Positions 1 to 64,000 of a stretch of DNA of 64,000 nt are shown here, piece after piece. A program made the translations under genes and the position numbers. How positions within the stretch are numbered: position 1 is the stretch's first letter; the number at the start of each line of letters is the position of its first letter. This DNA comes from Thermoleophilia bacterium (lineage in GTDB: Bacteria; Actinomycetota; Thermoleophilia; RBG-16-64-13): positions 84,962 to 148,961 of the forward strand of contig JAXGIS010000002.1 of NCBI GenBank assembly GCA_040770645.1. Reading direction: 5' to 3'. Under the pieces are notes generated by a model, which had not been told where the DNA came from, did no database searches, and saw only the letters and a list, made by a program, of their open reading frames with translations.

Positions 1-3256
<3,256 letters not shown>

Positions 3257-3261
3257 GAAGC

Positions 3262-3298
3262 TTCCTTTCGGTCTCACGGGATCCGATTAAAGGCCATT
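3262..3298 (-). promoter_or_regulatory. PyrR-binding RNA site in the carB leader, overlapping the Shine-Dalgarno sequence
   Basis: The minus-strand RNA reads AAUGGCCUUUAAUCGGAUCCCGUGAGACCGAAAGGAAGCUUC-AUG. This has the CCUUUAA...UCC..GAGA...GAAAGG architecture of PyrR binding loops. It is a 37-nt exact copy of 48632..48668. pyrR is present in the window. Confidence 0.7.
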
Positions 3299-3891
3299 CC
3301 ATACTACCGCTATGTGCCGAATGGGGAAACGTGAACCTCCACCCACCGCACACCCCGAGACACGCGGCCACTCCCGGACCCCGGTGCGGCTCCACAGGCG
3401 AACACGACGCGATCGGGTGGGATGCGGGCACGCGCGATGGAGCAGCCTCGGTCTCACATCAGGGATCGTGGCAAAAGACCAGCCAAAGCTCAAACCCAGC
3501 GCCAAGACCAACGAGGTCACCGCCACCACAGCCGCGCAGGAGATCAAGAGTCGCGTGCGGGACACCCCAGCGCCACACCCACCGCCGCGGCCACGGGCAC
3601 ACCCACCAGTAGGCTGCCTACAACGCCTACCCCCGCGCCCCGTAGCGCTCCCACAGCTTCCGGAGTCGAGTGTCGGCTGAGCTCCCCGGGCCTGCTCTCA
3701 GCACACGCAGCACCCATAAACGAACCCTGTCCCCCACCAGCACCACCACAACCAGGCCGCCCAAAGCGCCTCCGCCCGCCGCCACTGCGGCCATCGGCCG
3801 GCAAACCCAACGCCACCCCCAGCACGATGGCGGCCGGTAGTTGCACCGCGCCCAACCCCACCACGCCCAGTAGTTCCCCCGCCTCTCTCAT
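3287..3891 (-). CDS. hypothetical small membrane protein, apparently split over 2-3 frames
   Basis: ORFs 3544..3891 and 3287..3565 carry hydrophobic stretches (LLGVVGLGAVQLPAAIVLGVALGL; LLISCAAVVAVTSLVLALGLSFGW). An intermediate frame gives GLVVVVLVG. No family was recognised. Confidence 0.25.
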
Positions 3892-3922
3892 GGCTCCACC
3901 ATAGCAGCCGCTGGTGGCAAAC

Positions 3923-3948
3923 GAGGGGCGCCCCTGTCGGGGCGCCTC
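3923..3948 (-). terminator. GC-rich hairpin downstream of gdh
   Basis: GAGGGGCGCCCC-TGTC-GGGGCGCCTC forms an 8-10 bp stem about 55 nt after the gdh stop. There is no clear U-tract. Confidence 0.4.
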
Positions 3949-4004
3949 CCAGGAAGAGAAAGCCGTCTCAATGGCGGCCGGAGAGTCCCGTGGTCATCGC
4001 GTCA

Positions 4005-5306
<1,302 letters not shown>

Positions 5307-5488
5307 GGTTCCCCCTTTTTCTCTGGCCGCGGTGGGCGAACCGCCCGCCCTCCGGCCCCTGGCTACCAGCCTATCACCCATTAGAGTACCAGTCGGTCGT
5401 CCGCCATCAGATGCATCACCCCACGATTTCATCAGTTACAGCAGATGTTATCCTCGAATCACGACCCTGTGACAAGCATATCACTTGT

Positions 5489-6250
5489 TTATCGCATAGC
5501 GGTCTGATGTGTAGGCCACGCGCGCGCAACCCGCGAACCACGGTGGGGAGCGCGCCCAAGACCTGGCGCCATGAGCCGGTACTCCCATACACATCGCTGT
5601 CGTGGAGCAGAATCACCCCCGCCCCGTGTCTGGCGGAGCACCCGCCCGGCTATCCCCTGCGCCGTGGCTCGCGGTCGCCAGTCGCGTCCATCCGCCGTCC
5701 ACAACCACGTTTCCCCTCCCAACCTCCTTACAGCCCTCAAGCCGACGCCGGTGACTATGCCGTAGGGCGGACGATAGTGCCGCGGGTAGAGGCCGGTAAC
5801 CTCACCCACGACGGCCAACCCCCGGTAGATATCTTCGTACACATGGTGGGGCCACAACAACGCCTGGGGGCGGTGACGGTACCCGTGCACACCAATCCCG
5901 TGGCCGGCAGCCACGATTTCACGCACCAATGCGGGCATCTGCTCTACCCTCTCGCCCACCAGGAAGAACGTAGCCCGCACGTTAAGGTCATCCAAGACCT
6001 GGAGTACGGCAGGAGTCGCCACCGGATGTGGTCCATCGTCGAAGGTGAGGGCCACTTGGTGCTGCTCTTCCAGGTGATCGCACACTCCGAACCAGGACCG
6101 CAGTGGCGTGGGGAGCGACGCCAGCACCGGGGACCCGTATGCGATGGCCGCCGCCGCCAAGCCCAGGCAGACTGAGTACGGTACCCTGCACGGCGACTGC
6201 CGGGAGACGGGGTTATGGAGCAATCCGGCGCGAACGGCACCCTGTGGCAT
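5489..6250 (-). CDS. polysaccharide deacetylase (NodB homology domain)
   Basis: LTFDDGPHP...RATFFLVGE...GHGIGVHGYRHR matches the NodB motifs. Confidence 0.85.
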   Translation of the reverse strand: MPQGAVRAGLLHNPVSRQSPCRVPYSVCLGLAAAAIAYGSPVLASLPTPLRSWFGVCDHLEEQHQVALTFDDGPHPVATPAVLQVLDDLNVRATFFLVGERVEQMPALVREIVAAGHGIGVHGYRHRPQALLWPHHVYEDIYRGLAVVGEVTGLYPRHYRPPYGIVTGVGLRAVRRLGGETWLWTADGRDWRPRATAQGIAGRVLRQTRGGGDSAPRQRCVWEYRLMAPGLGRAPHRGSRVARAWPTHQTAMR

Positions 6251-6266
6251 CTCGCGGATCTCCCCA

Positions 6267-6947
6267 TCAGGTCATCGGAGGAAGAGAATGGGCTCCCTCC
6301 AACGTGTCCAGGTCGTCTTTGCGCCCAATCATGACCAAAGTATCCCCGGACTCGCAGACGTAATCCGGAGAGGGTAGAAAAACGAAGCTGGGTTCCACCG
6401 TGCGCCTGACGGCAATGACCAATGCGTTGAAGTGGGTACGCAGGCGCAGTTCCCCGATGCTGTAGCCGACGAACGCCGCAGGAAGTTGCACATCCTGGAC
6501 CAGATACTCTCCCTCCAGGGGCAGATAGTCCACCAGGTTGGGGCGGACAATCTGCGCGGCCACCCGGCGCGCAGTCTCTCGCTCGGGGAATATGATGTGC
6601 GTGGCCCCCACCATGCGCAGTATGGAGGCGTGATCCTCCGTGAGGGCCTTGGCCCGGATGCTGGGGACTCCCACTTGGCTCAGATGCAACGCGCACAGGA
6701 TGCTCGACTCGAGGTTCTCCCCCATACTGACCACGGCTTCATCAAAATCCGGCGACACGGCAGCCCGTAATGCCTCCAGATCCCGCGCATCGAGCACCAA
6801 CGCCCGCTGTACGAAGTCGGCAATATCGTCTACGCGCCGTTGGTCGAGATCGAGCGCCAGCACCTCGCAATCCACGGCCAGGCTCTTGGCCAACTCGCAG
6901 CCGAACTGCCCCAGCCCAATGACGCACACAAGCTTCTTCCCACTCAT
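6267..6947 (-). CDS. trkA: K+ uptake regulatory subunit TrkA/KtrA (TrkA-N plus TrkA-C)
   Basis: MSGKKLVCVIGLGQFGCELAKSL is a Rossmann motif. Start ATG 6947 overlaps the trkH stop (ATGA). Confidence 0.85.
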   Translation of the reverse strand: MSGKKLVCVIGLGQFGCELAKSLAVDCEVLALDLDQRRVDDIADFVQRALVLDARDLEALRAAVSPDFDEAVVSMGENLESSILCALHLSQVGVPSIRAKALTEDHASILRMVGATHIIFPERETARRVAAQIVRPNLVDYLPLEGEYLVQDVQLPAAFVGYSIGELRLRTHFNALVIAVRRTVEPSFVFLPSPDYVCESGDTLVMIGRKDDLDTLEGAHSLPPMT

Positions 6948-8404
6948 CCGATCATCAACCTCCCCTCGGGATGTCGGACCCGAGGCGCCTTGCCGAATGC
7001 CACCCAGGTAGCCAACGTGAGCGGGCCCAACCTCCCCACGAACATAGTGGCTATGATCCACAGCCTCCCCGCCGTCGACAGGATAGGTGTAACATCGGCC
7101 GATAGGCCCACGGTGCCGAAAGCCGACAGTTGCTCAAACACCAAGTGCTCGAGGTTGAGCCCCGAGGCCGGCGCCTCGATGGCCGAGAGCAGCAGTACCC
7201 CCACCAGATTCCATCCGGCGGCCAGCACAAAGACCTGCGTCGCCCGCTCCACCAGCTCCTTCGGCAGAGAGCGGCCCAGCAACTTCGTCTCCGCCTGCCG
7301 GCTGAGCAGGGAGCGCACTTGGGCCAGGTAGATGGCAAACGACGTAGTCTTGACTCCACCCGCACACGACCCCGGCGATCCACCGATGAACATGAGACCG
7401 GCGATGAGGGTGAGAGACGCCACCGGCAGAGATCCAATGGCCACGGTGTTGAATCCTGCGGTCCGCGCAGTCACCGACTGGAACAACCCGGCCCACAAAC
7501 GGGATCCCAAGCTCGCCTGTTGCTCGGTCAGCCCCAAGACCGCCAGACAGACCGTCCCCCCCACGATGAGAGAGCCGGTGACGGCCAAAACCACACGGGC
7601 GTGAAACGACAGTGGCGACACTCTGCCCCCCGGTCTCCGAGGGCGGCGGCGCGTCACAATCCCGGCCAGCATCCACAACTCGCGCAGTACCACGTGCCCC
7701 AAGCCGCCGAAGACGATGAGGAGCATGATCACCGACAGCGCCACCGGGTTGTGTTCCAGATACACGAGATTCTCACTGTATATGGAGAAACCGGCGTTGC
7801 AGAAAGCCGAGATGCTGTGAAAGACGGCCGAGTACAGCGCCCGCCCTGCACTGTGGGTCCCAAGCAGACTCAGGAACAGCACCAACGCTCCCAATGCCTC
7901 TATGGCTCCCACCGTGCGCAGGATGCCTGTGAACAACTCCCGAAACTCGGACGCCGTATCGCGCTGAGAGAAGGAATCCTGCAGAGCGGCGCGTGTGGAG
8001 AGAGACATACGCCGGCCCAGCACCCGAAAGATGACGGCGGCGAAGGTCATGACTCCCAGGCCGCCCAGCTGAATGAGGAGCATGATCACAATCTGCCCAA
8101 ACATCGTGTAGTCCCGGGCGGTATCCACCACCACCAACCCGGTGACACAGACGGCCGAGGTGGCCGTGAACAAAGCGTCGAGCGGATCCACGCGACCCGG
8201 AAGGTGGCTTGGAGGGAGCATGAGGAGAAGAGACCCCACGGCGATGGCCAGCGCGAACCCCCACACAGCCAACGCCTGCGGCGAGCGACGAGAGATAAGA
8301 CTCCTCAACCGCCCTTGTCTCAGCGATTCTCTGCCCGGCACGCCGCGTGCTGGCGCTGCACCGATGCCCTCACCTCCACCCACCCGGCTCCTGCCGTCGC
8401 CCAC
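6944..8404 (-). CDS. trkH: TrkH/KtrB-family potassium transporter
   Basis: A 486-aa polytopic protein with pore-loop-like motifs LIQLGGLGVMTF, FGGLGH, FIGGSPGS. Confidence 0.9.
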   Translation of the reverse strand: MGDGRSRVGGGEGIGAAPARGVPGRESLRQGRLRSLISRRSPQALAVWGFALAIAVGSLLLMLPPSHLPGRVDPLDALFTATSAVCVTGLVVVDTARDYTMFGQIVIMLLIQLGGLGVMTFAAVIFRVLGRRMSLSTRAALQDSFSQRDTASEFRELFTGILRTVGAIEALGALVLFLSLLGTHSAGRALYSAVFHSISAFCNAGFSIYSENLVYLEHNPVALSVIMLLIVFGGLGHVVLRELWMLAGIVTRRRPRRPGGRVSPLSFHARVVLAVTGSLIVGGTVCLAVLGLTEQQASLGSRLWAGLFQSVTARTAGFNTVAIGSLPVASLTLIAGLMFIGGSPGSCAGGVKTTSFAIYLAQVRSLLSRQAETKLLGRSLPKELVERATQVFVLAAGWNLVGVLLLSAIEAPASGLNLEHLVFEQLSAFGTVGLSADVTPILSTAGRLWIIATMFVGRLGPLTLATWVAFGKAPRVRHPEGRLMIG

Positions 8405-8477
8405 CGGCGACGGCGTCGCGCTAACTTATCCCCACGCGACTCCCTCGTCAACCTTCCCCACCCGTAGCCGACGTCCT

Positions 8478-8483
8478 TATAAT
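8478..8483 (+). promoter_or_regulatory. candidate -10 box (TATAAT) giving a near-leaderless aminotransferase mRNA
   Basis: A perfect TATAAT ends 9 nt before ATG 8493. No SD fits between them, and the -35 is weak. Confidence 0.3.
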
Positions 8484-8492
8484 GTAATCCTT

Positions 8493-9719
8493 ATGCAACT
8501 GCATCCATTTGCTCTGGAACGTTATTTCGCGCGATACGAGTTCGCGGTCCGCCACCTGCTGTCGGCGTCCGATTGTGACGGACCCTCGCTCACGGAGTTG
8601 CTGGCGCTGGCGGACGATGAGGTGACTTCAGCGTGGCAGGCCCTGCGCTTGGGCTACACCGAATCGCAGGGCCTGCCGGCGCTGCGCGCCGAAGTGGCCG
8701 CCTGGTGCCTGCAGACGCTGGACAATCGCGCTCCCCGTAAAGCCGTCATCCACGACTCCGCGGGGCAGGGAGCCACAGTAGCGCCGCGATCACCCGCCCT
8801 ACGGGCCGACGATGTACTCCTGTGCGCGCCGGAAGAAGGCATCCTGCTGATGATGCTGGCTTTGGTGGGCGCCCACGATCACGTGGTGAGCATCTTCCCC
8901 GGCTACCAGTCGCTGTATGACATCGCGCGCGGAAAGGGAGCCCGTGTCGACTTCTGGAGGCCGCGAGAGGAGGAAGGTTGGCGCTTCGCAGTTGAGGACC
9001 TCCAGAAACTGGTGCGTCCGGGTGTCACCAAGCTGGTGGTCTGCAACTTCCCGCACAACCCCACCGGCTATGTGCCACCGGCGGCCGATTTCGATCGCAT
9101 CGTGCGCCTGGTTGAGGACGCCGGCGCTATTCTGTTCTCCGACGAGATGTACCTGGGCCTTGAGATGAGGGGAACCGAGGCTCTGCCCTGCGCCGCCACG
9201 CTCTCGGAAACAGCGGTGGCCCTAGGCGGCGTATCGAAGTCGTTGGGGCTCCCCGGACTACGCCTGGGATGGCTGGTGAGCCGAAATACCGCCGTCCTCT
9301 CCGCCTGCGCCACACTCAAAGACTACACCACCATCTGCTCGGCGGCTCCCAGCGAGCTCCTGGCTCTGGCCGCTCTGCGCGCGCGCCGAACCATCTTGGC
9401 GGAGAACCTGGCACGAGTCACGGACAACCTGCGCCTGCTTCAGGACTTCTGCGACCGCCACCCGGGGCTGCTGCAGGTGGCGCCGCCCCGCGGGGGTACG
9501 GTGTGTTTTCCTCGGCTACTCTCCCCTGCCGGCGCCTCAGACCTGTGCCGGGCGCTGGCCGAAGAGGCTGGAGTGCTGCTCCTCCCCTCCACCGTCTACG
9601 ACTACGGCGACACGCACGTGCGTGTGGGCCTTGGGCGCAGAGCCTTCCCGGAGGCGTTGCAGGCTTTTGAGGCATTCATCCGCCGATATCCCGGCGCATA
9701 CGGCGGGACGTCCGGGTGA
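8493..9719 (+). CDS. class I/II PLP-dependent aminotransferase
   Basis: MQLHPFALERYFARYEF..., then NFPHNPTG and the SKSLGLPGLRLGW Lys motif. It carries an insertion of about 30 aa (CLQTLDNRAPRK...SPALR) relative to the usual fold. Confidence 0.85.
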   Translation: MQLHPFALERYFARYEFAVRHLLSASDCDGPSLTELLALADDEVTSAWQALRLGYTESQGLPALRAEVAAWCLQTLDNRAPRKAVIHDSAGQGATVAPRSPALRADDVLLCAPEEGILLMMLALVGAHDHVVSIFPGYQSLYDIARGKGARVDFWRPREEEGWRFAVEDLQKLVRPGVTKLVVCNFPHNPTGYVPPAADFDRIVRLVEDAGAILFSDEMYLGLEMRGTEALPCAATLSETAVALGGVSKSLGLPGLRLGWLVSRNTAVLSACATLKDYTTICSAAPSELLALAALRARRTILAENLARVTDNLRLLQDFCDRHPGLLQVAPPRGGTVCFPRLLSPAGASDLCRALAEEAGVLLLPSTVYDYGDTHVRVGLGRRAFPEALQAFEAFIRRYPGAYGGTSG

Positions 9720-10402
9720 ATGCCGTGCACAAGGCACAACGCAACCGCGGACTTCCCGGCCGCGGGGTGCCGTCCATCCGTGCGCCACACCGCTGGCGCC
9801 GGCCGATTGCGGCCTTGGACGGCTTCCTGCGCCGGCGCATGGGGGTATTCGACATCTCCACCGACCCTGCGGCCATTCTGCGGCTGCAACTTGCGCACGC
9901 CCGCACCCGCCTCGTCGGCGCCGACGGCACCGTGGTGGAGCGGGGGGAGCCTCTGGGGCGGCTGCACTTCGTGAACGAGAACCTGCCGTCGTTGCCGGCG
10001 GAGGGCCCCACCATGTCCTGGGCGTTGCGGTTCGGAAGGGCTCTGCAGGCCTCGCTGCGCACGCTCGCCTCCTACCTGCACGCCCACCCGGAGCTAGACA
10101 ACATCAAGTTGTTCCAGGGCGAGTTCGGCTTCGTCACCGCCGAAAACGCCGAGCGTACCGTCGTTCTGGCCGAACGCTTCGGTTTCGAATTCACTTACGG
10201 CCGGGCGCCCGGCCTCCGCTTCTGGCAGGCGGGCTTCTGGGAGAACTTGGGAACTTGGCTCATGCTCAAGGCGTTCAACACCGCCAGCCTGGAGACCAAA
10301 TCCTTCACCCGGTTGGTACGCGCCCAGGTGTTGATGACCCGCGCCACGCTGATGAAGCGGTACGGCCCGGAGGCCGACGCCGCAGCTCAGCCGCGGCCGT
10401 AA
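9716..10402 (+). CDS. conserved hypothetical protein (possibly YkoP-like)
   Basis: The GTG start overlaps the aminotransferase stop (GTGA). The 228-aa sequence looks coding. The family name is uncertain. Confidence 0.55.
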
Positions 10403-10965
10403 GCCTCCCGGCCGATGACGAAGCCCTTGCCCAACTGCTCCCCAAAGGCGTAATAAGCGCTGGCCGCCGGCGCGTAGATGCAGGCACGCACCTTCCCGGG
10501 GTCGAGATTGCCGCGCTCATCGCGACAATCGTCGTCGACTTTGACATCGAGCACCTCTCCCACGAAGAGCGTGTGGAGGCCTATCTCCAACGTATCGCGC
10601 AAGGCGCATTCCACCACCAGCGGAAACTCACCCACGTACGGAGCATCCACCACCTCGCTGCGCACGGGGGTCAGTCCCGTCACGGCGAACTTGTCGGTGT
10701 CCCGCCCCGAGGCGATGCCGAAGAAGTCCGCCTCGCGCACGAACAACTGCGAAGGGATGCTTATGGTGAAAGCACGTCGCGCGAGAAGGTTGCCGTAGGT
10801 ATAAGTAGCCTTCCGCAACGATACCGACACACACGGCGGAACCGAACAACAGATGCCACCCCACGCCGCCGTCATAACGTTGGGTCTGCCGAGTTCGTCA
10901 TACGTGCCCACCACCAGGGTGGGCGTGGGAAGCAGAATGGTGGTGGCTCCCAAAGATACCTTCAT
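10387..10965 (-). CDS. flavin reductase-like FMN-binding protein
   Basis: [34 protein letters not shown] is typical of the flavin reductase domain. Confidence 0.85.
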
Positions 10966-11074
10966 GCTGACTCCTCCCCGGCGGTCCCGGCCGGTGGTCC
11001 TCATCCACTACCCACCGGTCATTCGAACCGCGTCTCCCCCAGTTGTCTCCTCGCCCTCTGCCGTATTTCCCGGA

Positions 11075-11767
11075 TTACCCACCCGGCTGGAGGCCCAATC
11101 GTTGTTCCACCAGTTCCAGTTGGTAGGAGTAGATGTGCGCGCCCGACGAGAAGGCGTTGAGCGTGCCGGTCTCGTATCCCGTCTCCAACGCAATGAACTC
11201 ATTGAGCAGCTGCATGCCGCCCAGGTTCTCAGGCAGCCCCGCAAATACATCCCAGCTTCGCCAGTACGTGTATAGGTGCAGGCGATCGTTGTGGCACACC
11301 CAGTGCAGGCATCGCAGGCAGGGGGGAAACTCATAAATCTTGGGAGTGCCTCCCACCGGGTCCCCTTCCACGAAGGGCTGCCCCACATTGATCACCGCGT
11401 GATTGGTATACGGGGTCTCACTGAGGAGCTCCACCACACGCGGCAGGTGCGGCACAATGAACTGCGCGTAGTTGTAGTCCTCGTTGGGCGCGGGCACGGG
11501 GTTCATCAACTGCTCGGCGAAGTACTTCTCTATATTCTCGTTGGTGGTGGGGGGGTTCATGCCCTCCGGCACCATTGGGGCAAGAGGCCGCGTCTCCGGG
11601 TACTCCACGCACAGGGTGAGCGACGCCAGTTGTCGGCGCGCCCCACCGCCCTCGAAGCTACCCCGCTGTATTTCATACCAGTAGGCAAGGTCATCGTCGA
11701 GAGTGGCCTGGATAACGCGGAACCACGCCTCGTCGAGGTTCTTGGCTTCTATCAGCGTGGGTCGCAT
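11075..11767 (-). CDS. thymidylate synthase-like protein (methanogen/archaeal ThyA-like type)
   Basis: FPPCLRCLHWV (catalytic Cys context) and YWRSWDVFAGLPENL (equivalent to the RSxD..G.P.N motif) mark the ThyA fold. Start at ATG 11767. Confidence 0.7.
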   Translation of the reverse strand: MRPTLIEAKNLDEAWFRVIQATLDDDLAYWYEIQRGSFEGGGARRQLASLTLCVEYPETRPLAPMVPEGMNPPTTNENIEKYFAEQLMNPVPAPNEDYNYAQFIVPHLPRVVELLSETPYTNHAVINVGQPFVEGDPVGGTPKIYEFPPCLRCLHWVCHNDRLHLYTYWRSWDVFAGLPENLGGMQLLNEFIALETGYETGTLNAFSSGAHIYSYQLELVEQRLGLQPGG

Positions 11768-11771
11768 GGGC

Positions 11772-12587
11772 TCACTTCCCCTGATCGTCGGTCGCTTCCG
11801 GGCACACGGAGATATCCGGCGGCTCGTAGGATACCAACGCGGCCGATGCAGCAGGGCAAGTTCCTTCCATGGCCTCAGCCACGGGCCCGCGCAGCAGGGC
11901 CTCGTAGTGGGAGCCCCGCCAGTAGACACGCCCACATCCTGCACAACTCCAGAACGCGGAGAACGAGGCCGCCACGCGGGGTGGCACCCGTCCTCCCACC
12001 GACGCCACCGGCAACGATTTCAGCGGTGGGTTGCAGCGTAGACACCGTGTGAACGGCCGCGCGTCGCGTTCCAGATGGAAGCGCCCCATCACCTCGCGCC
12101 GCTGGTGGCTTGGGTCGGTGGACCGCACGCAGTAACCCCGTTCCACCAGACTGCGCTTCAGCAACCCCCGATCTCGGGTGAGCAGGACGCGCCCTTCCGC
12201 GGCGCAGCGCAATGCCAGGACCGCATCTTGTGCATCCGGCTCATACCAGGTGTCAAAGCCGAGAAGCCGCAGGTACCGGGCCAAGCGGCCCAGGTGCCCG
12301 TCCACCACGAACTTGAGCCGCCGCAGGGAGGTGTCGCGCAGTCTGAGCAACGGCCGCACATCGAGCTCTTCGAAAACCGGAAACACCGCAACCCGCTCTC
12401 CTCCATGCAGGCGATGGCCCCAACCCACGGTCTCGCCGTCCACCAGCACCAGTTCAATCTCCGTATGCGGCGGTCCCAACGACTCGATCACGTCTTTGAC
12501 TGAGGGTGTGCCCCAGAAGAAGTGCAGAAACGATCGCCCCCGGCGATGTAACGGCAGGAAATCGTTGAGCTCCGCATAGAATCGCAT
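11772..12587 (-). CDS. Mut7-C RNase domain protein with an N-terminal ubiquitin-like (MoaD/ThiS-like) domain
   Basis: MRFYAELNDFLP...VKDVIESLGPPHTEIELVLVDG forms the beta-grasp part. It is followed by FVVDGHLGRLARYLRLLGFD and a C-terminal CLRCN...CAGCGRVYW zinc motif. Confidence 0.8.
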   Translation of the reverse strand: MRFYAELNDFLPLHRRGRSFLHFFWGTPSVKDVIESLGPPHTEIELVLVDGETVGWGHRLHGGERVAVFPVFEELDVRPLLRLRDTSLRRLKFVVDGHLGRLARYLRLLGFDTWYEPDAQDAVLALRCAAEGRVLLTRDRGLLKRSLVERGYCVRSTDPSHQRREVMGRFHLERDARPFTRCLRCNPPLKSLPVASVGGRVPPRVAASFSAFWSCAGCGRVYWRGSHYEALLRGPVAEAMEGTCPAASAALVSYEPPDISVCPEATDDQGK

Positions 12588-12875
12588 CTCAACTTCCGGC
12601 ACCACAGCCTCCCCGCCACCACACACCCGGCTTCCATGGACATACCCGCCGGCCCTCCACCAGAAGCACGGGGACGGCGACTTCAGCGCATTTCACTCCC
12701 TCACTACCCCGTTCCGCACAACATTTGAACGCCCGTGGGCTGTGGCCACGGGCACCGAGCCACACCGCCCGCGACCGTGGGCAGGGGATCGGCGCCCTGC
12801 CCATCCGGCACATGCGGGTGCTCGATGGTACGCTTGGTGTCATATCGCTGGAGATACAGCAGGGAGCACACCGAC

Positions 12876-13631
12876 ATGCCGTACTTCACCCATGAGGGCC
12901 ATCGCCTGCACTACCGCGAGCAAGGGAGCGGGAGGCCCCTGCTCATCCTGCCCGGTGACACCTCCTCGGCCGCCCACCACTCGGGAGAACTGGCCCACTT
13001 TGGGGATCGCTACCATTCTGTGAGCCTGGATTTTCGCGGCACAGGCCGGTCGGATCGTATCGAGACCTGGCCCGCCGATTGGTGGGAGATCTGCGTGGAG
13101 GACACGCGGCGGCGTTGGTTCGCCACCTGGGCGAAGGGCCCGCCATACTCGTTGGCCAAAGCGCAGGAGCCGCCATCTCGCTGATGCTCGCCATACGCCA
13201 CCCCGATCTTGTGCGGGCGGCTATCTCCCGAGGCCCAAGTGGAGTACCTGCCCGATTGGTGGCTCGAGAGATGGTGGCACGGCGGCGTGGTACCGTCGCC
13301 TTCCGCCAAGCTGTTCTGGCAGGTGGCGCACGGGAAGACTGGCCACAGGTGGTGGCGGAAGACGACGCGGCCAAGGCGGGCGCGCGCCGACGCCGGTGGG
13401 ATCGACTGGTTCCATGGGCGACTGGCCGAAATCAAGTGCCTGGTATTGCTGATGGGCAGCCTGGCGGATGACCTGATGCCCAACCTGCCGGCGCAGATCA
13501 TCGCCGTGGCCCGCCAGATACCAGAATGCAGCGTCTACTTCTGCGCCACCGGAGCCCACGCCCTCATGTGGACACGCCCCGAGCACTTCCGTCGCGCTGC
13601 CGACTGCTTCTTGGCCGCCCTCCCTTCGTGA
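12876..13631 (+). pseudogene. alpha/beta hydrolase, split over three frames
   Basis: Three pieces: MPYFTHEGHRLHYREQGSGRPLLILPGD...; then LVRHLGEGPAILVGQSAGAAISL (nucleophile elbow GQSAG) in a second frame; then EAQVEYLPDWW...CLVLLMGSLADDLMP...GAHALMW in a third. Shifts are near 13090 and 13225. Confidence 0.8.
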
Positions 13632-13679
13632 GGGAGGACGCCGGGCGGCCGGCACGGCGTTGCTGGGCAACCTCGCCTG

Positions 13680-14495
13680 CTACCGGGCGAACCTCACTCC
13701 ACCCAACAGCATGCAGGCGGCTTCCAGCACGCCGCCGGCAATAGCCAGGGCCTTGTCGGAGACGGTGAAGCAGTGCGCCACTTCAGCGCGTGGATCCACG
13801 TCGCCCATCTTGAACCCCGGCGTGACCTCGAGGCCCGACCGCAGCAGCCCCCGCAACACACCGTCCAAGGTGGAAGCGAGCGGGAGGTCGCCCACATATC
13901 CGACCACCTCCCCTCTGGCCACCTGATCGCCGATCTGCGCCGTGGCGCGGAACACACCCGCCACCGGCGCCCGCAACACGCGTTCGGCCCCCTTGCCCCC
14001 AATCTCACCCGGAACCCCGGTATTGGGCAACGCCTCTCCCTCCCAGATCACACGACCCAGTGTATGTCCGCGCATGGTCTCCACCACAGCGTGGCAATCG
14101 CGACCGGCTACAAAACCCGGCCCCAGAGCCACCACGGCAGGAGCTTGATCCTTGGCTGTGCCCAGATTGCGCTTGGCGATGATGGCGTCCACCAATAGAT
14201 CGGGCTGCAGCCACTCACGGCACGAAGTTTCGGGATCTACCAGCACCGGGAGCCTGCGCGAAGCGAGGACGTCTTCCACCTCGGCTTGATCCTCTGCCAG
14301 CACCGCCTCCACCCCTTCCACGGTGGCGCTGCCGTCGTAGACGGCTTCCGCGAAGGCCACGGAGCGCCGTACCGGCGTGGGCCTGTCAATCTCGGTCATC
14401 ACTACCTGGAACCCGACTCGGTGGAGACGCAGAGCCACCCCCGAGGCCAAATCCCCGGCACCTTTGACAAGTGCCAACGGCTTGTTACGGCTCAC
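13680..14495 (-). CDS. yqeB: selenium-dependent molybdenum hydroxylase system protein, YqeB family
   Basis: LVKGAGDLASGVALRLHRVGFQVVMTEIDRPTPVRRSVAFAEAVYDG is the YqeB signature. Start at GTG 14495, after GGAGG. Confidence 0.85.
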   Translation of the reverse strand: MSRNKPLALVKGAGDLASGVALRLHRVGFQVVMTEIDRPTPVRRSVAFAEAVYDGSATVEGVEAVLAEDQAEVEDVLASRRLPVLVDPETSCREWLQPDLLVDAIIAKRNLGTAKDQAPAVVALGPGFVAGRDCHAVVETMRGHTLGRVIWEGEALPNTGVPGEIGGKGAERVLRAPVAGVFRATAQIGDQVARGEVVGYVGDLPLASTLDGVLRGLLRSGLEVTPGFKMGDVDPRAEVAHCFTVSDKALAIAGGVLEAACMLLGGVRFAR

Positions 14496-14514
14496 GTTCT
14501 CAACCTCCCCACGG

Positions 14515-15423
14515 TCAGGAGCAGCAGCGAGAACCGCCCGCGGCGCCCCCGGCGGCACTCGAGCCGGCGTCACTCCCAGTGTTTTGGCTGATGCCTGCAG
14601 GCGTCTTCTCCGCTTCACCCTCTGTGGCGAACTCCCGCGCCACCGGGTTGCGCCGGACACGGAACTGCCCCAGCCTGCCGTGACGCAGGGCGATGATCTC
14701 GGACAAGATGCTCACGGCTATCTCACCGGGCGTACCGCCTCCCAAATCAAGCCCGATAGGCGAGTGCACGCGGGCCACCCGCTCGGGATTGGCCCCTTCC
14801 GCCAGCAGTTGCTCCAGAACCACGCGCACCTTGTTCTGGCTCCCGATCATGCCGATGTAGGCCACATCGGCCGAGAGCACTGCCTCGAGCGTATCCTTGT
14901 CGTGCAGGTGGCCGTGAGTGACGATCACCACGTACGAGTTACGATCTAGAGCCACAAGTTCCGGCAGGTTGGCGGGATGGCCGCAGATGACCTGGTCGGC
15001 GGACGGCAGGTTCACATAATCGGCGTATTCGGGACGATTGTCGACCACGATCACGTTGAAGTCGAGCAGTTTGGCCATGGGAGTCAGCTTCTGAGCGATA
15101 TGCCCGGCGCCGGCCACCACCAGCGTCTGCGCGGCCTTGTTGACCTCCAAGAACACCGTGGTCTCCCCGCCGCACTCCATGCCCAACGCGTGCTCGCCCG
15201 AAGTGCGCAGTTCGTACTTGACCGTACGCGATATACCGCGTTTCAGAGCTTCGAGGGCGTCTTCCACCACCTGAAGCTCCACTTTTCCTCCCCCCACCGT
15301 ATCGATGGTGGAGCCGTCCTCCAACACGATCATCTTGGCGCCGGCCTTGCGCGGCGTGGACCCGAAGGACTCCACCACCGTGGCCAGAACGAACGCCTTC
15401 CCGTCTGCGGCCAACTCGGCCAT
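14515..15423 (-). CDS. xdhC: XdhC/CoxI-family molybdenum hydroxylase accessory protein
   Basis: FVLATVVESFGSTPRKAGAKMIV...GGG...VVAGAGHIAQ shows both XdhC domains. It has an unusual Gly/Ser/Ala tail ending in CCS. Confidence 0.85.
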   Translation of the reverse strand: MAELAADGKAFVLATVVESFGSTPRKAGAKMIVLEDGSTIDTVGGGKVELQVVEDALEALKRGISRTVKYELRTSGEHALGMECGGETTVFLEVNKAAQTLVVAGAGHIAQKLTPMAKLLDFNVIVVDNRPEYADYVNLPSADQVICGHPANLPELVALDRNSYVVIVTHGHLHDKDTLEAVLSADVAYIGMIGSQNKVRVVLEQLLAEGANPERVARVHSPIGLDLGGGTPGEIAVSILSEIIALRHGRLGQFRVRRNPVAREFATEGEAEKTPAGISQNTGSDAGSSAAGGAAGGSRCCS

Positions 15424-15445
15424 CTTTTGTACAACTCCTGTGAAG

Positions 15446-16198
15446 TCACCCGGCCACCTCCTGACCATCCTGAGACTGCAACGGCACCCTAAGGTGTCTG
15501 CGTACACGTCGCGCGGCCTCAGCCGCGTCTTTCTCACGCACCGCATCCACGATGTGCGCGTGGCTGTAGGTCACATGATCGGGATCACGAGCCTCCCGGC
15601 TCCCGGCCGCCCGCATCTGGGCCGCCTGCGCGGCCACAGCTTCTTCCAATGCGCGGCGCAACAGCGCCAACACTCGGTTGCCGGCGCAGTCGGCCAGGAC
15701 GTCGTGGAAGTGCGTATCAGCCGAACCGGGATCAGAGAGGGTGCTGGTGGCCCGCGCCGCTTCTTCGCAACGCCGGATCTGCTCGGGGCTTGCGGAGCGG
15801 GCCGCACGAGCGGCAATGAGAGCCTCCACGTCGGCCAGAGCCTCCAACAATTCCGCATACTCGGCCCTTCTCAACCTGGCGCTCCAAGTCAGAGCCTGGG
15901 CCACCACCCCGGCTTCACGAGGATTGAAGAACACCCCGCCACCCACGCCGACGCGCTGCTCCACGACACCTGCCGCCTCCAAGAGGCGCACGGCTTCGCG
16001 CATGGTCGATTCCGATACCACCCACTCGCCGGCCAGCCCGGCCCGATCCCCCAGCCGCTCCCCGGGCTCGATACCGGTTTCCGCCAACCACTCTCCCATT
16101 TCCCGAGCCAGATCCGCAGCTTTCACCATCCGCTTGGGTGCAGGCTTGGGCGGCGTCGCCAACGGCTCCGCATCGGCGCAGCCTGGAGACAGCGGCAT
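15446..16198 (-). CDS. GntR/FadR-family transcriptional regulator
   Basis: A winged helix-turn-helix (LGDRAGLAGEWVVSESTMREAVRLLEAAGVVEQRVGVGGGVFF) plus an FCD-like C-terminal domain. The start is ambiguous: ATG 16198 or ATG 16129. Confidence 0.8.
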   Translation of the reverse strand: MPLSPGCADAEPLATPPKPAPKRMVKAADLAREMGEWLAETGIEPGERLGDRAGLAGEWVVSESTMREAVRLLEAAGVVEQRVGVGGGVFFNPREAGVVAQALTWSARLRRAEYAELLEALADVEALIAARAARSASPEQIRRCEEAARATSTLSDPGSADTHFHDVLADCAGNRVLALLRRALEEAVAAQAAQMRAAGSREARDPDHVTYSHAHIVDAVREKDAAEAARRVRRHLRVPLQSQDGQEVAG

Positions 16199-16378
16199 CG
16201 GCCTCAATACCGCCTTCGTCTCCGGGTCTCCAGTCTGAGCCACGCGCTGATATCCTTCCCTGAGTCCCACAGCGAACAGAGAGTTAAAAGTATATCTCTT
16301 TGGTTTTGCCGGACCAAGCAATTGATGAAAGAGTGACTATTTTGCCATCTCGTGAGAGCGGCATGGAAGGGGGTAGCC

Positions 16379-17269
16379 TTGATCCTGTACACCTACCGGA
16401 CCGATACCCGGCTGGCACTCGGCATCAAGACGGACCAAGGCATCGTGGACGCGGCTACCGTCGCCGGGATTGTGGGCGCCGGCCGCGAAGTCGCCGAGCC
16501 CGCGTCCTTCTTCCGCGCCGGATGGGAAGCTATGGACCGTATGCGAGACTTGGCGGCTCGGGCGCTGGAGTTGCCGGAGTTGGCCGTGCCGGAACACCAT
16601 CTGCCTGCGGCCCCCTGCGTCCCGGCGCCTGGAAAGATCATCTGCATCGGCCTCAACTACCGTGGGCATGCGGCCGAGACCAACACCCAAATCCCCGATC
16701 AACCGGTGCTCTTCTCGAAGTTCAACAACAGCCTCTCCGGATCAGGGCAGGCAGTGCTCCTGCCTGAGCCCATGACCCGCTATGACTATGAGGCCGAGTT
16801 GGTAGTAGTCATAGGTCGGCAAACGAAGAAGGTGACGGAGACCTCCGCTTTGGACCACGTCCTGGGCTACAGCAACGGCAACGATCTCAGTTGCCGAGAT
16901 CTCCAGTTCCTCTCCGGGCAGTGGCTGGTCGGGAAGACGCTGGATGGTTTCATGCCTTTGGGGCCCTATCTGGTCACAGCCGATGATGTGCCCGACCCGC
17001 AACACCTGGGTGTGCGCACCTGGGTCAACGGTGAGCTGCGCCAGAACTCCAACACAGCGGACATGGTGTTCTCCGTGGCGGAGTTGGTCAGCTACATCAG
17101 CCGCTACATGACTTTGGAACCCGGCGACATCATCTCCACCGGCACACCGGAGGGGGTGGTTCTGGGCATGCGGGAGTGCGCCGGAGGAGCCCGGCCTTGG
17201 CTCAAACCCGGTGACGAGGTGGTGGTGGAGATCGACGGGTTGGGACGACTGGTGACGCCGCTGGTGTAG
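16379..17269 (+). CDS. fumarylacetoacetate hydrolase (FAH) family protein
   Basis: GKIICIGLNYRGHAAE...YEAELVVVIG...GDIISTGTPEGV. The likely start is TTG 16379, after GGAAGGGGG. The ORF is open from 16352. Confidence 0.87.
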   Translation: MILYTYRTDTRLALGIKTDQGIVDAATVAGIVGAGREVAEPASFFRAGWEAMDRMRDLAARALELPELAVPEHHLPAAPCVPAPGKIICIGLNYRGHAAETNTQIPDQPVLFSKFNNSLSGSGQAVLLPEPMTRYDYEAELVVVIGRQTKKVTETSALDHVLGYSNGNDLSCRDLQFLSGQWLVGKTLDGFMPLGPYLVTADDVPDPQHLGVRTWVNGELRQNSNTADMVFSVAELVSYISRYMTLEPGDIISTGTPEGVVLGMRECAGGARPWLKPGDEVVVEIDGLGRLVTPLV

Positions 17270-17307
17270 AAGCCGGGACAGTTCTTACCCACGGAAAGGA
17301 GCTTCCC

Positions 17308-17772
17308 ATGAAGTCCCATACAGTGTACAAAACCTTTCGCACAACCAAACGCCGGGAGTTCGTGCGCATCACCGCCGAGGTGGAACAGGCCGTGGCAGAA
17401 TCAGGCGTGCGCGAAGGGATGGTCTTGGTCTCGGCCATGCACATCACGGCCGGAGTGTGGGTCAACGATGATGACCCCGACGGCATCTTGGTCGATGCGC
17501 TCGAGTGGTTGGACAAAATCGCGCCTCCCAGCTGGCAGGCGCCGGCCAATGAGGTGGCCCGCGCACTTCTCCCCGCTCCCCGGAGATTACCGGCACCATG
17601 CCAACGGGGAAGACAACGGCGACGCCCATCTCAAGAACCTTCTCGTCCATCACCAAGTCATCGTGCCCATCACGGAGGGACGCCTGGATCGGGACCCTGG
17701 CAGCAGATTTTCTATTGCGAGTTCGACGGTGGACGCAACAAACGACTCGTGATCAAGGTCCTGGGCGAGTAG
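17308..17772 (+). pseudogene. yjbQ: YjbQ/UPF0047 family protein (secondary thiamine-phosphate synthase-like), out of frame and back
   Basis: The N-terminal part [14 protein letters not shown] and the C-terminal part [18 protein letters not shown] are in frame 1. The central [34 protein letters not shown] is in frame 2. The return shift is at the G-run near 17690. Confidence 0.8.
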
Positions 17773-17812
17773 ATAGTGATGGCCGCCCGAGGGTGTGACC
17801 GGGAAATGAAAT

Positions 17813-17851
17813 GAGGCGGCCGGGGTCCCGTACGGGACTCCCGGCCGCCTC
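17813..17851. terminator. long hairpin between the convergent yjbQ and nfnB genes
   Basis: GAGGCGGCCGGGGTCCC-GTAC-GGGAC(T)CCCGGCCGCCTC. On the minus strand it is followed by AUUUCAUUU. A second GC hairpin lies at about 17853..17884. Confidence 0.5.
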
Positions 17852-17903
17852 AGGGGGCGCGGCGCCGTGGCGCCCGCGCCCCATTACTCAATGCAGTAAA
17901 CCC

Positions 17904-19323
17904 CTACGCCACCACTTTGGGCGTCTTGCCCTTGAGATACTCGCCGATGGACTGAGCGCCACGCTTGCCGTCACCCATGGCCAAGATGACGGTAGCTCCG
18001 CCGCGCACGATATCCCCCCGGCGAACACACCGTCGAGCGACGTGGCCTGACTCTCATCGGCGATGATGTTGCCCCACTTGTCGAGCTTCAGGTCAGGCTC
18101 GGTGTTCGTCAGCAGCGGGTTGGCCACCGTCCCCAGAGCCACCACCACTGCATCACATTCCAGCTCGAACTCGCTGCCCGCCACCGGCACCGGGCGGCGG
18201 CGGCCGGAAGCATCGGGTTCTCCCAACTCCATCTTCTGCAGCTTGACGGCCCGGACCCAGCCCTTGTCGTCAGCCAAGATCTCCAACGGCGCCACCAGGA
18301 AGTGGAACTCCACCGCTTCTTCTTCCGCGTGTTTGATCTCCTCAACCCGAGCCGGCATCTCTTCTCTGCCGCGACGGTAGGCGATAATGGCCCGCTCCGC
18401 ACCCAGACGCTTGGCCGTGCGCACCGAGGCCATGGCCACGTTGCCGCCCCCGAAAACCACGACCTGCTTGCCCCGCAGTATGGGCGTGCCGGTGACATCC
18501 CCCATCCAAGCGCCCATCAGATTGGCACGCGTGAGGTATTCATTGGCCGAGTAGACACCTTTGAGGTTCTCCCCCGGGGACATTCAGGAACATGGGCAGA
18601 CCGGCGCCGTTGGCCACAAACACGGCGTCGAACTCATCGCGGATTTGGCTCAGAGTGAGGGTGCGACCCACAATCACGTCACACTCGATCTCCACGCCCA
18701 AAGCCCGCAGGTTCTCCACCTCTTGGTCCACGATCCTCTTGGGGAGACGGAACTCCGGGATCCCGTAGCGCAGCACGCCCCCGGTATCGTGTAGTGCCTC
18801 AAAGACGTGCACGGCGTGGCCGGCGCGCGCCAACTCGCCGGCTGCCGTCAACCCACCGGGACCAGAACCGATGACGGCCACACGGAACCCACTCTTCTCC
18901 GCCGGGGCCTTGTCCGGCTCCATGTTCTCGGCCGCCCAATCGGCCACGAAACGCTCGAGCCAGCCGATGGCCACCGGATCACCTTTCTTGCCGCGGATGC
19001 ACTGGCCCTCGCACTGCATCTCTTGGGGGCACACGCGACCGGTGGTTGCCGGCAGCGCGTTGTCCACACGGAGGATGGCGGCCGCTCCGGCCACGTCACC
19101 CTCCGCCAACAGCCTGTAATTCCGGGATGTGCACGTTTACCGGGCATCCGTCTACACACGGCCGCTTCTTGCAATCCAGGCAGCGTTTCGCCTCCTGGAT
19201 GGCCCACTCCAAAGGCAACCCCAGGTTGACTTCCTTGAAGTTCTGAGCGCGCTCCACCGGATCCTGCTCGGGCATGGTGGTGCGTTGGATGGCCATTCTC
19301 TCCTTGGCAGACAATTCAGTCAT
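17904..19323 (-). pseudogene. nfnB: NfnB/GltD-like NADPH-dependent oxidoreductase (glutamate synthase small-chain family), three frameshifts
   Basis: Four fragments: MTELSAKERMAIQ...CLDCKKRPCVDGCPVNVHIPE; LLAEGDVAGAAAIL...VAVIGSGPGGLTAAGELARAGH; GENLKGVYSANEYL...VVVFGGGNVAM; GVFAGGDIVRGGATVILAMGDGKRGA...KVVA*. Shifts are at about 19120, 18571-18579 (C5/G4 runs) and 18014-18019 (C6 run). Confidence 0.88.
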
Positions 19324-19341
19324 GGTTGATAGTCCCCTTCG

Positions 19342-20172
19342 TCAGACTTTGACCGAATCGAGCTTACAGCCGTGCTCGTCCAGTTCCTGGTACGCATTCT
19401 GGCGGGCGGAGAGCTCGTCGTAGTCGACTTGGTGACCATCGAACTCCGGACCGTCGACGCAGGCGAATTTGACCTGACCACCCACGGTCACCCGGCAGCC
19501 GCCGCACATCCCGGTGCCATCGATCATGATGGGGTTGAGCGAGACGATGGTCTTGACACCGTAGGGACGCGTCAGCTCGGATACGGCACGCATCATGGGA
19601 ACGGGGCCCACCGCGTACACGGCCTGCGGCTTGGTGGCCGGGTCCTCGAGGATCCTCTTGAGCGGCGCCGTCACGAAGCCCTTCTCCCCCATGGAACCGT
19701 CTTCGGTAGTAGCAATGGTTTGCTTGGAGAAGGCAGCCAGATCATCAAAGAGGATCACGTACTTCTCGCTGCGGCCGCCAATGATGGTGGTCACCTCGTT
19801 GCCGGCCTGCGCCAGCGCCTTGGCCAGCGGGAACAGCACCGCCGTGCCCGCACCTCCACCTACACACACCACCTTGCCCCACTTCTCCAACTCCGTGGGC
19901 ATGCCCAGAGGTCCGGCTACATTCTCAATGTATTCACCGGCCTTGGTGGCCACGATCTCCTTGGTGCTGTAGCCCACAGCCTGGATAATCAGAGTGATGG
20001 TGCCGGCCACCGGGTCATCATCGGCGATGGTCAGAGGGATACGCTCGGCTCCGGGGCGCAGCCGCACGATGGCGAACTGACCAGGCTTCCGTGCCTTGGC
20101 AATGCGCGGGGCCTCGATGACCATCCTGTGCAGTTGCGGAGCGATCTCTTCGTTGCTAATGACCTTGAACAT
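19342..20172 (-). CDS. nfnA: NfnA/SudB-like FAD/NAD-binding ferredoxin-NADP reductase-type subunit
   Basis: GQFAIVR...RIPLTIAD...VCVGGGAGTAVLFPLAKAL plus a C-terminal GMCGGCRV...FACVDGPEF [2Fe-2S] motif. Confidence 0.87.
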   Translation of the reverse strand: MFKVISNEEIAPQLHRMVIEAPRIAKARKPGQFAIVRLRPGAERIPLTIADDDPVAGTITLIIQAVGYSTKEIVATKAGEYIENVAGPLGMPTELEKWGKVVCVGGGAGTAVLFPLAKALAQAGNEVTTIIGGRSEKYVILFDDLAAFSKQTIATTEDGSMGEKGFVTAPLKRILEDPATKPQAVYAVGPVPMMRAVSELTRPYGVKTIVSLNPIMIDGTGMCGGCRVTVGGQVKFACVDGPEFDGHQVDYDELSARQNAYQELDEHGCKLDSVKV

Positions 20173-20398
20173 GCACTACTTTCCTTTCCTCGTCCAGATC
20201 AACGAGTCATGGCCTTTCAGTGAGCGGCAGCGCGCAACCGCCCGCGGCCGACACGTCGTCACTGTAGCAAACGACGGCTCGCCTTGATACCGGTTTCTTG
20301 ATCGACTCTTGGTCGACCGGGCAATCAGCGCAGTTGCAGTGAGCCGGCGCGGAAGGGAGCGGCCAAACGGCCTCCGTGACTTCGCCGGCCACCCAAAC

Positions 20399-20439
20399 GG
20401 CTGGGGCCGGGGCGCCTCCCCGGCGCCCCGGCCCCAGCC
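20399..20439 (-). terminator. rho-independent-type terminator after the bamA-like gene
   Basis: A perfect 18-bp stem (GGCTGGGGCCGGGGCGCC / GGCGCCCCGGCCCCAGCC) with a 5-nt loop. On the minus strand it is followed by CCGUUUGGG. Confidence 0.6.
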
Positions 20440-20474
20440 CTGACCTCTGTGTCCCTTGGGAGCGGCTGCGCCTG

Positions 20475-21611
20475 CTACTTGGCGAGCGGCTTGGGCATGA
20501 TTTCCTCGAGGGCGTCGAGTTCCATGAGCCTGCCCTCGGCCACCAGCTGGCGGTACTTGATGAAGTCGATGGTGTCCTTGCCGGTGAGCTTGCGCGTGCT
20601 GAACGCGTGGAAGCCCAGGAAGGCATCGAGCATCATGTTCTGGCCCAGCCACTGGCGCATGAGCACCTTGGACTGATCCCAGAAAAAGCGCTTCTTCATA
20701 CGCATGGAGTCGAGCGACATCTGCACGTTGCCCTCGAAGAGGTTGGCGATCTGCCAGATGATCCTGTTCACCTCGGCGTCCAGCTTGGAGAAATCGTACT
20801 CGCAGGAAGCCATCAGTTCGCGCGCCGCTTTGGCCTCAGCGCCGGTCTTCATCTCCCCGTAGACGATCTCGCCATCCTTGACATAACTGTCGGTGATGAC
20901 CAGCGGGTTACGGATGAACTCGCCGTCCTTCTTGAGAACCGGGATGGCCTTGGTGATGAGGTTCTTGGCCCGCATCTTGTAGGCCGACCACATCTCGCAG
21001 GAGACGCAGTTCCACATGGCATCTTCGATGGAGAGAAATTCGCAGAGGAAGTCGGTGGCCCCACCCACGGCGGCGGAGCCGTGGCGCGGACCGGCCTGAC
21101 CGAAAACGGCGGTATCGGCAGCTACGGCCAGGTCGGCAGCCATACCGATCTCCTGCCCACCGGCGACACGCATGCCGTTGACGCGGCAGATAACCGGCTT
21201 CTTGCAGGCCAGGATGGAGTCCACCATCCCATTGAACAACTCCATGTAATCCTGGTATTCCTTGGGCCTGCGCGAGTAGTACTCAGAGTACTCCACGGTG
21301 TTGCCACCGGTGCAGAAGGCGGCAGTGCCGGTGCCGGTGAAGACCACGGCCACCACGTCACGAGCGGTGGACGCGTTCCAGAAACCGGCGATCACGCCTT
21401 TCACCATCTCAGTGGTGTAGGAGTTGTACTGTGCAGGGTTGTTGAGCGTGACCCAAGCCGTGTAGAGACCGGGGACCTCGTTGCCGTCCGGGTCCACCAA
21501 GGGCTTCTTCTCGAACATGGTGCACGGAGCTTCCGTGCCCCAGTATTCCTCGCCCTTGAACAGTCGATGGTCCTTGATCTCGTTGTCGCGTGGCAACCAA
21601 TCCAAACTCAT
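20475..21611 (-). CDS. bamA: 6-oxocyclohex-1-ene-1-carbonyl-CoA hydrolase-like crotonase (BamA/Oah family)
   Basis: LNNPAQYNSYTTEMVKGVI...FTGTGTAAFCTGGNTVEYSEYY...NGMRVAGGQEIGMAADL...GPRHGSAAVGGATDF, plus a long C-terminal extension. Start at ATG 21611, after AAGGAG. Confidence 0.7.
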   Translation of the reverse strand: MSLDWLPRDNEIKDHRLFKGEEYWGTEAPCTMFEKKPLVDPDGNEVPGLYTAWVTLNNPAQYNSYTTEMVKGVIAGFWNASTARDVVAVVFTGTGTAAFCTGGNTVEYSEYYSRRPKEYQDYMELFNGMVDSILACKKPVICRVNGMRVAGGQEIGMAADLAVAADTAVFGQAGPRHGSAAVGGATDFLCEFLSIEDAMWNCVSCEMWSAYKMRAKNLITKAIPVLKKDGEFIRNPLVITDSYVKDGEIVYGEMKTGAEAKAARELMASCEYDFSKLDAEVNRIIWQIANLFEGNVQMSLDSMRMKKRFFWDQSKVLMRQWLGQNMMLDAFLGFHAFSTRKLTGKDTIDFIKYRQLVAEGRLMELDALEEIMPKPLAK

Positions 21612-21671
21612 GGGGTCTCCTTTGCTCGTGGGACATCCTCTTCCTCGGCACGCACCTGGCAGCGCCGTGTA

Positions 21672-21706
21672 TAGCAAAGGGGTCCGGCTACGCATAACCG
21701 GGCCCC
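21672..21706 (-). terminator. terminator after the SDR gene
   Basis: On the minus strand, hairpin GGGGCCCGG-UUAUGCGUAG-CCGGACCCC is followed by UUUGCUAUAC. Confidence 0.55.
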
Positions 21707-21778
21707 TGTTGCGTGCTCTCCGCCTTGCCGCCGGCGCCCCAATGGCGTCACGGACACCTCGCGGAGCCTGCTTCTACC

Positions 21779-22537
21779 CTAAATATACTGGCCGCCGTCC
21801 ACCTTGATGACTTCACCCGTGATATGACGGCCCAGCTCTGATGCCAGGAAGGCCACGGTCCAAGCGATATCATCCGGCACGCCTGCGCGCTTCACCGCCG
21901 ACTCATCCACGGCGGCCTGCTTGAACTCGGCCGGCATGCTTTCTCCCATCTCGGTGAGGATGAAACCGGGCGCCACCGAATTGCAGGTGACACCGTACTT
22001 GCCCAGCTCCTTGGCCGCAGCCTTGGTGAGACCAATGGCGCCGGCCTTGGCCGCCGAGTAATTGGTCTGGCCGAACTTGCCCCGCAGCCCGTTGATGGAC
22101 GTTACGCTGATGAAGCGGCCGTAGTTCTGCTCTTTGAAATACGGGGCACAGGCCCGCAGGTAGTTCCATGTGCCCTTCAGGTCCACGTCGATGACGCGAT
22201 CGAACTGCTCCTCGCTCATCTTCCAGATCACGCCGTCCCAGTTCATACCGGCGTTGCAAACCAAGATGTGGACCGCACCCAACTCCTCAACAACCTTCGC
22301 CACCATCTTCTCGGCGTCGGCCATGCTGGAGACGTCTGCCTGCACGGCGATGGCCCGCCGGCCCATAGCCTGCAGTTCCTCCACCAACTTGGCTGCCTCA
22401 TCGACGCTCTTGCGATAGTTGAGCGCGATATCCGCACCCTGCAGGGCGAGGGTCCGCACCATCTCCGCCCCGATTCCGCGAGTGCCCCCGGTGACGATGG
22501 CCACCTTGCCACTCAGATCGATAACCGCTTTCGACAT
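21779..22537 (-). CDS. SDR-family oxidoreductase (FabG-like)
   Basis: TGGTRGIG, NAG, and the S...YSAAK catalytic motifs. Confidence 0.9.
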   Translation of the reverse strand: MSKAVIDLSGKVAIVTGGTRGIGAEMVRTLALQGADIALNYRKSVDEAAKLVEELQAMGRRAIAVQADVSSMADAEKMVAKVVEELGAVHILVCNAGMNWDGVIWKMSEEQFDRVIDVDLKGTWNYLRACAPYFKEQNYGRFISVTSINGLRGKFGQTNYSAAKAGAIGLTKAAAKELGKYGVTCNSVAPGFILTEMGESMPAEFKQAAVDESAVKRAGVPDDIAWTVAFLASELGRHITGEVIKVDGGQYI

Positions 22538-22837
22538 TCCTCTCAGTCCTCCGGCCGCAGGTGCTTTTTGAGCAGCGCCATGCTACCACAACTACCGGCG
22601 GTGGCCATCATCCTTTGCGCCGGCTATGCTCTATCCTTGAGATCGAGGCTTCCTGCGTGGATCGGAGCCCTTTGCCTCATGGGGAGGACACGTGCCCAAG
22701 GTACCCCGGGTGATCCAAAAGTTGCTGTCTGCGCCCGGCCTGGTGGTTGTGCCGGGCCCCGCCCGTGGCTGCGCGGGCTGGAGGACCATTTCCATCGCAT
22801 TCAGTGCGCCCCTTGCCGCCGCTGGGAGCTGCACCGT

Positions 22838-23815
22838 ATGACCGATGCCCCCCACATCGCCTGTTCACAGATACGACGAGACTACTTCAGGGATCGCTGG
22901 ACCCTGATCGCGCCGGGGCGCGCCAACCGCACGATCGAAACGGCGCCGGGTCCCGCGGCGCCGGCCGCCCCGACTGCCGCCTCCTGCAGCTTCTGCCCGG
23001 GTCGCGAGTCGGAGACCCCACCGGCGGTGCTTCGTCACCCGCCCGTGGGCGACTGGATGATTCGGGCCTTCCCGAACCTGTATCCCGCACTTCCCCATGC
23101 GCACGAGGTACTGGTGGAGACCCCGCTCCACGGGTCTTCTCTGGCCGCGCTGGGGCCGGAACACCTGGAACTCGTGCTGTGGGCGCTGGACGGCCGGTTA
23201 CGGACGCTGTACCGCACCACGCAGGCCGCCTGGGTCCAAGCCTTCAAGAACCAGGGCGCCGCGGCCGGTGCGTCCTTTGGCCACGCGCACTCCCAACTGG
23301 TGGCCACGCCCTTCGTGCCGGCCGAAATCGCCGTGAAGTCGGCGCACTCTCATGCGGAGTCCTGCCGCTACTGCGCCATATGTACCACGGAAGCCGTAGG
23401 CCCCAGATCGGTGGCGGCCAACCGCTCGTTCGTAGCCTTCTGTCCGGTGGCACCCAGTTGGGAGGGTGAGGTATGGCTGCTGGCGCGCCGGCACGTGCGT
23501 CACCTGCCGCGCGCGCGCTCTGCCGCCCTTTCCGAACTCGCCGCCCTGTTGAACCGAGTCCTCCGGGCCGTGGAGGCCGTGACTCCCGCCTACAACATGA
23601 TGCTGTTTGCAGCCGCGCCGGGGATGGATCTGCACTTTCACGTGGAAATCGCGCCGCGGCGGGAGCAGGCGCTGAAGGCCGGGCTGGAACTGGCCACCGG
23701 CATCTCCGTAGTGCGCCAATCACCCGAAGACGCCGCTCACGCCTATCGCCGGTGGATCACGGAGCACGACACAGCCCCGCGAGCGGGCACCCCTACTCAA
23801 CCATCTCCGGAATGA
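22838..23815 (+). CDS. galT: GalT-like HIT-family nucleotidyltransferase/phosphorylase (galactose-1-P uridylyltransferase family)
   Basis: CSFCPG zinc motif and FGHAHSQLVA (HxHxQ). The real start is ATG 22838; the upstream 190 codons of the open frame are non-coding. Its 3' end overlaps otsA by 23 nt. Confidence 0.8.
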   Translation: MTDAPHIACSQIRRDYFRDRWTLIAPGRANRTIETAPGPAAPAAPTAASCSFCPGRESETPPAVLRHPPVGDWMIRAFPNLYPALPHAHEVLVETPLHGSSLAALGPEHLELVLWALDGRLRTLYRTTQAAWVQAFKNQGAAAGASFGHAHSQLVATPFVPAEIAVKSAHSHAESCRYCAICTTEAVGPRSVAANRSFVAFCPVAPSWEGEVWLLARRHVRHLPRARSAALSELAALLNRVLRAVEAVTPAYNMMLFAAAPGMDLHFHVEIAPRREQALKAGLELATGISVVRQSPEDAAHAYRRWITEHDTAPRAGTPTQPSPE

Positions 23816-25277
23816 ACTCCTCCTGCACGGGGAAGTCCTCAAGCCGGCGGTCCACGGCCGCCCGCACGAATGAATCCACCCACCAGAAGATGTGGTTCCT
23901 GCGCAAGTTGCGCCGGATCCGACGCATGCGTTCCCGCCGTTCGTCGTCAGGCATCACCCAGGCCTGATACAGCGCAGCCGACGTCTGCTCCACATCATAG
24001 GGGTTGACCACAAGCGCATGCCGTCCCAACTGCGCCGAGGCTCCCGCGAACTGGCTCAGCACCAACACTCCCTTACCATCGGCGTTGCAGGCGCAGTATT
24101 CCTTGGCCACCAGATTCATACCGTCTTTCAGGGGTGTGATCACCGCCATCTCCGAGGCGCGATAGTAGGCGATGAGCTCCTCCAAGGGCAGATTCCGATA
24201 CATATAATGGATAGGCACCCATCCCCGGCGCGTGAACTCACCGTTGATGGCGCCCACCAGCCGTTCGATCTCCGTGTGCAGTTCCTCGTAGCCCTCAATC
24301 TGGGCCCGGCTCGGAACCACCACCTGCACCAGGTTCACGCGGCCGTGTGTCTCCGGATGTGATCGCAGGAGATGACGAAACGCGTGCAGCCGCTCCGGTA
24401 TGCCTTTGGTGTAATCCAGCCGGTCCACGCCGAGCATGAGCGCCCGACCGGGCAGGGCCTCTTTGATCTCGGCGGCCAGCGCCCGCACCCGAGGATCCAT
24501 GCTCAGACGATGAAATGCGTTGTAATCGATGCTGATGGGGAAGGCAGCCACCTGCACCTCCCTCTCTTCCAACCAGATGCGATGCAACGAGCCGGCAACC
24601 CGCACCCGTGCGTTCTTGGTAAGCATGCGCACGCACTGCACGAAGTTGCGGCGGTCGCGCTGGGTCTGCAGGCCAATGAGGTCGTACTGGAGCAGGCCGG
24701 TAAGCAACGCCTGTCGCTCCGGCAGCTTCATGAAGATATCCGGGGGTGGAAACGGGATGTGCAGGAAGAACCCCAATCGGCCGCTGACGCCCTCTTTTCG
24801 CAGGTGGTCGGCCACCATCATCAGTTGGTAGTCGTGTACCCACACGAAGTCCGAAGCCCGCATGCGGCTCTTGATTTCCTGCGCGAAACGACGGTTAACC
24901 TCTATGTACGCCTGCCAGTACGCGGGCTCGAATACGCAACGCGACTGCAGATCATGGAAAAGCGGCCACAGCGTTTGGTTGGAGTAGCCCAAGTAGTAGT
25001 CTCGGTACAGATTGTCGTCGATGGTCACGGGACGGAACGTGCACCCCAGTTCCCTGCCCACCTGAGCCATGAGCTCCGGCAAACGCGGCACGGATTCAGA
25101 GGTACCCGGCCACCCGATCCACAGACCTCCCCGGTTGCGCAATACGGGCAGCAGGGCGGTAACCAACCCGCCACTACCCGGCTCGATGGACCAGGTGCCT
25201 TCGCCGTCACGCGACAGCACGAAGGGCAGTCGATTGGAGGCTACAATGAATCGCCTCTCACTTCGTTGTCCGGTCAT
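23793..25277 (-). CDS. otsA: trehalose-6-phosphate synthase (GT20)
   Basis: FIVASNRLPF...GSGGLVTALLPVL...LWIGWPG...VWVHDYQLMMV. Confidence 0.93.
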   Translation of the reverse strand: MTGQRSERRFIVASNRLPFVLSRDGEGTWSIEPGSGGLVTALLPVLRNRGGLWIGWPGTSESVPRLPELMAQVGRELGCTFRPVTIDDNLYRDYYLGYSNQTLWPLFHDLQSRCVFEPAYWQAYIEVNRRFAQEIKSRMRASDFVWVHDYQLMMVADHLRKEGVSGRLGFFLHIPFPPPDIFMKLPERQALLTGLLQYDLIGLQTQRDRRNFVQCVRMLTKNARVRVAGSLHRIWLEEREVQVAAFPISIDYNAFHRLSMDPRVRALAAEIKEALPGRALMLGVDRLDYTKGIPERLHAFRHLLRSHPETHGRVNLVQVVVPSRAQIEGYEELHTEIERLVGAINGEFTRRGWVPIHYMYRNLPLEELIAYYRASEMAVITPLKDGMNLVAKEYCACNADGKGVLVLSQFAGASAQLGRHALVVNPYDVEQTSAALYQAWVMPDDERRERMRRIRRNLRRNHIFWWVDSFVRAAVDRRLEDFPVQEEFIPEMVE

Positions 25278-25292
25278 TGCGACCTCCTCGTT

Positions 25293-26060
25293 TCAATACG
25301 TGCTCCCAGACCAGCGTTCCAGGAACCCGATGAGTTCGTCAGGAGGACGCAGCCAGATGTGCGCTGCCGTGGGGCGGTATGTGGGCCGCACCAGCACCGA
25401 CAACCCGCGGTCGCCCAGCGCCCGAAACGCGTCCTCGTCGGTATTGTCATCTCCCAGGTAGGCACAGGGCGTGCCGCCGGGGCGCTGCCCTAAGGCCTCG
25501 TCCACCACGTCTCCCTTGCTGCGGCCCAGGTACCTCAGCTCGATTCCCCCGTCGAAGGGCCGCAGTTCCAAGGCACCACGAGCACGCGGTTCCAGTACCG
25601 CCTCCTTCAGCATGGTGGCCGCCTTCTCCACACGGGCGCGCTCCTGATCATTCGCGCCTCTCCAGTGGAGGGCCAGTCCGCTCGCCTTGACCTCCACTCG
25701 ACCCTCACCCACCGCAGAGTGCAGCCACGCAGCGCAATCCATCACCACTTCTTGAGCACCCACAGGAGCCGCGTGGTCAAGGATCGCTCCGCCGGTCATG
25801 TGCTCCCACCCGTGCGCGCCCCAGATCTCCGGAACCGGCTCGATCCCCAACAGGGTCGCCACCTCCTTCGCCGACCGGCCGCTCACCACCACCACGTCTG
25901 TAGTCCCACTTCTCAGGATGCGGCCCAGAACCCTCCGGACCCCCGGGTAGGGATACGCTTGGTTGCGGTCTGTCACAAACGGGGCCAGCGTTCCATCGTA
26001 ATCGGTCAGCAACAACGACCGTGGCCCGTGCCTCAGTCTCTGAAAGAAAGCCTCTACCAC
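25293..26060 (-). CDS. otsB: trehalose-6-phosphate phosphatase
   Basis: The HAD motif LLLTDYDGTLAP and a C-terminal YLGDDNTDEDAF. The likely start is GTG 26060, overlapping the treT stop. Confidence 0.85.
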   Translation of the reverse strand: MVEAFFQRLRHGPRSLLLTDYDGTLAPFVTDRNQAYPYPGVRRVLGRILRSGTTDVVVVSGRSAKEVATLLGIEPVPEIWGAHGWEHMTGGAILDHAAPVGAQEVVMDCAAWLHSAVGEGRVEVKASGLALHWRGANDQERARVEKAATMLKEAVLEPRARGALELRPFDGGIELRYLGRSKGDVVDEALGQRPGGTPCAYLGDDNTDEDAFRALGDRGLSVLVRPTYRPTAAHIWLRPPDELIGFLERWSGSTY

Positions 26061-27338
26061 AGTTCTATCCGCCCATCGGCCCCCACTCCGGCCAGCGCCA
26101 CCATCAGCGTGAGGTAGTCGCGCAAATGCCGCGTGATCAGGAAGTTCTCCCGGACGAGCTCCCGGGCCCGTTCGCCCATTTCCAGACGTTCCCGCTCTTG
26201 CAACAGCAGGTAGCGAATGCGCAGAGCAGCCCCCTCCGGCGTGTCCACCAGAAAGCCCGTCTGGTGATTGACCACCTGCAACCGTATGCCACCGGTATTG
26301 CCACCGATGACCGGTTTGCCTTTCCACATGCCCTCCGTTACCGTCAGCCCGAAGCCCTCGCGCAGCGACTTCTGCAAGACGATGTCCGACCCACGCTGCA
26401 GCGCATTTATGGTGCGCCCACTGTCGGCCGGCAGCAGGAGTACGTGCACATCGGGGTCATCCGCCGCCGCTTCCCGCACCTCGGTGAGCACCGACTCCCC
26501 TTCCGGATCGTCTGTGGCTTCCCCCCCGGCCAACACCAGTTGGAGATCCGGGACGAAGCTGACGGCCAGACGGTAGGCCTGGATGACCCCCACCGGGTCT
26601 TTGAATCTATCGAACCGGGAAACCTGCAGGATCACGGGGCGGGCGACATCGATGCCGAAACGCTCGAGTGTGGCCGCGATCTCTTCCTGCCCCAACTCGA
26701 TGTTCTTCTCACTGAGCGCGTCAATACTGGGCGGAATTATGTAAACCGGATGGGGAAGCGGTTGCCCGAACTGGGGAAGCGAAAAGATGCTGGCGTCGTA
26801 CTGAGCCACGAAAGGCCGCAGGTAGCTCCACACGGGCCGGAAGGGACGGCTCAGATCAATATGGCAGCGCCACACCCATCGACCACGCTGCTCACCCACC
26901 AAACTGATCAAGGGCGCGGGCTGGGGATCGTGAATGAATACATAATCCGCATCGCGCAGCGTCTCGCCGAGACGTTCGGCATTGTCTCGATTCACGTCCT
27001 CGAACAGGCGCGTCCGCGCGTCGGGAATACTGACTGGATGCCCTTGCAGTGCGTTGTGCATGCTCTTGGTGACGTGGAAGAAGTCGGAGGTCCCGTCGAT
27101 GACCTCCCATGAGGCCTCCAGCCCCAGTTCGGCCATGCAGGGCACGAGTTTCTCCAGGATCTCAGCCACCCCCCCCCAGTCGGGTCGAGTTCACGTGCAC
27201 CACCTTCGCGCCCTGCGAGGTGGAGCGGCGAGTTGCCGTAACTGATCCAGTACGTGCGGGCCCACCACCGCTTCGTACCGAGGTAGGAGCGGAGCCTGCT
27301 CCGCTTCCTGCCGGCCTGTGACCGGCCACCGCGCTCAT
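26054..27338 (-). pseudogene. treT: trehalose synthase TreT-type GT4 glycosyltransferase, 5' region frameshifted
   Basis: The body is intact in ORF 26054..27169 (VAEILEKLVPCMAELG...FHVTKSMHNALQG...). The N-terminus is spread over frames: LLPRYEAVVGPHVLDQLRQLAAP, then GAKVVHVNSTRLGGG. One shift is at the 9-C run 27169..27177. Start ATG 27338 overlaps the upstream stop (ATGA). Confidence 0.85.
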
Positions 27339-27991
27339 GACGGTTCCTCAAGCGAGAAGGCTTCAGCAAACACGGCGGCCAAGCGTTGGCGCAGAGAGGG
27401 CAGCCCATCGAAGTACGGGTCAACGCCGGCCAACCGCGAGTACAGCGCCTCGTACTGCGGGCCGGCATCAAGCAGCCACGCCCGGAAGTCGTCGAGGCCG
27501 AGCGGCGTGCGGCGCCGGGCGTCGATGAAGTGGTAGAAGATGCTGCCGGTGGTCATGGCGGCCACGGCAGGCGCCAGTTGATCGGGAGACGATAGACGCA
27601 CGCCCGTGTCGAACACCACGATAATGGAGCGGAGGAAATGGAACTGCTCACCCAGACCGTAGACTTGCTCGCTCTCATCTAGGCGCTCGTCAATGACATC
27701 CAGTACTTCGGCGCCGAGATCTTCGAGGTCGACGAACTCCGTGGGGTCAATCACCGCCATTCGTTCGGCGAGACGCTGGTCGTGGAGGAGCCCGATACGC
27801 CCACGCCGCGAAGTCGTTGTTGTACTCGCGCTCAAAGATTTGGGATGCAGCAGCGCACCCAGAAGTGGTGATAGATGGATTCCGCCGGAACCTGACGAAT
27901 CCCGTCGCGCAGTTCGCGCAGGGTTTTGAACACGATGCCCCACGGCAAGCGTGGCTGGCGCGCAGTCCTTGACTGCGAACTCGGTGGCCAT
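27335..27991 (-). pseudogene. DUF5752-like protein (TreT-associated), four frameshifts in the N-terminal half
   Basis: MATEFAVKDCA..., FKTLRELRDGIRQVPAESIYHHFW, GALLHPK, FEREYNNDFAAWAYRA and LHDQRLAERMAVIDPTEF... alternate between three frames over 27790..27960. Each junction is restorable by +/-1 in a G- or A-run. Confidence 0.65.
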
Positions 27992-28105
27992 GCGACACAC
28001 CTCCTGATTGGCCTCGTGTAGAGGCTCCCGATTCTGGCCGCCACCTCGTCCTTATGGCTTGTTTATACCACGCTTCCACCTACCCGCCCACTCCGGGCAC
28101 TTCGC

Positions 28106-28486
28106 TCAGCGCATGCGCAGCTTCTGCTCAAACGCGTCCAGCACGATCACCGCGCGCTCGTGGGTACCGCGCCCCACCACGCCTGCCTGGTCTTCCGCCG
28201 ACACCTCGAATACCAGGCGACGGCCCTCTACTTCCACCAGTAGCCGAGGCGCGCACGGTCATGCCGATGCGTGTGGGCGCGAGATGTGAGATGTTGAGGT
28301 GAGTTCCCACCGTGGCTTGGCCGGGCGGCAAATGGTCGGCGATGGCGGCCAGAGCCGCCTTCTCCATGAGGGCCGCCATGGCCAGGTGGACAGGCTACGT
28401 ACCGGGCCGGTGCCCTGGGCGATGGCCGTGATGGCTTCCACCACCACGGTGCTCACCGAGCCGTGGAGTCCGCGTTCAAGTGACAT
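28106..28486 (-). pseudogene. hotdog-fold thioesterase (fluoroacetyl-CoA thioesterase-like), frameshifted
   Basis: MSLERGLHGSVSTVVVEAITA...; ALMEKAALAAIADHLPPGQATVGTHLNISHLAPTRIGMTV; and LVEVEGRRLVFEVSAEDQAGVVGRGTHERAVIVLDAFEQKL* lie in three frames. Confidence 0.75.
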
Positions 28487-28553
28487 GGGCTTCCTTGTCG
28501 TTGAGGGTGTAGTCGAAGGTGCAGTCGCGGGTGTGTACCTGCCTATATTGCGA

Positions 28554-29850
28554 CTACTTGCGCCGATTGTCGACCACTCGCGGCAACCCTTCTTCTGCAT
28601 CCTTCATGCCGGAAGGTTCCACAAAGCGAACATCCACCCGTACGCCGAGTTCATCTGACAAACGCCCTTCCAAGTTGCGGCGCCTCTCCGCAGGTCACGT
28701 ACGTCATCGGTGAAAAAGACCGGGTCCATGCCCACCGAGTACTTCCATGTGATCCAGCCCCTTGCGACTCTCCAGGATAATCTGGAACCGGGGGGCGCCT
28801 CCTTCCACTGCGGTAACACCGCCTCCACCCCGTGCCGGCGAAACGTTGACCTCGCACTTTGAGCATGTCGTCGCACCGGCGCTGCACGCGCGTATGCCTG
28901 GCCAGTGTCCGTCCGCAGGCACACCGCTGCGTGGTCAGCGCCGCCGGGTCTCCCGTGCGGTAGCACCACCGGCACCGCCTCTTTGCTCAGAGAGGTGAAG
29001 ACCAGCTCCCCCCTCCGCTCCCTCAGGTACAAGATGACCGGAGACAGGATCCACCACCTCTACCAGAAAGTGGTCCTCGCTCACATGCAACCCATCACGG
29101 GCCGGGCATTCGAAAGAGAGACCGGGGCCATCACCTCAGACACGCCGTAGGTATCGCGGGCCTCAACTCCCAAGCGACGCTCGATCTCGAAGCGGACGTC
29201 CTCACTCCAACGCTCCCCACCCATCGGAAGAGCAATACGCAGATCCAGTTCGGACAGGTCTGCGCCGGTCTCGCGGGCCACCTCGGCCAAGCGGAGGGCG
29301 TAGAAGGGGGAGCCCACCAGCACCGTGGTGTGGTAGTCGCGCATCACGCGGAGCTGACGGCGGCTGGCGCCGGTGGAGGCGGGGATGACGGTGGCGCCCA
29401 GGCGCTCCAAACCGGCCTGCCAGGGCCCCCGTGGGCAGACCATAACCGAACGTGATCTGGGCCACGTCGTGGGAGCGGGCGCCGCCGGCTGTGCCGGCGC
29501 GCGCCGCCAGTTCGGCAGGTGTTGAGATCTCCGCGGGTGAAGCCCACCACCGTGGGGCTGCTGGGCTACCCGTTGAGGTGTGGATGCGAATCACCCTCTC
29601 AAGGGGACAGCGAACAGACCGTAGGGGTAGGCTTCCTCAGAAATCACTCTTGGTGGTGAAGGGCAACCGCTGTACATCTTCCAGCGTTTTGATGTCCTGA
29701 GGATGAAGGCCGTGCTTCTGCCACAGGGAACGATAGAAAGGAACACTGGAATTACGCCCAACGCAGCGTCATGTGTAGGCGTTTCAGCTGCAACGCGCCC
29801 AGCTCGGCACGCGACATCGTCTCGTATTCCGGGTTCCAAATTTCGTTCAT
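28554..29850 (-). pseudogene. paaK: phenylacetate-CoA ligase family (PaaK-like), heavily frameshifted
   Basis: Ordered fragments in alternating frames: MNEIWNPEYETMSRAELGALQLKRL; NSSVPFYRSLWQKHGLHPQDIKTLEDVQRLPFTTKSD; EAYPYGLFAVPL; RVIRIHTS; VVGFTRGDLNT; ELAARA..SHDVAQITFGYGL; LERLGATVIPASTGASRRQLRVMRDYHTTVLVGSPFYALRLAE...; GELVFTSLSKEAVPVV; DDMLKVRG; ...GLPRVVDNRRK*. I count at least 8 shifts. Confidence 0.85.
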
Positions 29851-30676
29851 CAGCCAATCCCCTTCCCGGCCGGCCCGCCTTTGGCGTTGCCGCTCCCATC
29901 CACATCGGTGCGCCCTCCACCTCGGCCAAAGTAGATGGATTGAATATCGGCGGCCAGCAGCGCAGCCGCCGCGTCTTCCATCACCACGCGCCCGCGCTCC
30001 ATGACCACACCGCGGTGCGCCAAGAGACAGCGCAATGCGCGCGTCCTGCTCCACCAGCAGCAGCGTTAGCCCCGCTCGTTCAACTCCGCAGTGTGCGGAA
30101 GATCTCCCCTCACCACCAACGGCGCCAACCCCATGGACGGCTCGTCCAGCAAGAGCACCAGGGCTCGGCCATGAGCGCCCTGCCCACGGCCAGCATCTGC
30201 TGTTCCCCGCCCGAGAGGGTGGCCGCATGTTGGGCGCGGCGCTCCTCCAGCCGCGGGAACAGCTCGAACACCTCGCGCATCTTGTCGGCAACCGGGCGCC
30301 CGCGGCGCCCGCCTTGAGTAACCACCCAGTTCCAGGTTCTCTTCCACCGTCAGTGGTCCGAACAACTTTGTCGCCCCTCAGGTACCTGCACCACCCCTCG
30401 GCCCACCACCCGCTCCACACTCAACCCGGTGAGGGTGTCTCCCCCCAGTTCCACGGTTCCACTCCACGGCTTGACCACACCGGAGATCACCTTGAGCAAT
30501 GTGCTCTTGCCGGACCCGTTCACACCGATGATGGTGACGATCTCACCCGCGGCCAACTCGAGGTTGACATCGCGCAACACCTCCACGGCTCCGTATCCGG
30601 CGCGCACCCCTCGCAGCCGCAACATGGGCTCCCCAGCCACGCTTCCCGCTGTCGCCGCTTCGGCCGCAGGCGTCAT
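29850..30676 (-). pseudogene. livF: branched-chain amino acid ABC transporter ATP-binding protein LivF, frameshifted
   Basis: Walker [61 protein letters not shown] and HRGVVMERGRVVMEDAAAALLAD lie in different frames (at least 5 shifts). ATG 30676 overlaps the livG stop. The stop overlaps the paaK ATG (TGATG). Confidence 0.85.
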
Positions 30677-31437
30677 TCCAAGTCCTCGCCCAGGTAGGCG
30701 CGGATGACTTCCGGATCCTCTTGGATCATGAGCGGCGGCCCGTCCGCGATCTTGCGCCCGTAGTCCAAGACCACCACCTGATCCGAGATGTCCATGACGA
30801 AAGTCATATCGTGCTCCACCAGAAGGATGGTCACGCCCTCGTCCCTGATGCGGCGCACGTAGTGGGCCAATCCCTCGGTCTCCTCATCGTTGAGACCGGC
30901 CGCGGGTTCGTCCAGCAACAGCATGATCGGCTCCGTGGCCAGCGCTCGGGCGATCTCGAGCAGGTGCCGCTCGCCCAGCGGCAGTGAACCGGCCTCATCC
31001 GCCGCCCGTTCCGCCAGACCCACCCGTGACAGGGCGTGCAGCGCATGTTCCCGGGCCTCACGCTCCTCGCGGCCGTGACGTGGCAGCCGCAGAAAGGCCG
31101 CCGCCAGCCCGGCGCGGGTTCGACAGTGTCTCCCTACCACCACGTTCTCCAGCACGGTCAAATCGTCGAAGAGGCGGCTGTGCTGGAAAGTGCGCGCCAG
31201 CCCCGCGCGGCACATGGCGTGCGCCGGGCGGCCGGTTACCTCAGAACCGCGGAAGAACACCCGACCCGAGGTGGGTCGATCGGCGCCGGCCACACAGTTG
31301 AACAACGTGGTCTTGCCCGCACCGTTGGGACCGATGAGCGCCATGATCTGACCCTCGTGCAGGGCCAAGCTCACGTCGCGCAGCGCTTCCAGTCCTCCGA
31401 ACCGTTTGGACACGGCTTCCAGACGCAGGATGGACAT
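30673..31437 (-). CDS. livG: branched-chain amino acid ABC transporter ATP-binding protein LivG
   Basis: GPNGAGKTTLFN, LPLGERHLLEIARALA, LLLDEPAAGL. Confidence 0.92.
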   Translation of the reverse strand: MSILRLEAVSKRFGGLEALRDVSLALHEGQIMALIGPNGAGKTTLFNCVAGADRPTSGRVFFRGSEVTGRPAHAMCRAGLARTFQHSRLFDDLTVLENVVVGRHCRTRAGLAAAFLRLPRHGREEREAREHALHALSRVGLAERAADEAGSLPLGERHLLEIARALATEPIMLLLDEPAAGLNDEETEGLAHYVRRIRDEGVTILLVEHDMTFVMDISDQVVVLDYGRKIADGPPLMIQEDPEVIRAYLGEDLE

Positions 31438-31440
31438 GGC

Positions 31441-32418
31441 CTACGCCCTCTCTCCCCGCCGCAGAAGCCCGCGCACGTCTCTCGCCACCCGTGCCAGCGG
31501 GCCGCTCTTCACCGGCAGGAGCACCACGATCAAGATAAGCAACACGCCGAATACCAGATTGACGGCATCCTCATCGATACGCTTGATGATCTCGGGCAGG
31601 ATGACGGTGGCGAGTGTCCCCCACAATGCGCCCCATACGCTGCGGAAGCCCCCGATCACCACCGAACAGACCAGGATGACCGAGAAGGTGATGGTATACG
31701 CTTCCGGGCTGATGAACTGCACGTAGTGGGCATCGAAGCTGCCGGCCAGGCTGGCGAAAACCGCGGAGATCATGAACACCTGCAGCTTGCGCCACGAGGT
31801 GTTCACGCCCAGAGACTCAGCCGCCAGTTCCGAGCGGCGCAATGCCTTGAGCGACCTCCCCACCCTCGACTCCGACAGGTTGAGCGCCAGCCGGAAGACA
31901 ACCAGGGCTACCACCCAGACCAGCACATGGTAGAGACGAGGGTTGCTGAAGTTGAGGGGGCCCAGGGTCAGCGGGGGGATGCCGGTGATGCCGTCCGTGC
32001 CCCGCGTCAGCCCCTTGAGTTGCACCAACAAGATGAAGACGATCTCGCCGAAACCGAGCGTAGCCATGGCCAGATAGTGGCCCTTGAGCTTGAGGGTGGG
32101 AACACCGATGATCCCTGCCACGCCCGCTGCCAGCACTGCGGCCATGGCCATGGCCAGCCAGGGATTCACGTGGAGACGCGTGACCAAGAGTGCAGACCCA
32201 TAAGCGCCGATAGCCACGAAGGCCGCGTGCCCCAGGGAGATCTGCCCGGCCTGGCCCAGCAGCAGGCCGAGCCCCACCACCACCATGAAGCGTGTGGCCA
32301 TGAAAGCCAGGATGCTGAGAAGGTAGACGTCGGCCAGGAAGGAGGGCAGTGCCAGCGCCAACACGGCCAGAAGCATGAATCCCCAGTTGCGCCGCCAGAA
32401 GTCCCGAGGATCGCTCAT
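31441..32418 (-). CDS. livM: branched-chain amino acid ABC transporter permease LivM
   Basis: A polytopic 325-aa protein with LGQAGQISLGHAAF, typical of LivM. Confidence 0.9.
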   Translation of the reverse strand: MSDPRDFWRRNWGFMLLAVLALALPSFLADVYLLSILAFMATRFMVVVGLGLLLGQAGQISLGHAAFVAIGAYGSALLVTRLHVNPWLAMAMAAVLAAGVAGIIGVPTLKLKGHYLAMATLGFGEIVFILLVQLKGLTRGTDGITGIPPLTLGPLNFSNPRLYHVLVWVVALVVFRLALNLSESRVGRSLKALRRSELAAESLGVNTSWRKLQVFMISAVFASLAGSFDAHYVQFISPEAYTITFSVILVCSVVIGGFRSVWGALWGTLATVILPEIIKRIDEDAVNLVFGVLLILIVVLLPVKSGPLARVARDVRGLLRRGERA

Positions 32419-33293
32419 TCGCGCTCCACCACCCGCCCACCGAAGGCACCCTGCGGCCGCACAAACAGCACCAGCAGCAGGATGACGAAGGCGATGGCGT
32501 CTTTGTAGCCCGATGAGACCAGGCCCACAGCCAGCCCTTCAAGAATGCCCAGTGCCAATCCTCCGAAGACGGCGGCCAACGGGTTGCCCAAGCCACCGAG
32601 GGTGGCCGCCGCGAAACCTTTGAGCCCTAGAAGAGCGCCGGACGAGTAACTCATGAAGCTGATGGGCGCGATCATGGCCCCACCGGCCGCGGAGATAACA
32701 CCGCTGACCGCAAAACTGAGTAACACCACGCTGGCGTAACTGACCCCCATCAGCCGGGCCGCCAGCGGGTTCACTGCGCAGGCGCGCACGGCTTTGCCGG
32801 TGAGCGTGCGCTTGTAGAAGAACTGCAACGTCAGCACGATGAAGATCATGGTGCCCACTACCCACAGCGTCTGCGGGGTGAGGCTGGCCCCCAGAATGCG
32901 GATAGGATCGTCGCCGGAGAAGGGCGGCAACGGGAGCGCTTCCCGCCCCCAGATCATCATGGCCGCCGTGCGCAAAGCCAGCGACGCGCCCACGGTGGCT
33001 ATCACCTGTGCCAGCACTCCTTTGGCCATGAGCGGCCTGATGGCCAACTGCTCGAACAAGACGGCCACGATGAGGACGATGATCAGCGCCCCCACAAAGG
33101 CCGCGGGCAGGGGGAGACCCGACCTGTAGAGGCCGATGGCGCTGAGCCCGCCCAGCATCACCAACTCCCCCTGGGCGAAGTTGATGATGCCGGTGGCGTT
33201 GTAGACCAGCGTGAACCCCAGCGCCGTGAGTGCATAAATGCTGCCGCTGGTGATCCCACTGAAGATGTATGGGAAGAACTGCTGAGAGGTCAC
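32415..33293 (-). CDS. livH: branched-chain amino acid ABC transporter permease LivH
   Basis: GLTLVYNATGIINFAQGELVMLG is the LivH signature. It overlaps livM by 4 nt. Confidence 0.9.
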   Translation of the reverse strand: MTSQQFFPYIFSGITSGSIYALTALGFTLVYNATGIINFAQGELVMLGGLSAIGLYRSGLPLPAAFVGALIIVLIVAVLFEQLAIRPLMAKGVLAQVIATVGASLALRTAAMMIWGREALPLPPFSGDDPIRILGASLTPQTLWVVGTMIFIVLTLQFFYKRTLTGKAVRACAVNPLAARLMGVSYASVVLLSFAVSGVISAAGGAMIAPISFMSYSSGALLGLKGFAAATLGGLGNPLAAVFGGLALGILEGLAVGLVSSGYKDAIAFVILLLVLFVRPQGAFGGRVVERE

Positions 33294-33407
33294 GAGGTGG
33301 GACGCCTTCCTCGATGCGGCCCGCCGGCCGAGCCGCGAAGCGACCGCGGCCGGCGGGCGGGGAGGCGGCGGGCGGCCCCCGGCCGCCCGCCGCCTCCTGC
33401 CATGCCT

Positions 33408-34637
33408 CTACTGGGCCAGAACCCACTTGCCGCCCTCGATCTTAACCATGATCAGATCACTCACGGCCAAACCATCGTGATTCGTGGGCGAGAAAGTGAA
33501 GATGCCGTCTGCTCCGGCGAAGCCCGTGATGGCGTTGAGCGCGGCTTGGATATCCTCCGCTTTGGTGCTCTTGGCTTCTTCGATGGCCTTCACCAACAGG
33601 GAGATGGCATCCCAACCGTGGCTGGCGAAGTGGTTGGGAGCCTCACCGAACTTCTCGGTGTAGTCGGAGATGAAGGTGTCGATGACCTTCTGCTGACCGG
33701 AGTCGGTGATCGATTGCGGGAAGAGGATTTTGGTGCTGGGGAACACCACGCCTTCCGCCGCGTCACCAGCCAGTTCGATGAACTTGAAGTTGGCGATACC
33801 GTGGCTCCCCACATACGGGAGCGACCAGGCCAACTGCTTGAGATTCTTGGCCGCCACAGCGGGACCGGGGTTGGTGCCCCACACCACCAGCGCCTCCGGG
33901 TTGGAGCCGCGCAATTTGGTGAGTTGGGCCGTCAGGTCGGTCTCATCGGTCTTGTAGGACTCCTTGGCCACCACTTCCAAGCCGTACGTGCCCTTGACCT
34001 CTTCAATCTGCGCCAAGCCCGATGAGCCGAACGCATTCTCGTCGTAGAGAACGGCGATCTTTTTCACTTTCAGGCTCTCGGCCACGTACTGCATGGCGCG
34101 CTCCACAGCCAGGTCGTCCTTGGGCGCCACGCGCCAGACCCACTCACTGGGCGGCTCATCGGTGATGCTGTTGGCAGCGGCCATGGCGATCTGTGGGATT
34201 TTGGCGCCCGCTGTAATCGGCTTCATGGCCAACGTGGTGGCCGATGCGCTGGCACCGATGACTGCCACCGCTTTCTCCTGATTGATGAGCCGTTGAGTGG
34301 CGGTGACGGCTTCCTTGGCACTACTCTGGTCATCGAGGATGACGATCTTCAACGGCCGGCCCAGAACACCACCCGCAGCATTTATTTTGCCTTCCATCAA
34401 CTCCAGGGTGTTTCGCTCGGGTTCACCCAAAGGTGCCGCCGGACCCGTGGTGGACACCACAGCTCCTATGACAACAGGGTCACCTGTGGGCTCGGCGTCG
34501 GAAGTGCCGGCGGCGGTAGTGGTTGCGCCGCCGGTGGTGGTGGCACTGCCTCCGCATGAGACAAGGATCGCAACGAGTAACAGTACAAGGATGGATACGG
34601 GTAAGGTGGGGGCGATGGCCTGACTTGACCTGCGCAT
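33408..34637 (-). CDS. ABC transporter substrate-binding lipoprotein (LivK/LivJ-like, type I PBP)
   Basis: A signal peptide with a lipobox (ILVSCGG), then VVIGAVVSTTGPAAPLGEPERN... Confidence 0.9.
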   Translation of the reverse strand: MRRSSQAIAPTLPVSILVLLLVAILVSCGGSATTTGGATTTAAGTSDAEPTGDPVVIGAVVSTTGPAAPLGEPERNTLELMEGKINAAGGVLGRPLKIVILDDQSSAKEAVTATQRLINQEKAVAVIGASASATTLAMKPITAGAKIPQIAMAAANSITDEPPSEWVWRVAPKDDLAVERAMQYVAESLKVKKIAVLYDENAFGSSGLAQIEEVKGTYGLEVVAKESYKTDETDLTAQLTKLRGSNPEALVVWGTNPGPAVAAKNLKQLAWSLPYVGSHGIANFKFIELAGDAAEGVVFPSTKILFPQSITDSGQQKVIDTFISDYTEKFGEAPNHFASHGWDAISLLVKAIEEAKSTKAEDIQAALNAITGFAGADGIFTFSPTNHDGLAVSDLIMVKIEGGKWVLAQ

Positions 34638-34709
34638 GAGATGCTCTCCTGGGTTTGAACGCGCCGGCAGAACCGGCTCAATTACACGCGACGAATGGGC
34701 CTTTCCTGC

Positions 34710-35120
34710 TCAGTCAATATCGGAATCCGCTAAGCATGATAGCCCCTTGTCTGTGAGCGTCTGTTCCAGGCCCTCGACATCGTCCGACATGAAGATGACC
34801 GATTCTCGGGCCCCCCAGTAAAGATAGTCGATGTTACAACCGACCCCCGTCACCACGGCCGCCAGCATGGCCAGCGCACCGGGCGAGTTTGGCAACCTCA
34901 CGCAAAGAACCCTGTTCTCCTTGACCGTGAAGCCCTCTCCACGAAGGATCTCCGCCGCTTCGTCGGGCTTGCTCACGACCAGTCGCACGATGCCGTAGTC
35001 TCCGGTATCGGCGAGGCAGAAGCCGAAGATGTTGATTTGCTTGGCCGCGAGCACGCCGGCAATCTGGGCTATGCGCCCAGCCTTGTTTTCCACAAACAGC
35101 GAAAACTGGCGAACACTCAT
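34710..35120 (-). CDS. ACT domain protein (tandem ACT)
   Basis: QFSLFVENKAGRIAQIAGVLAAKQINIFGF and LCVRLPNSPGALAMLAAVV. Confidence 0.85.
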   Translation of the reverse strand: MSVRQFSLFVENKAGRIAQIAGVLAAKQINIFGFCLADTGDYGIVRLVVSKPDEAAEILRGEGFTVKENRVLCVRLPNSPGALAMLAAVVTGVGCNIDYLYWGARESVIFMSDDVEGLEQTLTDKGLSCLADSDID

Positions 35121-35255
35121 CGGTCACTCCACAGGTTCCCGCATATTATGAGCGGGCATGATACAGACGCAACGCCGCTTAGGGAAGCCCGATTTGGGAT
35201 GCCCGAGTTGAGATGCCCATGTCGGGAACCCCGACCGTTACCGTCTATGTCACCC

Positions 35256-36698
35256 TTAATGATCGGACATACCACGAGCGCGGGCGCGCGCCAGATCCTC
35301 CACGCAGTCAACGTCCAGGCCTTCGTCGCCAACCGCCTGGACCCGCAACACCCGGTCGCCCATGTCTTGTAGCACAGCCCGTGCACCTTGGTCGCCGGTC
35401 AGAGAACCTATCGCGGGGAGCAGTGAGCGGTTGATGACCACAGGCGGGCCCCAGGTGCCGCCCGGCGTCTCCAGCGCTGCGGCCGCGACGGCCGGATTCC
35501 GCTCCCAGACTGCCAGGAGCCTCCGGATGGTATCCGCGGTCACGAAGGGCTGATCGGCCAGGAGGACTATGAGGTCCCGGCCGCCTGCGTGGTCCGCACC
35601 CAGAGCCAGCGAACCGCCGATGCCCTTCTCCGGATGGGGGTTGACCAAAATGCGCCAGCGATCGCCGCCGTTCGGCGCCGGGGGTACATCTCGGCCCAAG
35701 GCAGCGCGCACGGCCTCCGCTTCCCTCCCGGCCACCACCAACACCGGCGGCTGCGCGCCTCCCCCGAGGGCCGCCCTCACTGCCCGCCCCACGAAGGTCA
35801 CGCCGTCGAGTTCGAGCGTGACTTTGGCACAACCGCCCATACGTCTGCTGAGGCCCGCCGCCAAGACCACGGCGGCGGGCCTCCGCTCCATGTGCCGTAG
35901 ACACTCCACGATCGGCCCTTCCTCCGAGCCCACCGCTCCCATCCACACTCCGACGGGAGCCCGGTGCGCGGCCTCCATGAGGATCGCGTCGGGAGGATAG
36001 GCGTCGGCCTTGTTGAACAAGCACACCAAGCGCGCGTGCAGAGGCACGCTGTCGTGGTACCCGAGCACCAGGGCGCGCAGCAGGGCCTCGGGTGGGATCG
36101 GCCGCCCCGGCTCCAGATCGAGGAGATCGGCCAGCAACGACGCGCGATGCACGTGCTCCTCGTCCAAAGGCACCCACTGCGCCTCCAGCCCGCACATGGC
36201 AATCACGAGGGTGGCGCTCTCCGGCAGCACCGGTTCGTAGGCGGCGGGGGCCTTCAGTGGAAGGCGGGCGGCACCGTCGGCCTCGATGAGCACCGCCTCG
36301 ATTCCGGACAGATCGCGGAGTGCCGGAATCCAATCGGTGGGTATGCCGTCGAGCTTGCCCGAGGCCAACACCCTCGTGCCGACCACCGGCGATCGCCCGC
36401 CGCGGGTCACTCCCAGCCGCTCGATGCCGGCCGCAACCTCCGCCACGGTATCGCCGAGCACCAGCGGCCGACCCGGGCCTTGCTCCGCCCCCTCCCCTCC
36501 CTGTCCGAAGCGCAAGCAGCCCGGCTCAGCCGCACGCGGCGCCGGGGGCATGATCTTGGTGGTGGTGGTGACGATGACCCGCTTTCCGGCTTGTTCATAT
36601 TCGCGCGCCAAGGCCTCGAGCAAGGTGCTCTTGCCGCCCGCACCAACCAGACACACCACTTCGCGTGGCCCCAGTTGCAGTTGTTCGCGTAACGCCAT
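35256..36698 (-). CDS. fusion of YqeC-family selenium-dependent hydroxylase accessory protein and MocA-like molybdenum cofactor cytidylyltransferase
   Basis: The N-terminal part VVCLVGAGGKSTLLEALAREYEQAGKRVIVTTTTKIMPP is the YqeC signature. The C-terminal part AAVVLAAGLSRRMGG..K...LADQPFV is the MobA/MocA NTP-transferase fold. Confidence 0.85.
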   Translation of the reverse strand: MALREQLQLGPREVVCLVGAGGKSTLLEALAREYEQAGKRVIVTTTTKIMPPAPRAAEPGCLRFGQGGEGAEQGPGRPLVLGDTVAEVAAGIERLGVTRGGRSPVVGTRVLASGKLDGIPTDWIPALRDLSGIEAVLIEADGAARLPLKAPAAYEPVLPESATLVIAMCGLEAQWVPLDEEHVHRASLLADLLDLEPGRPIPPEALLRALVLGYHDSVPLHARLVCLFNKADAYPPDAILMEAAHRAPVGVWMGAVGSEEGPIVECLRHMERRPAAVVLAAGLSRRMGGCAKVTLELDGVTFVGRAVRAALGGGAQPPVLVVAGREAEAVRAALGRDVPPAPNGGDRWRILVNPHPEKGIGGSLALGADHAGGRDLIVLLADQPFVTADTIRRLLAVWERNPAVAAAALETPGGTWGPPVVINRSLLPAIGSLTGDQGARAVLQDMGDRVLRVQAVGDEGLDVDCVEDLARARARGMSDH

Positions 36699-36737
36699 CC
36701 GCCGGCTCCACCGGTTACCGCCGGTTACAAAGCCGGC

Positions 36738-37838
36738 TCACTCGATCACAATGCTACCCGAGCTCATGCGGGCCACCACCACCCTTACCTGATGACGAGC
36801 CTGGTCGAAGCCCGGGGTCTGCCACAAACCCTCATCGTCGTGCCCACGCCGCACCTCAACCATATCACCAGGTATCTTCACGCTCCCTGAACTGGAGTCG
36901 CGAACATCGACCTGCAGGGCCGCGCCGGCGGGCACATCGAGGGTGAATCTCCCACTGCTTCCGTTGACGGTCACAACCGCATCCACGTTGCGACCCACGT
37001 GCAACGTATAAGAGCCCGAACGCATACGGATTTCCATTTCCAAGACGGCCTCGTCGGCCACGTCCACTCGAGCCGCCCCGGAACTCGCTTCCCACTTGAC
37101 CGGGTAGGGCCGGTCGCTCCCGGAAGGCAGCTGAAGTTCCACAGACCCCGAACTGGCCCTAACCGTCAGCGACTGTAGATCCAAGCCGGTTAGATCGCCT
37201 CGCGTCCAGCCCGAACTCAGATCCAGCTCCAGATCGATGGGAATGCCACCTCCAAGCGAGATGTCCCACCTCTCATCTCCGCCCTCCCATCCCCAGTTGC
37301 CCAACCAGCCCCCACCGGAACCCGTGTACGCCATCTCGACCCGTCGCCTGACATCTCCACTCACAGTGAAATGCACCCGGCCGCGGTGGGCGATGGTGGC
37401 ATCGATCAGAGTCCCCGGCTCCTCCGTCTGCTTCAAGGTGGTGGGCGCATTTGAGAGGTCCAAGAAGATCTCAGCCGAAGTGGCCTGTCCTTTCGGCTCG
37501 CTGAATCGCTCTACGTACAACTCCCTGCTTATCCCCCCGGACCCCCAGCCCCATGAAGGGCCGCCCACCGCCAGTAGTACCGCCACTCCCACAGCAACGA
37601 TCCCGATACCCGCTCCCCACAACGCCGAGCGGTGGCCCAAGAGGATATCCAGACCGATCCACACCAGAAGCAGCGGCCAGAAACGGGCCAGGATCCATAG
37701 CCCTCCCGCCGGTATCACATTCAGATTAGCCAGAAGCCAAATGACTCCCACGCCAATGAGAACAACCGGCCAGAACAGTGATCGGTATCGGTAGCCGTGC
37801 ATCATTGCCGCCCTCCCCCATTGCGGGCTGACACTCAA
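36738..37838 (-). CDS. membrane protein with a LiaF/DUF4097-type 'toastrack' C-terminal domain
   Basis: N-terminal transmembrane helices (LFWPVVLIGVGVIWLLANL, FWPLLLVWIGLDILLG), then repetitive beta-strand-like segments (SGSVELQLP, SGSYTLHVG, SGRFTLDVP, SGSVKIP, SGSIVIE). Confidence 0.7.
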   Translation of the reverse strand: MSVSPQWGRAAMMHGYRYRSLFWPVVLIGVGVIWLLANLNVIPAGGLWILARFWPLLLVWIGLDILLGHRSALWGAGIGIVAVGVAVLLAVGGPSWGWGSGGISRELYVERFSEPKGQATSAEIFLDLSNAPTTLKQTEEPGTLIDATIAHRGRVHFTVSGDVRRRVEMAYTGSGGGWLGNWGWEGGDERWDISLGGGIPIDLELDLSSGWTRGDLTGLDLQSLTVRASSGSVELQLPSGSDRPYPVKWEASSGAARVDVADEAVLEMEIRMRSGSYTLHVGRNVDAVVTVNGSSGRFTLDVPAGAALQVDVRDSSSGSVKIPGDMVEVRRGHDDEGLWQTPGFDQARHQVRVVVARMSSGSIVIE

Positions 37839-38883
37839 CCATCAGCACCCATTGGCTCCGCGCCATCAGAATCACCGAGTCTCATCCCACAATGACTGCA
37901 GAAGGCCGCATCCGAACCGAGGGCGCGCGCACTCGGCACAAACCCGCCCGAGACCCTCCGCAGCCACCGTGGACGCGACGGGCTCAATCGCTTCCGATAC
38001 CGGCCCCTGGGAACCAGTCGCTGCCGCGAAATCGCGGAAGATTCGGCCGCTTCGGTCAACTCCGCAATCTCGGCCGCTTCGTTCAAATCACGGGCATCCG
38101 CCTCACCTTCCGATACGACACCCGCGGTGGGCTCCACAACCGCCCCTCCTCTCGTCGGAATCCGGCGTCTGCCCCTCCGACGTCGTTTCGGGCAACGGAG
38201 GCACCACTTCGGACGCAGGCGTAGATAGGTCGCTTGTGGTTACCGGTTGCGCCCCCACCTCGGTAGCCGTGGCATCCACGACGGCCGGCGCCAGCGCCCA
38301 CTGACCGGGCGCAGGTACTGGTGTTGGTGACCCGGCGGAGCTCTCCGCACCCTCTCTACGCACGACAGCCGGGCGCACGATGATCCACAGCCCCACTAGA
38401 ATCAGCAGCACCGGCCATATGATGCGTGTTGCCAGACTGCCGCTGATGTTCAGTAACGCCTCGAAGAAGAAGCCGAACACCAAGAAAAGGATCAGCCCGA
38501 TCTTCATGACCACCGATCCCGCATCCTTGAGCCCGGACACACCGGCGTAGCGCCCGAAGATGTAGAGACCCACTCCCACACCGAACGGGGCAATGAGGGC
38601 CCAGACATACGCCCAACTGGCCCAAGCATTGAAGACATTCTGAAACAGGAGCACCAAGCCGGTCATGGTGACAATGCTGCCCGGAATGGCGAACCCCCCA
38701 ACCGGACCCCTGCAGTGCCAACGGAAGAAAGAACAGCAACCCGACGACCACGATGAACAGCGGCCACCACACGCCTATGATGCTTCGACCCAGCACGGAA
38801 GCGATTAGAAACAGGATTCCCACTGCGATAAGCCCCGAACCCACGACCAGGGTGCCGCGACCAATCCCTTTTTGCGTGTTCAT
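37835..38883 (-). pseudogene. polytopic membrane protein with a Pro/Thr-rich linker, an acidic segment and a C-terminal CxxC..CxxC zinc ribbon, split by about 4-5 frameshifts
   Basis: ATG 38883 follows GAGGAGAGGGA: MNTQKGIGRGTLVVGSGLIAVGILFLIASVLG... It continues in ORF 38103..38666 (GLVLLFQNVFNAWASWAYVWALIAPFGVGVGLYIFG...), then in ORF 37835..38137. CAEC (37940..37929) and CSHC (37900..37889) are 1 nt out of register. Confidence 0.5.
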
Positions 38884-38958
38884 GCCATCCCTCTCCTCGC
38901 TGGGTGTTTCGCCCCTGGCGCCCCCATGCCGCCCCACCGGCGCTGCTACCATGAGTGC

Positions 38959-39642
38959 ATGCATTCTGATGATACAGCCCCCGGGGTGAACTCCGTACTC
39001 GAAAGGCTCTTATCCGCCAAAGATCCGCTGCTGGCCCAGGGCCTAACCCGACTGGGCTGGCCGCCGTCAGCCGTCCTGGGAGTGGACTCCGCAACCGTGG
39101 AGCACCTCGCCCGAGAGATCGGCCGCAACCACGCACTGGCCCGCGCTCTCTGGAGTGAAGGTTTCCGAGAGACACGCCTGCTCGCGATACGCTTGGCGCA
39201 ACCCGCCGAGGCCGATGCGGCCATGCTCGACGATTGGGTACACCAGAAGTACAGCTGGCGAACTCGCTGCATACCTCACCGAACACCTGCTGGTGAAGGC
39301 CTCTGCGGCCAGATCCCGGGCCCCCAGTTGGAGCACCGCTCAGCAGCCCTTGGTTCGCGCCATCGGCTACGAACTGCACGCGCCTCAATCTCGACGATGA
39401 GGAACTGAGCCCGGATGCCCGCTTCCCCGGATATTTCACTCTCTCAGGGTTGAGCGACCAAAATGTCGGAGCACCGGCAAATGCCTGGGTGCGGGGGTGG
39501 CGGTCGGTGATCCGCTACCTGGGCCGCCGAAACCGGCGGGCGGGGCAGAAAAGCCGTGCGCCGGGCCCACGAAGCGCTGCTGATGTGGGAGCAGGACAAA
39601 GTGGAGAGGGCACAGGCCGGCCGGCGCCGCCCCGGTGGGTGA
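38959..39642 (+). pseudogene. DNA alkylation repair (AlkD-like HEAT-repeat) protein, frameshifted
   Basis: LGVDSATVEHLAREIGRNHALARALWSEGFRETRLLAIRLA...DDWV; then ..ELAAYLTEHLLVKA.. in a second frame; the C-terminus KAVRRAHEALLMWEQDKVERA* is in a third. Confidence 0.65.
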
Positions 39643-39660
39643 CCACCGGGGCGGCGCCCC

Positions 39661-41344
39661 CTATACCACGAACAGATTGACCCCTTTGAACGTTTCGCCG
39701 TCGAATAGACCGGTGTCGCTCATCTTGAGACTGGGGATGACCAGCAGAGCCATGAAGGACAGCGTCATGAACGGCGCCGAGAGCCTGGATCCCAAGTCCT
39801 TGGCCGCGCGGTCGAGCATGTCGTAGGCCTCGGCCACATCGAGCCCGATCATCCGGGCTCATGAGCCCGGCCACCGGAAGCGGCAGGGAGGCCGTGCGTC
39901 CCTGTGCGGCCACCGCCAAACCGCCGCGATTCCCTGACCACCTCGTTGACCGCTGCCGCCAGATCCTCGTCGTCAGCCCCACGGCCACGATGTTGTGCGA
40001 ATCGTGCGCCACCGAAGCCATGGCTCCGTGAGAAAGCCCGAAGTTACGAATGAAGGCCACCGCCGGTAGGGCTTCCTGGTACCGGTTGAGGACGGCTATT
40101 TTGAGGAGATCTCGGTCGGGGTCGGCCACTACCCTTCCGTCCCGCACCGTCGGCGTCATAACCAGGCCGGCGCGTCAGAGTTGTCCCTCCAGCGCTTCCA
40201 TGACGTTGATGCGCCCGGGCCGCTCCGCCACCACGAAAGCCTCCGCCCCTGTTCGCGCACCGCGAAACGGTTGAGAGCACTCGGCGGAAGACACCGTGAA
40301 CAGCGCCGTGCCGTCGGCCGCCACCAAACGCCCCCTCACGTAGGTGCCGATGACGTCGAAGTCCTCAAGATCGGCCACTATCACGAAGTCGGCCGGGTCT
40401 CCCGGTTGCAACAGACCCACGTTCAACCCGTAGTGGCGCACGGGATTGAGGGACGCACACCGCAGGGCCGTCAACGGATCGATCCCCGCGCCCACCGCCC
40501 GCGCCACCAACTTGTTGATGTGGCCTTTCACCAGATCGTGGGGATGCTTGTCGTCACTGCAAAGCATGCACCGTTCGGGATAATCCCGCATGAGGGGGTA
40601 GAGTAGATCGAACTCGCGGGCGGCTGAGCCCTCGCGGATCAGGATCTTCATGCCCAGACGGATCTTCTCCTCGGCCTCCTCATAGCTCAGGCTCTCATGA
40701 TCCGTGGAGATACCGGCCCCGATGTAGGTGGCGAGATCTTGGCCGCGCAGGCCGGGCGCGTGACCGTCGATGGGTTTGCCGTGTCGCTTGGCGGCGGCGA
40801 TTTTCTCCATCACCTCGGGGTCCCCGTTGATCACGCCGGGGTAGTTCATGACTTCGCTCAGGTAGTGAATGTCGTCGCGGCTCAGAAGCTCGTCCACCTC
40901 CGCGGGCCCCAAACTGGCCCCCGACGTCTCGAAGGGTGTGGCCGGTACGCACGAAGGCGCACCGAAAGCGAAAGTGAACGGCGCCTCGGCGCCGTCTCTC
41001 ACCATGAAGTCCACCCCACGGACGCCCAGCACGTTGGCAATCTCGTGGGGATCGCTTACCGTGGCCACCGTGCCCTGCCGAACGGCCAACCGCGCGAACT
41101 GGCCGGGAGTGAGCATGGAACTCTCCACGTGCACGTGAGCGTCCACAAAGCCCGGCATGATGTAGCGGTTCTCCAACACTCCCCCCGAACCGGGCTCACG
41201 CCCCGAGGCGGACCCCTCGTTCCGCCTCACTGCAGCCACACGCCCGTCCACCACGTCCACACTGCCCGGGAAGATCTCTCCCGCCACCACATCCACTATG
41301 CGCCCCGACACGGTGAAGGCATCCTGCCGGTCATTCATGCCCAT
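39661..41344 (-). pseudogene. ade: adenine deaminase with one in-frame TGA and three frameshifts
   Basis: PGFVDAHVHVESSML...DPHEIANV...IDGHAPGL...STDHES in the 389-aa ORF. There is an in-frame TGA at 40177..40175. It then reads DLLKIAVLNRY...SVAHDSHNIVAVG, ADDEDLAAAVNEVV (other frame), [23 protein letters not shown], and [39 protein letters not shown] (other frame). Confidence 0.88.
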
Positions 41345-41467
41345 CGCCTCCTCTCCCGAGTTAGCCCCTCTCCCACCATGCCCACCACTGCGGCACGAAC
41401 CGAGCCGCCCCCGCCCCGGTTTCTTCCCGCCCCGATTTCTTCCCCAAGCCGCTCCCAGAGACGAGAG

Positions 41468-43111
41468 TCACGGCAATCCGGCCTCTCGAATGCGATGGGC
41501 CAGCCCACAGGCGTCATCGTACAGGCCGCTCTTCACACTGATGGTATCGCCCAGCTCCAGATACCTGCCCTCCGCCACCTCATAGGCCGGCCACGTGATT
41601 CCCCCGGCCGCTTCCGGGCTACCCGTGGTGGCAAAGGCCACCCAATAATCCATGATGCGCTCAGAGAGCTGCACATCGACAGGATCGGCCACTCCCAGCA
41701 TGGCCGCCTGCCCAAACACATAGGGCAGTTCTATGCCGTGGAAGGCACCCTGGGGAGCTGAGGGGATGGGTATGGTCAACGGGACGCGAGTGAACTCATA
41801 CAGATACACCGGCGACTGTTTGTGGGCCGACATCGACTCGGCCACAAAGCGGGCGGTAGCGGCGAAGCCCAACTCGGTGAGGATTCGGCTGCAGGCGGCG
41901 CTCACCTCCGACTCGGTGGCGGCCGGGTACAGAGCCAGGACATCCGGAGCGAGTGGCCCAAACAGTGCCCCCAGCCAACCCGCGTAATCCCCCGCATCTC
42001 CGATGTCCATCATGGAAAGGAACAGATTCCCTTCGTCGGCATTGGAGCCGAGGAGCAAGGGTATATCGTGTTGCCGTCCGGCCGCGAACGCCGCTGAGGG
42101 TGACTCCGGAAGCAGGGATCCATCCACCACCGGTGCGTATGTCAAGCCGTCATTGAGAAAATCGTCACCGGCCGGACGGGCGGCCAACAACTGCTCCGGC
42201 GTCTTGGCCCTCAACACATTTACGGCCTCATGGCCCACCGCCCCCAGCTCCGCCGCGATCTCCAAACCGATCTGCTCAGCGGCTTCCAAACCTCTGCCCG
42301 TCATGTGGTTGAAGCCCTCTTCCAACAGGACGGCGCTCTGGGCAATGGCCCTTTGGAACAGGCCCTCAGCTCTGGGGCTGACCATGAGATGAAGTATGCT
42401 CATGGCGCCCGCCGACTCACCAAACACGGTGACCCGATGCGGGTCACCCCCCAAAGAGGCGATGTTGCGCTGTACCCACTCCAAAGCGGCGATCTGATCC
42501 AGCAGGCCGTAGTTGCCCGACACCCCCTCAGCCGACTCCCCACTGAGCCCGGGGTGGGCAAGAAAACCCAGCGGCCCCAAGCGGTAGTTGACCGTCACCA
42601 CCACCGCGCCTTTGCGGGCGAGTTGGTTCCCACTGTAGAGGGGCAAGGAGCCGGACCCGCTCACAAAAGAACCGCCGTGTAACCAGACCATGACCGGGAG
42701 GGCGTCGGAGGGGCGCTCCGCCGGCGACCATACGTTGAGATACAGGCAATCCTCGCTCATGTCCCCTACGCTGAGCGGCCCCACGGCAGTCATGCCCACA
42801 AGCTGCGGGCAGGAGGGCGCGTAGTCCTTGCAACTGCGTACGTCCTTCCAGGGCTCCACCGGCTGAGGCGGTTTCCAGCGTAGTTCTCCCACCGGGGGAG
42901 CAGCGTAGGGGATGCCCAGGTAGGACCAAACGCCGTCGGTCTTGACTCCCTGGATGAGTCCGCCTTCTACGGCGGGCCGCTCCATGGTGGCGCTCCGGTC
43001 GCCGCACCCGCCCAGGCCCACGGCCAGAACCGAGGCGACGATCATCACCCCTACCGCCATGGCAACTCGGCATCTTCTGAACAACACTACCTCCCCCATC
43101 TGCTCTTGCAT
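41468..43111 (-). CDS. type-B carboxylesterase/lipase, probable lipoprotein
   Basis: GIPYAAPPVGELRW, VMVWLHGGSF, FGESAGAMS (nucleophile elbow). The N-terminal signal has the lipobox LGGC. The start is ATG 43111 or 43099. Confidence 0.88.
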   Translation of the reverse strand: MQEQMGEVVLFRRCRVAMAVGVMIVASVLAVGLGGCGDRSATMERPAVEGGLIQGVKTDGVWSYLGIPYAAPPVGELRWKPPQPVEPWKDVRSCKDYAPSCPQLVGMTAVGPLSVGDMSEDCLYLNVWSPAERPSDALPVMVWLHGGSFVSGSGSLPLYSGNQLARKGAVVVTVNYRLGPLGFLAHPGLSGESAEGVSGNYGLLDQIAALEWVQRNIASLGGDPHRVTVFGESAGAMSILHLMVSPRAEGLFQRAIAQSAVLLEEGFNHMTGRGLEAAEQIGLEIAAELGAVGHEAVNVLRAKTPEQLLAARPAGDDFLNDGLTYAPVVDGSLLPESPSAAFAAGRQHDIPLLLGSNADEGNLFLSMMDIGDAGDYAGWLGALFGPLAPDVLALYPAATESEVSAACSRILTELGFAATARFVAESMSAHKQSPVYLYEFTRVPLTIPIPSAPQGAFHGIELPYVFGQAAMLGVADPVDVQLSERIMDYWVAFATTGSPEAAGGITWPAYEVAEGRYLELGDTISVKSGLYDDACGLAHRIREAGLP

Positions 43112-43264
43112 TCTGGGCGGCGCTTCATGCACCCGGTCACCAGCCGGCCCACGGATGTAGCCTCCGGCCCCATGTGGCACTTGACCACACACAGGCTCGC
43201 TTCGCATGTCGGGTGGGCCGTGGGCCCGGCCGACGCTCCTACAGGGAGCATGGGTGCGAGGTTG

Positions 43265-43726
43265 CTACAACCGCCCCTCCGCCATCGCCTCCCTCACGTC
43301 GGCCAACACCTTGGCCGCATGCCCGCTGGCCTTGACCCGTTCGTACGCCAGTACTACCGTGCCGTCACGTGACACGACCACCGTGTCGCGTTCAGTGCGC
43401 CCGGTGGGTGACTTCAGGACCCTGTAATCGGCACTGATGGTCCTCTCTTCGTCGCCGATGAGTGGGAAGCGCAGCCCGTGCTTGGCACTGAACTTCTCTT
43501 GGGTCTTGAGCGTATCCACCGATGCTCCCACCACGGCAACCCCCAACGCCACAAACTCAACGAGAGCGCGGTAGAACTCAACCGCCTCGGTGGTTCAGCC
43601 GGGCGTGTTGGCTTTGGGGAAGAAGTAGAGAACGACAGGACCGCGCGTCAACAACTCCTCTAGGTCCACCGGTCCCTGGGTGCTCTCGGCCCGGAACACG
43701 GGCGCTCTCTCGCCAGTTGCAATCAT
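43265..43726 (-). CDS. bcp: Bcp/PrxQ-type peroxiredoxin with a predicted selenocysteine (TGA) at the peroxidatic position
   Basis: ATG 43726 follows GGAGGAG: MIATGERAPVFRAESTQGPVDLEELLTRGPVVLYFFPKANTPG-TGA(43597..43595)-TTEAVEFYRALVEFVALGVAVVGASVD..., in frame with the 95-aa ORF 43265..43552. This is the same position as Cys in the E. coli Bcp motif VYFYPKAMTPGCTVQA. Confidence 0.8.
43564..43588 (-). promoter_or_regulatory. candidate bacterial SECIS hairpin
   Basis: The RNA GAGGCGGU-UGAGUUCU-ACCGCGCUC starts 7 nt after the UGA. It forms 5 bp, a 1-nt bulge and 3 bp, with an 8-nt loop that has G at position 2. Confidence 0.5.
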
Positions 43727-43729
43727 GTC

Positions 43730-44092
43730 TCACTCCTCCGGCGGCTGAAATCCGAGTTTCACTTCGGTCCGGCCTGCTTCTTTGATCTTGCCGTACGCGC
43801 TCTCATAGCGAGCAAGGTTTTCCTGCAACGCGTTCACGATCCGCTTCATGTGGCTCGGATTGGTGATGACCCGGGCCACCACCTTACCCACGCCGCCGCA
43901 CACAAACGCGTAGTCCATGACGAACTCGGACACCGAGTGCTGCACGCCCATCATGTTGCTGTAGGTACCGGCCACCAAATCATCCGGGATCTTCACCTGG
44001 ATCTCCTCGGGACGTCCTGCTCTCTGCTCCGCCACAGCCTCAGCCTCCTTATCTCCATTACCGGCGACACCTGCCGTGCCACCCGACCGCAT
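43730..44092 (-). CDS. DUF3467-like small protein
   Basis: IPDDLVAGTYSNMMGVQHSVSEFVMDYAFV...ARVITNPSHMKRIVNALQENLARYE. Confidence 0.7.
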   Translation of the reverse strand: MRSGGTAGVAGNGDKEAEAVAEQRAGRPEEIQVKIPDDLVAGTYSNMMGVQHSVSEFVMDYAFVCGGVGKVVARVITNPSHMKRIVNALQENLARYESAYGKIKEAGRTEVKLGFQPPEE

Positions 44093-44096
44093 CGTC

Positions 44097-45317
44097 TCAG
44101 CTGTCGGCGCGCTCCCCGGCGAGCACTCGGTCTTTCCAGGTCAACCTACCCTGCATGGTCAGAACGGCGGACCTGACCCCTATCAGGATGACGGCGGCCA
44201 CCGTCACCGGGTACAGCAGAGCGAGATACAAGGGGATCTTGAACCGAGCACAAGCCATGATCCATGGAATCAACGCCACCACCGCCGCCATCGCCGCCCA
44301 ACGCATCGCCCCCGTCTCTGTCCCCGCTCCCAAGAAGGAGAGCAGCAGGACTCCAGCAGGCTCAAGAAAGGCCAAGCCCAGAACGGCGAAGAGAGCCAGC
44401 ATCGCCCACAGGCGATAGTGGAGGGCAGGGAATATGCACTTCCCCAGACCGTCTATCACTCCCTTGGCCGTGGCATACATACGGCATTCGACATGGCGGC
44501 TGCCGTCAAGGAGACGCCAGCGGAGCCCCTCGGCTTTGACAACCCGCGCCAGAGCCATGTCGTCCACCACGTCCATGCGTACGGTGGCGTGTCCGCCCAC
44601 GGCCGCATACGCGCTGCGCCTGAACAGCATGAACTGGCCGATAGCGCCTGAGAGCAGAGGAGTCCGGCTGCGATGCGCCACCGGAAGCGGCAACAGGGCC
44701 AGCAAAGCCCAGGCTATGACCGGCAGCACCAGTCGCTCGGCCCATGATCCCACGAGCTCGCGGGGAAGTGCGGTGAGAAGATCGGAATCCTCCACATACT
44801 GCGACAGCGCCGCATCCCGCAACATAGTGGGCCGATGTCGAGTATCGGCGTCCGTGAAGAGCAACAACTCCCCAGAAGCCTGGGCTGCCAATTGGTGGCA
44901 GGCCCAGTGCTTGCCCAGCCAACCCCCGGGAAGCGGCCGGCCGCGAATCAGGCGAACGCGCTCATCGTCGGAGGCGAACCCGGCCACCACTGCAGCCGTG
45001 CCGTCGCTGGACTCATCGTCCAGTACGAGAATTTCAAAGTGCGGGTACTCCTGACCCACCAGCGAACTCAGGCAGGCACCTATGTTCCCCTCTTCGTTGC
45101 GGGCCGGGACCAGCACCGAGATCATGGGCCACTCCGCGGGTACGGCGGAGGAGACCGGCGCCGCCGACCCGCTGGGACGCAGATCGCCGAGGCGACGCAG
45201 GTGGAAGGAGTTCATCACGGCCACAGCCAGGATGCCCAACAAAACGAGCATCACCACCAGCCGATGCTGACCCCACAGCGACACCAACTTGGCGAACACA
45301 TCAAGCATGATGCTCAT
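44097..45317 (-). CDS. family 2 glycosyltransferase, membrane-bound (carotenoid/lipid glycosyltransferase-like)
   Basis: ISVLVPARNEEGNI...ILVLDDESSDGT...LLFTDADT, plus C-terminal transmembrane helices. Confidence 0.85.
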   Translation of the reverse strand: MSIMLDVFAKLVSLWGQHRLVVMLVLLGILAVAVMNSFHLRRLGDLRPSGSAAPVSSAVPAEWPMISVLVPARNEEGNIGACLSSLVGQEYPHFEILVLDDESSDGTAAVVAGFASDDERVRLIRGRPLPGGWLGKHWACHQLAAQASGELLLFTDADTRHRPTMLRDAALSQYVEDSDLLTALPRELVGSWAERLVLPVIAWALLALLPLPVAHRSRTPLLSGAIGQFMLFRRSAYAAVGGHATVRMDVVDDMALARVVKAEGLRWRLLDGSRHVECRMYATAKGVIDGLGKCIFPALHYRLWAMLALFAVLGLAFLEPAGVLLLSFLGAGTETGAMRWAAMAAVVALIPWIMACARFKIPLYLALLYPVTVAAVILIGVRSAVLTMQGRLTWKDRVLAGERADS

Positions 45318-45368
45318 GAGTGCCTCCTCGCCGGCAGCCGGCCACGCAGTGCCGGCGGTTTCCTCAGC

Positions 45369-45943
45369 TCATGACGATGCTTCAGGATCAGGACTGCTGT
45401 GCACCCACACCAAGTGCCCACCATCGGTAACCCTTCGCCACACAGCACCAGGTAGAACGAGGAAGGCCACCATGCCCAGGAGCACCGTCCAGGCATCGGA
45501 GGTCTGCCACGCATGCATCAGACCCCAAGCACACAGCCAGAGCCACCATGCCCACCGGGCCCAGCAGCCCCAACCAGGCCCCGAACACGGCAGCGATGGC
45601 TTTGCCGCCACGAAAGCGCAGCCACGGCGAGAAGGCGTGCCCCAGCACCGGGAGAGCGCCATGGCGGCCAGCGGCCAGCTCCTCATTCCCCCACGAAGCC
45701 GCCAGCGTAGTCGGGACTGCCGACTCGGCCAACTCCAACACCACGCCCAGGGTTCCCCAACGCCAGCCTCCCGCACGCCACAGATTCACCGCTCCCGGGA
45801 TTTCCGTCCCCAAAGCTCCGGACATCGGTGTCAAGAAAAGCCCTCCCCACCCAGACCGCCAGAGGACAGGAACCGAGGAAGAACCCTGCCGCATACCAGG
45901 CCACCAGCACCCACCCCGCTTCGCCCCAAGCCAAGCCTGCCAC
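45369..45943 (-). pseudogene. plsY: glycerol-3-phosphate acyltransferase PlsY, two frameshifts
   Basis: FFLGSCPLAVWVGRAFLDTDVRSFGDGNPG; then VNLWRAGGWRWG...LPVLGHAFSPWLRFRGGKAIAAVFG...; then a C-terminal transmembrane segment in a third frame. Shifts are near 45790 and 45530. Confidence 0.8.
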
Positions 45944-45959
45944 GCCGGCACACCCCTAC

Positions 45960-47180
45960 CTACGCCGCGCGTTCCATGCACTCAACAAAATGCTGGAAGT
46001 GGTAGCGGCCGTCGTGCGGCCCTGGGCTCGCCTCCGGAAGGTACTGCACGCCAAACGCCGGGATATCCTGGAGGCGCAATCCCTCCACCGTGCCGTCATT
46101 GAGATTGAGGTGGGTCACCTGCACAGGCCCATAATCGGTATCCAGCCACAGCTCTTCGGCGCGAATAGCAGACAAGTTACTGTCTCTCTCCAGCGCCTCC
46201 GTCACCACCCGCGGCGTCTCCACGGCGAAGCCGTGATTCTGACTGGTGATCTCGATGAGATCCAGGACGTAGTTCTTCACGGGATGGTTGACCCCGTGAT
46301 GGCCGAATCTCAACTTGTGGGTACGCAGCCCCACCGCCGTCGCGAGCAACTCGTGCCCCAGGCAGGTGGCGAAGATGGGCACACGACCCAGCAATCCCCG
46401 GATGGCCTCTACGGCATAAGTGAGCGGAGCGGGATCGCCGGGGCCGTTGGAGAGGAACACCCCGTCCGGGCTCAGGGCCAGCGCCTGTTCGGCCGAGAAG
46501 GAGGCCGGTACCACGGTGACCCGACACCCCGCCTCCTGAAGACAGCGAAGAGCGGAGCGTCTGATGCCGTAGTCGAACGCCACCACGTGGAAGCGCCTCT
46601 TGCCGGTCACCCGCGACTCCGTCGTTTCCCCACGCTCCGCCACCTCGGCCTCGTATGGGTGGGCAGAGGTGACGTTCTGCACCAAGTCGCGGCCGGCGAG
46701 CGCCCCAAAGCCGCGCACATCCGCCAAAAGGCCGTTGACATCAAATGCGGAACCGGCGGCCACGCACGCGGTCATGGTTCCCTGCTCACGAAGATGCCGC
46801 GTCAACGCACGCGTGTCCACGCCGCCCACGCCCACCACCCCGTGGGCGCTCAACCAGTCCACCCACGGCTCCGGGCTGGTCCGGTTGTAGTTGGTGTTCT
46901 TAACCTCACGCACCACCAGGGCCCGCGCGTGCGCACGATCCGACTCCATCTGCCACTCGCCCACCCCGCAGTTGCCAACCATGGGGTACGTGAAGACCAG
47001 CAACTGTCCGTGAGAGGAGGGGTCGGTGACCATTTCCTGGTACCCGGTCATTCCCGTGCCGAAGACGATCTCGCCCAGGGCCTTCCCCTCAACCCCGAAG
47101 CCGAAGCCCAGGAAGACCGCGCCGTCTTCCAGCACCACGTAACCCGGCACCTCACTCCTATACACCGGGAGCCTCCGCAT
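45960..47180 (-). CDS. carA: carbamoyl-phosphate synthase small (glutaminase) subunit
   Basis: GEIVFGTGMTGYQEMVTDPSSHGQLLVFTYPMVGNCG and the FATCLGHELL catalytic Cys. The start is probably ATG 47180. Confidence 0.92.
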   Translation of the reverse strand: MRRLPVYRSEVPGYVVLEDGAVFLGFGFGVEGKALGEIVFGTGMTGYQEMVTDPSSHGQLLVFTYPMVGNCGVGEWQMESDRAHARALVVREVKNTNYNRTSPEPWVDWLSAHGVVGVGGVDTRALTRHLREQGTMTACVAAGSAFDVNGLLADVRGFGALAGRDLVQNVTSAHPYEAEVAERGETTESRVTGKRRFHVVAFDYGIRRSALRCLQEAGCRVTVVPASFSAEQALALSPDGVFLSNGPGDPAPLTYAVEAIRGLLGRVPIFATCLGHELLATAVGLRTHKLRFGHHGVNHPVKNYVLDLIEITSQNHGFAVETPRVVTEALERDSNLSAIRAEELWLDTDYGPVQVTHLNLNDGTVEGLRLQDIPAFGVQYLPEASPGPHDGRYHFQHFVECMERAA

Positions 47181-48625
47181 TCCCCGAGAAGCCGGAGACC
47201 GACCGGCGCGCCCGCGCGAAGCGCCGGGCGCCGTCCACCACGGTGAGCAACACGCGCCCCTGCACACGCCGGCCCAGGAACGCCGAATTACGGCACTTGC
47301 CCTTGAGGTCGGCTGTGGTTACCGTCCAGTCCTCATCGAGATCGGCGACACAGAACCGGGCCGGCGCACCCACCTGCAACTGTGGAGCAGGCAGGCCCAG
47401 CACGCGGCACGGCCCAGAGCTGAGAGCGCGAATGAGCACTCCCAAGGAGATGTCTCCGGGTACCACCAATCCTCCGTACAACGCGGCAAACGCCGTCTCC
47501 AGGCCCACCGTCCCGAAGGGCGCTTCCTCAAACGGAACCTCTTTTTCATGCGGTGCATGAGGAGCGTGATCGGTGCCGATGCAGTCGATGGCGCCTTCCA
47601 CCAGCCCCGTCACAAGCGCCCGCCTATCCGACTCTGAGCGCAGCGGGGGGTTGACCTTCAGGTTCTGATCGAAGCTCCGCACCGCCTCATCAGTCAAGAG
47701 AAGGTGGTGAGGCGTTACCTCGCAGGTTACCGGCAGCCCCGCGGATTTGGCTCCCGTCAGCAGACGCAGGCTCTCAGCCGCAGAGAGGTGTTGAAAGTGC
47801 ACGAACGGTTCCCGCTCTGGCGCGTGCTCGAGAGTGCGGCTCCTTCCGGCCTCCGCTCCGCCGCCGCGCACGGCCAGCGCTTCTTCCTCCGCCGCCGCGT
47901 AGGCCGCCACCTGCAGATCCCGGCCAGGGCCCTGTCTCGGCCGTATAGGGCACTCCCGCAGGCCCAAGCGAGCGCTCCAGCGCCCCTCGTGCATGACGCC
48001 CGCTGCGGACAGAGCCCGGTCCTCGAGATGCAACAGTACCGGCCGGCCGGTCCCCCGCAGGTAGCGCAGCGCGTGCAGGAGGAGATCGGAGTTGTTGACG
48101 GGCCGGCCGTCGTCGGAGAAGGCAACCACGCGGCCTCACACAACTCCCTCATTTCCGCCATGTCTTGCCCTCGAGTCCACGGCTGACGGCTCCCACCTGG
48201 CCCACCAGTACGTCGGCTCCGGCCGCGGCTTGGTCGAGCACCCAGGAGGCAAGCGGCCCCACATCCACGGGCGGCTCCGTATTGGCCATGCCAACCACGG
48301 CTACGAACCCGCCGGCCGCCGCAGCCCGGGATGCGCTGACCACGTCCTCCTTGTACTCCAGTCCGGGCGTACGTAGGTGGGCGTGTGGGTCCACGAAGCC
48401 GGGAAAGACCCAACAGCCGGTGAGATCTCCGAGCACCTCGGCCCCCTCCGGCGCCACCAACGCACCGCCCATGGCGGCGATGCAACCATCCTCCACCAGC
48501 AGGTCGCCGACCAGGTCAACACCGCAACTCGGATCGAAGAGGTGAACAGAGGGTAGGAGCAGGCACTCCTGCGGACGCGGCCGACACGCCAAACGCGGCG
48601 CGGTGCCGGAAGAGGATGAAGTCAT
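47158..48625 (-). pseudogene. pyrC: dihydroorotase, two frameshifts near 48130-48170
   Basis: PGFVDPHAHLRTPG in ORF 48149..48625; QDMAEMRELCEA in a second frame; VVAFSDDGRPV...HLEDR...EVTPHHLLLTD...GTDHAPH in ORF 47158..48129. Confidence 0.88.
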
Positions 48626-48631
48626 CCGAGG

Positions 48632-48668
48632 TTCCTTTCGGTCTCACGGGATCCGATTAAAGGCCATT
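48632..48668 (-). promoter_or_regulatory. PyrR-binding RNA site in the pyrC-carA leader, overlapping the Shine-Dalgarno sequence
   Basis: A 37-nt exact copy of 3262..3298. The RNA ends ...GACCGAAAGGAACCUCGG-AUG (pyrC ATG 48625). Confidence 0.7.
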
Positions 48669-48854
48669 TCATCTTAGCGCGGTGTCGGCACGCCCGCAAT
48701 CCGGCAAGCCGGTCGGCCGATGATCCCGAGAGCGCACGCGACTCGTTGGTCTGCAGATCGGAGCCCTGCCCTTAGCTCAACTATACGAGCATCCAAGTGG
48801 AGGAACGGTTGTGACCGGTTCCCGAGCCCCCAGTACAACACGTACCTGCATAGC

Positions 48855-49175
48855 TCAACCGGCTTTCACAGTCCACGGGCTCCGCCTGAGCCCGGGCAAA
48901 ACGAACGCAACGAGCGCGGCTCCCGCGAAGACAAGACCAATCGCCAAGAGAGCCCACCACTTGACCCAGAGCGTTCCCGGCCACAGAAGATAGTCGACCA
49001 TATTGAACTGCCGGTGTGCGGCCTCCGGGACAAACACGGAGAACCGCAGGCCTCGCAAAAGCAGCAGGGCGCCGACCAGCACCGCTGCCACTATCCAGAT
49101 CGGCCACATGCGTGCGTCTACGAGAAGGGAGAGAAGCAAGGCTAGGGCTGCCACCAACGCGGCTAACGACCACAA
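48855..49175 (-). CDS. hypothetical small membrane protein
   Basis: Three hydrophobic helices (LAALVAALALLLSLLV, WIVAAVLVGALLLL, WWALLAIGLVFAGAALVAFVL). No family was recognised. Confidence 0.45.
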   Translation of the reverse strand: MWSLAALVAALALLLSLLVDARMWPIWIVAAVLVGALLLLRGLRFSVFVPEAAHRQFNMVDYLLWPGTLWVKWWALLAIGLVFAGAALVAFVLPGLRRSPWTVKAG

Positions 49176-49450
49176 AGGAAACCGGGTGAACCCCAGGGAT
49201 AGGGGCTACCGGCAAAACGCCCGAACACGCTCAAGACGAAGCTCGCATCACGAACGAAGAACGCCGCCCAGAACACCACCAGCAGTAGAGCAACGGCGAC
49301 CAGACGTACGCGTCTCGACTTCACGGAGGACGCTCCTCTTGCATCATGTCTCGGGACACCACCCTCGGCGGGCTCTCGCGCACTACTGTGCGGTCCAACA
49401 GAACCGCCACCGCCAGAAGCACAGCCCATATCGGACTTGGCCGCTGTCAC
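49163..49450 (-). CDS. hypothetical protein with one transmembrane helix
   Basis: The GTG start overlaps the PAS gene stop (GTGA). Transmembrane helix VRLVAVALLLVVFWAAFFV. Third-position GC is modest, so this call is weak. Confidence 0.3.
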   Translation of the reverse strand: MTAAKSDMGCASGGGGSVGPHSSAREPAEGGVPRHDARGASSVKSRRVRLVAVALLLVVFWAAFFVRDASFVLSVFGRFAGSPYPWGSPGFLCGR

Positions 49451-49794
49451 CGCCAGGCGGGGCGTACCACCCCCAGGGTGGCCGGAGCGGCCTCATAATC
49501 CCCCAATGTCACCCAGAGCCGCACCGGCACTCGAGTCTCGCCGTCCCGCTCCAGAAGACGAAACTCGTACTCGGGAGGGACTTGTTCACCGGCCCAGCGC
49601 CGACGGTAGCGATCCGCCACCATGTCCAGATCCTCGGGCGCGATCACCTCCGTGAACTCGGCGCCCACCACCTCGTCCGTGTGTCGGCCCAGAATCCGCG
49701 CGAACGCCTCGTTACAGAAGATGAATCGCCGATCCCGGATCACGAACACACCCTCGTCGACGTGCGTGGCCAGTGTTTTGAACAGATCGTCCAT
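49447..49794 (-). CDS. stand-alone PAS domain protein
   Basis: EGVFVIRDRRFIFCNEAFARILGRHTDEVVG...YEFRLLERDGETRVPV. Confidence 0.75.
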   Translation of the reverse strand: MDDLFKTLATHVDEGVFVIRDRRFIFCNEAFARILGRHTDEVVGAEFTEVIAPEDLDMVADRYRRRWAGEQVPPEYEFRLLERDGETRVPVRLWVTLGDYEAAPATLGVVRPAWR

Positions 49795-50013
49795 GTCGGC
49801 ACCTCCACTCCGGGCCTACCCACATTTCCAACCGGGTGAAACTCCAACCGCAGCCGCGGCTGCATCTGTGGGCCAGTTCCCGGCCAAAGGGCGCGCCTGC
49901 CGAGACGTCGGCGTTCCGACCCGCTCATTCGTGGGTATATGTGAAATGAGATCCGTCCACCGAACGCGGAAGCCGCCGTGCAGGCGGACCCGCCCCCCAC
50001 GAGGAGGAGCCAC

Positions 50014-50400
50014 ATGGGCAAGACGTGTTACAACTGCGGCACTGAGAACGCCGACAGCGAGCGCTTCTGTCGTGAGTGCGGCGCCAACTTGGAGTCCATA
50101 GCCCAGATGAAGGACACCGGACTGCAGGCTGGAGTGCCAGAGGAGCGCGTGCTGTGGGACAACGGCGAGATCCAGCTCACCACCGAGGCGGTTCTCATCG
50201 GTATGGGCACCGACATGCCGGATGTGGTTCCGCTCTCAACCATTGAAGATGTTGAACTAGAAGAGAAGTGTGTGGTCCTCAAAGTCAAGAACGGCCCCGA
50301 CCACTACTGCATGCTGGCCGATCCCCATGAACTGGCCACCATGATCAAAGAGCAGGTCTTCCGGCCTCGTCTGGCCCACCAGCGGAAGGACATGGCGTAA
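50014..50400 (+). CDS. zinc-ribbon plus bacterial PH-like domain protein
   Basis: ATG 50014 follows GAGGAGGAG: MGKTCYNCGTENADSERFCRECG, then VLWDNGEIQLTTEAVLIG...VVLKVKNG. Confidence 0.7.
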   Translation: MGKTCYNCGTENADSERFCRECGANLESIAQMKDTGLQAGVPEERVLWDNGEIQLTTEAVLIGMGTDMPDVVPLSTIEDVELEEKCVVLKVKNGPDHYCMLADPHELATMIKEQVFRPRLAHQRKDMA

Positions 50401-50998
50401 ATCCCGCTGGAATGAGCCTCTCCAGCAGATAGCCCAAACCAATGAAAACGGGCAGCGTTACGGTAGTTCTCAGTAGCGAGAACTGCCAGCCCAGGAATGC
50501 CACCTCAAAACTCAGCAGGGGGATTTTGGCGGCGGAGAACGCGCCCAGATAAATGAAGACGTTGCGCGGCGCCGTACCCTTGCGCCACAGCGCCGCCGCC
50601 ACCGGGAAGGCGGCATAGAGCGGGCCCGCCTGCAGCGTGGCCAGGAGCACCATCCACAAGATAGCGAGCGGGCCCGAACCACTACCGAGGTGCCTTTCGA
50701 TGAAGCGCTTGGGCACCCACACGTCGAAGAGTCCCACCAACATGAACATGGCGGGCAGTATCTGGACCATCTCTAGAAGAAAGCGGGCCAGACCGGCCCC
50801 CGCGGCGCCTCCCACGGAAAACCCTCCGGTACAGGCGTGATAGGCCCACATGGCCAGCACCAGCACTGCCGGGATGCTTCCCCACAGCCAAGCCCCGGGT
50901 CGCCGCCTCCCGCCCAGTTGTCGTGGCGATCCGTCCGGTGGCTGTGGCTGCCCACCCTGGTGTTGCAGCGGCGCGCTCGGTTTCTCCGCGTGGTTCAT
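50345..50998 (-). CDS. permease family membrane protein (second half of a split two-gene permease)
   Basis: LPAMFMLVGLFDVWVPKRFIERHLG...LQAGPLYAAFPVAAAL... resembles predicted-permease (ArsP_1-like) proteins. It overlaps the upstream gene by 4 nt. Confidence 0.65.
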   Translation of the reverse strand: MNHAEKPSAPLQHQGGQPQPPDGSPRQLGGRRRPGAWLWGSIPAVLVLAMWAYHACTGGFSVGGAAGAGLARFLLEMVQILPAMFMLVGLFDVWVPKRFIERHLGSGSGPLAILWMVLLATLQAGPLYAAFPVAAALWRKGTAPRNVFIYLGAFSAAKIPLLSFEVAFLGWQFSLLRTTVTLPVFIGLGYLLERLIPAGFTPCPSAGGPDEAGRPAL

Positions 50999-51465
50999 TT
51001 CAGAACCAGGACCATCACCAGCGCCACCACCACCGAACCCCCAAAGGCCAACGCGTTTCGCAGCAACGCCACCCGCCGGCCGAAGAACGAGATCTCAATA
51101 GGCAACGTGGTTACTCCCACCATCATGAGGGTGGTGATGAAGGCGGCCAGCACCCCCACCCCTGCCCCCAGTTCACGGAGAACGGCCGCCAGCGGATAGG
51201 CCACAAATGCTGGAATGAGCGCAATACTTCCTATGAATAAAGCCAAGATGAAGGATATTGGGCCACTCCCGCCCAGAATGGCGGCCAGCGTGGCCGGAGG
51301 CACCGCCGCCAAGAGCAGGCTGATCACCGCCAGCACGCCCAAGAGCAGTGGAAACACGCTCTGCAGCATGGACAGCGCACGTCTCACTGCCCGTAGGGTC
51401 TTGCGTCGATCCGCCAACAGCGACACCAGTAGCGCCGCCCCGGTCATGATCCAGAGCACGATCAC
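50995..51465 (-). CDS. permease family membrane protein (first half of the split permease)
   Basis: 156 aa with 4-5 transmembrane helices. Translationally coupled to 50345..50998. Confidence 0.65.
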   Translation of the reverse strand: MIVLWIMTGAALLVSLLADRRKTLRAVRRALSMLQSVFPLLLGVLAVISLLLAAVPPATLAAILGGSGPISFILALFIGSIALIPAFVAYPLAAVLRELGAGVGVLAAFITTLMMVGVTTLPIEISFFGRRVALLRNALAFGGSVVVALVMVLVLK

Positions 51466-51510
51466 GCCGTTAAGCCGCCCCCCACGCCGGCCTCAGGCAC
51501 CCGGCAACCC

Positions 51511-52428
51511 CTATGCCGCCTCCTCCTCCAACTGCGGCGCCAATGCCTGGTAGAGGATGGCCATGCGCACGGCCAGACCTGATTCCACCTGGTGAAGAAT
51601 GAGGCTCTGCTCACAGTCGGCCAGGTCGCCGGTCATCTCCACCCCGCGGTTGATGGGCCCGGGGTGCATCACGCGCTGCTCCGGCAGCAGCCTGTAGGGG
51701 TCCAGACCCCAGACCTGGCTGTATTCGCGTAGACTGGGCACGGCCGCCATCCGCCCCCGCACCCGCTCGAGCTGCATGCGTAAGAGATAGATGACGTCCA
51801 CATCGCGCAGTGCGTCGAGATCGTAGTAGACGGGCACCCCCCAGCTCTCGATCCCGGGCGGCATGAGCGTGGGTGGCCCCACCAAGCGCACTTCGATGCC
51901 CATTTTGCGGAAGCCGAAGATGTTGGAGCGGGCCACGCGGCTGCTGACCACGTCACCCACAATGGCCACTTTGAGTCCCTTGAGCGCCCCGTAGGTGCGG
52001 CGCAGGCTGTAAAGATCGAGCAGACACTGAGTGGGATGCTCCCCCGTACCGTCGCCGGCGTTTATGACCGACGCCTTGCTGTAGCGCGTGGCCATACGCG
52101 ACGCCCCCACCTGCGCGTGCCTCATAACGATGATGTCGGGGCGGTAGCTCTCCAGCGTGAGGATGGTGTCCTTCAGGCTCTCGCCTTTGGCCACGGCCGA
52201 AGACGATCCCTTGATATTGATGACGTCGGCCGAGAGCCGCTTGCCGGCGATCTCAAAAGAAGCCTGGGTACGAGTGCTGGGCTCGAAGAACATGTTGATC
52301 TGGGTGCGCCCGCGCAGCGTGGGCACTTTCTTGATGGGGCGCGAGGCAACTTCCAGAAAACCGTCGCTCAGCTGGAATATGCCCTCGATATCGGCTACAG
52401 AGAGATCGTCGATTGAGATGAGATGCAT
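51511..52428 (-). CDS. pyrB: aspartate carbamoyltransferase catalytic subunit
   Basis: FFEPSTRTQASFE, HPTQCLLD, MHPGPINRG. Start at ATG 52428. Confidence 0.93.
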   Translation of the reverse strand: MHLISIDDLSVADIEGIFQLSDGFLEVASRPIKKVPTLRGRTQINMFFEPSTRTQASFEIAGKRLSADVINIKGSSSAVAKGESLKDTILTLESYRPDIIVMRHAQVGASRMATRYSKASVINAGDGTGEHPTQCLLDLYSLRRTYGALKGLKVAIVGDVVSSRVARSNIFGFRKMGIEVRLVGPPTLMPPGIESWGVPVYYDLDALRDVDVIYLLRMQLERVRGRMAAVPSLREYSQVWGLDPYRLLPEQRVMHPGPINRGVEMTGDLADCEQSLILHQVESGLAVRMAILYQALAPQLEEEAA

Positions 52429-52435
52429 CGGGCGG

Positions 52436-52468
52436 CTCTTCCGGCCTCTCTGGACACGCTTAAAGGTC
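52436..52468 (-). promoter_or_regulatory. canonical PyrR-binding RNA site in the pyrB leader
   Basis: The RNA reads GACCUUUAAGCGUGUCCAGAGAGGCCGGAAGAGCCGCCCG-AUG. It contains the UUUAA...GUCCAGAGAGGC core, and its 3' arm carries the SD (GGAAGAG). Confidence 0.75.
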
Positions 52469-52566
52469 AACCTCACCTGCCGCAATGATTCTACAACCAA
52501 CCGGCTTCGAGCACAGTACCCCGTCTGCCGGCTGCGGTTGCCCTTAGCAAAGCGCCTTATTACTCT

Positions 52567-52595
52567 TTGTTTAAAACATGCTTCATTTTTATATG
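52567..52595 (+). promoter_or_regulatory. candidate sigma-70-type promoter in an AT-rich spacer
   Basis: TTGTTT-17 nt-TATATG lies within the only strongly AT-rich stretch of the window (about 52555..52610). Confidence 0.35.
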
Positions 52596-52659
52596 TTCTT
52601 TATGTATCCTTGCGCCGTCACAGGCTCGTTTCGGTGAGCCCAGCCCGAAGGAGGCCCAG

Positions 52660-52821
52660 ATGAAGCTGGCGAAGTTGGTGGCGGCTGTAGCGGCTATCGC
52701 AGGAGTGGTGGTCCTGGTGTTGTCCATCCTCAACAGAGACGGAGGCGCGCTCTGGATGCCTTTTGCCTTCTTCTTGGGGCTGCTGCTCGAACTGATAGCG
52801 GTGGTTTTCGCCGTACGATGA
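52660..52821 (+). CDS. small two-helix membrane protein
   Basis: ATG follows GAAGGAGG: MKLAKLVAAVAAIAGVVVLVLSIL...LWMPFAFFLGLLLELIAVVFAV. Confidence 0.45.
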   Translation: MKLAKLVAAVAAIAGVVVLVLSILNRDGGALWMPFAFFLGLLLELIAVVFAVR

Positions 52822-53107
52822 CTCGAAGCCGTCGAGGCCCGCGAGCGCCTGAAAGAGGCCGCCTGAACCGCTCTTCGCACCGCGCGGTCGTTTCTGCGAT
52901 TTGATCGGCATCGCCCCTGCGCACCTGAGGGTCAGACATACGCCCGCGAAGGGCGCGCAGGGGCGGCGAATACCGGCAAGCGCGATTGGGCCCATGAGGG
53001 TCATCACTTCGGCGCCGCGGCCGTCCAATCGGCACGGCTCCTGGCACGGCTCCCGGGCCCGTTCCCCGTTACGGCTCCCACTTCCCCTTCGGGGCCGATC
53101 CCGCTCC

Positions 53108-53716
53108 TCAGGCCCGGATCTCAATCCAAAGGCCGCCTTCGGTCACCACTCGAGCACAGTCATCGAGCTCAGCGGCACGCACCATGGCCTCGGCGTCCGC
53201 CGGGGCGATGCGCTGCTTACCAATGGCCTCGTTCAAAGCTTTGGAGCGGGCCGCGATAGGCACGATCACGCTCTCCGGGGTGAGGGGACCATAACCCCCT
53301 CCCACCCAGCCGAACCCACCCGGCCGCAACACACGCCTCACTTCGCGCAGTAGTGTCGGCGTCAAGAAGAAGAAGGCACCACGCACGGCCACCAGATCGA
53401 AGGAAGCGTCCAACCCAGGAATGGGCTCCAAGGGCAGTTTGCGGGTGCCGAGCCGCGCAGCGCAGCCGCCGGCAACGGCCTGCTCCTCCGCCCAGCGCAA
53501 CACCGGCTCCGACTCATCGATCACGTCGGCCGTGCAACTCTCGCATTTGCTCAGCAGCGAGACGGCCAGACCTCCGGCAAACGGCCCCAAATCGAGGAGC
53601 CTCCCCCCCTCGCTCGTCCACACAGCCAGGACATGCTCGGCCATATACGGGTACACAGGGAGCCACAGGGCGTTGATCTCGGTGATGATGGAGTCGTCGC
53701 GGATCACAGGGTACAT
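53108..53716 (-). CDS. class I SAM-dependent methyltransferase
   Basis: RLLDLGPFAGGLAVSL (motif I-like) ... FDLVAVRGAFFFL ... LRPGGFGWVGGG. Confidence 0.75.
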   Translation of the reverse strand: MYPVIRDDSIITEINALWLPVYPYMAEHVLAVWTSEGGRLLDLGPFAGGLAVSLLSKCESCTADVIDESEPVLRWAEEQAVAGGCAARLGTRKLPLEPIPGLDASFDLVAVRGAFFFLTPTLLREVRRVLRPGGFGWVGGGYGPLTPESVIVPIAARSKALNEAIGKQRIAPADAEAMVRAAELDDCARVVTEGGLWIEIRA

Positions 53717-53800
53717 CTCCTAATTCGTCGCGGCGGCCGCTGAATAATCCTTCGCAGCAGGCCCTAGCCCAAGACCCAAGGATCGCATCGCCTAAGGCGG

Positions 53801-54403
53801 CTAGGTCTTCTCAAGCAGTACTTCGTCTACGCCGTCCATCTCCACCAGATGCACGATGATCTTCTCGCTGCGGGCCGTGGGCACGTTCTTCCCCACGAAA
53901 TCAGGGCGGATGGGTAGCTCACGATGACCGCGATCCACCAACACCGCCAAGCGCACCGCAGCCGGCCGACCGTAGTCGAAGAGCGCCTCGATGGCGGCGC
54001 GGATGGTGCGCCCCGTCTGCAGCACGTCATCCACCAGCACGATGGTGGCGCCGTTCACATCAAAAGGAATGCGGCTGGAGCGAACCACGGGTTGCTCGTA
54101 AGCCAGAGTGGGAGGACGCGTGTCTATGTCGTCACGATAGAAAGTGATATCGATAGAGCCTGTGATGGGCTGGTAGTCGTTGAATTCCGCCGTGATAGCC
54201 GCCAACCGCTCAGCCAGTTCCACCCCCCGGCGCTGGATCCCCACGAACGCCACCCGTTCCCCATCCGGCGCCTGCTCAGCGATCTCGTGCGCGATACGGG
54301 CCAACGAGCGCTTGACCCGTTCCTCGTCCATAAGCACAACCACATCGGTCGCACCCGCCCCCGTATCCGCCGGTCCGTCTCGCACACCCTTGTCTTTGGC
54401 CAT
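53801..54403 (-). CDS. pyrR: bifunctional pyrimidine operon regulator / uracil phosphoribosyltransferase PyrR
   Basis: VGIQRRGVELAERL...TIVLVDDVLQTGRTIRAA (PRPP motif) ...LVDRGHRELPIRPDFVGKN. Confidence 0.92.
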   Translation of the reverse strand: MAKDKGVRDGPADTGAGATDVVVLMDEERVKRSLARIAHEIAEQAPDGERVAFVGIQRRGVELAERLAAITAEFNDYQPITGSIDITFYRDDIDTRPPTLAYEQPVVRSSRIPFDVNGATIVLVDDVLQTGRTIRAAIEALFDYGRPAAVRLAVLVDRGHRELPIRPDFVGKNVPTARSEKIIVHLVEMDGVDEVLLEKT

Positions 54404-54408
54404 CGCCG

Positions 54409-54437
54409 CCCTCCTCCTCTCAAGGAGCCTGCAAAGC
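54409..54437 (-). promoter_or_regulatory. possible degenerate PyrR site in the pyrR leader
   Basis: The RNA GCUUUGCAGGCUCCUUGAGAGGAGGAGGGCGGCG-AUG shares the UCC..GAGAGG core but lacks UUUAA. Confidence 0.3.
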
Positions 54438-54453
54438 CTTCAAGGAAGGCGTG

Positions 54454-54482
54454 ATTGTAGCGAAGCGACGTGGTCCCCGCAA
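54454..54482 (-). promoter_or_regulatory. candidate pyrR promoter
   Basis: The minus strand reads TTGCGG-17 nt-TACAAT, about 50 nt upstream of the pyrR ATG. Confidence 0.4.
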
Positions 54483-54507
54483 CAGACACACGATCTGCCC
54501 GACGATA

Positions 54508-55818
54508 TCACACCTGCAGGTTCCTGCTCCCCGGCAACGCGCTCAGAGCCGCCGCCATGGCCAAAGCCTGCTGGAACAACGTATCGGCGGCATCGTGCTC
54601 CAGCTCCTCCACCAGTAATGCCTCTTCAGAGGGAAGCGGCATGTACATGGTCCGCAACTCGACTTCACGGTCCCCTGCCCGGAGATGCGAAGAGCAGACG
54701 CCCGTCTCGGGCGTGCGCCTGATGGTGATGGTGGAAGCAACCTCTCCGACCGCTGATGTGCCCGCTTCCAACGTGATGGTCTCCAGCCCCCCGAACTCCC
54801 CAGGTAGGCACCGATGTGGCTGCAGGCGAATGGAGACCGTACCTCCGGGCGTATTTCCCACTCCCGCCCGCCACATCTCCAAAATCGCGGCTTCGCCCTC
54901 CCGACGCCACCCGTGCCCAACGAGTATCCACCCCAGGCGTGTGGCCAACCATCCACAGAAGAGCAGCGCACGAGATACGGCCGGCCCCAACTGCTCCTCC
55001 CCTCCGGCCAACATCTCGCTGTCCACCACCTCGCTGCCGTAACTCACAACCACGGTTTCGAGCCTGTCGAGCATGCTCCGGTAATCGGGATCCTCAAACA
55101 GATCCGCCACCATCTCCAACCAAGGGGTGAGTCTGGCCCAACTGAAATCCCCAAGCGTGGTGCGCCCTCCCACCTCCAAGATAAGGTGAGACATCAGCCG
55201 AAGCCCGCGCACCGGATCGGCGAATGCCGCCGAATCGAGCACCATGCGATCGGCCAGGGCCGCGATCCTACGGAAATCCTGAGCCGTGCAGTCCGGTTCC
55301 TGCGGTACCCAAAGCGCCACCGGCAGCTCTCCCAACAGCAGGGGTTCCACGAAGCTCTGCAGAAGAGGAGCGTCCTCGGTGCGGGCCGGAATCAGCACTT
55401 CCTCGTAGCATGCACTCGCTTCCACGCCGGCACCAACGGCTTGCGGGACCACCGCCGTGCGAAGCCCATCCGCGTCTTCCAACTTCTGCGGGAAGCAGCA
55501 CACCGTCACCCGAGCGGCCGGCCCACTGACGCCCTCGAACTCCCGCGCCTCGCGCAGGCGATCGCCCGGCACCTGTTCGGTGAGTATGATGGTTCTGGCC
55601 GGATGTGTCCCAGCCAAGGCTTCCACCACCCCTGCCGCCCGCTGCGCCTGCCTCGCTCCCCGAGTCAGCACAAGCAGATTGAGCCGCCGCAGCGTGGACA
55701 GCGCCGGACCGTGGGCCGCCAGCTGCTCCTCGGCCAACCGCCCCCACAACCCACGCAGCACGTCGCCAACTTCGCCAAGACTGGTCCACTGTGACAGCCT
55801 GTTCACGGCCGCCTCCAT
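54508..55818 (-). CDS. opcA: glucose-6-phosphate dehydrogenase assembly protein OpcA
   Basis: VGDVLRGLWGR...STLRRLNLLVLTRG...LAGTHPARTIILTE matches the OpcA N-terminal signature. Confidence 0.82.
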   Translation of the reverse strand: MEAAVNRLSQWTSLGEVGDVLRGLWGRLAEEQLAAHGPALSTLRRLNLLVLTRGARQAQRAAGVVEALAGTHPARTIILTEQVPGDRLREAREFEGVSGPAARVTVCCFPQKLEDADGLRTAVVPQAVGAGVEASACYEEVLIPARTEDAPLLQSFVEPLLLGELPVALWVPQEPDCTAQDFRRIAALADRMVLDSAAFADPVRGLRLMSHLILEVGGRTTLGDFSWARLTPWLEMVADLFEDPDYRSMLDRLETVVVSYGSEVVDSEMLAGGEEQLGPAVSRALLFCGWLATRLGWILVGHGWRREGEAAILEMWRAGVGNTPGGTVSIRLQPHRCLPGEFGGLETITLEAGTSAVGEVASTITIRRTPETGVCSSHLRAGDREVELRTMYMPLPSEEALLVEELEHDAADTLFQQALAMAAALSALPGSRNLQV

Positions 55819-56059
55819 TACCGCTCGGGCTTTGCCATCAGGCGGGTAGCCACCCCGACGCCGCCCACCGACGTTGAGGTGACCTCCTGAGCAGACGCTC
55901 TATATGTCTGTATCCCCAAAACTTCAGGAGATCAAGCAGGTCTTTCCAACCATCCCCAGGAGGCTGCCGGCCAGTCACACAGTCGCGGCTGCGGCAACGG
56001 CAGAGGCCGTGAAGAATTGAGCCGCCGAGACCGCTCGCGTCCTGTCAAAGGAGGCTAGG

Positions 56060-56603
56060 AGCCTGTCGGGAAAAACCCGCAGGTGAAGTCTAGACTCTCC
56101 CGGGCCGGGCGGGTAGTGTGGCTGGAAACGACCCAGGAGGCGTGCTCGTGGCCCGGGACTTCCTGCCCTATGATCTCGACCAGCAGTATCTGCTTCCTCC
56201 CAGCCTGAAAGAGTGGCTCCCTGCCGACCACCTCGCCTTCTTCGTCTCCGACGTGGTCGACTCTCTGGATCTGTCTCTCATCATGGACACCTACCAGAAA
56301 GACGAGCTTCGCGGCCGCCCCGGATATAACCCGGCCATGCTCCTCAAGCTCCTCATCTACGGATACGCCCAGGGCAAGACCTCTTCCCGCAAGCTGGAGC
56401 GCTCCACCTACGAAGAAGTCCCCTACCGCGTCCTTGCCGGCAACCAGCACCCCGACCACGACTCCATCGCCTCGTTTCGCAAACGCCATCTCGCGGCGCT
56501 CGGTGGCCTCTTCACCCAGGTCCTTCGCCTCTGTCAGGAGGCCGGCCTCATCAAGCTGGGTCACGTGGCCTTGGACGGCTCCAAGCTGAAAGCGAGCGCA
56601 CAC
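56060..56603 (+). mobile_element. IS1182-family IS remnant: 5' end plus the first ~150 codons of the transposase (GTG 56148), truncated
   Basis: AGGAGG-7 nt-GTG, then ARDFLPYDLDQQYLLPPSLKEWLPADHLAFFVSDVVDSLDLSLI..GRPGYNPAMLLKLLIYGYAQGKTSSRKLER...HVALDGSKLKASA. Homology stops at about 56601-56606. The left IS boundary could not be determined. Confidence 0.75.
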
Positions 56604-56606
56604 CCC

Positions 56607-57227
56607 CACCGCCGACAGCGGCGGCACCTCTTCACCGGCCGCCAGGCGCCCGGCCAGCTCCTCCAGCCCCGCGATGTACGCCTCCATCACCTGGCGATGG
56701 CGCTCCAGCGAGAAGATGAGCGTGACGTTGATGCAGGCGCCCCGCCCCACCAACGTGCGGATGGCCTCCACCCCCTCGACGGTGGCGGGGACCTTGACCA
56801 ACACGTTGGGCCTGTCCACCATGTACGCCAGCCGTTCCACATCCGCCACGGTGGCGGCCGCGTCGTGAGCCAGGCTCGGCGCCACTTCGATGCTGACCCA
56901 GCCGTCTTTGCCGTGCGTTCCCTCCCAGACCGGCCGCAGCACATCGGCCGCCATCTGGATATCCTGGGCCATCAGGATATCCACCACCTCCGACGCCGAG
57001 AGCCCCTCGCGCGCCAAGTCGGCGATGGCCTGGTCGTACTCGGCGGAAGCGGTCACGGCTTTGTGGAAAATAGTGGGATTACTGGTGATGCCGGTGACGG
57101 CATCCCCCGCCACCATGGCCTCGAGTTCACCGTAGAGAACCACTCCCCGGCGTATGTTGTCGTACCACACACTCTGGCCGGCGGCGTACAGGCGCTGCAA
57201 GGGATTCTGCTCGTAAATGTCCACCAT
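56607..57227 (-). pseudogene. tal: transaldolase, 3'-truncated at the IS junction
   Basis: MVDIYEQNPLQRLYAAGQSVWYDNIRR...GITSNPTIF...WVSIEVAP...VLVKVPAT...INVTLIFS...EEVPPLSAV. The expected SVASFFVSRVD is replaced by the antisense of the transposase. Confidence 0.85.
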
Positions 57228-57254
57228 GGCTCAGCGGCTCCTCATGCTCTCACT

Positions 57255-59297
57255 TCACGAGATCAGACTGCGTGCGGCGGAGGCCACCGCCTCCGGAGTG
57301 ATACCCAACTCCTTCATGACCCTCGGTCCCGGCGCGGAAGCGCCGAAACGATCGATGACGACCATCTTCCCGCGCTCACCCACCCAACGTTCCCAACCCA
57401 ACCCGGTGCCGGCCTCCACCACGACACGCGCGGTCACTGACGGCGGCAGCACCTCGTCGCGGTACTCCTGTGACTGCGCCGCGAACAGCTCCCAACTGGG
57501 GAAGGCCACCACCCGCGCCATGATGCCCTGCACCGACAGCATATCCCGCGCGCTCAGCGCCGTGTGCACCTCGGACCCCGAGGCCATGATGATGACCTCC
57601 ATGGTGCCGCCGTGCGGGTCGGAGAGTACGTACGCGCCTCGGGAGAGGAGATCGGCGCCGGCCAGGTGCGATCGATCCAAGATGGGGACGTTCTGGCGCG
57701 TGAGGATGAGGGCGGTGGGGCCCTCCACCTCCTCCAAAGCCACCCGCCACGCCTCCGCCGTCTCGTTGGCGTCGGTGGGACGGATCACCGTGAGGCCGGG
57801 GATGGCCCGCAACGCCGCCAAGTGCTCCACGGGCTGATGGGTGGGCCCGTCCTCGCCCACCGCCACACTGTCGTGCGTGAAGACGTGGACCACGTGTGCC
57901 CCTGAGAGGGCGGCCATGCGGATGGAGGGCCGCATGTAATCAGAGAAGACCAAGAAGGTGCCGCCGTAGGGCAACACGCCGCCGTGCAGAGCCAGGCCGT
58001 TGAGGATGCCGCCCATGGCGTGCTCCCGCACCCCGAAACGGATGTTGCGACCACCACGGAACCGCCGATCGAACGGGCCCTTGCCCTCGAGATAGGTGTT
58101 GTTGGACGGAGCCAAATCGGCCGAGCCACCCATGAGGTTCGACACCGCGTCCGCCACGGCGTTGAGCACTTTGCCCGAAGCGGCACGGGTAGCCATGGGG
58201 CCGTCCGCGGGAGTGAAGGCCGGCAGCGCGGAGCGCCAGGCGGCCGAGGGTCTGCCGCTTAGACACGTGTCCCATTGAGCGGCCAACTCGGGGTGCTCGG
58301 CCCGGTAAGCGGCGAGCCGCTCCCGCCACTCCTGGTGGGCGGCGGCGCCCGCGGCCGCCGCCGCCGCATACCGCTCCCTGGCCTCGTCGGGGACCAAGAA
58401 CTGGGCGTCTTCAGGCCACCCCAAGGCCTGTTTGGTCAACCTGACCTCCTCTTCCCCCAGTGGTGCTCCGTGCGCGTCGGCGGAGTCTTCCTTGTGGGGA
58501 CTGCCGCAGCCTATGTGAGTGCGCACCAGGATCAGGCTGGGTCGGTCAGCCACCTGCTTGGCACGGGCGATGGCGGCATCTATGAGGCTGAGATCGCCCC
58601 CGTCGGTCACCTGCATCACGTGCCATCCGTAGGCACCAAAACGATGCCCCACGTCCTCCGTGAAGGTGATCTGGGTGGGACCTTCAATGGAGATATGGTT
58701 GTCGTCGTATAGATAGATCAGTCTGCCCAACCCCAGATGGCCGGCTAAGGAGGCCGCCTCCGAGGCGATCCCCTCCATGAGGTCCCCATCAGAGACTATG
58801 CCGAAGGTGTAATGGCCCACCACCCGATGTTCGGGACGATTGAAGGTGTGCGCCAGGAACTCCTCGGCAATGGCCAAGCCCACACCGTTGGCAAACCCCT
58901 GACCCAACGGACCGGTGGTCACCTCCACACCGGGGGTCACGCCCCGTTCCGGGTGGCCCGGCGTGCGGCTGCCCCACTGACGAAAGTCCTTCAGGTCCTC
59001 GAGACTGAGATCGTATCCGGCGAGGTGGAGCAGAGCGTAGAGCAGCATGGATCCATGTCCGGCGGACAGGACGAAGCGATCGCGGTCGAACCAGTCGGGC
59101 GCGGCGGGATCGAAGGACAGGTGCCGGCTCCACAACACGTGGGCCATGGCCGCCGCTCCCATGGGCATACCGGGATGGCCGGAGTTGGCCTTCTGCACAG
59201 CATCCATCGCCAGCGTGCGAATGGTGTTAATGCACACCTGATCTACATCATCGAAACAGGCAGGTGCCTCCAGCGCAGCCTCAGCCATGAAACCCAC
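57255..59297 (-). CDS. tkt: transketolase
   Basis: [35 protein letters not shown]. The 680-aa frame is intact. Confidence 0.95.
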
Positions 59298-59436
59298 CTC
59301 CGGCGCAGGGTCGATCTAGCAAGTGAGTGGTCTTGGGAGCCGCCCCGCAGTCTAGCACGTCGACCCCTCCAGCCCGGAACGGACAGGCGCGAGAGTCAGA
59401 ACCGCACTCACCGTCACCGGCTCGATGCGACTCAGG

Positions 59437-59889
59437 CTAGTCGACTCCTTGCGAGAGGACCGGACTCGAGTTCCGGCTCGTCGCGTCTACCGCCATTCCC
59501 AAGAAGTTCACAGTCGGAAGACCGAGTGCGCCCCATCTCCCCCGGCTTGTTTGACACCAGATATGTTCTCGGGCCGCAGTATAAAGAATCGAAAGACCGT
59601 TTACGGCTACAAGGCGGGCCGCCGAATCATCGTCTAGGTCGCGCTGTTCGAGTTCAAACGTTCCCGACAGGCTCATTTCCACCACATAGGGCGCCGGGGG
59701 GTCCAGATCGGGGCCCAACTTGAGACTCAGCTCTACCCTCCAATGCTGTGGCTCTTCTTTGCTTCGCCTGAGGGGACCGGGTTCTATCCGCACCTCCGGT
59801 TCCAACTCCATGGGCGCGTTTTCGTCGCCCGCCTCGATCAGTATGCGATCGATGAAGAGCTGCCTAAGCCGCAACGGTCCAGTTTTCAT
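59437..59889 (-). CDS. SecB-like chaperone of a toxin-antitoxin-chaperone (TAC) module
   Basis: ATG 59889 follows GGAAGGA: LRLRQLFIDRILIEA...SLSGTFELE...VNGLSILYTAAREHIWCQTSRGRWGALGLPTVNF resembles the SecB fold ends. It is the third gene after HigB/HigA. Confidence 0.7.
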   Translation of the reverse strand: MKTGPLRLRQLFIDRILIEAGDENAPMELEPEVRIEPGPLRRSKEEPQHWRVELSLKLGPDLDPPAPYVVEMSLSGTFELEQRDLDDDSAARLVAVNGLSILYTAAREHIWCQTSRGRWGALGLPTVNFLGMAVDATSRNSSPVLSQGVD

Positions 59890-60286
59890 CGTATCCTTCC
59901 CGGGCGGCGGTGGCATCCACAGGGACTCCGTCGGTAACCTCGTACTCGTTTGCCTCCACAAAGGCCAGATCGTCCAACCAGTGGGTCCGACTACCCCGTG
60001 GCGCCAGATGCGTGCGAAACTCCAAACCCAGCGCAAGAGCAATTCTGGCCATGGTTCGTAGAGTGAAATTTGCATTCCCACGGAGTATTTTCGTCACGTA
60101 GGCCTGTGAGGTGCCGAGCCGGCGTGCAAGCTCAGCCCTGGATACCCCCACCCGCTCCATAGCAAGACACAGATCCTCGGTGAAAGTGATGATGGCCTGT
60201 TCTTCCCAGAAGTCGTGATGACTCTCAGCCTCGCGGAATAGATCTGCGAACCCACGGTCACTCACCACTGCACCCCTTTCGCTCAT
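59864..60286 (-). CDS. higA: HigA-like XRE helix-turn-helix antitoxin with a C-terminal extension (candidate chaperone-addiction region)
   Basis: GVSRAELARRLGTSQAYVTKILRGNANFTLRTMARIALALG is the HTH. A tail of about 45 aa follows (HLAPRGSRTHWLDDLAFVEANEYEV...). Confidence 0.78.
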   Translation of the reverse strand: MSERGAVVSDRGFADLFREAESHHDFWEEQAIITFTEDLCLAMERVGVSRAELARRLGTSQAYVTKILRGNANFTLRTMARIALALGLEFRTHLAPRGSRTHWLDDLAFVEANEYEVTDGVPVDATAAREGYDENWTVAA

Positions 60287-60674
60287 CCAATAACACTAGT
60301 CCTCCTTGCTTCTTTGCTTGAAAATAATCACGCCTGACTCTGACAGCGAAGGCCTTCTCCGTCGGCGGACATCTCCTCGTTTTCTTCCTGAATCCATGGC
60401 TACAGACGATCAGACGATCCTGGTCAAAAAAGTAAAGAACACGAAACGACGTTGTCTTCAATTCGAAGATATCGTCACCAAGAGCATTCGATTTCTCCTT
60501 GTTCTTAGGTGGCCCGTAGCGGGATGTCCATTTGATCAATGCCATCATCTTGCGGGCTTCGACATCCCCGGGCTCCTCAAAGGAGCCAAGGAAATCCAGC
60601 AGTGGACAGTCCCCACCACTGTCACAGGCCGCGACAATGTCCCATTGGTCTCTTATTACCCCTCTCAGCTGCAT
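60258..60674 (-). CDS. higB: HigB/Gp49-like (RelE superfamily) toxin
   Basis: FELKTTSFRVLYFFDQDRLIVCSHGFRKKTRRCPPTEKAFAVRVRRDY is typical of Gp49/HigB toxins. Local GC is clearly lower than the flanks. Confidence 0.72.
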   Translation of the reverse strand: MQLRGVIRDQWDIVAACDSGGDCPLLDFLGSFEEPGDVEARKMMALIKWTSRYGPPKNKEKSNALGDDIFELKTTSFRVLYFFDQDRLIVCSHGFRKKTRRCPPTEKAFAVRVRRDYFQAKKQGGLVLLDERKGCSGE

Positions 60675-60692
60675 CTTAACCTATAAACCATG

Positions 60693-63600
60693 TCAACCCT
60701 TTTTCCCCTCCGGCACGATCGCCAGCCAGCACACCAGGTGCACGTCTTCGATTTCGATGAGGGGCAGTGGTTCTGGAGCCGGACTCGGGCTGAGACCCAG
60801 TCTTTACCTCCTCGGCGACCGCAACCGCCTGACGGGCCGGGTCGTCGCTGGAGCGGAGGGCCCCGCGCAAAGCCCTCTCGATGCGCGCTCCGTAGGTGCC
60901 TCCACCGCATCGATCAACCACTCGGAGCTCCTCTTGAGGGATGTCCCCCGGAGGATGAGACCGCAGGAGCGCGGCGGCGTCCCGCATGGCTTTGGGTACC
61001 TTGGGCTGCAGGTTGAAAGGATCGGTGGCCTTCTGCCACTCCGCGAAGATGTGGTGGCGGGCATCTCCCAGGCATCGTAGGCCAGGTGGTAGAGTCTCGG
61101 AGTCGAGCGCACGCTCGGTATCCGCGTGGACCTGAGCCTGTGAGAGGCAGACGAGGGTCTCGGAGTCGACTTTGGGGATCCCATCTTCGGGGTAGCTCAC
61201 GTAGCGGTATTGTGCAGCCTCGTGATCGGCCACCCGAGCGCAGAAGACGAAGCCCCGGTCCGCCCTGAACGCACGAACCCGCTGCCCGAACCCCAAGGCA
61301 GAGCCCGCACCTGCCTGTGGTAATGGCGAAGCGGGTCGAGTCCCCGCTTCAGTTCTTGTCGGAACGCCTCGCCGAGTAGGCGTCCCCCTTCTCGCCTCCG
61401 GTCTCAAACAGCGTGGATCCCCTTGCAGGCGGAGGATCTCCTCGCGGGTGTCGGCGAAGATGACGTCGTGCACCTGCGAGCCGGGGAGCACTTCGCCTTC
61501 CACTCCCACGGCGGCTGCCGCCTGCCCGATCTTGCGCTGTAGGCGCTCTTCTAAGCCGAGGAGATCGTCGAGCTTCTGGTCGGGGAAGAAGCAGCGGAGG
61601 AACACGCGATCGTGGCGGCTGCCGATACGGTCTATACGCCCGTGGCGCTGTACCAGACGCATAGGGTTCCAGGGTAGGTCATAGTTGATGATGTGGCGGG
61701 CCTGCTGCAGGTTAACGCCTTCTGCCAGCACATCGGTGGTGACGAGGATGTCGTATCTGTCTTGGTCTCTTCCGGCAGGAGCGTCCGTGGTCTTGGGCGC
61801 AAATCCCCAAAGTACATCTGAGCGGTCCCCCCCGCGCCCGGAGATGGTCACCACGCGCCCAAGGTAGGGCGCCAACCGCGGGTCCGTCTTTGTGACTTCT
61901 TGGAGATACTTCTCGATCCAATCAGCCGTGTCGGCAAAGTACGAGAAGACGATCACCTTGCGGGCATCACGCACCTCCGAAGGCGTGAGCCCCTCTTCGT
62001 GAGCCTGCGCGGCAATATCGGCGAGCTCTTCAGTCAAGGCGGCCAGTTTGGGGTCGGTGCAGGCAGTGATGCGGCGGGCTTCGGCGGCAAATGCCAAAAG
62101 CAGTTCCTGATCGGCCGCCACATCGGCTCTTAGGGCGGCAACATCATAGGAAGAAGCGGGCTGACGATCGGTCAGATCCAGACCCTCCACATCGAGTTCA
62201 TCGCTGAGTTTATTGCTGAGTTCGTCGCTGTCGGTCGCCATCCACTCGGCAAGCGCGGCTCCGGTCACCACCCAACCCTGGTCCAACAGCTCCAGAAAGG
62301 CCCCGTGGGAGGCGGCCATGCGCTCGCAGGTGAGCGCAAAAGCATGAGAGGAGGACTCGAAACGTTTAAGCAGCCCCGAACGCAGAAGCCCTGCCAACTG
62401 TAGCTCATAGGATTCGGGATGCCCGGAGAGCGAGTACCCCGAGGGAGCGTAGCGGGCAAGACACAGGGTCGGTTGCTCCTCTAAGTCGTGCCCACAGATG
62501 CACCTGCCGTTGCCGCAATCGAGCGCATGGGCGAAACGGACAAAGAAGCCCGGCAGCGTCTCTTCTAAGTCGTAGGAGACCCGCTGCACCTTGGGCTGAG
62601 GGAAGCGAATGGCGACGCTCTCTCCTCGGATGTTCACCCGATCGTTGGGATAGTAGAGCTTGACGAAGTGACGCGTGCGCCGGACCGCCACCTCGTCTAG
62701 GACATCGAACAGCTTGTCTGGCGAGAGGTCGTCGGGATCCAGGGCCATAGCTTGGGCGAAATGGCCCCGCAAGGACCGTATGCCGGCGTGGGCAAAGGCG
62801 GCGTCGTTGCGGATGAAGTAGCCCAGGAGGTAGTAGAGGTCCCAGAGACTGTTGTTGACGGGGGTGGCGCTCAGCAGCACAAGATCTTTGGGAGGGGTAC
62901 CTTCGAGCAACCTGCGCAGCACCTCGGCCCGCTCGGTATCGGGGTTGCGGTAGGCTTGGGCCTCGTCGATGACCACCATGGCAAAATCGTCTATGGAGAA
63001 GTGCAGATGATCGCCATCACCTTTTGGGTTCAATTGGTGATCCCGGGAGAGCTCCTCGTAGGAGATACTACGGATGCCCAACTGGTGTTGGCCTAAGAAG
63101 TAGCGCCAGGGCCCGTCACGCAGGGCGGCCGGGCTGACCAGGAGCACCCGTTGACGCCGCTCCTGCACCGCTTGGCGGATGAGCTCGCCGGCCACAAAGG
63201 TTTTGCCCAGTCCCACCCCGTCTGCGATCAGCACCCCGTGGTGTTTGTCTAGGATGCGTTTGGCCCGCCACACCCCGTCATGCTGAAAGCTGGTGAGATG
63301 GATGCCTGCCGCTCCTTGGGCCTCCTCTTCCAACTCGGCGCCGTAGCGCTCATAGAGCATGCGCAGGTAGATCAGATAGGGGCGGTGGGGCAGATAACGG
63401 GCGGCGTAAAGCGAGGCGAGATCGAAGGGGGCCGACTGTTCCCAGACCTCGTCGAACCAATCCCTCACCTGCGCGACCACGTGCGGCTGGTACTGCCCTA
63501 AGTTGAGCTCGTTGTTGGTGGCCAGACCGGCGTAGGTGAAGTTGGACGATCCCACCACGGCACCCTGAGCATCGGTGCCCACCAGAAAAGTCTTGCCGTG

Positions 63601-64000
63601 CAGAAAACCGTGCTCGAAGCGGCGAATCTCCACCCCCTCCCGCCCAAGCCAAGTGATGAGGCGTTCGGCAAGCTCGTCGGTCTCAAGAGAAAAACCCAGC
63701 AGATCTCGGTCGGCTTTAAGCGAGCGGGTGTGCCCCTCCAGCGCCCGACGGAGTCTGGCCCGCTCCATCTCCTCGGGCCCGCTCACCGGATCAAGGTGCC
63801 TAAGTTGCCGCTCTTGGCCCTCAGGCTCCGCCCCCAGCACCAGCCGTACCCGCCCCACCTTCTCCAGCACGTCCGCCAGCAGTTGGAAACCTTCGGCGTT
63901 GAAGTAGGCGGTGGAGATGGCAAGCTCGAAAGGAGCGGCCAGAGTAGCCAGCAGATGCTCAAGGTAGCCACTGATGGCGGCGGCCACGGTGTTGTCGGAG
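60693..64000 (-). pseudogene. PLD-like nuclease domain fused to an SNF2-family helicase with a C-terminal domain of unknown function; 5' end beyond the window; at least 4 frameshifts in the 3' third
   Basis: The frame is open to the window edge (GTG at 63987 is only the caller's start). PLD motif: FLHGKTFLVG...VVGSSNFT. SNF2 motifs: ADGVGLGKTFVAGE, VVIDEAQAYRN, LLSATPVNNSLWDLY, LAEGVNLQQARHIINYDLPWNPMRLVQRHGRIDRIGS. The segments STLFETGGEKGDAYS, GEAFRQELKRGLDPLRHYHRQVRALPWGSGSGF and the true C-terminus LGLSPSPAPEPLPLIEIEDVHLVCWLAIVPEGKKG* (stop at 60693) are in other frames. Shifts are near 61420, 61372, 61255 and 60800. Confidence 0.85.

Follow-up and report, generated by a model that had tools for sequence, protein, structure and literature searches.

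The locus described here raises a simple question: is the in-frame TGA in a gene for a Bcp-like peroxiredoxin (Prx) an error, a stop signal or a codon for selenocysteine (Sec)? An earlier note, made from the DNA alone, had claimed a TGA-interrupted Bcp reading frame with a ribosome-binding site and a downstream SECIS-like hairpin. The surrounding stretch of DNA (64 kb, hereafter the window) and a set of related loci were analysed. With a probability of about 0.9, the gene would encode a single Bcp/PrxQ-type thiol peroxidase of 153 residues, with Sec in place of the peroxidatic Cys; as judged from comparison of sequences, UGA-44 is almost certainly read as Sec.

A peroxiredoxin reading frame with one internal TGA

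The gene and the features adjoining it are as follows.

43265..43726, minus strand: Sec-Prx reading frame, from ATG at 43726 to TAG at 43267..43265, 153 codons (direct translation)
43595..43597, minus strand: UGA codon 44, putative Sec codon at the peroxidatic position (alignment with TGA and Cys relatives)
43595..43618, minus strand: catalytic motif P37-K-A-N-T41-P-G-U44 (PxxxTxxU; direct reading)
43388..43390, minus strand: codon for Arg113 (TERDT), aligned to the ER(S)T arginine of the Bcp structures 5enu and 5iph
43733..43739, minus strand: Shine-Dalgarno-like GGAGGAG, 6 nt 5' of the ATG at 43726 (direct reading)
43730..44092, minus strand: DUF3467 gene, 5' of the Prx gene (Pfam DUF3467, 76 bits)

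The interrupted frame, its active-site motif and its ribosome-binding site were thus all found where they had been placed. Minus-strand translation revealed a single internal TGA, codon 44, in frame with both halves of the gene, and the active-site stretch around it reads YFFPKANTPG*TTEA, where the asterisk is the TGA. The motif follows the definition of PxxxTxxU given in a review (PMC13188914). Residue 44 of the translated protein is U, and the sequence as a whole is free of Cys; the predicted full-length product is of about 16.5 kDa. Arg113 is presumably the conserved active-site arginine of peroxiredoxins, whose role in that family is established. In the program-made list of open reading frames, the gene appears as two fragments, one of 95 aa from the C-terminal side (43265..43552) and one of 43 aa from the N-terminal side.

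The DUF3467 gene ends in a TGA stop that is separated from the Prx ATG by 3 nt. The same adjacency was observed at loci L002, L003, L083, L087 (a Cys form) and L088-L091, and the two genes form a conserved pair and probably an operon. The gene order carA, (plsY), GT, DUF3467, Prx, esterase, ade is common to L001-L003 and L088-L091, and every one of these positional orthologues has the TGA.

Assignment to the Bcp/PrxQ subfamily

With U entered as C, the joined protein matched the Pfam family AhpC-TSA (PF00578) with 104.8 bits (cutoff 26; E = 3.9e-30), residues 5-125 aligning with profile positions 2-122 of 124. All 13 PDB matches are Bcp proteins or generically named Prx/AhpC-TSA proteins, the best of them being Bcp without exception, and none is named AhpC/Prx1, Tpx or Prx6. 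The TGA codon aligns with the peroxidatic Cys of the solved Bcp structures, which bears out the Bcp identity first proposed. The top NCBIfam matches were PrxQ and Bcp, both below their equivalog cutoffs (71.9 versus 140 for PRK09437; 75.9 versus 260 for PrxQ-Dein). The profile match, the PxxxTxxU and Arg motif and the closest relatives all fit membership of PF00578, BCP/PrxQ subfamily, and from sequence the protein could be assigned to the Bcp fold without ambiguity.

The fold and length are those of Cys-type Bcp/PrxQ proteins (Escherichia coli Bcp, PRK09437; Xanthomonas campestris Bcp, 3gkk and 5iiz; 5enu), with which the window Prx shares ∼40-45% identity over the core, the PKxxTPGCT active-site loop, the conserved Arg and the C-terminal GHxxxVL motif. 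By contrast, it has U in place of the peroxidatic Cys, and the resolving Cys that many Bcp proteins carry at +5 (CxxxxC) is missing. The window Prx, having no Cys, is of the 1-Sec type; a Cys at +5 is present in 6/53 Sec forms. The Sec-peroxiredoxin PrxU of Eubacterium acidaminophilum (NF040737), verified by experiment (reviewed in PMC13188914), is similar in its peroxiredoxin fold and in having Sec at the peroxidatic position but is longer (a 233-position profile) and belongs to a different Prx subfamily. The window Prx scored 28 bits against the NF040737 cutoff of 270 and is not a member of PrxU.

Codon 44 in related genomes

The comparison set comprised 80 related loci from species-representative genomes of Thermoleophilia/Gaiellales-like Actinomycetota and Acidobacteriota, or 81 sequences with the window; in tblastn searches, related genomes matched over query residues 1-153. 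Whether relatives have TGA or TGC at this codon had been suggested as a check, and both were found: codon 44 is TGA at 52/80 loci and TGC/TGT at 28/80. Counting the window, 53 TGA forms stand against 28 TGC/TGT forms at one aligned codon in two phyla. The closest full-length homologue (P0001, 61% identical) has Cys at this codon. The base call, for which a check was also advised, is confirmed by six short-read assemblies made independently for this species from different SRA/ENA runs: they are 98-99% identical to the window, and 6/6 have TGA.

The state of the contig gives some reason to consider a nonsense mutation, or a sequencing or assembly error, in a dead or mis-assembled Cys-Bcp gene. 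The pyrC gene is split, the adenine deaminase gene has an in-frame TGA and frameshifts, a gltA-like gene lies in three frames and the transaldolase match covers part of its profile, and all four genes are intact in relatives. Given these several broken genes, sequence quality is imperfect. Such an origin of the TGA is nevertheless extremely improbable, because the same codon is shared by the six same-species assemblies, by L088-L091 and by 52 species-representative genomes in two phyla, and because both halves of the gene are under purifying selection in one frame. For L001-L005, dN/dS was 0.11-0.18 over the 43 codons upstream of the TGA and 0.12-0.30 over the 109 codons downstream, values that point to similar purifying selection on either side.

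The same data bear on the proposal that translation simply ends at the UGA, to yield a peptide of 43 aa, a separate C-terminal protein (88-95 aa) begun at an internal GTG, or both. Public automatic annotation does contain such fragments (P0002, P0005, P0007, P0013 and P0039, and a 43-aa gene in L090). Judged by sequence, however, neither would be complete: the C-terminal fragment has none of the active-site loop, and its N-terminal counterpart is without the remainder of the thioredoxin fold. The internal start also varies among relatives (truncated calls of 88-101 aa), and the upstream 43 codons have a dN/dS as low as that downstream and are in frame with the downstream part in 53/53 TGA forms. 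Hardly any weight can be given to termination at the UGA, and the truncated public records agree with the earlier note's remark that gene callers miss such genes. A single protein read through UGA-44 is the favored reading.

A conserved hairpin downstream of the UGA

Two descriptions of the hairpin 3' of codon 44 are relevant.

43568..43585, minus strand: conserved SECIS core, predicted, GCGGU(U)G-AGUU-C(U)ACCGC, +12..+29 from the U of the UGA
43564..43588, minus strand: hairpin as first drawn, GAGGCGGU/UGAGUUCU/ACCGCGCUC (MFE fold, -11.9 kcal/mol)

The hairpin first proposed extended over 43588..43564, and comparison with orthologues upheld one part of it. The upper stem-loop (43585..43568) with its AGUU apex (43578..43575; G20 = 43577, U21 = 43576) is conserved, whereas the three lower pairs (GAG/CUC, with a bulged G) are strain-specific and are not kept in orthologues. 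Strain-level variation is present inside the putative SECIS.

In a per-sequence table, all 31 distinct TGA-form sequences have the 5' arm at +12 (+/-1) and a loop that contains GUU. The loop starts at +19/+20, or at +17 in the fold that the window itself adopts. Stems in this family are of 7-8 bp with loops of 3-8 nt, and G20-U21-U22 is found in all 53 TGA forms, within loops that read AGUU, GUU or AGUUY.... When a hairpin was defined as at least 6 bp at a fixed position with a G in the loop, it was present in 53/53 TGA forms and 1/28 Cys forms (Fisher p = 1e-20, not corrected for phylogeny), so that the finding named beforehand as damaging, TGA orthologues devoid of a conserved hairpin, did not arise. 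One Cys form (L014) retains a "fossil" hairpin. The mean MFE was -10.1 kcal/mol for TGA forms versus -4.8 kcal/mol for Cys forms (p = 3e-11), and six sequences of one TGA clade only reach -6.7 kcal/mol. Against synonymous-codon variants of itself, every TGA form had the more stable fold (mean z = -1.46, versus -0.08 for Cys forms).

The pairing persists while its sequence changes. Stem positions +14 to +18 show two to five standard pair types each across clades, and the clade peptides encoded over the stem differ (EAVEFN, EASEFRDA, EAGEFRR and EAVQFRDG). The Cys form L087 has a near-identical peptide, EAIEFNQLL, yet the stem cannot form. In-register pairing was 89-90%, versus 13-63% with the partner slid. 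Covariation in fixed columns is weak (two pairs changed on both sides, a score reached by 33/500 shuffles) because the position of the bulge and the register differ between clades.

The window hairpin by itself does not exceed chance expectation (z = -1.05 relative to dinucleotide shuffles, 31/200 of which fold as well), a point that could be held in favor of an error. Its significance comes only from comparison with the related loci. In this strain the conserved upper stem is destabilized by a U.U mismatch: the MFE fold has 8 bp and an 8-nt loop, UGAGUUCU, with G second, and the family-register fold has 6 bp plus the U.U mismatch and a 4-nt loop (-7.6 kcal/mol), with a probability of 0.26 for the inner pair G18-C23. 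The core by itself gives -7.6 to -8.3 kcal/mol. Sister strains have a perfect stem, and the window has three T calls, at 43573, 43565 and 43560, that are putative strain variants. Given that the hairpin is specific to TGA forms, and given the evidence from codon 44 described above, the reading of the TGA as an error or nonsense mutation is effectively refuted already.

The published bacterial SECIS model (PMC13188914, Fig. 2) allows 3-9 nt for the apical loop and 4-16 bp for the upper stem, and calls for a G in one of the first two loop positions, usually then G or U, a UGA-to-loop distance of 16-37 nt and an MFE of at most -7.5 kcal/mol, together with compensatory change and absence from Cys homologues. 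The window hairpin lies within these ranges for loop size, stem length, loop G and MFE. Spacing is 16-17 nt in the family and in sister strains, at the lower bound, and 14 nt in the window's own MFE fold, short of it. Compensatory change and absence from Cys homologues were both seen, fixed-column covariation being weakly positive. For the TGA forms as a group, the predicted hairpin fits the model. With the bSECISearch consensus, whose prototype is E. coli fdhF, it has in common a stem-loop in the coding region right after the UGA, a small apical loop with G then U, an upper stem of 7-8 bp and an MFE of about -10 kcal/mol. It differs in its spacing, at the extreme short end of 16-37 nt, and is without sequence similarity to the fdhF element itself.

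No Rfam match was obtained for the whole window at gathering thresholds or for 43450-43700 at E <= 10, and Rfam seems to have no model fitting this type of SECIS. A covariance model built from 46 acidobacterial SECIS sequences (R1) gave 14-19 bits (E = 0.06-1.1) for the window and actinobacterial loci, with some contribution from local alignments that bypass the stem; at the window site the score was weak (15 bits, E = 0.57). Given that this model was too sequence-specific to transfer, it was dropped and not used for covariation, and the hairpins were tabulated sequence by sequence.

Selenium-related genes and the decoding of UGA-44

Two selenium-linked genes lie in the window, as had been claimed, both with profile scores above their cutoffs.

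13680..14660, minus strand: YqeB, maturation factor of selenium-dependent molybdenum hydroxylases (TIGR03309, 371 bits versus a cutoff of 220)
35256..36698, minus strand: YqeC fused to a MocA-like cytidylyltransferase domain (TIGR03172, 127.5 bits versus a cutoff of 73; TIGR03310, 93 bits)

Together, YqeB and YqeC indicate that the organism handles selenium. The SelD/YqeB/YqeC trait has been described (PMC5029168), and the presence of YqeB implies that selenophosphate is made, which points indirectly to SelD. NCBIfam and Pfam scans found no SelA, SelB or SelD among the ∼58 open reading frames of the 64-kb window, and ARAGORN found no tRNA-Sec with a UCA anticodon in the window or at 87 loci. 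No Sec machinery was detected in the flanks of related loci, including +/-10 kb on longer contigs, where synteny is conserved. Sec-decoding organisms are known in Actinobacteria and Acidobacteria (PMC13188914, PMC5029168); a literature search on Sec use in Gaiellales/Thermoleophilia returned nothing specific.

When the window was scanned systematically for further TGA codons lying in frame between coding stretches, no second selenoprotein candidate emerged. The TGA in the adenine deaminase gene (40177..40175) was rejected as a Sec codon: it aligns with a non-Cys position, and the reading frame is frameshifted. The gene of relatives is intact, at 551 aa.

Recoding of UGA-44 need not in principle insert Sec. 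It has been demonstrated that a selC* tRNA-Cys can decode UGA as Cys in a SECIS-dependent manner (PMC5389517), and insertion of Cys by a selC*/SelB* pair would require the same UGA and hairpin as Sec does; SECIS-independent read-through by a near-cognate tRNA is a further variant. The acidobacterial locus L023 has a tRNA-Sec-like allo-tRNA 1.2 kb from the Sec-Prx gene, with the anticodon UAU, not UCA. Reports of selC* are from Firmicutes, Thermodesulfobacteria, Nitrospirae and Proteobacteria, always alongside the complete Sec machinery, and do not include Actinomycetota (PMC5389517). Moreover, Cys is directly encoded in 28 relatives; given that this is possible, a costly UGA and hairpin in two phyla are best explained by a benefit from Sec. 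YqeB and YqeC likewise point to selenium metabolism. Insertion of an amino acid other than Sec is accordingly very unlikely. Elsewhere in the window TGA serves as an ordinary stop, more often than any other, which gives no hint that the code has been reassigned.

A broader combination of claims, that this is a very widespread, database-truncated soil selenoprotein with its own compact SECIS class and non-canonical decoding in some lineages, is very unlikely when taken jointly. Its parts are that the loop may start just 16 nt 3' of the UGA, as close as the consensus model allows; that the clade may occur in the majority of Acidobacteriota of the Acidiferrales/Terriglobia type as well as in Gaiellales-like Actinomycetota; and that decoding might fall to a tRNA-Sec-like allo-tRNA or to a tRNA of the selC* type, not to the standard SelA/SelB/SelC route.

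Proposed mechanism

For Sec at residue 44, the established bacterial pathway offers the following model. When a ribosome reaches UGA-44, the hairpin 12-29 nt 3' would act as a bacterial SECIS and present its apical G20-U21 to SelB carrying GTP and Sec-tRNA(Sec). Sec insertion would compete with RF2, after which translation would run to the TAG at 43265. The catalytic steps can be modelled on the established chemistry of Prx enzymes: the U44 selenolate, with T41 and R113 of the PxxxTxxU...R site activating it, would attack the peroxide to give a selenenic acid. Since the window Prx is free of Cys, it lacks a resolving Cys as well, and an external thiol partner would have to reduce this intermediate directly in a "1-Sec" mechanism. 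Candidate reductants are thioredoxin, a glutaredoxin/mycoredoxin-like protein or a low-molecular-weight thiol. We infer that Sec is actually inserted, that the Sec machinery is present in the genome and which partners might serve as reductant.

Relation to known Sec peroxiredoxins and significance

The window Prx resembles the Sec-Prx family (PF00578/COG1225; TxxU/PxxxTxxU) of prokaryotic selenoproteome surveys in its Pfam family and its motif (PKANTPGU), in having UGA for the peroxidatic Cys, in the SECIS-type hairpin inside the reading frame just 3' and in the widespread occurrence of Cys homologues. The representative listed for that family is WP_011365628.1. COG1225 is the Bcp-type COG, in agreement with the Bcp-like best matches obtained here. 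Published tallies of Sec-Prx are mostly from Deltaproteobacteria, Clostridia and marine metagenomes, whereas the present clade belongs to Thermoleophilia/Gaiellales-like Actinomycetota and soil Acidobacteriota. Given that the Sec-Prx family was already known (PMC13188914, PMC5029168), as the earlier note had recognized in speaking of a known but rare class, the locus is a further member and not a new family: it adds a new Sec-Prx to an established family and reveals no new mechanism.

For annotation, the consequence is that the gene should be one 153-residue selenoprotein. Public protein sets hold 88-101-aa C-terminal stumps, at times also the 43-aa piece, for this gene and its relatives, and the clade is large and routinely split by gene callers. 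As a result of such truncated records, an antioxidant enzyme is missed and selenium use is under-counted in Acidobacteriota and Thermoleophilia/Gaiellales-like Actinomycetota, lineages that are abundant in soil and sediment. The 53 Sec and 28 Cys forms constitute a clean comparative set for the evolution of a SECIS within coding sequence and for Sec/Cys exchange, and a natural 1-Sec Bcp with no cysteine would be a handy subject for comparing the peroxidatic chemistry of Sec and Cys.

A peroxiredoxin gene interrupted by TGA

The earlier note had described a Bcp/PrxQ-type peroxiredoxin (Prx) gene with a ribosome-binding site, an in-frame TGA at the peroxidatic Cys position and a downstream hairpin, and all of these elements were found where it had placed them.

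43726 (ATG) to 43267..43265 (TAG), minus strand: Prx open reading frame, 153 codons by direct translation
43597..43595, minus strand: in-frame TGA at codon 44, the sole internal stop of this frame, by direct reading

The translation around codon 44 reads VVLYFFPKANTPG*TTEAVEF, and GGAGGAG lies 6 nt 5' of the ATG. When Cys was put in place of the stop, the product matched the entire Pfam AhpC-TSA domain (104.8 bits, E = 3.9e-30), in agreement with the description. The top NCBIfam matches were PrxQ and Bcp, both under their equivalog cutoffs, and all 13 relatives with solved structures were Bcp or generically named Prx/AhpC-TSA entries. The catalytic Cys in the PKxxTPGCT motif of these relatives aligns with the TGA, and their active-site Arg aligns with R113. 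As the note had said of gene callers, the intact gene is missed: in the mechanical ORF list it is represented only by pieces of 43 aa (N-terminal) and 95 aa (C-terminal), and the nearest database relatives (P0002, P0005, P0007, P0013 and P0039) are C-terminal fragments of 88-101 aa. The window alone cannot settle the meaning of the TGA.

Codon 44 in related loci

The comparison with Cys-containing orthologues that the earlier note had proposed was made, by active-site alignment, across 80 related loci from a scan with one genome per species. The same codon is TGA in 52 loci and TGC/TGT in 28; YFFPKANT was among the scan patterns, which enriches the sample for this Prx subfamily, so these proportions are not a census. 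The TGA forms came from MAGs of Actinomycetota that carry the label Gaiellales or Thermoleophilia, and from many Acidobacteriota (Acidiferrales, Terriglobia and Bryobacteraceae), and TGA also occupies codon 44 in loci L088-L091. The database protein P0001 is a full-length Cys form (61% identity) with TPGCT at the active site. The actinobacterial loci are positional orthologues of the window gene, sharing the order carA, (plsY), glycosyltransferase, DUF3467, Prx, carboxylesterase and adenine deaminase.

A sequencing error or pseudogene would also account for an in-frame TGA, and the window contig is not clean, several of its genes being broken.

47158-48625: pyrC, split in two
39515-41344: adenine deaminase, in-frame TGA at 40177..40175 and downstream frameshifts
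17888-19323: gltA/SudA-like (glutamate-synthase-like) gene, in three frames
56055-57227: transaldolase, partial profile match, probably broken
28300-30700: PaaK and LivF-like (ABC ATPase) fragments, partial profile matches

Essential genes are among these, and in relatives pyrC (479-486 aa) and adenine deaminase (551 aa) are both unbroken, which suggests indel errors of the assembly and not genuine decay. The adenine deaminase TGA was rejected as a selenocysteine (Sec) candidate, given that this gene is also frameshifted and is intact in relatives. With such breaks in the contig, an independent check of the Prx base call matters. P0002 is encoded exactly by six contigs from six separate sequencing runs (Logan assemblies), which share 98-99% identity with the window across 1.1-1.9 kb; since all six carry TGA at codon 44, the base call is independently confirmed.

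Comparison of the window with loci L001-L005 gave dN/dS values of 0.11-0.18 for the 43 codons 5' of the TGA and 0.12-0.30 for the 109 codons 3' of it; dS is near saturation here, but the contrast with neutrality is still large. Both halves are therefore kept as protein, in a single frame. Given this selection, the independent assemblies and the conservation of TGA across two phyla, error and pseudogene are excluded. Termination at the TGA to give separate products conflicts with the selection seen on the codons before it, and the fragments would have lost the active site. Nor can the TGA be put down to a reassigned genetic code, as it is the most frequent ordinary stop in the window (42 of 59 candidate genes, by a crude GC3-based call).

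A hairpin that accompanies the TGA

Positions in the RNA are counted from the U of UGA. In every TGA form (the 52 loci and the window), a candidate Sec-insertion hairpin (SECIS) starts 12 nt (+/-1) after this U, with an apical loop that always contains G20-U21-U22 and opens at +19/+20, or at +17 in the fold of the window itself. The stems vary by clade, together with the encoded peptides.

Stem variants of the hairpin
GCGGUUG/CAACCGC: actinobacterial group, peptide EAVEFN
GCGUCCG/CG-C-GACGC, bulged: most acidobacteria, peptide EASEFRDA
CCGGCG/CGCCGG: peptide EAGEFRR
GCCGUCC/GGAUGGC: peptide EAVQFRDG
GCCGUUG/CAACGGC: locus L012, G-C swapped to C-G compared with its relatives

When anchored on the fixed 5' arm, each position from +14 to +18 shows two to five standard pair types. 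A hairpin with at least 6 bp, loop start at +17..+20, G in the loop and energy <= -6.5 kcal/mol was found in 53/53 TGA forms and 1/28 Cys forms (Fisher p = 1e-20, uncorrected for phylogeny); TGA forms lacking a conserved hairpin, which the earlier note had named as telling against its reading, did not occur. The mean minimum free energy (MFE) of +9..+35 was -10.1 kcal/mol for TGA forms and -4.8 kcal/mol for Cys forms (p = 3e-11), a difference that holds despite the higher GC content of Cys forms over the longer 57-nt segment from the codon. All 53 TGA forms folded better than their own synonymous-codon controls (mean z -1.46, compared with -0.08 for Cys forms). The Cys-form locus L087 encodes EAIEFNQLL, one residue off the Sec-form locus L003, in an RNA without the stem (GCUAUCG-AGUU-CAACCAG); given that the stem is lost while the peptide is nearly the same, the hairpin is not a by-product of peptide sequence. 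Pairing in fixed columns was 89-90%, compared with 13-63% for slid partners. Double-sided covariation in these columns was modest because a bulge and the register shift between clades, and a covariance model from acidobacterial sequences transferred poorly to actinobacterial loci.

The published bacterial SECIS model specifies a loop of 3-9 nt, a stem of 4-16 bp, G then G/U at the loop start, a spacing of 16-37 nt and MFE <= -7.5 kcal/mol (PMC13188914). The predicted family hairpin agrees with this model, its spacing of 16-17 nt being at the short limit; in the window's own MFE fold, the loop starts 14 nt after the UGA.

A TGC Cys form lies among the acidobacterial Sec forms at L014 3130-3177 (DATLST010000121.1, Acidiferrales MAG). 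Its hairpin is still complete and scores 37.5 bits with the SECIS model, loop G20 being changed to A (GAG to GAA); it looks like a 'fossil' SECIS left by a recent change from Sec to Cys.

In the window, the hairpin drawn in the earlier note (43588..43564) is indeed the MFE fold, at -11.9 kcal/mol, but is the form that a conserved core (43585..43568) takes in this strain; taken alone, it is no better than shuffled sequence (z = -1.05). Compared with all six same-species short-read contigs, the window has T instead of A (coding strand) at three positions, which are the sole Prx-gene differences for two of the six.

43573, 43565 and 43560 (minus-strand gene nt 154, 162 and 167): T/A differences in or beside the SECIS hairpin

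Two of them change the protein (N52Y and D56V). The sister strains have a perfect 7-bp stem, GCGGUUG-AGUU-CAACCGC. The first difference introduces a U.U mismatch into the upper stem of the window, the MFE fold then having an 8-nt loop (UGAGUUCU), and the second tightens the lower GAG/CUC extension, so that the net energy is the same (-11.9 in the window and -11.8 kcal/mol in the sister strains). The three differences could be real compensated variation or contig error.

Selenium-related genes and neighbors

13680-15546: YqeB and an XdhC-family maturation factor, profile matches
35256-36698: YqeC-MocA fusion, profile matches
43730-44092: DUF3467 gene, directly upstream of the Prx gene (43265-43726)

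Selenium/molybdenum-related genes in the window comprise YqeB, XdhC and YqeC, the last fused to a MocA-like part; YqeB and YqeC had both been reported from the sequence. The ~58 window ORFs scanned included no SelA, SelB or SelD, and no match to a molybdenum hydroxylase (xanthine-dehydrogenase-like) catalytic subunit. The 64-kb window contained no tRNA genes, Rfam matches or second in-frame TGA with a selenoprotein-like context, and no Sec machinery was found in the flanks of related loci. YqeB and YqeC belong to a trait that requires SelD (PMC5029168) and, as judged from these profile matches, show selenium use, not Sec decoding as such. Sec-decoding members are known in both Actinobacteria and Acidobacteria (PMC1794560).

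An 83-nt tRNA lies ~1.2 kb downstream of the Sec-Prx gene of locus L023 (4661-4743, minus strand; CAZRKW010000126.1, Acidobacteriaceae MAG). ARAGORN calls it tRNA-Ile(UAU), it scores 35.9 bits against Rfam tRNA-Sec (gathering score 47, E = 1.3e-5), and it resembles the acidobacterial allo-tRNAs of PMC5389517.

DUF3467 is always directly 5' of Prx in the actinobacterial lineage, in Sec and Cys forms (window, L002, L003, L083, L087 and L088-L091), and only 3 nt lie between its stop and the Prx ATG in the window. This arrangement suggests co-translation and a functional link. At the window edge (60676-63987, minus strand), a 1103-aa SNF2-like helicase that partly matches models of DISARM DrmD and further anti-phage helicases (155 bits, cutoff 610) may be part of a defence island. 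The window also encodes 6-oxocyclohex-1-ene-1-carbonyl-CoA hydratase, a marker of anaerobic benzoyl-CoA degradation (20475-21695, minus strand; TIGR03200, 523.7 bits, cutoff 464). This gene hints at an anaerobic or facultative lifestyle, in line with the table of selenoprotein-rich organisms in PMC1794560, which live anaerobically or microaerophilically.

Proposed mechanism and relation to known selenoproteins

The Sec interpretation of the TGA put forward in the earlier note is supported by the Sec/Cys codon pair, by selection on both sides and by a hairpin that tracks the TGA. We put the probability that codon 44 is a genuine Sec codon at roughly 90%, with SelB/SECIS-dependent insertion as the best-supported reading. 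Recoding of UGA to a non-Sec residue, as a selC*-type tRNA-Cys and a SelB paralogue could bring about (PMC5389517), is very improbable, and nothing in this lineage positively supports it.

Sec insertion would yield a Bcp-type peroxidase with a peroxidatic selenolate. Many Bcp proteins use an intramolecular bond with a resolving Cys, often at position +5. The window Prx protein contains no cysteine and so cannot form such a bond; on the established Prx mechanism, an external thiol reductant would therefore have to reduce the selenenic acid. Given that Cys is present at +5 (U-T-I-E-A-C) in 6/53 Sec forms (L044, L049, L051, L052, L054 and L071) and absent from the window, the clade would include both U-x4-C and 1-Sec types.

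Peroxiredoxins with Sec (PF00578, TxxU/PxxxTxxU) already count as an established class of prokaryotic selenoprotein, as the earlier note had recognized. Biochemical proof exists for PrxU of E. acidaminophilum, and computational work has turned up such proteins since 2004-2006: the Sargasso Sea data yielded 43 sequences under COG1225, and a survey of 2016 counted 91 proteins from 78 organisms. The window gene agrees with this family at every sequence-level feature that was testable, and is thus assigned on sequence grounds to an already known family. It is not an orthologue of PrxU, whose NCBIfam model it does not match (28 bits, cutoff 270). What is added is a large clade of the family, from Gaiellales-like Actinomycetota and soil Acidobacteriota, whose members gene callers routinely cut short.

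Follow-up and report, generated by a model that had tools for sequence, protein, structure and literature searches.

A PLD-type nuclease and an SNF2 helicase are fused in a single large protein at the edge of the window, the 64,000-nt stretch of Thermoleophilia DNA analysed here. Is this protein part of a defence system and, if so, of which one? A sequence-only reading had pointed to a candidate system for defence or DNA targeting, combining PLD, SNF2 and an unassigned C-terminal domain (CTD) in one protein of more than 1100 aa. The protein is indeed 1116 aa long and matches Pfam PLDc_2, SNF2-rel_dom and Helicase_C (Table 1). As also anticipated, its 5′ end lies beyond position 64000. The deposited NCBI protein (P0177) is the window translation plus MRPEFLVNR, so that just 27 nt of the gene fall past the window. 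In the window translation, a single minus-strand frame runs from the window end, where it is still open, to 60676. The true stop, in a frame corrected for the indels described below, is the TGA at 60695-60693. The boundary first given for the gene, 60693, is therefore the end of the real stop codon, and the 18-nt gap to the toxin ATG is right for the corrected frame.

Table 1. Positions of the PLD-SNF2 gene, its domains and motifs, and the genes that follow it, in window coordinates.
Feature	Position	Strand	Basis or remark
PLD(HKD)-SNF2-CTD gene	60693..64000	-	ORF list, Pfam, deposited protein
N-terminal single-HKD PLD nuclease domain, ~residues 20-200	63427..63969	-	Pfam PLDc_2
SNF2 ATPase core	61621..63309	-	Pfam SNF2-rel_dom + Helicase_C
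Walker A GLGKT	~63213-63199	-	within SNF2 core
DEAQ	~62967-62956	-	within SNF2 core
Long helical insert between SNF2 lobes, with Cys loop	~62520-62450 (Cys loop)	-	
Helicase_C	~61974-61621	-	Pfam
Motif VI QRHGRIDRIGS	starts 61650	-	within SNF2 core
Family-specific CTD, ~250 aa	60693..61430	-	scrambled here by indels
Spacer, helicase stop to toxin start, 18 nt	60675..60692	-	corrected frame
Gp49/HigB-like toxin, 138 aa	60258..60674	-	Pfam Gp49 E 4.5e-13, 49.5 bits; ATG at 60674
HTH_3 (XRE-type) antitoxin, 140 aa	59864..60286	-	Pfam HTH_3 E 9e-10, 38.9 bits
SecB-like chaperone, 159 aa	59437..59916	-	Pfam SecB 25.7 bits, cut-off 26, borderline

There is one PLDc_2 stretch per protein (aa 21-182, E 8e-12, 45.6 bits against a cut-off of 27), with the motif HGK...GSSNFT and the codon of H143 at 63600-63598. 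SNF2-rel_dom (E 7e-11) and Helicase_C (E 8e-16) both score above their cut-offs. In an alignment of 71 homologues the PLD residues H143, K145, G159, S160, N162 and T164 are invariant, as are the Walker A, DExx and motif VI residues. The early caution that the PLD residues might not be conserved fails on this alignment. A Foldseek search of the full-length model against the PDB returned RapA and SNF2 remodellers as best matches (E 1e-12 to 1e-15), with ZorD also matched. By Pfam, invariant motifs and fold, the protein belongs to the SNF2 family of SF2 ATPases, and with one HxK...GSxN per chain it belongs to the single-HKD PLD superfamily (Nuc/BfiI-like). A Cys-rich insert had also been pointed out. 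The window copy does have four Cys at this loop, but the feature is not a conserved one, with no Cys in 27/71 homologues and two in 42/71. The zinc-finger reading of the insert was dropped because the Cys are not conserved.

The CTD, described at first as some 250 aa that could not be assigned, remains so. It has no Pfam match. A confident AF2 model of the CTD by itself (pLDDT 84) shows a four-stranded sheet, a helical bundle and a terminal strand. Foldseek searches of this model found nothing better than E 0.02 in the PDB and BFVD (TM ≤0.16). Against the PDB the best E was 0.08, and RapA was absent from the best 50 matches. For the full-length model RapA gives the best alignment, though the rmsd is large. 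Weak Foldseek matches to the DnaK substrate-binding domain were not significant, and that candidate relative was rejected. The domain is carried by 548 representatives (50% identity level) from many phyla. Wherever the match is a full-length protein of ~1100 aa, the CTD forms its C-terminal ~240 aa; the shorter matches look like fragments. As judged from these searches, the CTD is specific to the PLD-SNF2 family.

The window copy of the CTD is disrupted. Instead of the four frameshifts counted in the initial reading, comparison with two independent relatives, the contigs L001 (98.8% nt identity) and L081 (99.3%), gives 11 indel events, all within the gene at 61423-60806. Through residue 843 the window protein is identical to P0178, an intact homologue, and 177/258 CTD residues are kept. 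The frame has no stop codon because most of the indels compensate each other. Such a gene could be a true pseudogene, with genuine frameshifts in a system that is being lost from this genome. The indels are present in the deposited assembly itself, as P0177 matches the window translation, the methyltransferase gene of L001 is broken (split after its NPPW motif), another MAG has the helicase in pieces of 335 and 529 aa, and an IS fragment replaces half of a transaldolase gene 4 kb away in the window. We nonetheless regard a pseudogene as unlikely, though deserving of consideration. Compared with the 99.3% identical relative there is one substitution in the ~650 bp that hold the 11 indels, most of the indels make short homopolymers longer or shorter (CC/CCC, AAA/AAAAA), and the other 2.6 kb of the gene has none. 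This clustering, the homopolymer type and the near absence of substitutions point to a local sequencing or polishing error, not to neutral decay, and the CTD indels are probably sequencing or assembly errors. The system may still be decaying in this lineage, since the L001 methyltransferase is split and the window CTD is scrambled.

A methyltransferase partner upstream had been suggested, and the gene was read from the two near-identical contigs rather than from the window's genome. In L081 (JAXGYR010000006.1) the locus lies at 56-77 kb; GCA_040772165.1 is one assembly with an intact operon. In both contigs an Eco57I-type methyltransferase gene lies directly upstream of the helicase. The ORF in L081 encodes a 1353-aa Eco57I/DrmMI-like N6-adenine methyltransferase with the motifs DIAMGSGHF and NPPW859; motif I stands before NPPW, which is the gamma-class order. 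Its stop codon overlaps the helicase start (ATGA), and the two genes are predicted to be translationally coupled. The same arrangement, with the methyltransferase on the same strand and directly upstream of PLD-SNF2, was found in 32/32 full-length family loci analysed, which span Acidimicrobiia, Gemmatimonadota, Planctomycetota, Acidobacteriota, Actinomycetota and Proteobacteria. These loci share no further conserved neighbour, and the family is patchily distributed. In some genomes defence genes (SIR2+HerA, IrrE/M78-HTH, Schlafen AlbA_2, DUF4062) are nested between the pair. Near the PLD-SNF2 genes of distant archaeal relatives there is again an Eco57I-type methyltransferase, together with Mrr_cat and DUF4238 genes.

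These neighbourhoods bear on the simplest alternative, a housekeeping SNF2 transcription or repair factor like RapA, with a degenerate PLD. E. coli RapA is the best PDB match by sequence (phmmer, E 7e-11) and by structure (Foldseek, E 1.6e-15), sharing the SNF2 core and its inserts, and in the lineage of the window the operon sits between putA and tkt-tal-opcA (as read in L081). RapA differs in having N-terminal Tudor domains and no PLD, and it binds RNA polymerase in a housekeeping role. The window protein reaches 64 bits against the RapA NCBIfam cut-off of 576, the HKD residues do not vary, and the distribution is patchy. Synteny contradicts the idea as well, for the flanks vary between genomes while the methyltransferase is constant, and the syntenic housekeeping helicase against which the sequence-only reading had warned fails on the same observation. 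We consider this alternative exceedingly improbable. The pairing, the unconserved flanks and the invariant PLD and SNF2 residues instead support the candidate defence or DNA-targeting system first proposed.

A toxin-antitoxin-chaperone (TAC) module had been recognised behind the helicase gene, and its three genes are real: overlapping, on one strand, and matched by Gp49, HTH_3 and, just short of the cut-off, SecB (the SecB match on the homologue in L081 is likewise marked weak). The spacer that separates the module from the helicase is 22 nt in relatives; the window copy has a 4-nt deletion. The TAC module is a lineage-specific neighbour, and it was excluded from the PLD-SNF2 system because it is missing at other family loci.

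What might the pair do? The PLD-SNF2 protein is most likely the cutting half of a still unnamed two-gene system, because a methyltransferase gene directly precedes it in every relative examined. We propose that the two genes form a methylation-based defence system with PLD-SNF2 as its restriction (effector) subunit, and give this reading, with the full mechanism as follows, a probability of roughly 0.6. The upstream gamma-class N6-adenine methyltransferase of ~1350 aa (Eco57I/DrmMI/Type IIG-like, with its own putative C-terminal target-recognition region) would mark host DNA. The PLD-SNF2 protein would use ATP to translocate along double-stranded DNA, each chain bringing one HKD half-site. Nuc and BfiI have a single HKD per chain and need to dimerise. 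With a single half-site, it would take two chains to make up a PLD active site, as in Nuc, BfiI, SauUSI and MANTIS MtsD; by analogy with Nuc, BfiI and MtsD, we infer that the PLD-SNF2 protein dimerises. DNA with unmodified sites would be cut after translocation, and the CTD may link the motor-nuclease with DNA or with the methyltransferase.

If the N-terminal 530 aa of the methyltransferase were an active nuclease, PLD-SNF2 would not be the sole effector. The methyltransferase could, on another account, be a self-sufficient Type IIG enzyme, and the PLD-SNF2 protein an accessory or independent factor that is merely co-inherited, working in RapA-like clearing of DNA-bound complexes or as an Hna-like abortive-infection helicase-nuclease. 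From end to end, the methyltransferase is covered by the PADLOC model REase_MTase_IIG (PDLC03620; 570 + 317 bits, with 252 bits for the PADLOC DrmMI model), and RapA is the closest solved structure for the motor. Milman et al. (2023) also name similar neighbours in passing, a "Type II restriction-modification CDS" beside a PLD+SNF CDS. Searched for a named two-gene system of PLD-SNF2 and methylase, the literature yielded brief remarks only, by Milman et al. (2023) and on HKD nucleases in the context of restriction-modification. Against a Type IIG enzyme, the first 340 aa of the methyltransferase gave no match in Pfam and no nuclease in a PDB profile search, and their conserved columns contain no D...(D/E)xK triad. 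An alkyl-sulfatase found there by PDB profile search (E 8e-5) was rejected as implausible, and phmmer with the complete methyltransferase as query had no PDB match. That the PLD domain is the nuclease of the system is argued further by how strictly the two genes adjoin, by their ATGA overlap and by the unvarying HKD, and we judge the self-sufficient enzyme distinctly improbable. As for site recognition, tblastn identities are 24-58% in the C-terminal part of the methyltransferase, compared with 32-56% in the rest of it at those loci. For 17 sequences, a sliding-window profile falls at residues 751-850 and 1001-1050, without a sharp hypervariable block. These data are only suggestive of a hypervariable target-recognition region.

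The sequence-only reading could not place the protein in a described system, and the curated models bear this out: for DrmD, the PLD anti-phage protein, ZorD, DpdE and RapA, the window protein stays far below the cut-offs. Class 1 DISARM is alike in its SNF2 motor (DrmD models, 101-155 bits), its DrmMI-like methyltransferase and a homologous PLD nuclease. In Serratia Class 1 DISARM, drmD (SNF2) and drmMI protect in part without drmABC. The DrmD equivalogs are not reached, however, with 155 bits against a cut-off of 610 for NF038317 and 102 against 950 for NF038318. DrmA, DrmB/DUF1998 and a free-standing DrmC are absent from the gene tables of L001 and L081 and from the conserved neighbours. 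Class 1 DISARM also has a separate PLD protein, DrmC, whereas here PLD is fused to the N-terminus of SNF2, and the extra CTD is a further difference.

MANTIS, grouped here with Gao_RL and the Type-2 BREX-related (Hma-like) systems, resembles the pair in the N-terminal single HKD joined to an SF2 helicase-like motor and in the pairing with an N6-adenine methylase (MtsC). MtsD is a dimeric PLD-SF2 effector, reported as SauUSI-like, whose nuclease domains make one active site and which is needed for restriction together with the methyltransferase. NF042964 (PLD anti-phage protein) and PADLOC PLD_Helicase, which we take to be models of MtsD, give 121 bits (cut-off 1100, with the helicase C-lobe alone aligned) and 79 bits, respectively. 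The best PADLOC match of the window protein is the candidate model "HKD+Snf2" (167 bits), over part of the protein only. DUF499 and DUF3780 genes, presumably the AAA+ ATPase MtsA and MtsB, are absent from L001, L081 and the conserved neighbours of the 32 loci. Also unlike MANTIS, the methyltransferase here is a 1350-aa Eco57I-type protein with its own putative recognition region, and the motor is RapA/SNF2-like instead of SauUSI-like.

A RapA-like SNF2 helicase adjoining a large adenine methylase is found in BREX type 3 (BrxHII+PglXI), ARMADA (ArmA+ArmB) and Dpd (DpdE) too, and the BrxHII (62-77 bits) and DpdE models match the window protein in part. Those pairs sit in systems of four to eight genes (PglZ, BrxC, YprA helicases, deazaguanine genes), whereas the present pair has no such company and its nuclease is part of the helicase. 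No PglZ, BrxC, BrxA/B or YprA-family helicase is among the conserved neighbours of the 32 loci. Membership in Zorya or Dpd was dropped on the curated cut-offs and the lack of partner genes. Gene content and profile scores exclude the pair from DISARM, MANTIS/Gao_RL and BREX: it lacks the partners that define them and stays under the curated HMM cut-offs. Type III enzymes fit no better: ResIII scores 21.7 bits, below its cut-off of 22.5 and over the P-loop alone, the nuclease here is an N-terminal PLD instead of a C-terminal PD-(D/E)xK, and the methylase is gamma-class instead of a beta-class Mod.

CglI/NgoAVII (R: PLD+B3; H/N: DEAD-Z1 ATPase) and SauUSI are likewise reported to have a PLD nuclease driven by an SF2 dsDNA translocase, with cleavage that depends on long-range communication along DNA. 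Their motors are of the DEAD-Z1 or SauUSI type, not SNF2. CglI recognises its site through the B3 domain of its nuclease subunit, and SauUSI targets methylated DNA without a cognate methylase; the pair differs in both respects. The PLD plus SF2 helicase architecture of SauUSI leaves room for a modification-dependent Type IV nuclease against methylated foreign DNA, with the methyltransferase in some other role. Such a nuclease would be self-toxic beside an active adenine methyltransferase in one operon, unless the specificities differ. No SRA, DUF3427, EVE or YTH methyl-reader domain was found with Pfam, the motor is SNF2/RapA-like, and SauUSI lies outside the best 50 fold matches in Foldseek. 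This possibility appears to us very slight.

The restriction subunit proposed above may belong to an ATP-dependent restriction-modification system of a separate class that has yet to be named, an idea we put forward tentatively and at somewhat less than even odds. The "SNF2 helicase + large adenine methylase" module, found repeatedly within DISARM class 1, BREX type 3, ARMADA and Dpd, would here stand alone in its minimal form. Its motor would have gained its own HKD nuclease and a CTD without a PDB fold match, docking onto an autonomous methyltransferase, with no need for an AAA+ loader or a YprA helicase. If this is true, the pair would be the simplest tractable model for how site recognition is coupled to motor-driven cleavage in the multi-gene methylation-based systems.

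Helicase-nuclease methylation-based defences (DISARM, BREX, MANTIS, ARMADA) are widespread, and their many components have kept their mechanisms obscure. The PADLOC protein models recognise the methyltransferase of the present pair, as Type IIG, and include no dedicated model for the nuclease-motor. Because the methyltransferase alone is caught, systems of this kind are probably under-counted and mis-typed. A two-gene version, with an autonomous methyltransferase and one polypeptide for motor and nuclease, would offer the simplest experimental handle on how a methyltransferase licenses an SNF2 motor to cut foreign DNA.

The gene at the window edge had been read, from sequence alone, as a PLD nuclease fused to a SNF2 ATPase, and Pfam agrees, with all three expected domains above their curated cut-offs (table). 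The frame is open on the minus strand from the window edge to 60676. There are no stop codons at 63987-64000, thus the gene starts outside the window. The deposited NCBI protein (P0177, 1116 aa) is MRPEFLVNR followed by the window translation, scrambled C-terminus included, so just 27 nt of the gene are missing beyond the edge. Bins related to the source MAG come from anaerobic digesters. The gene is intact at the same locus in two independent close relatives, ENA contig L001 (98.8% nucleotide identity to the window) and L081 (JAXGYR010000006.1, NCBI GCA_040772165.1; 99.3%), which served as references for the indel comparison.

Coordinates of features in the window, in the close relatives L001 and L081, and in loci of other PLD-SNF2 relatives (L006 to L040)
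Feature	Sequence	Position	Strand	Detail
PLD-SNF2 gene	window	60693-64000	-	60693 is the true TGA in the repaired frame
PLDc_2	PLD-SNF2 protein	aa 21-182		Pfam, E 8e-12
SNF2-rel_dom	PLD-SNF2 protein			Pfam, E 7e-11
Helicase_C	PLD-SNF2 protein			Pfam, E 8e-16
Indel cluster in PLD-SNF2 gene	window	61423-60806		11 events
Toxin-antitoxin-chaperone module	window	59437-60674		Gp49/HigB-like toxin, XRE-HTH antitoxin, SecB-like chaperone; genes overlapping
Deletion cluster	window	52439-53088		10 bases within 650 bp vs L081; around a methyltransferase-gene end and a small hypothetical gene
Deletion cluster	window	57247-57258		8 bases vs L081; transketolase gene 3′ end (680 aa vs 684 aa)
Transposase fragment	window	56058-56599	+	~540 bp in place of 534 bp of L081
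Methyltransferase split	L001	8531-8700		895 + 438 aa
SIR2_2 + HerA (known defence pair), nested	L027	4006-7601
IrrE/M78 peptidase + HTH, nested	L020; L026	8282-9493; 6821-9968
Schlafen AlbA_2/HATPase_c_4, nested	L009	8086-9933
DUF4062/Fic-like_C, nested	L026; L027	6821-9968; 4006-7601
HNH/DUF222 element, nested	L006	8214-9782
Haloarchaeal locus	L040	6184-22527		Natronoglomus mannanivorans

The final ~250 aa of the window protein partly resemble an out-of-frame translation, and in a three-frame translation the sensible reading hops between frames. The sequence-only reading counted four frameshifts, which is an undercount, since the same 11 indel events are found against L001 and against L081. 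Three single-A deletions come first; they sum to 3 nt and keep the frame. The remaining ones (−1,−1,−1 / +1,−1 / +1,−1 / +1,−1) are mutually compensating, with −2 last. No stop codon arises because the gene's indels compensate each other. The reported gene end and the 18-nt spacer to the next gene are correct in the repaired frame; the spacer carries an additional 4-nt deletion relative to the relatives. The window protein is the same as an intact homologue, P0178, through residue 843. Of the 258 C-terminal residues, 177 are retained; two invariant segments (GGExG..SGE..RQEL and LPWGSGSG) are gone, as is the terminal strand. Most indels alter the length of a short homopolymer run. Only one substitution occurs within this 650-bp stretch, and the gene's other 2.6 kb have no frameshifting indels. 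This pattern is unlike neutral decay, and makes a local sequencing or polishing artefact the likely explanation and a genuine recent pseudogene an unlikely one. The window copy is 27 nt short at the edge and probably carries assembly errors in its C-terminal domain.

Two further deletion clusters in the window, like that in the C-terminal domain, suggest low-quality sequence patches in the assembly. Elsewhere, where L081 (99.3% identical) has the 3′ half of its transaldolase gene, the window has a segment coding for the first ~165 aa of a DUF772 (IS5/IS1182-like) transposase. This segment ends abruptly, occurs once in the window, and leaves a transaldolase of Pfam positions 1-152 of 285. A swap of nearly equal lengths would be unusual for a natural IS insertion, and a misassembly may explain it. 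ARAGORN found no tRNA or tmRNA genes in the whole 64-kb window.

Residue conservation was assessed in 71 homologues with 58-79% identity to the reference protein P0001. The HKD residues (H143, G144, K145, G159, S160, N162, T164) are invariant, which excludes a family with non-conserved PLD catalytic residues, as are Walker A (G272-K275), D354, E355, motif III (A387-N392), and motif VI (Q792-I800). The Cys-rich insert that had been described is not conserved: the loop has no Cys in 27/71, two in 42/71, and four in only one. The full-length AF2 model (pLDDT 81.9, pTM 0.77) has RapA as its best PDB match (E 1.6e-15). RIG-I-like receptor helicases (LGP2, MDA5) and SNF2 chromatin remodellers come next, and ZorD ranks 46th; RapA is also first in a PDB sequence search. 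The C-terminal domain, to which no family could earlier be assigned, remains without a significant match in the PDB or BFVD. Modelled alone (pLDDT 84, >90 over the core), it is confidently predicted to fold into a four-stranded sheet, a bundle of six helices and a terminal strand. It occurs in 548 representatives of 50%-identity clusters, as the C-terminal ~240 aa of every full-length (~1100-aa) match; shorter matches are fragment-like.

Across one genome per GTDB species, full-length relatives (40-59% identity) were recovered from Acidimicrobiia, Gemmatimonadota/Longimicrobiales, Planctomycetota, Acidobacteriota, several Actinomycetota, Delta-/Gammaproteobacteria, and a Nitrosopumilaceae archaeon. 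By tblastn, a methyltransferase lies directly upstream on the same strand in every locus with upstream DNA, mostly as one uninterrupted 1330-1390-aa ORF whose end meets or overlaps the helicase start. When neighbourhood ORFs of 32 loci were clustered all-against-all, only the methyltransferase and helicase families were present throughout; other common clusters are shadow ORFs within these two genes. This rules out the PLD-SNF2 family as a syntenic housekeeping helicase. A few genomes carry additional genes nested between the pair (table), a behaviour described for defence operons such as hma. Haloarchaeal PLD-SNF2 proteins (25-27% identity) have an Eco57I-type methyltransferase nearby, with adjoining Mrr_cat and DUF4238 genes. 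In L040, the PLD-SNF2 protein (1268 aa, 26% identity) is accompanied by an 892-aa methyltransferase on the opposite strand and by both adjoining genes; a DUF499 gene is absent. The nuclease-motor/methylase association thus reaches archaea, arranged differently.

The toxin-antitoxin-chaperone module downstream is real and complete, and is a lineage-specific neighbour. L001, L081, and several short metagenome contigs conserve it next to the locus, and it is absent from other family loci. Its toxin has a weak PADLOC NsnC match (E 7e-10).

A methyltransferase of the kind that had been suspected past position 64000 is present directly upstream in L081, in the order putA (opposite strand), methyltransferase, PLD-SNF2 (1113 aa), Gp49 toxin, HTH antitoxin, SecB-like, tkt, tal, opcA. 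It has an Eco57I domain (1353 aa), and its stop overlaps the helicase start (ATGA). Motif I (DIAMGSGHF, ~residue 606) precedes motif IV (NPPW859), the gamma-class order, with a 250-aa insert between them and ~490 aa after motif IV. The L001 copy is split by a stop immediately after NPPW; the following ~136-bp segment does not align to L081, and identity further downstream is 96.9%. The break may mark recombination of a specificity region, or else genuine inactivation. DrmMI models match the catalytic part (252 bits), and PADLOC REase_MTase_IIG (PDLC03620) aligns over the whole length of the protein (in L001, 570 bits for one half and 317 for the other). The main rival explanation follows the latter label and takes the methyltransferase for a complete Type IIG enzyme, with PLD-SNF2 as an accessory; no nuclease signature was detected in the N-terminus of the methyltransferase, which counts weakly against this rival.

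The PLD-SNF2 protein falls below the curated cut-offs for DrmD (155 bits vs 610), the PLD anti-phage protein NF042964 (121 vs 1100), DpdE (98 vs 500), RapA (64 vs 576), and ZorD (34 vs 1500). None of PADLOC's protein models is dedicated to the nuclease-motor gene; the top match is the candidate model 'HKD+Snf2' (167 bits), to part of the protein only. In the literature, the only direct mention we found of such a pair is a table entry listing a Type II restriction-modification CDS adjoining a CDS with PLD (cd09178) and SNF domains (Milman et al., 2023), and we found no named system or experiment for the two-gene form. The earlier view that the gene cannot be placed in a described system therefore stands.

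Similar components are nevertheless known. Type-2 BREX-related systems, now named MANTIS (formerly Gao_RL), combine an HKD-SNF2 effector with a DUF499 ATPase, a methylase and DUF3780; restriction needs the PLD-helicase MtsD, whose two chains in the dimer share a single PLD active site. CglI/NgoAVII and SauUSI are PLD nucleases with SF2 motors driving them. In Class 1 DISARM, drmD and drmMI add to protection even in the absence of drmABC, and ARMADA and BREX type 3 resemble our pair in having a RapA-like SNF2 helicase together with a PglX-like methylase. By analogy, the methyltransferase would mark host sites, and PLD-SNF2 would dimerise via its HKD domains to form one active site, be licensed at unmodified sites, translocate along dsDNA driven by ATP, and then cleave. 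The C-terminal domain may take part in licensing, and we propose it as the coupler of effector to methyltransferase. The sequences directly show the domain set, the invariant residues, the coupling of the two genes in an operon and the defence-like genomic behaviour; we infer the event order, dimerisation and licensing from MtsD, SauUSI, BfiI, and Type I/III logic. The pairing with a methyltransferase, the invariant HKD and ATPase residues and the nested defence genes support the candidate defence or DNA-targeting role first put forward. They support PLD-SNF2 and its methyltransferase as an uncharacterised two-gene variant of known methylation-plus-helicase-nuclease defence, a form that is widespread.
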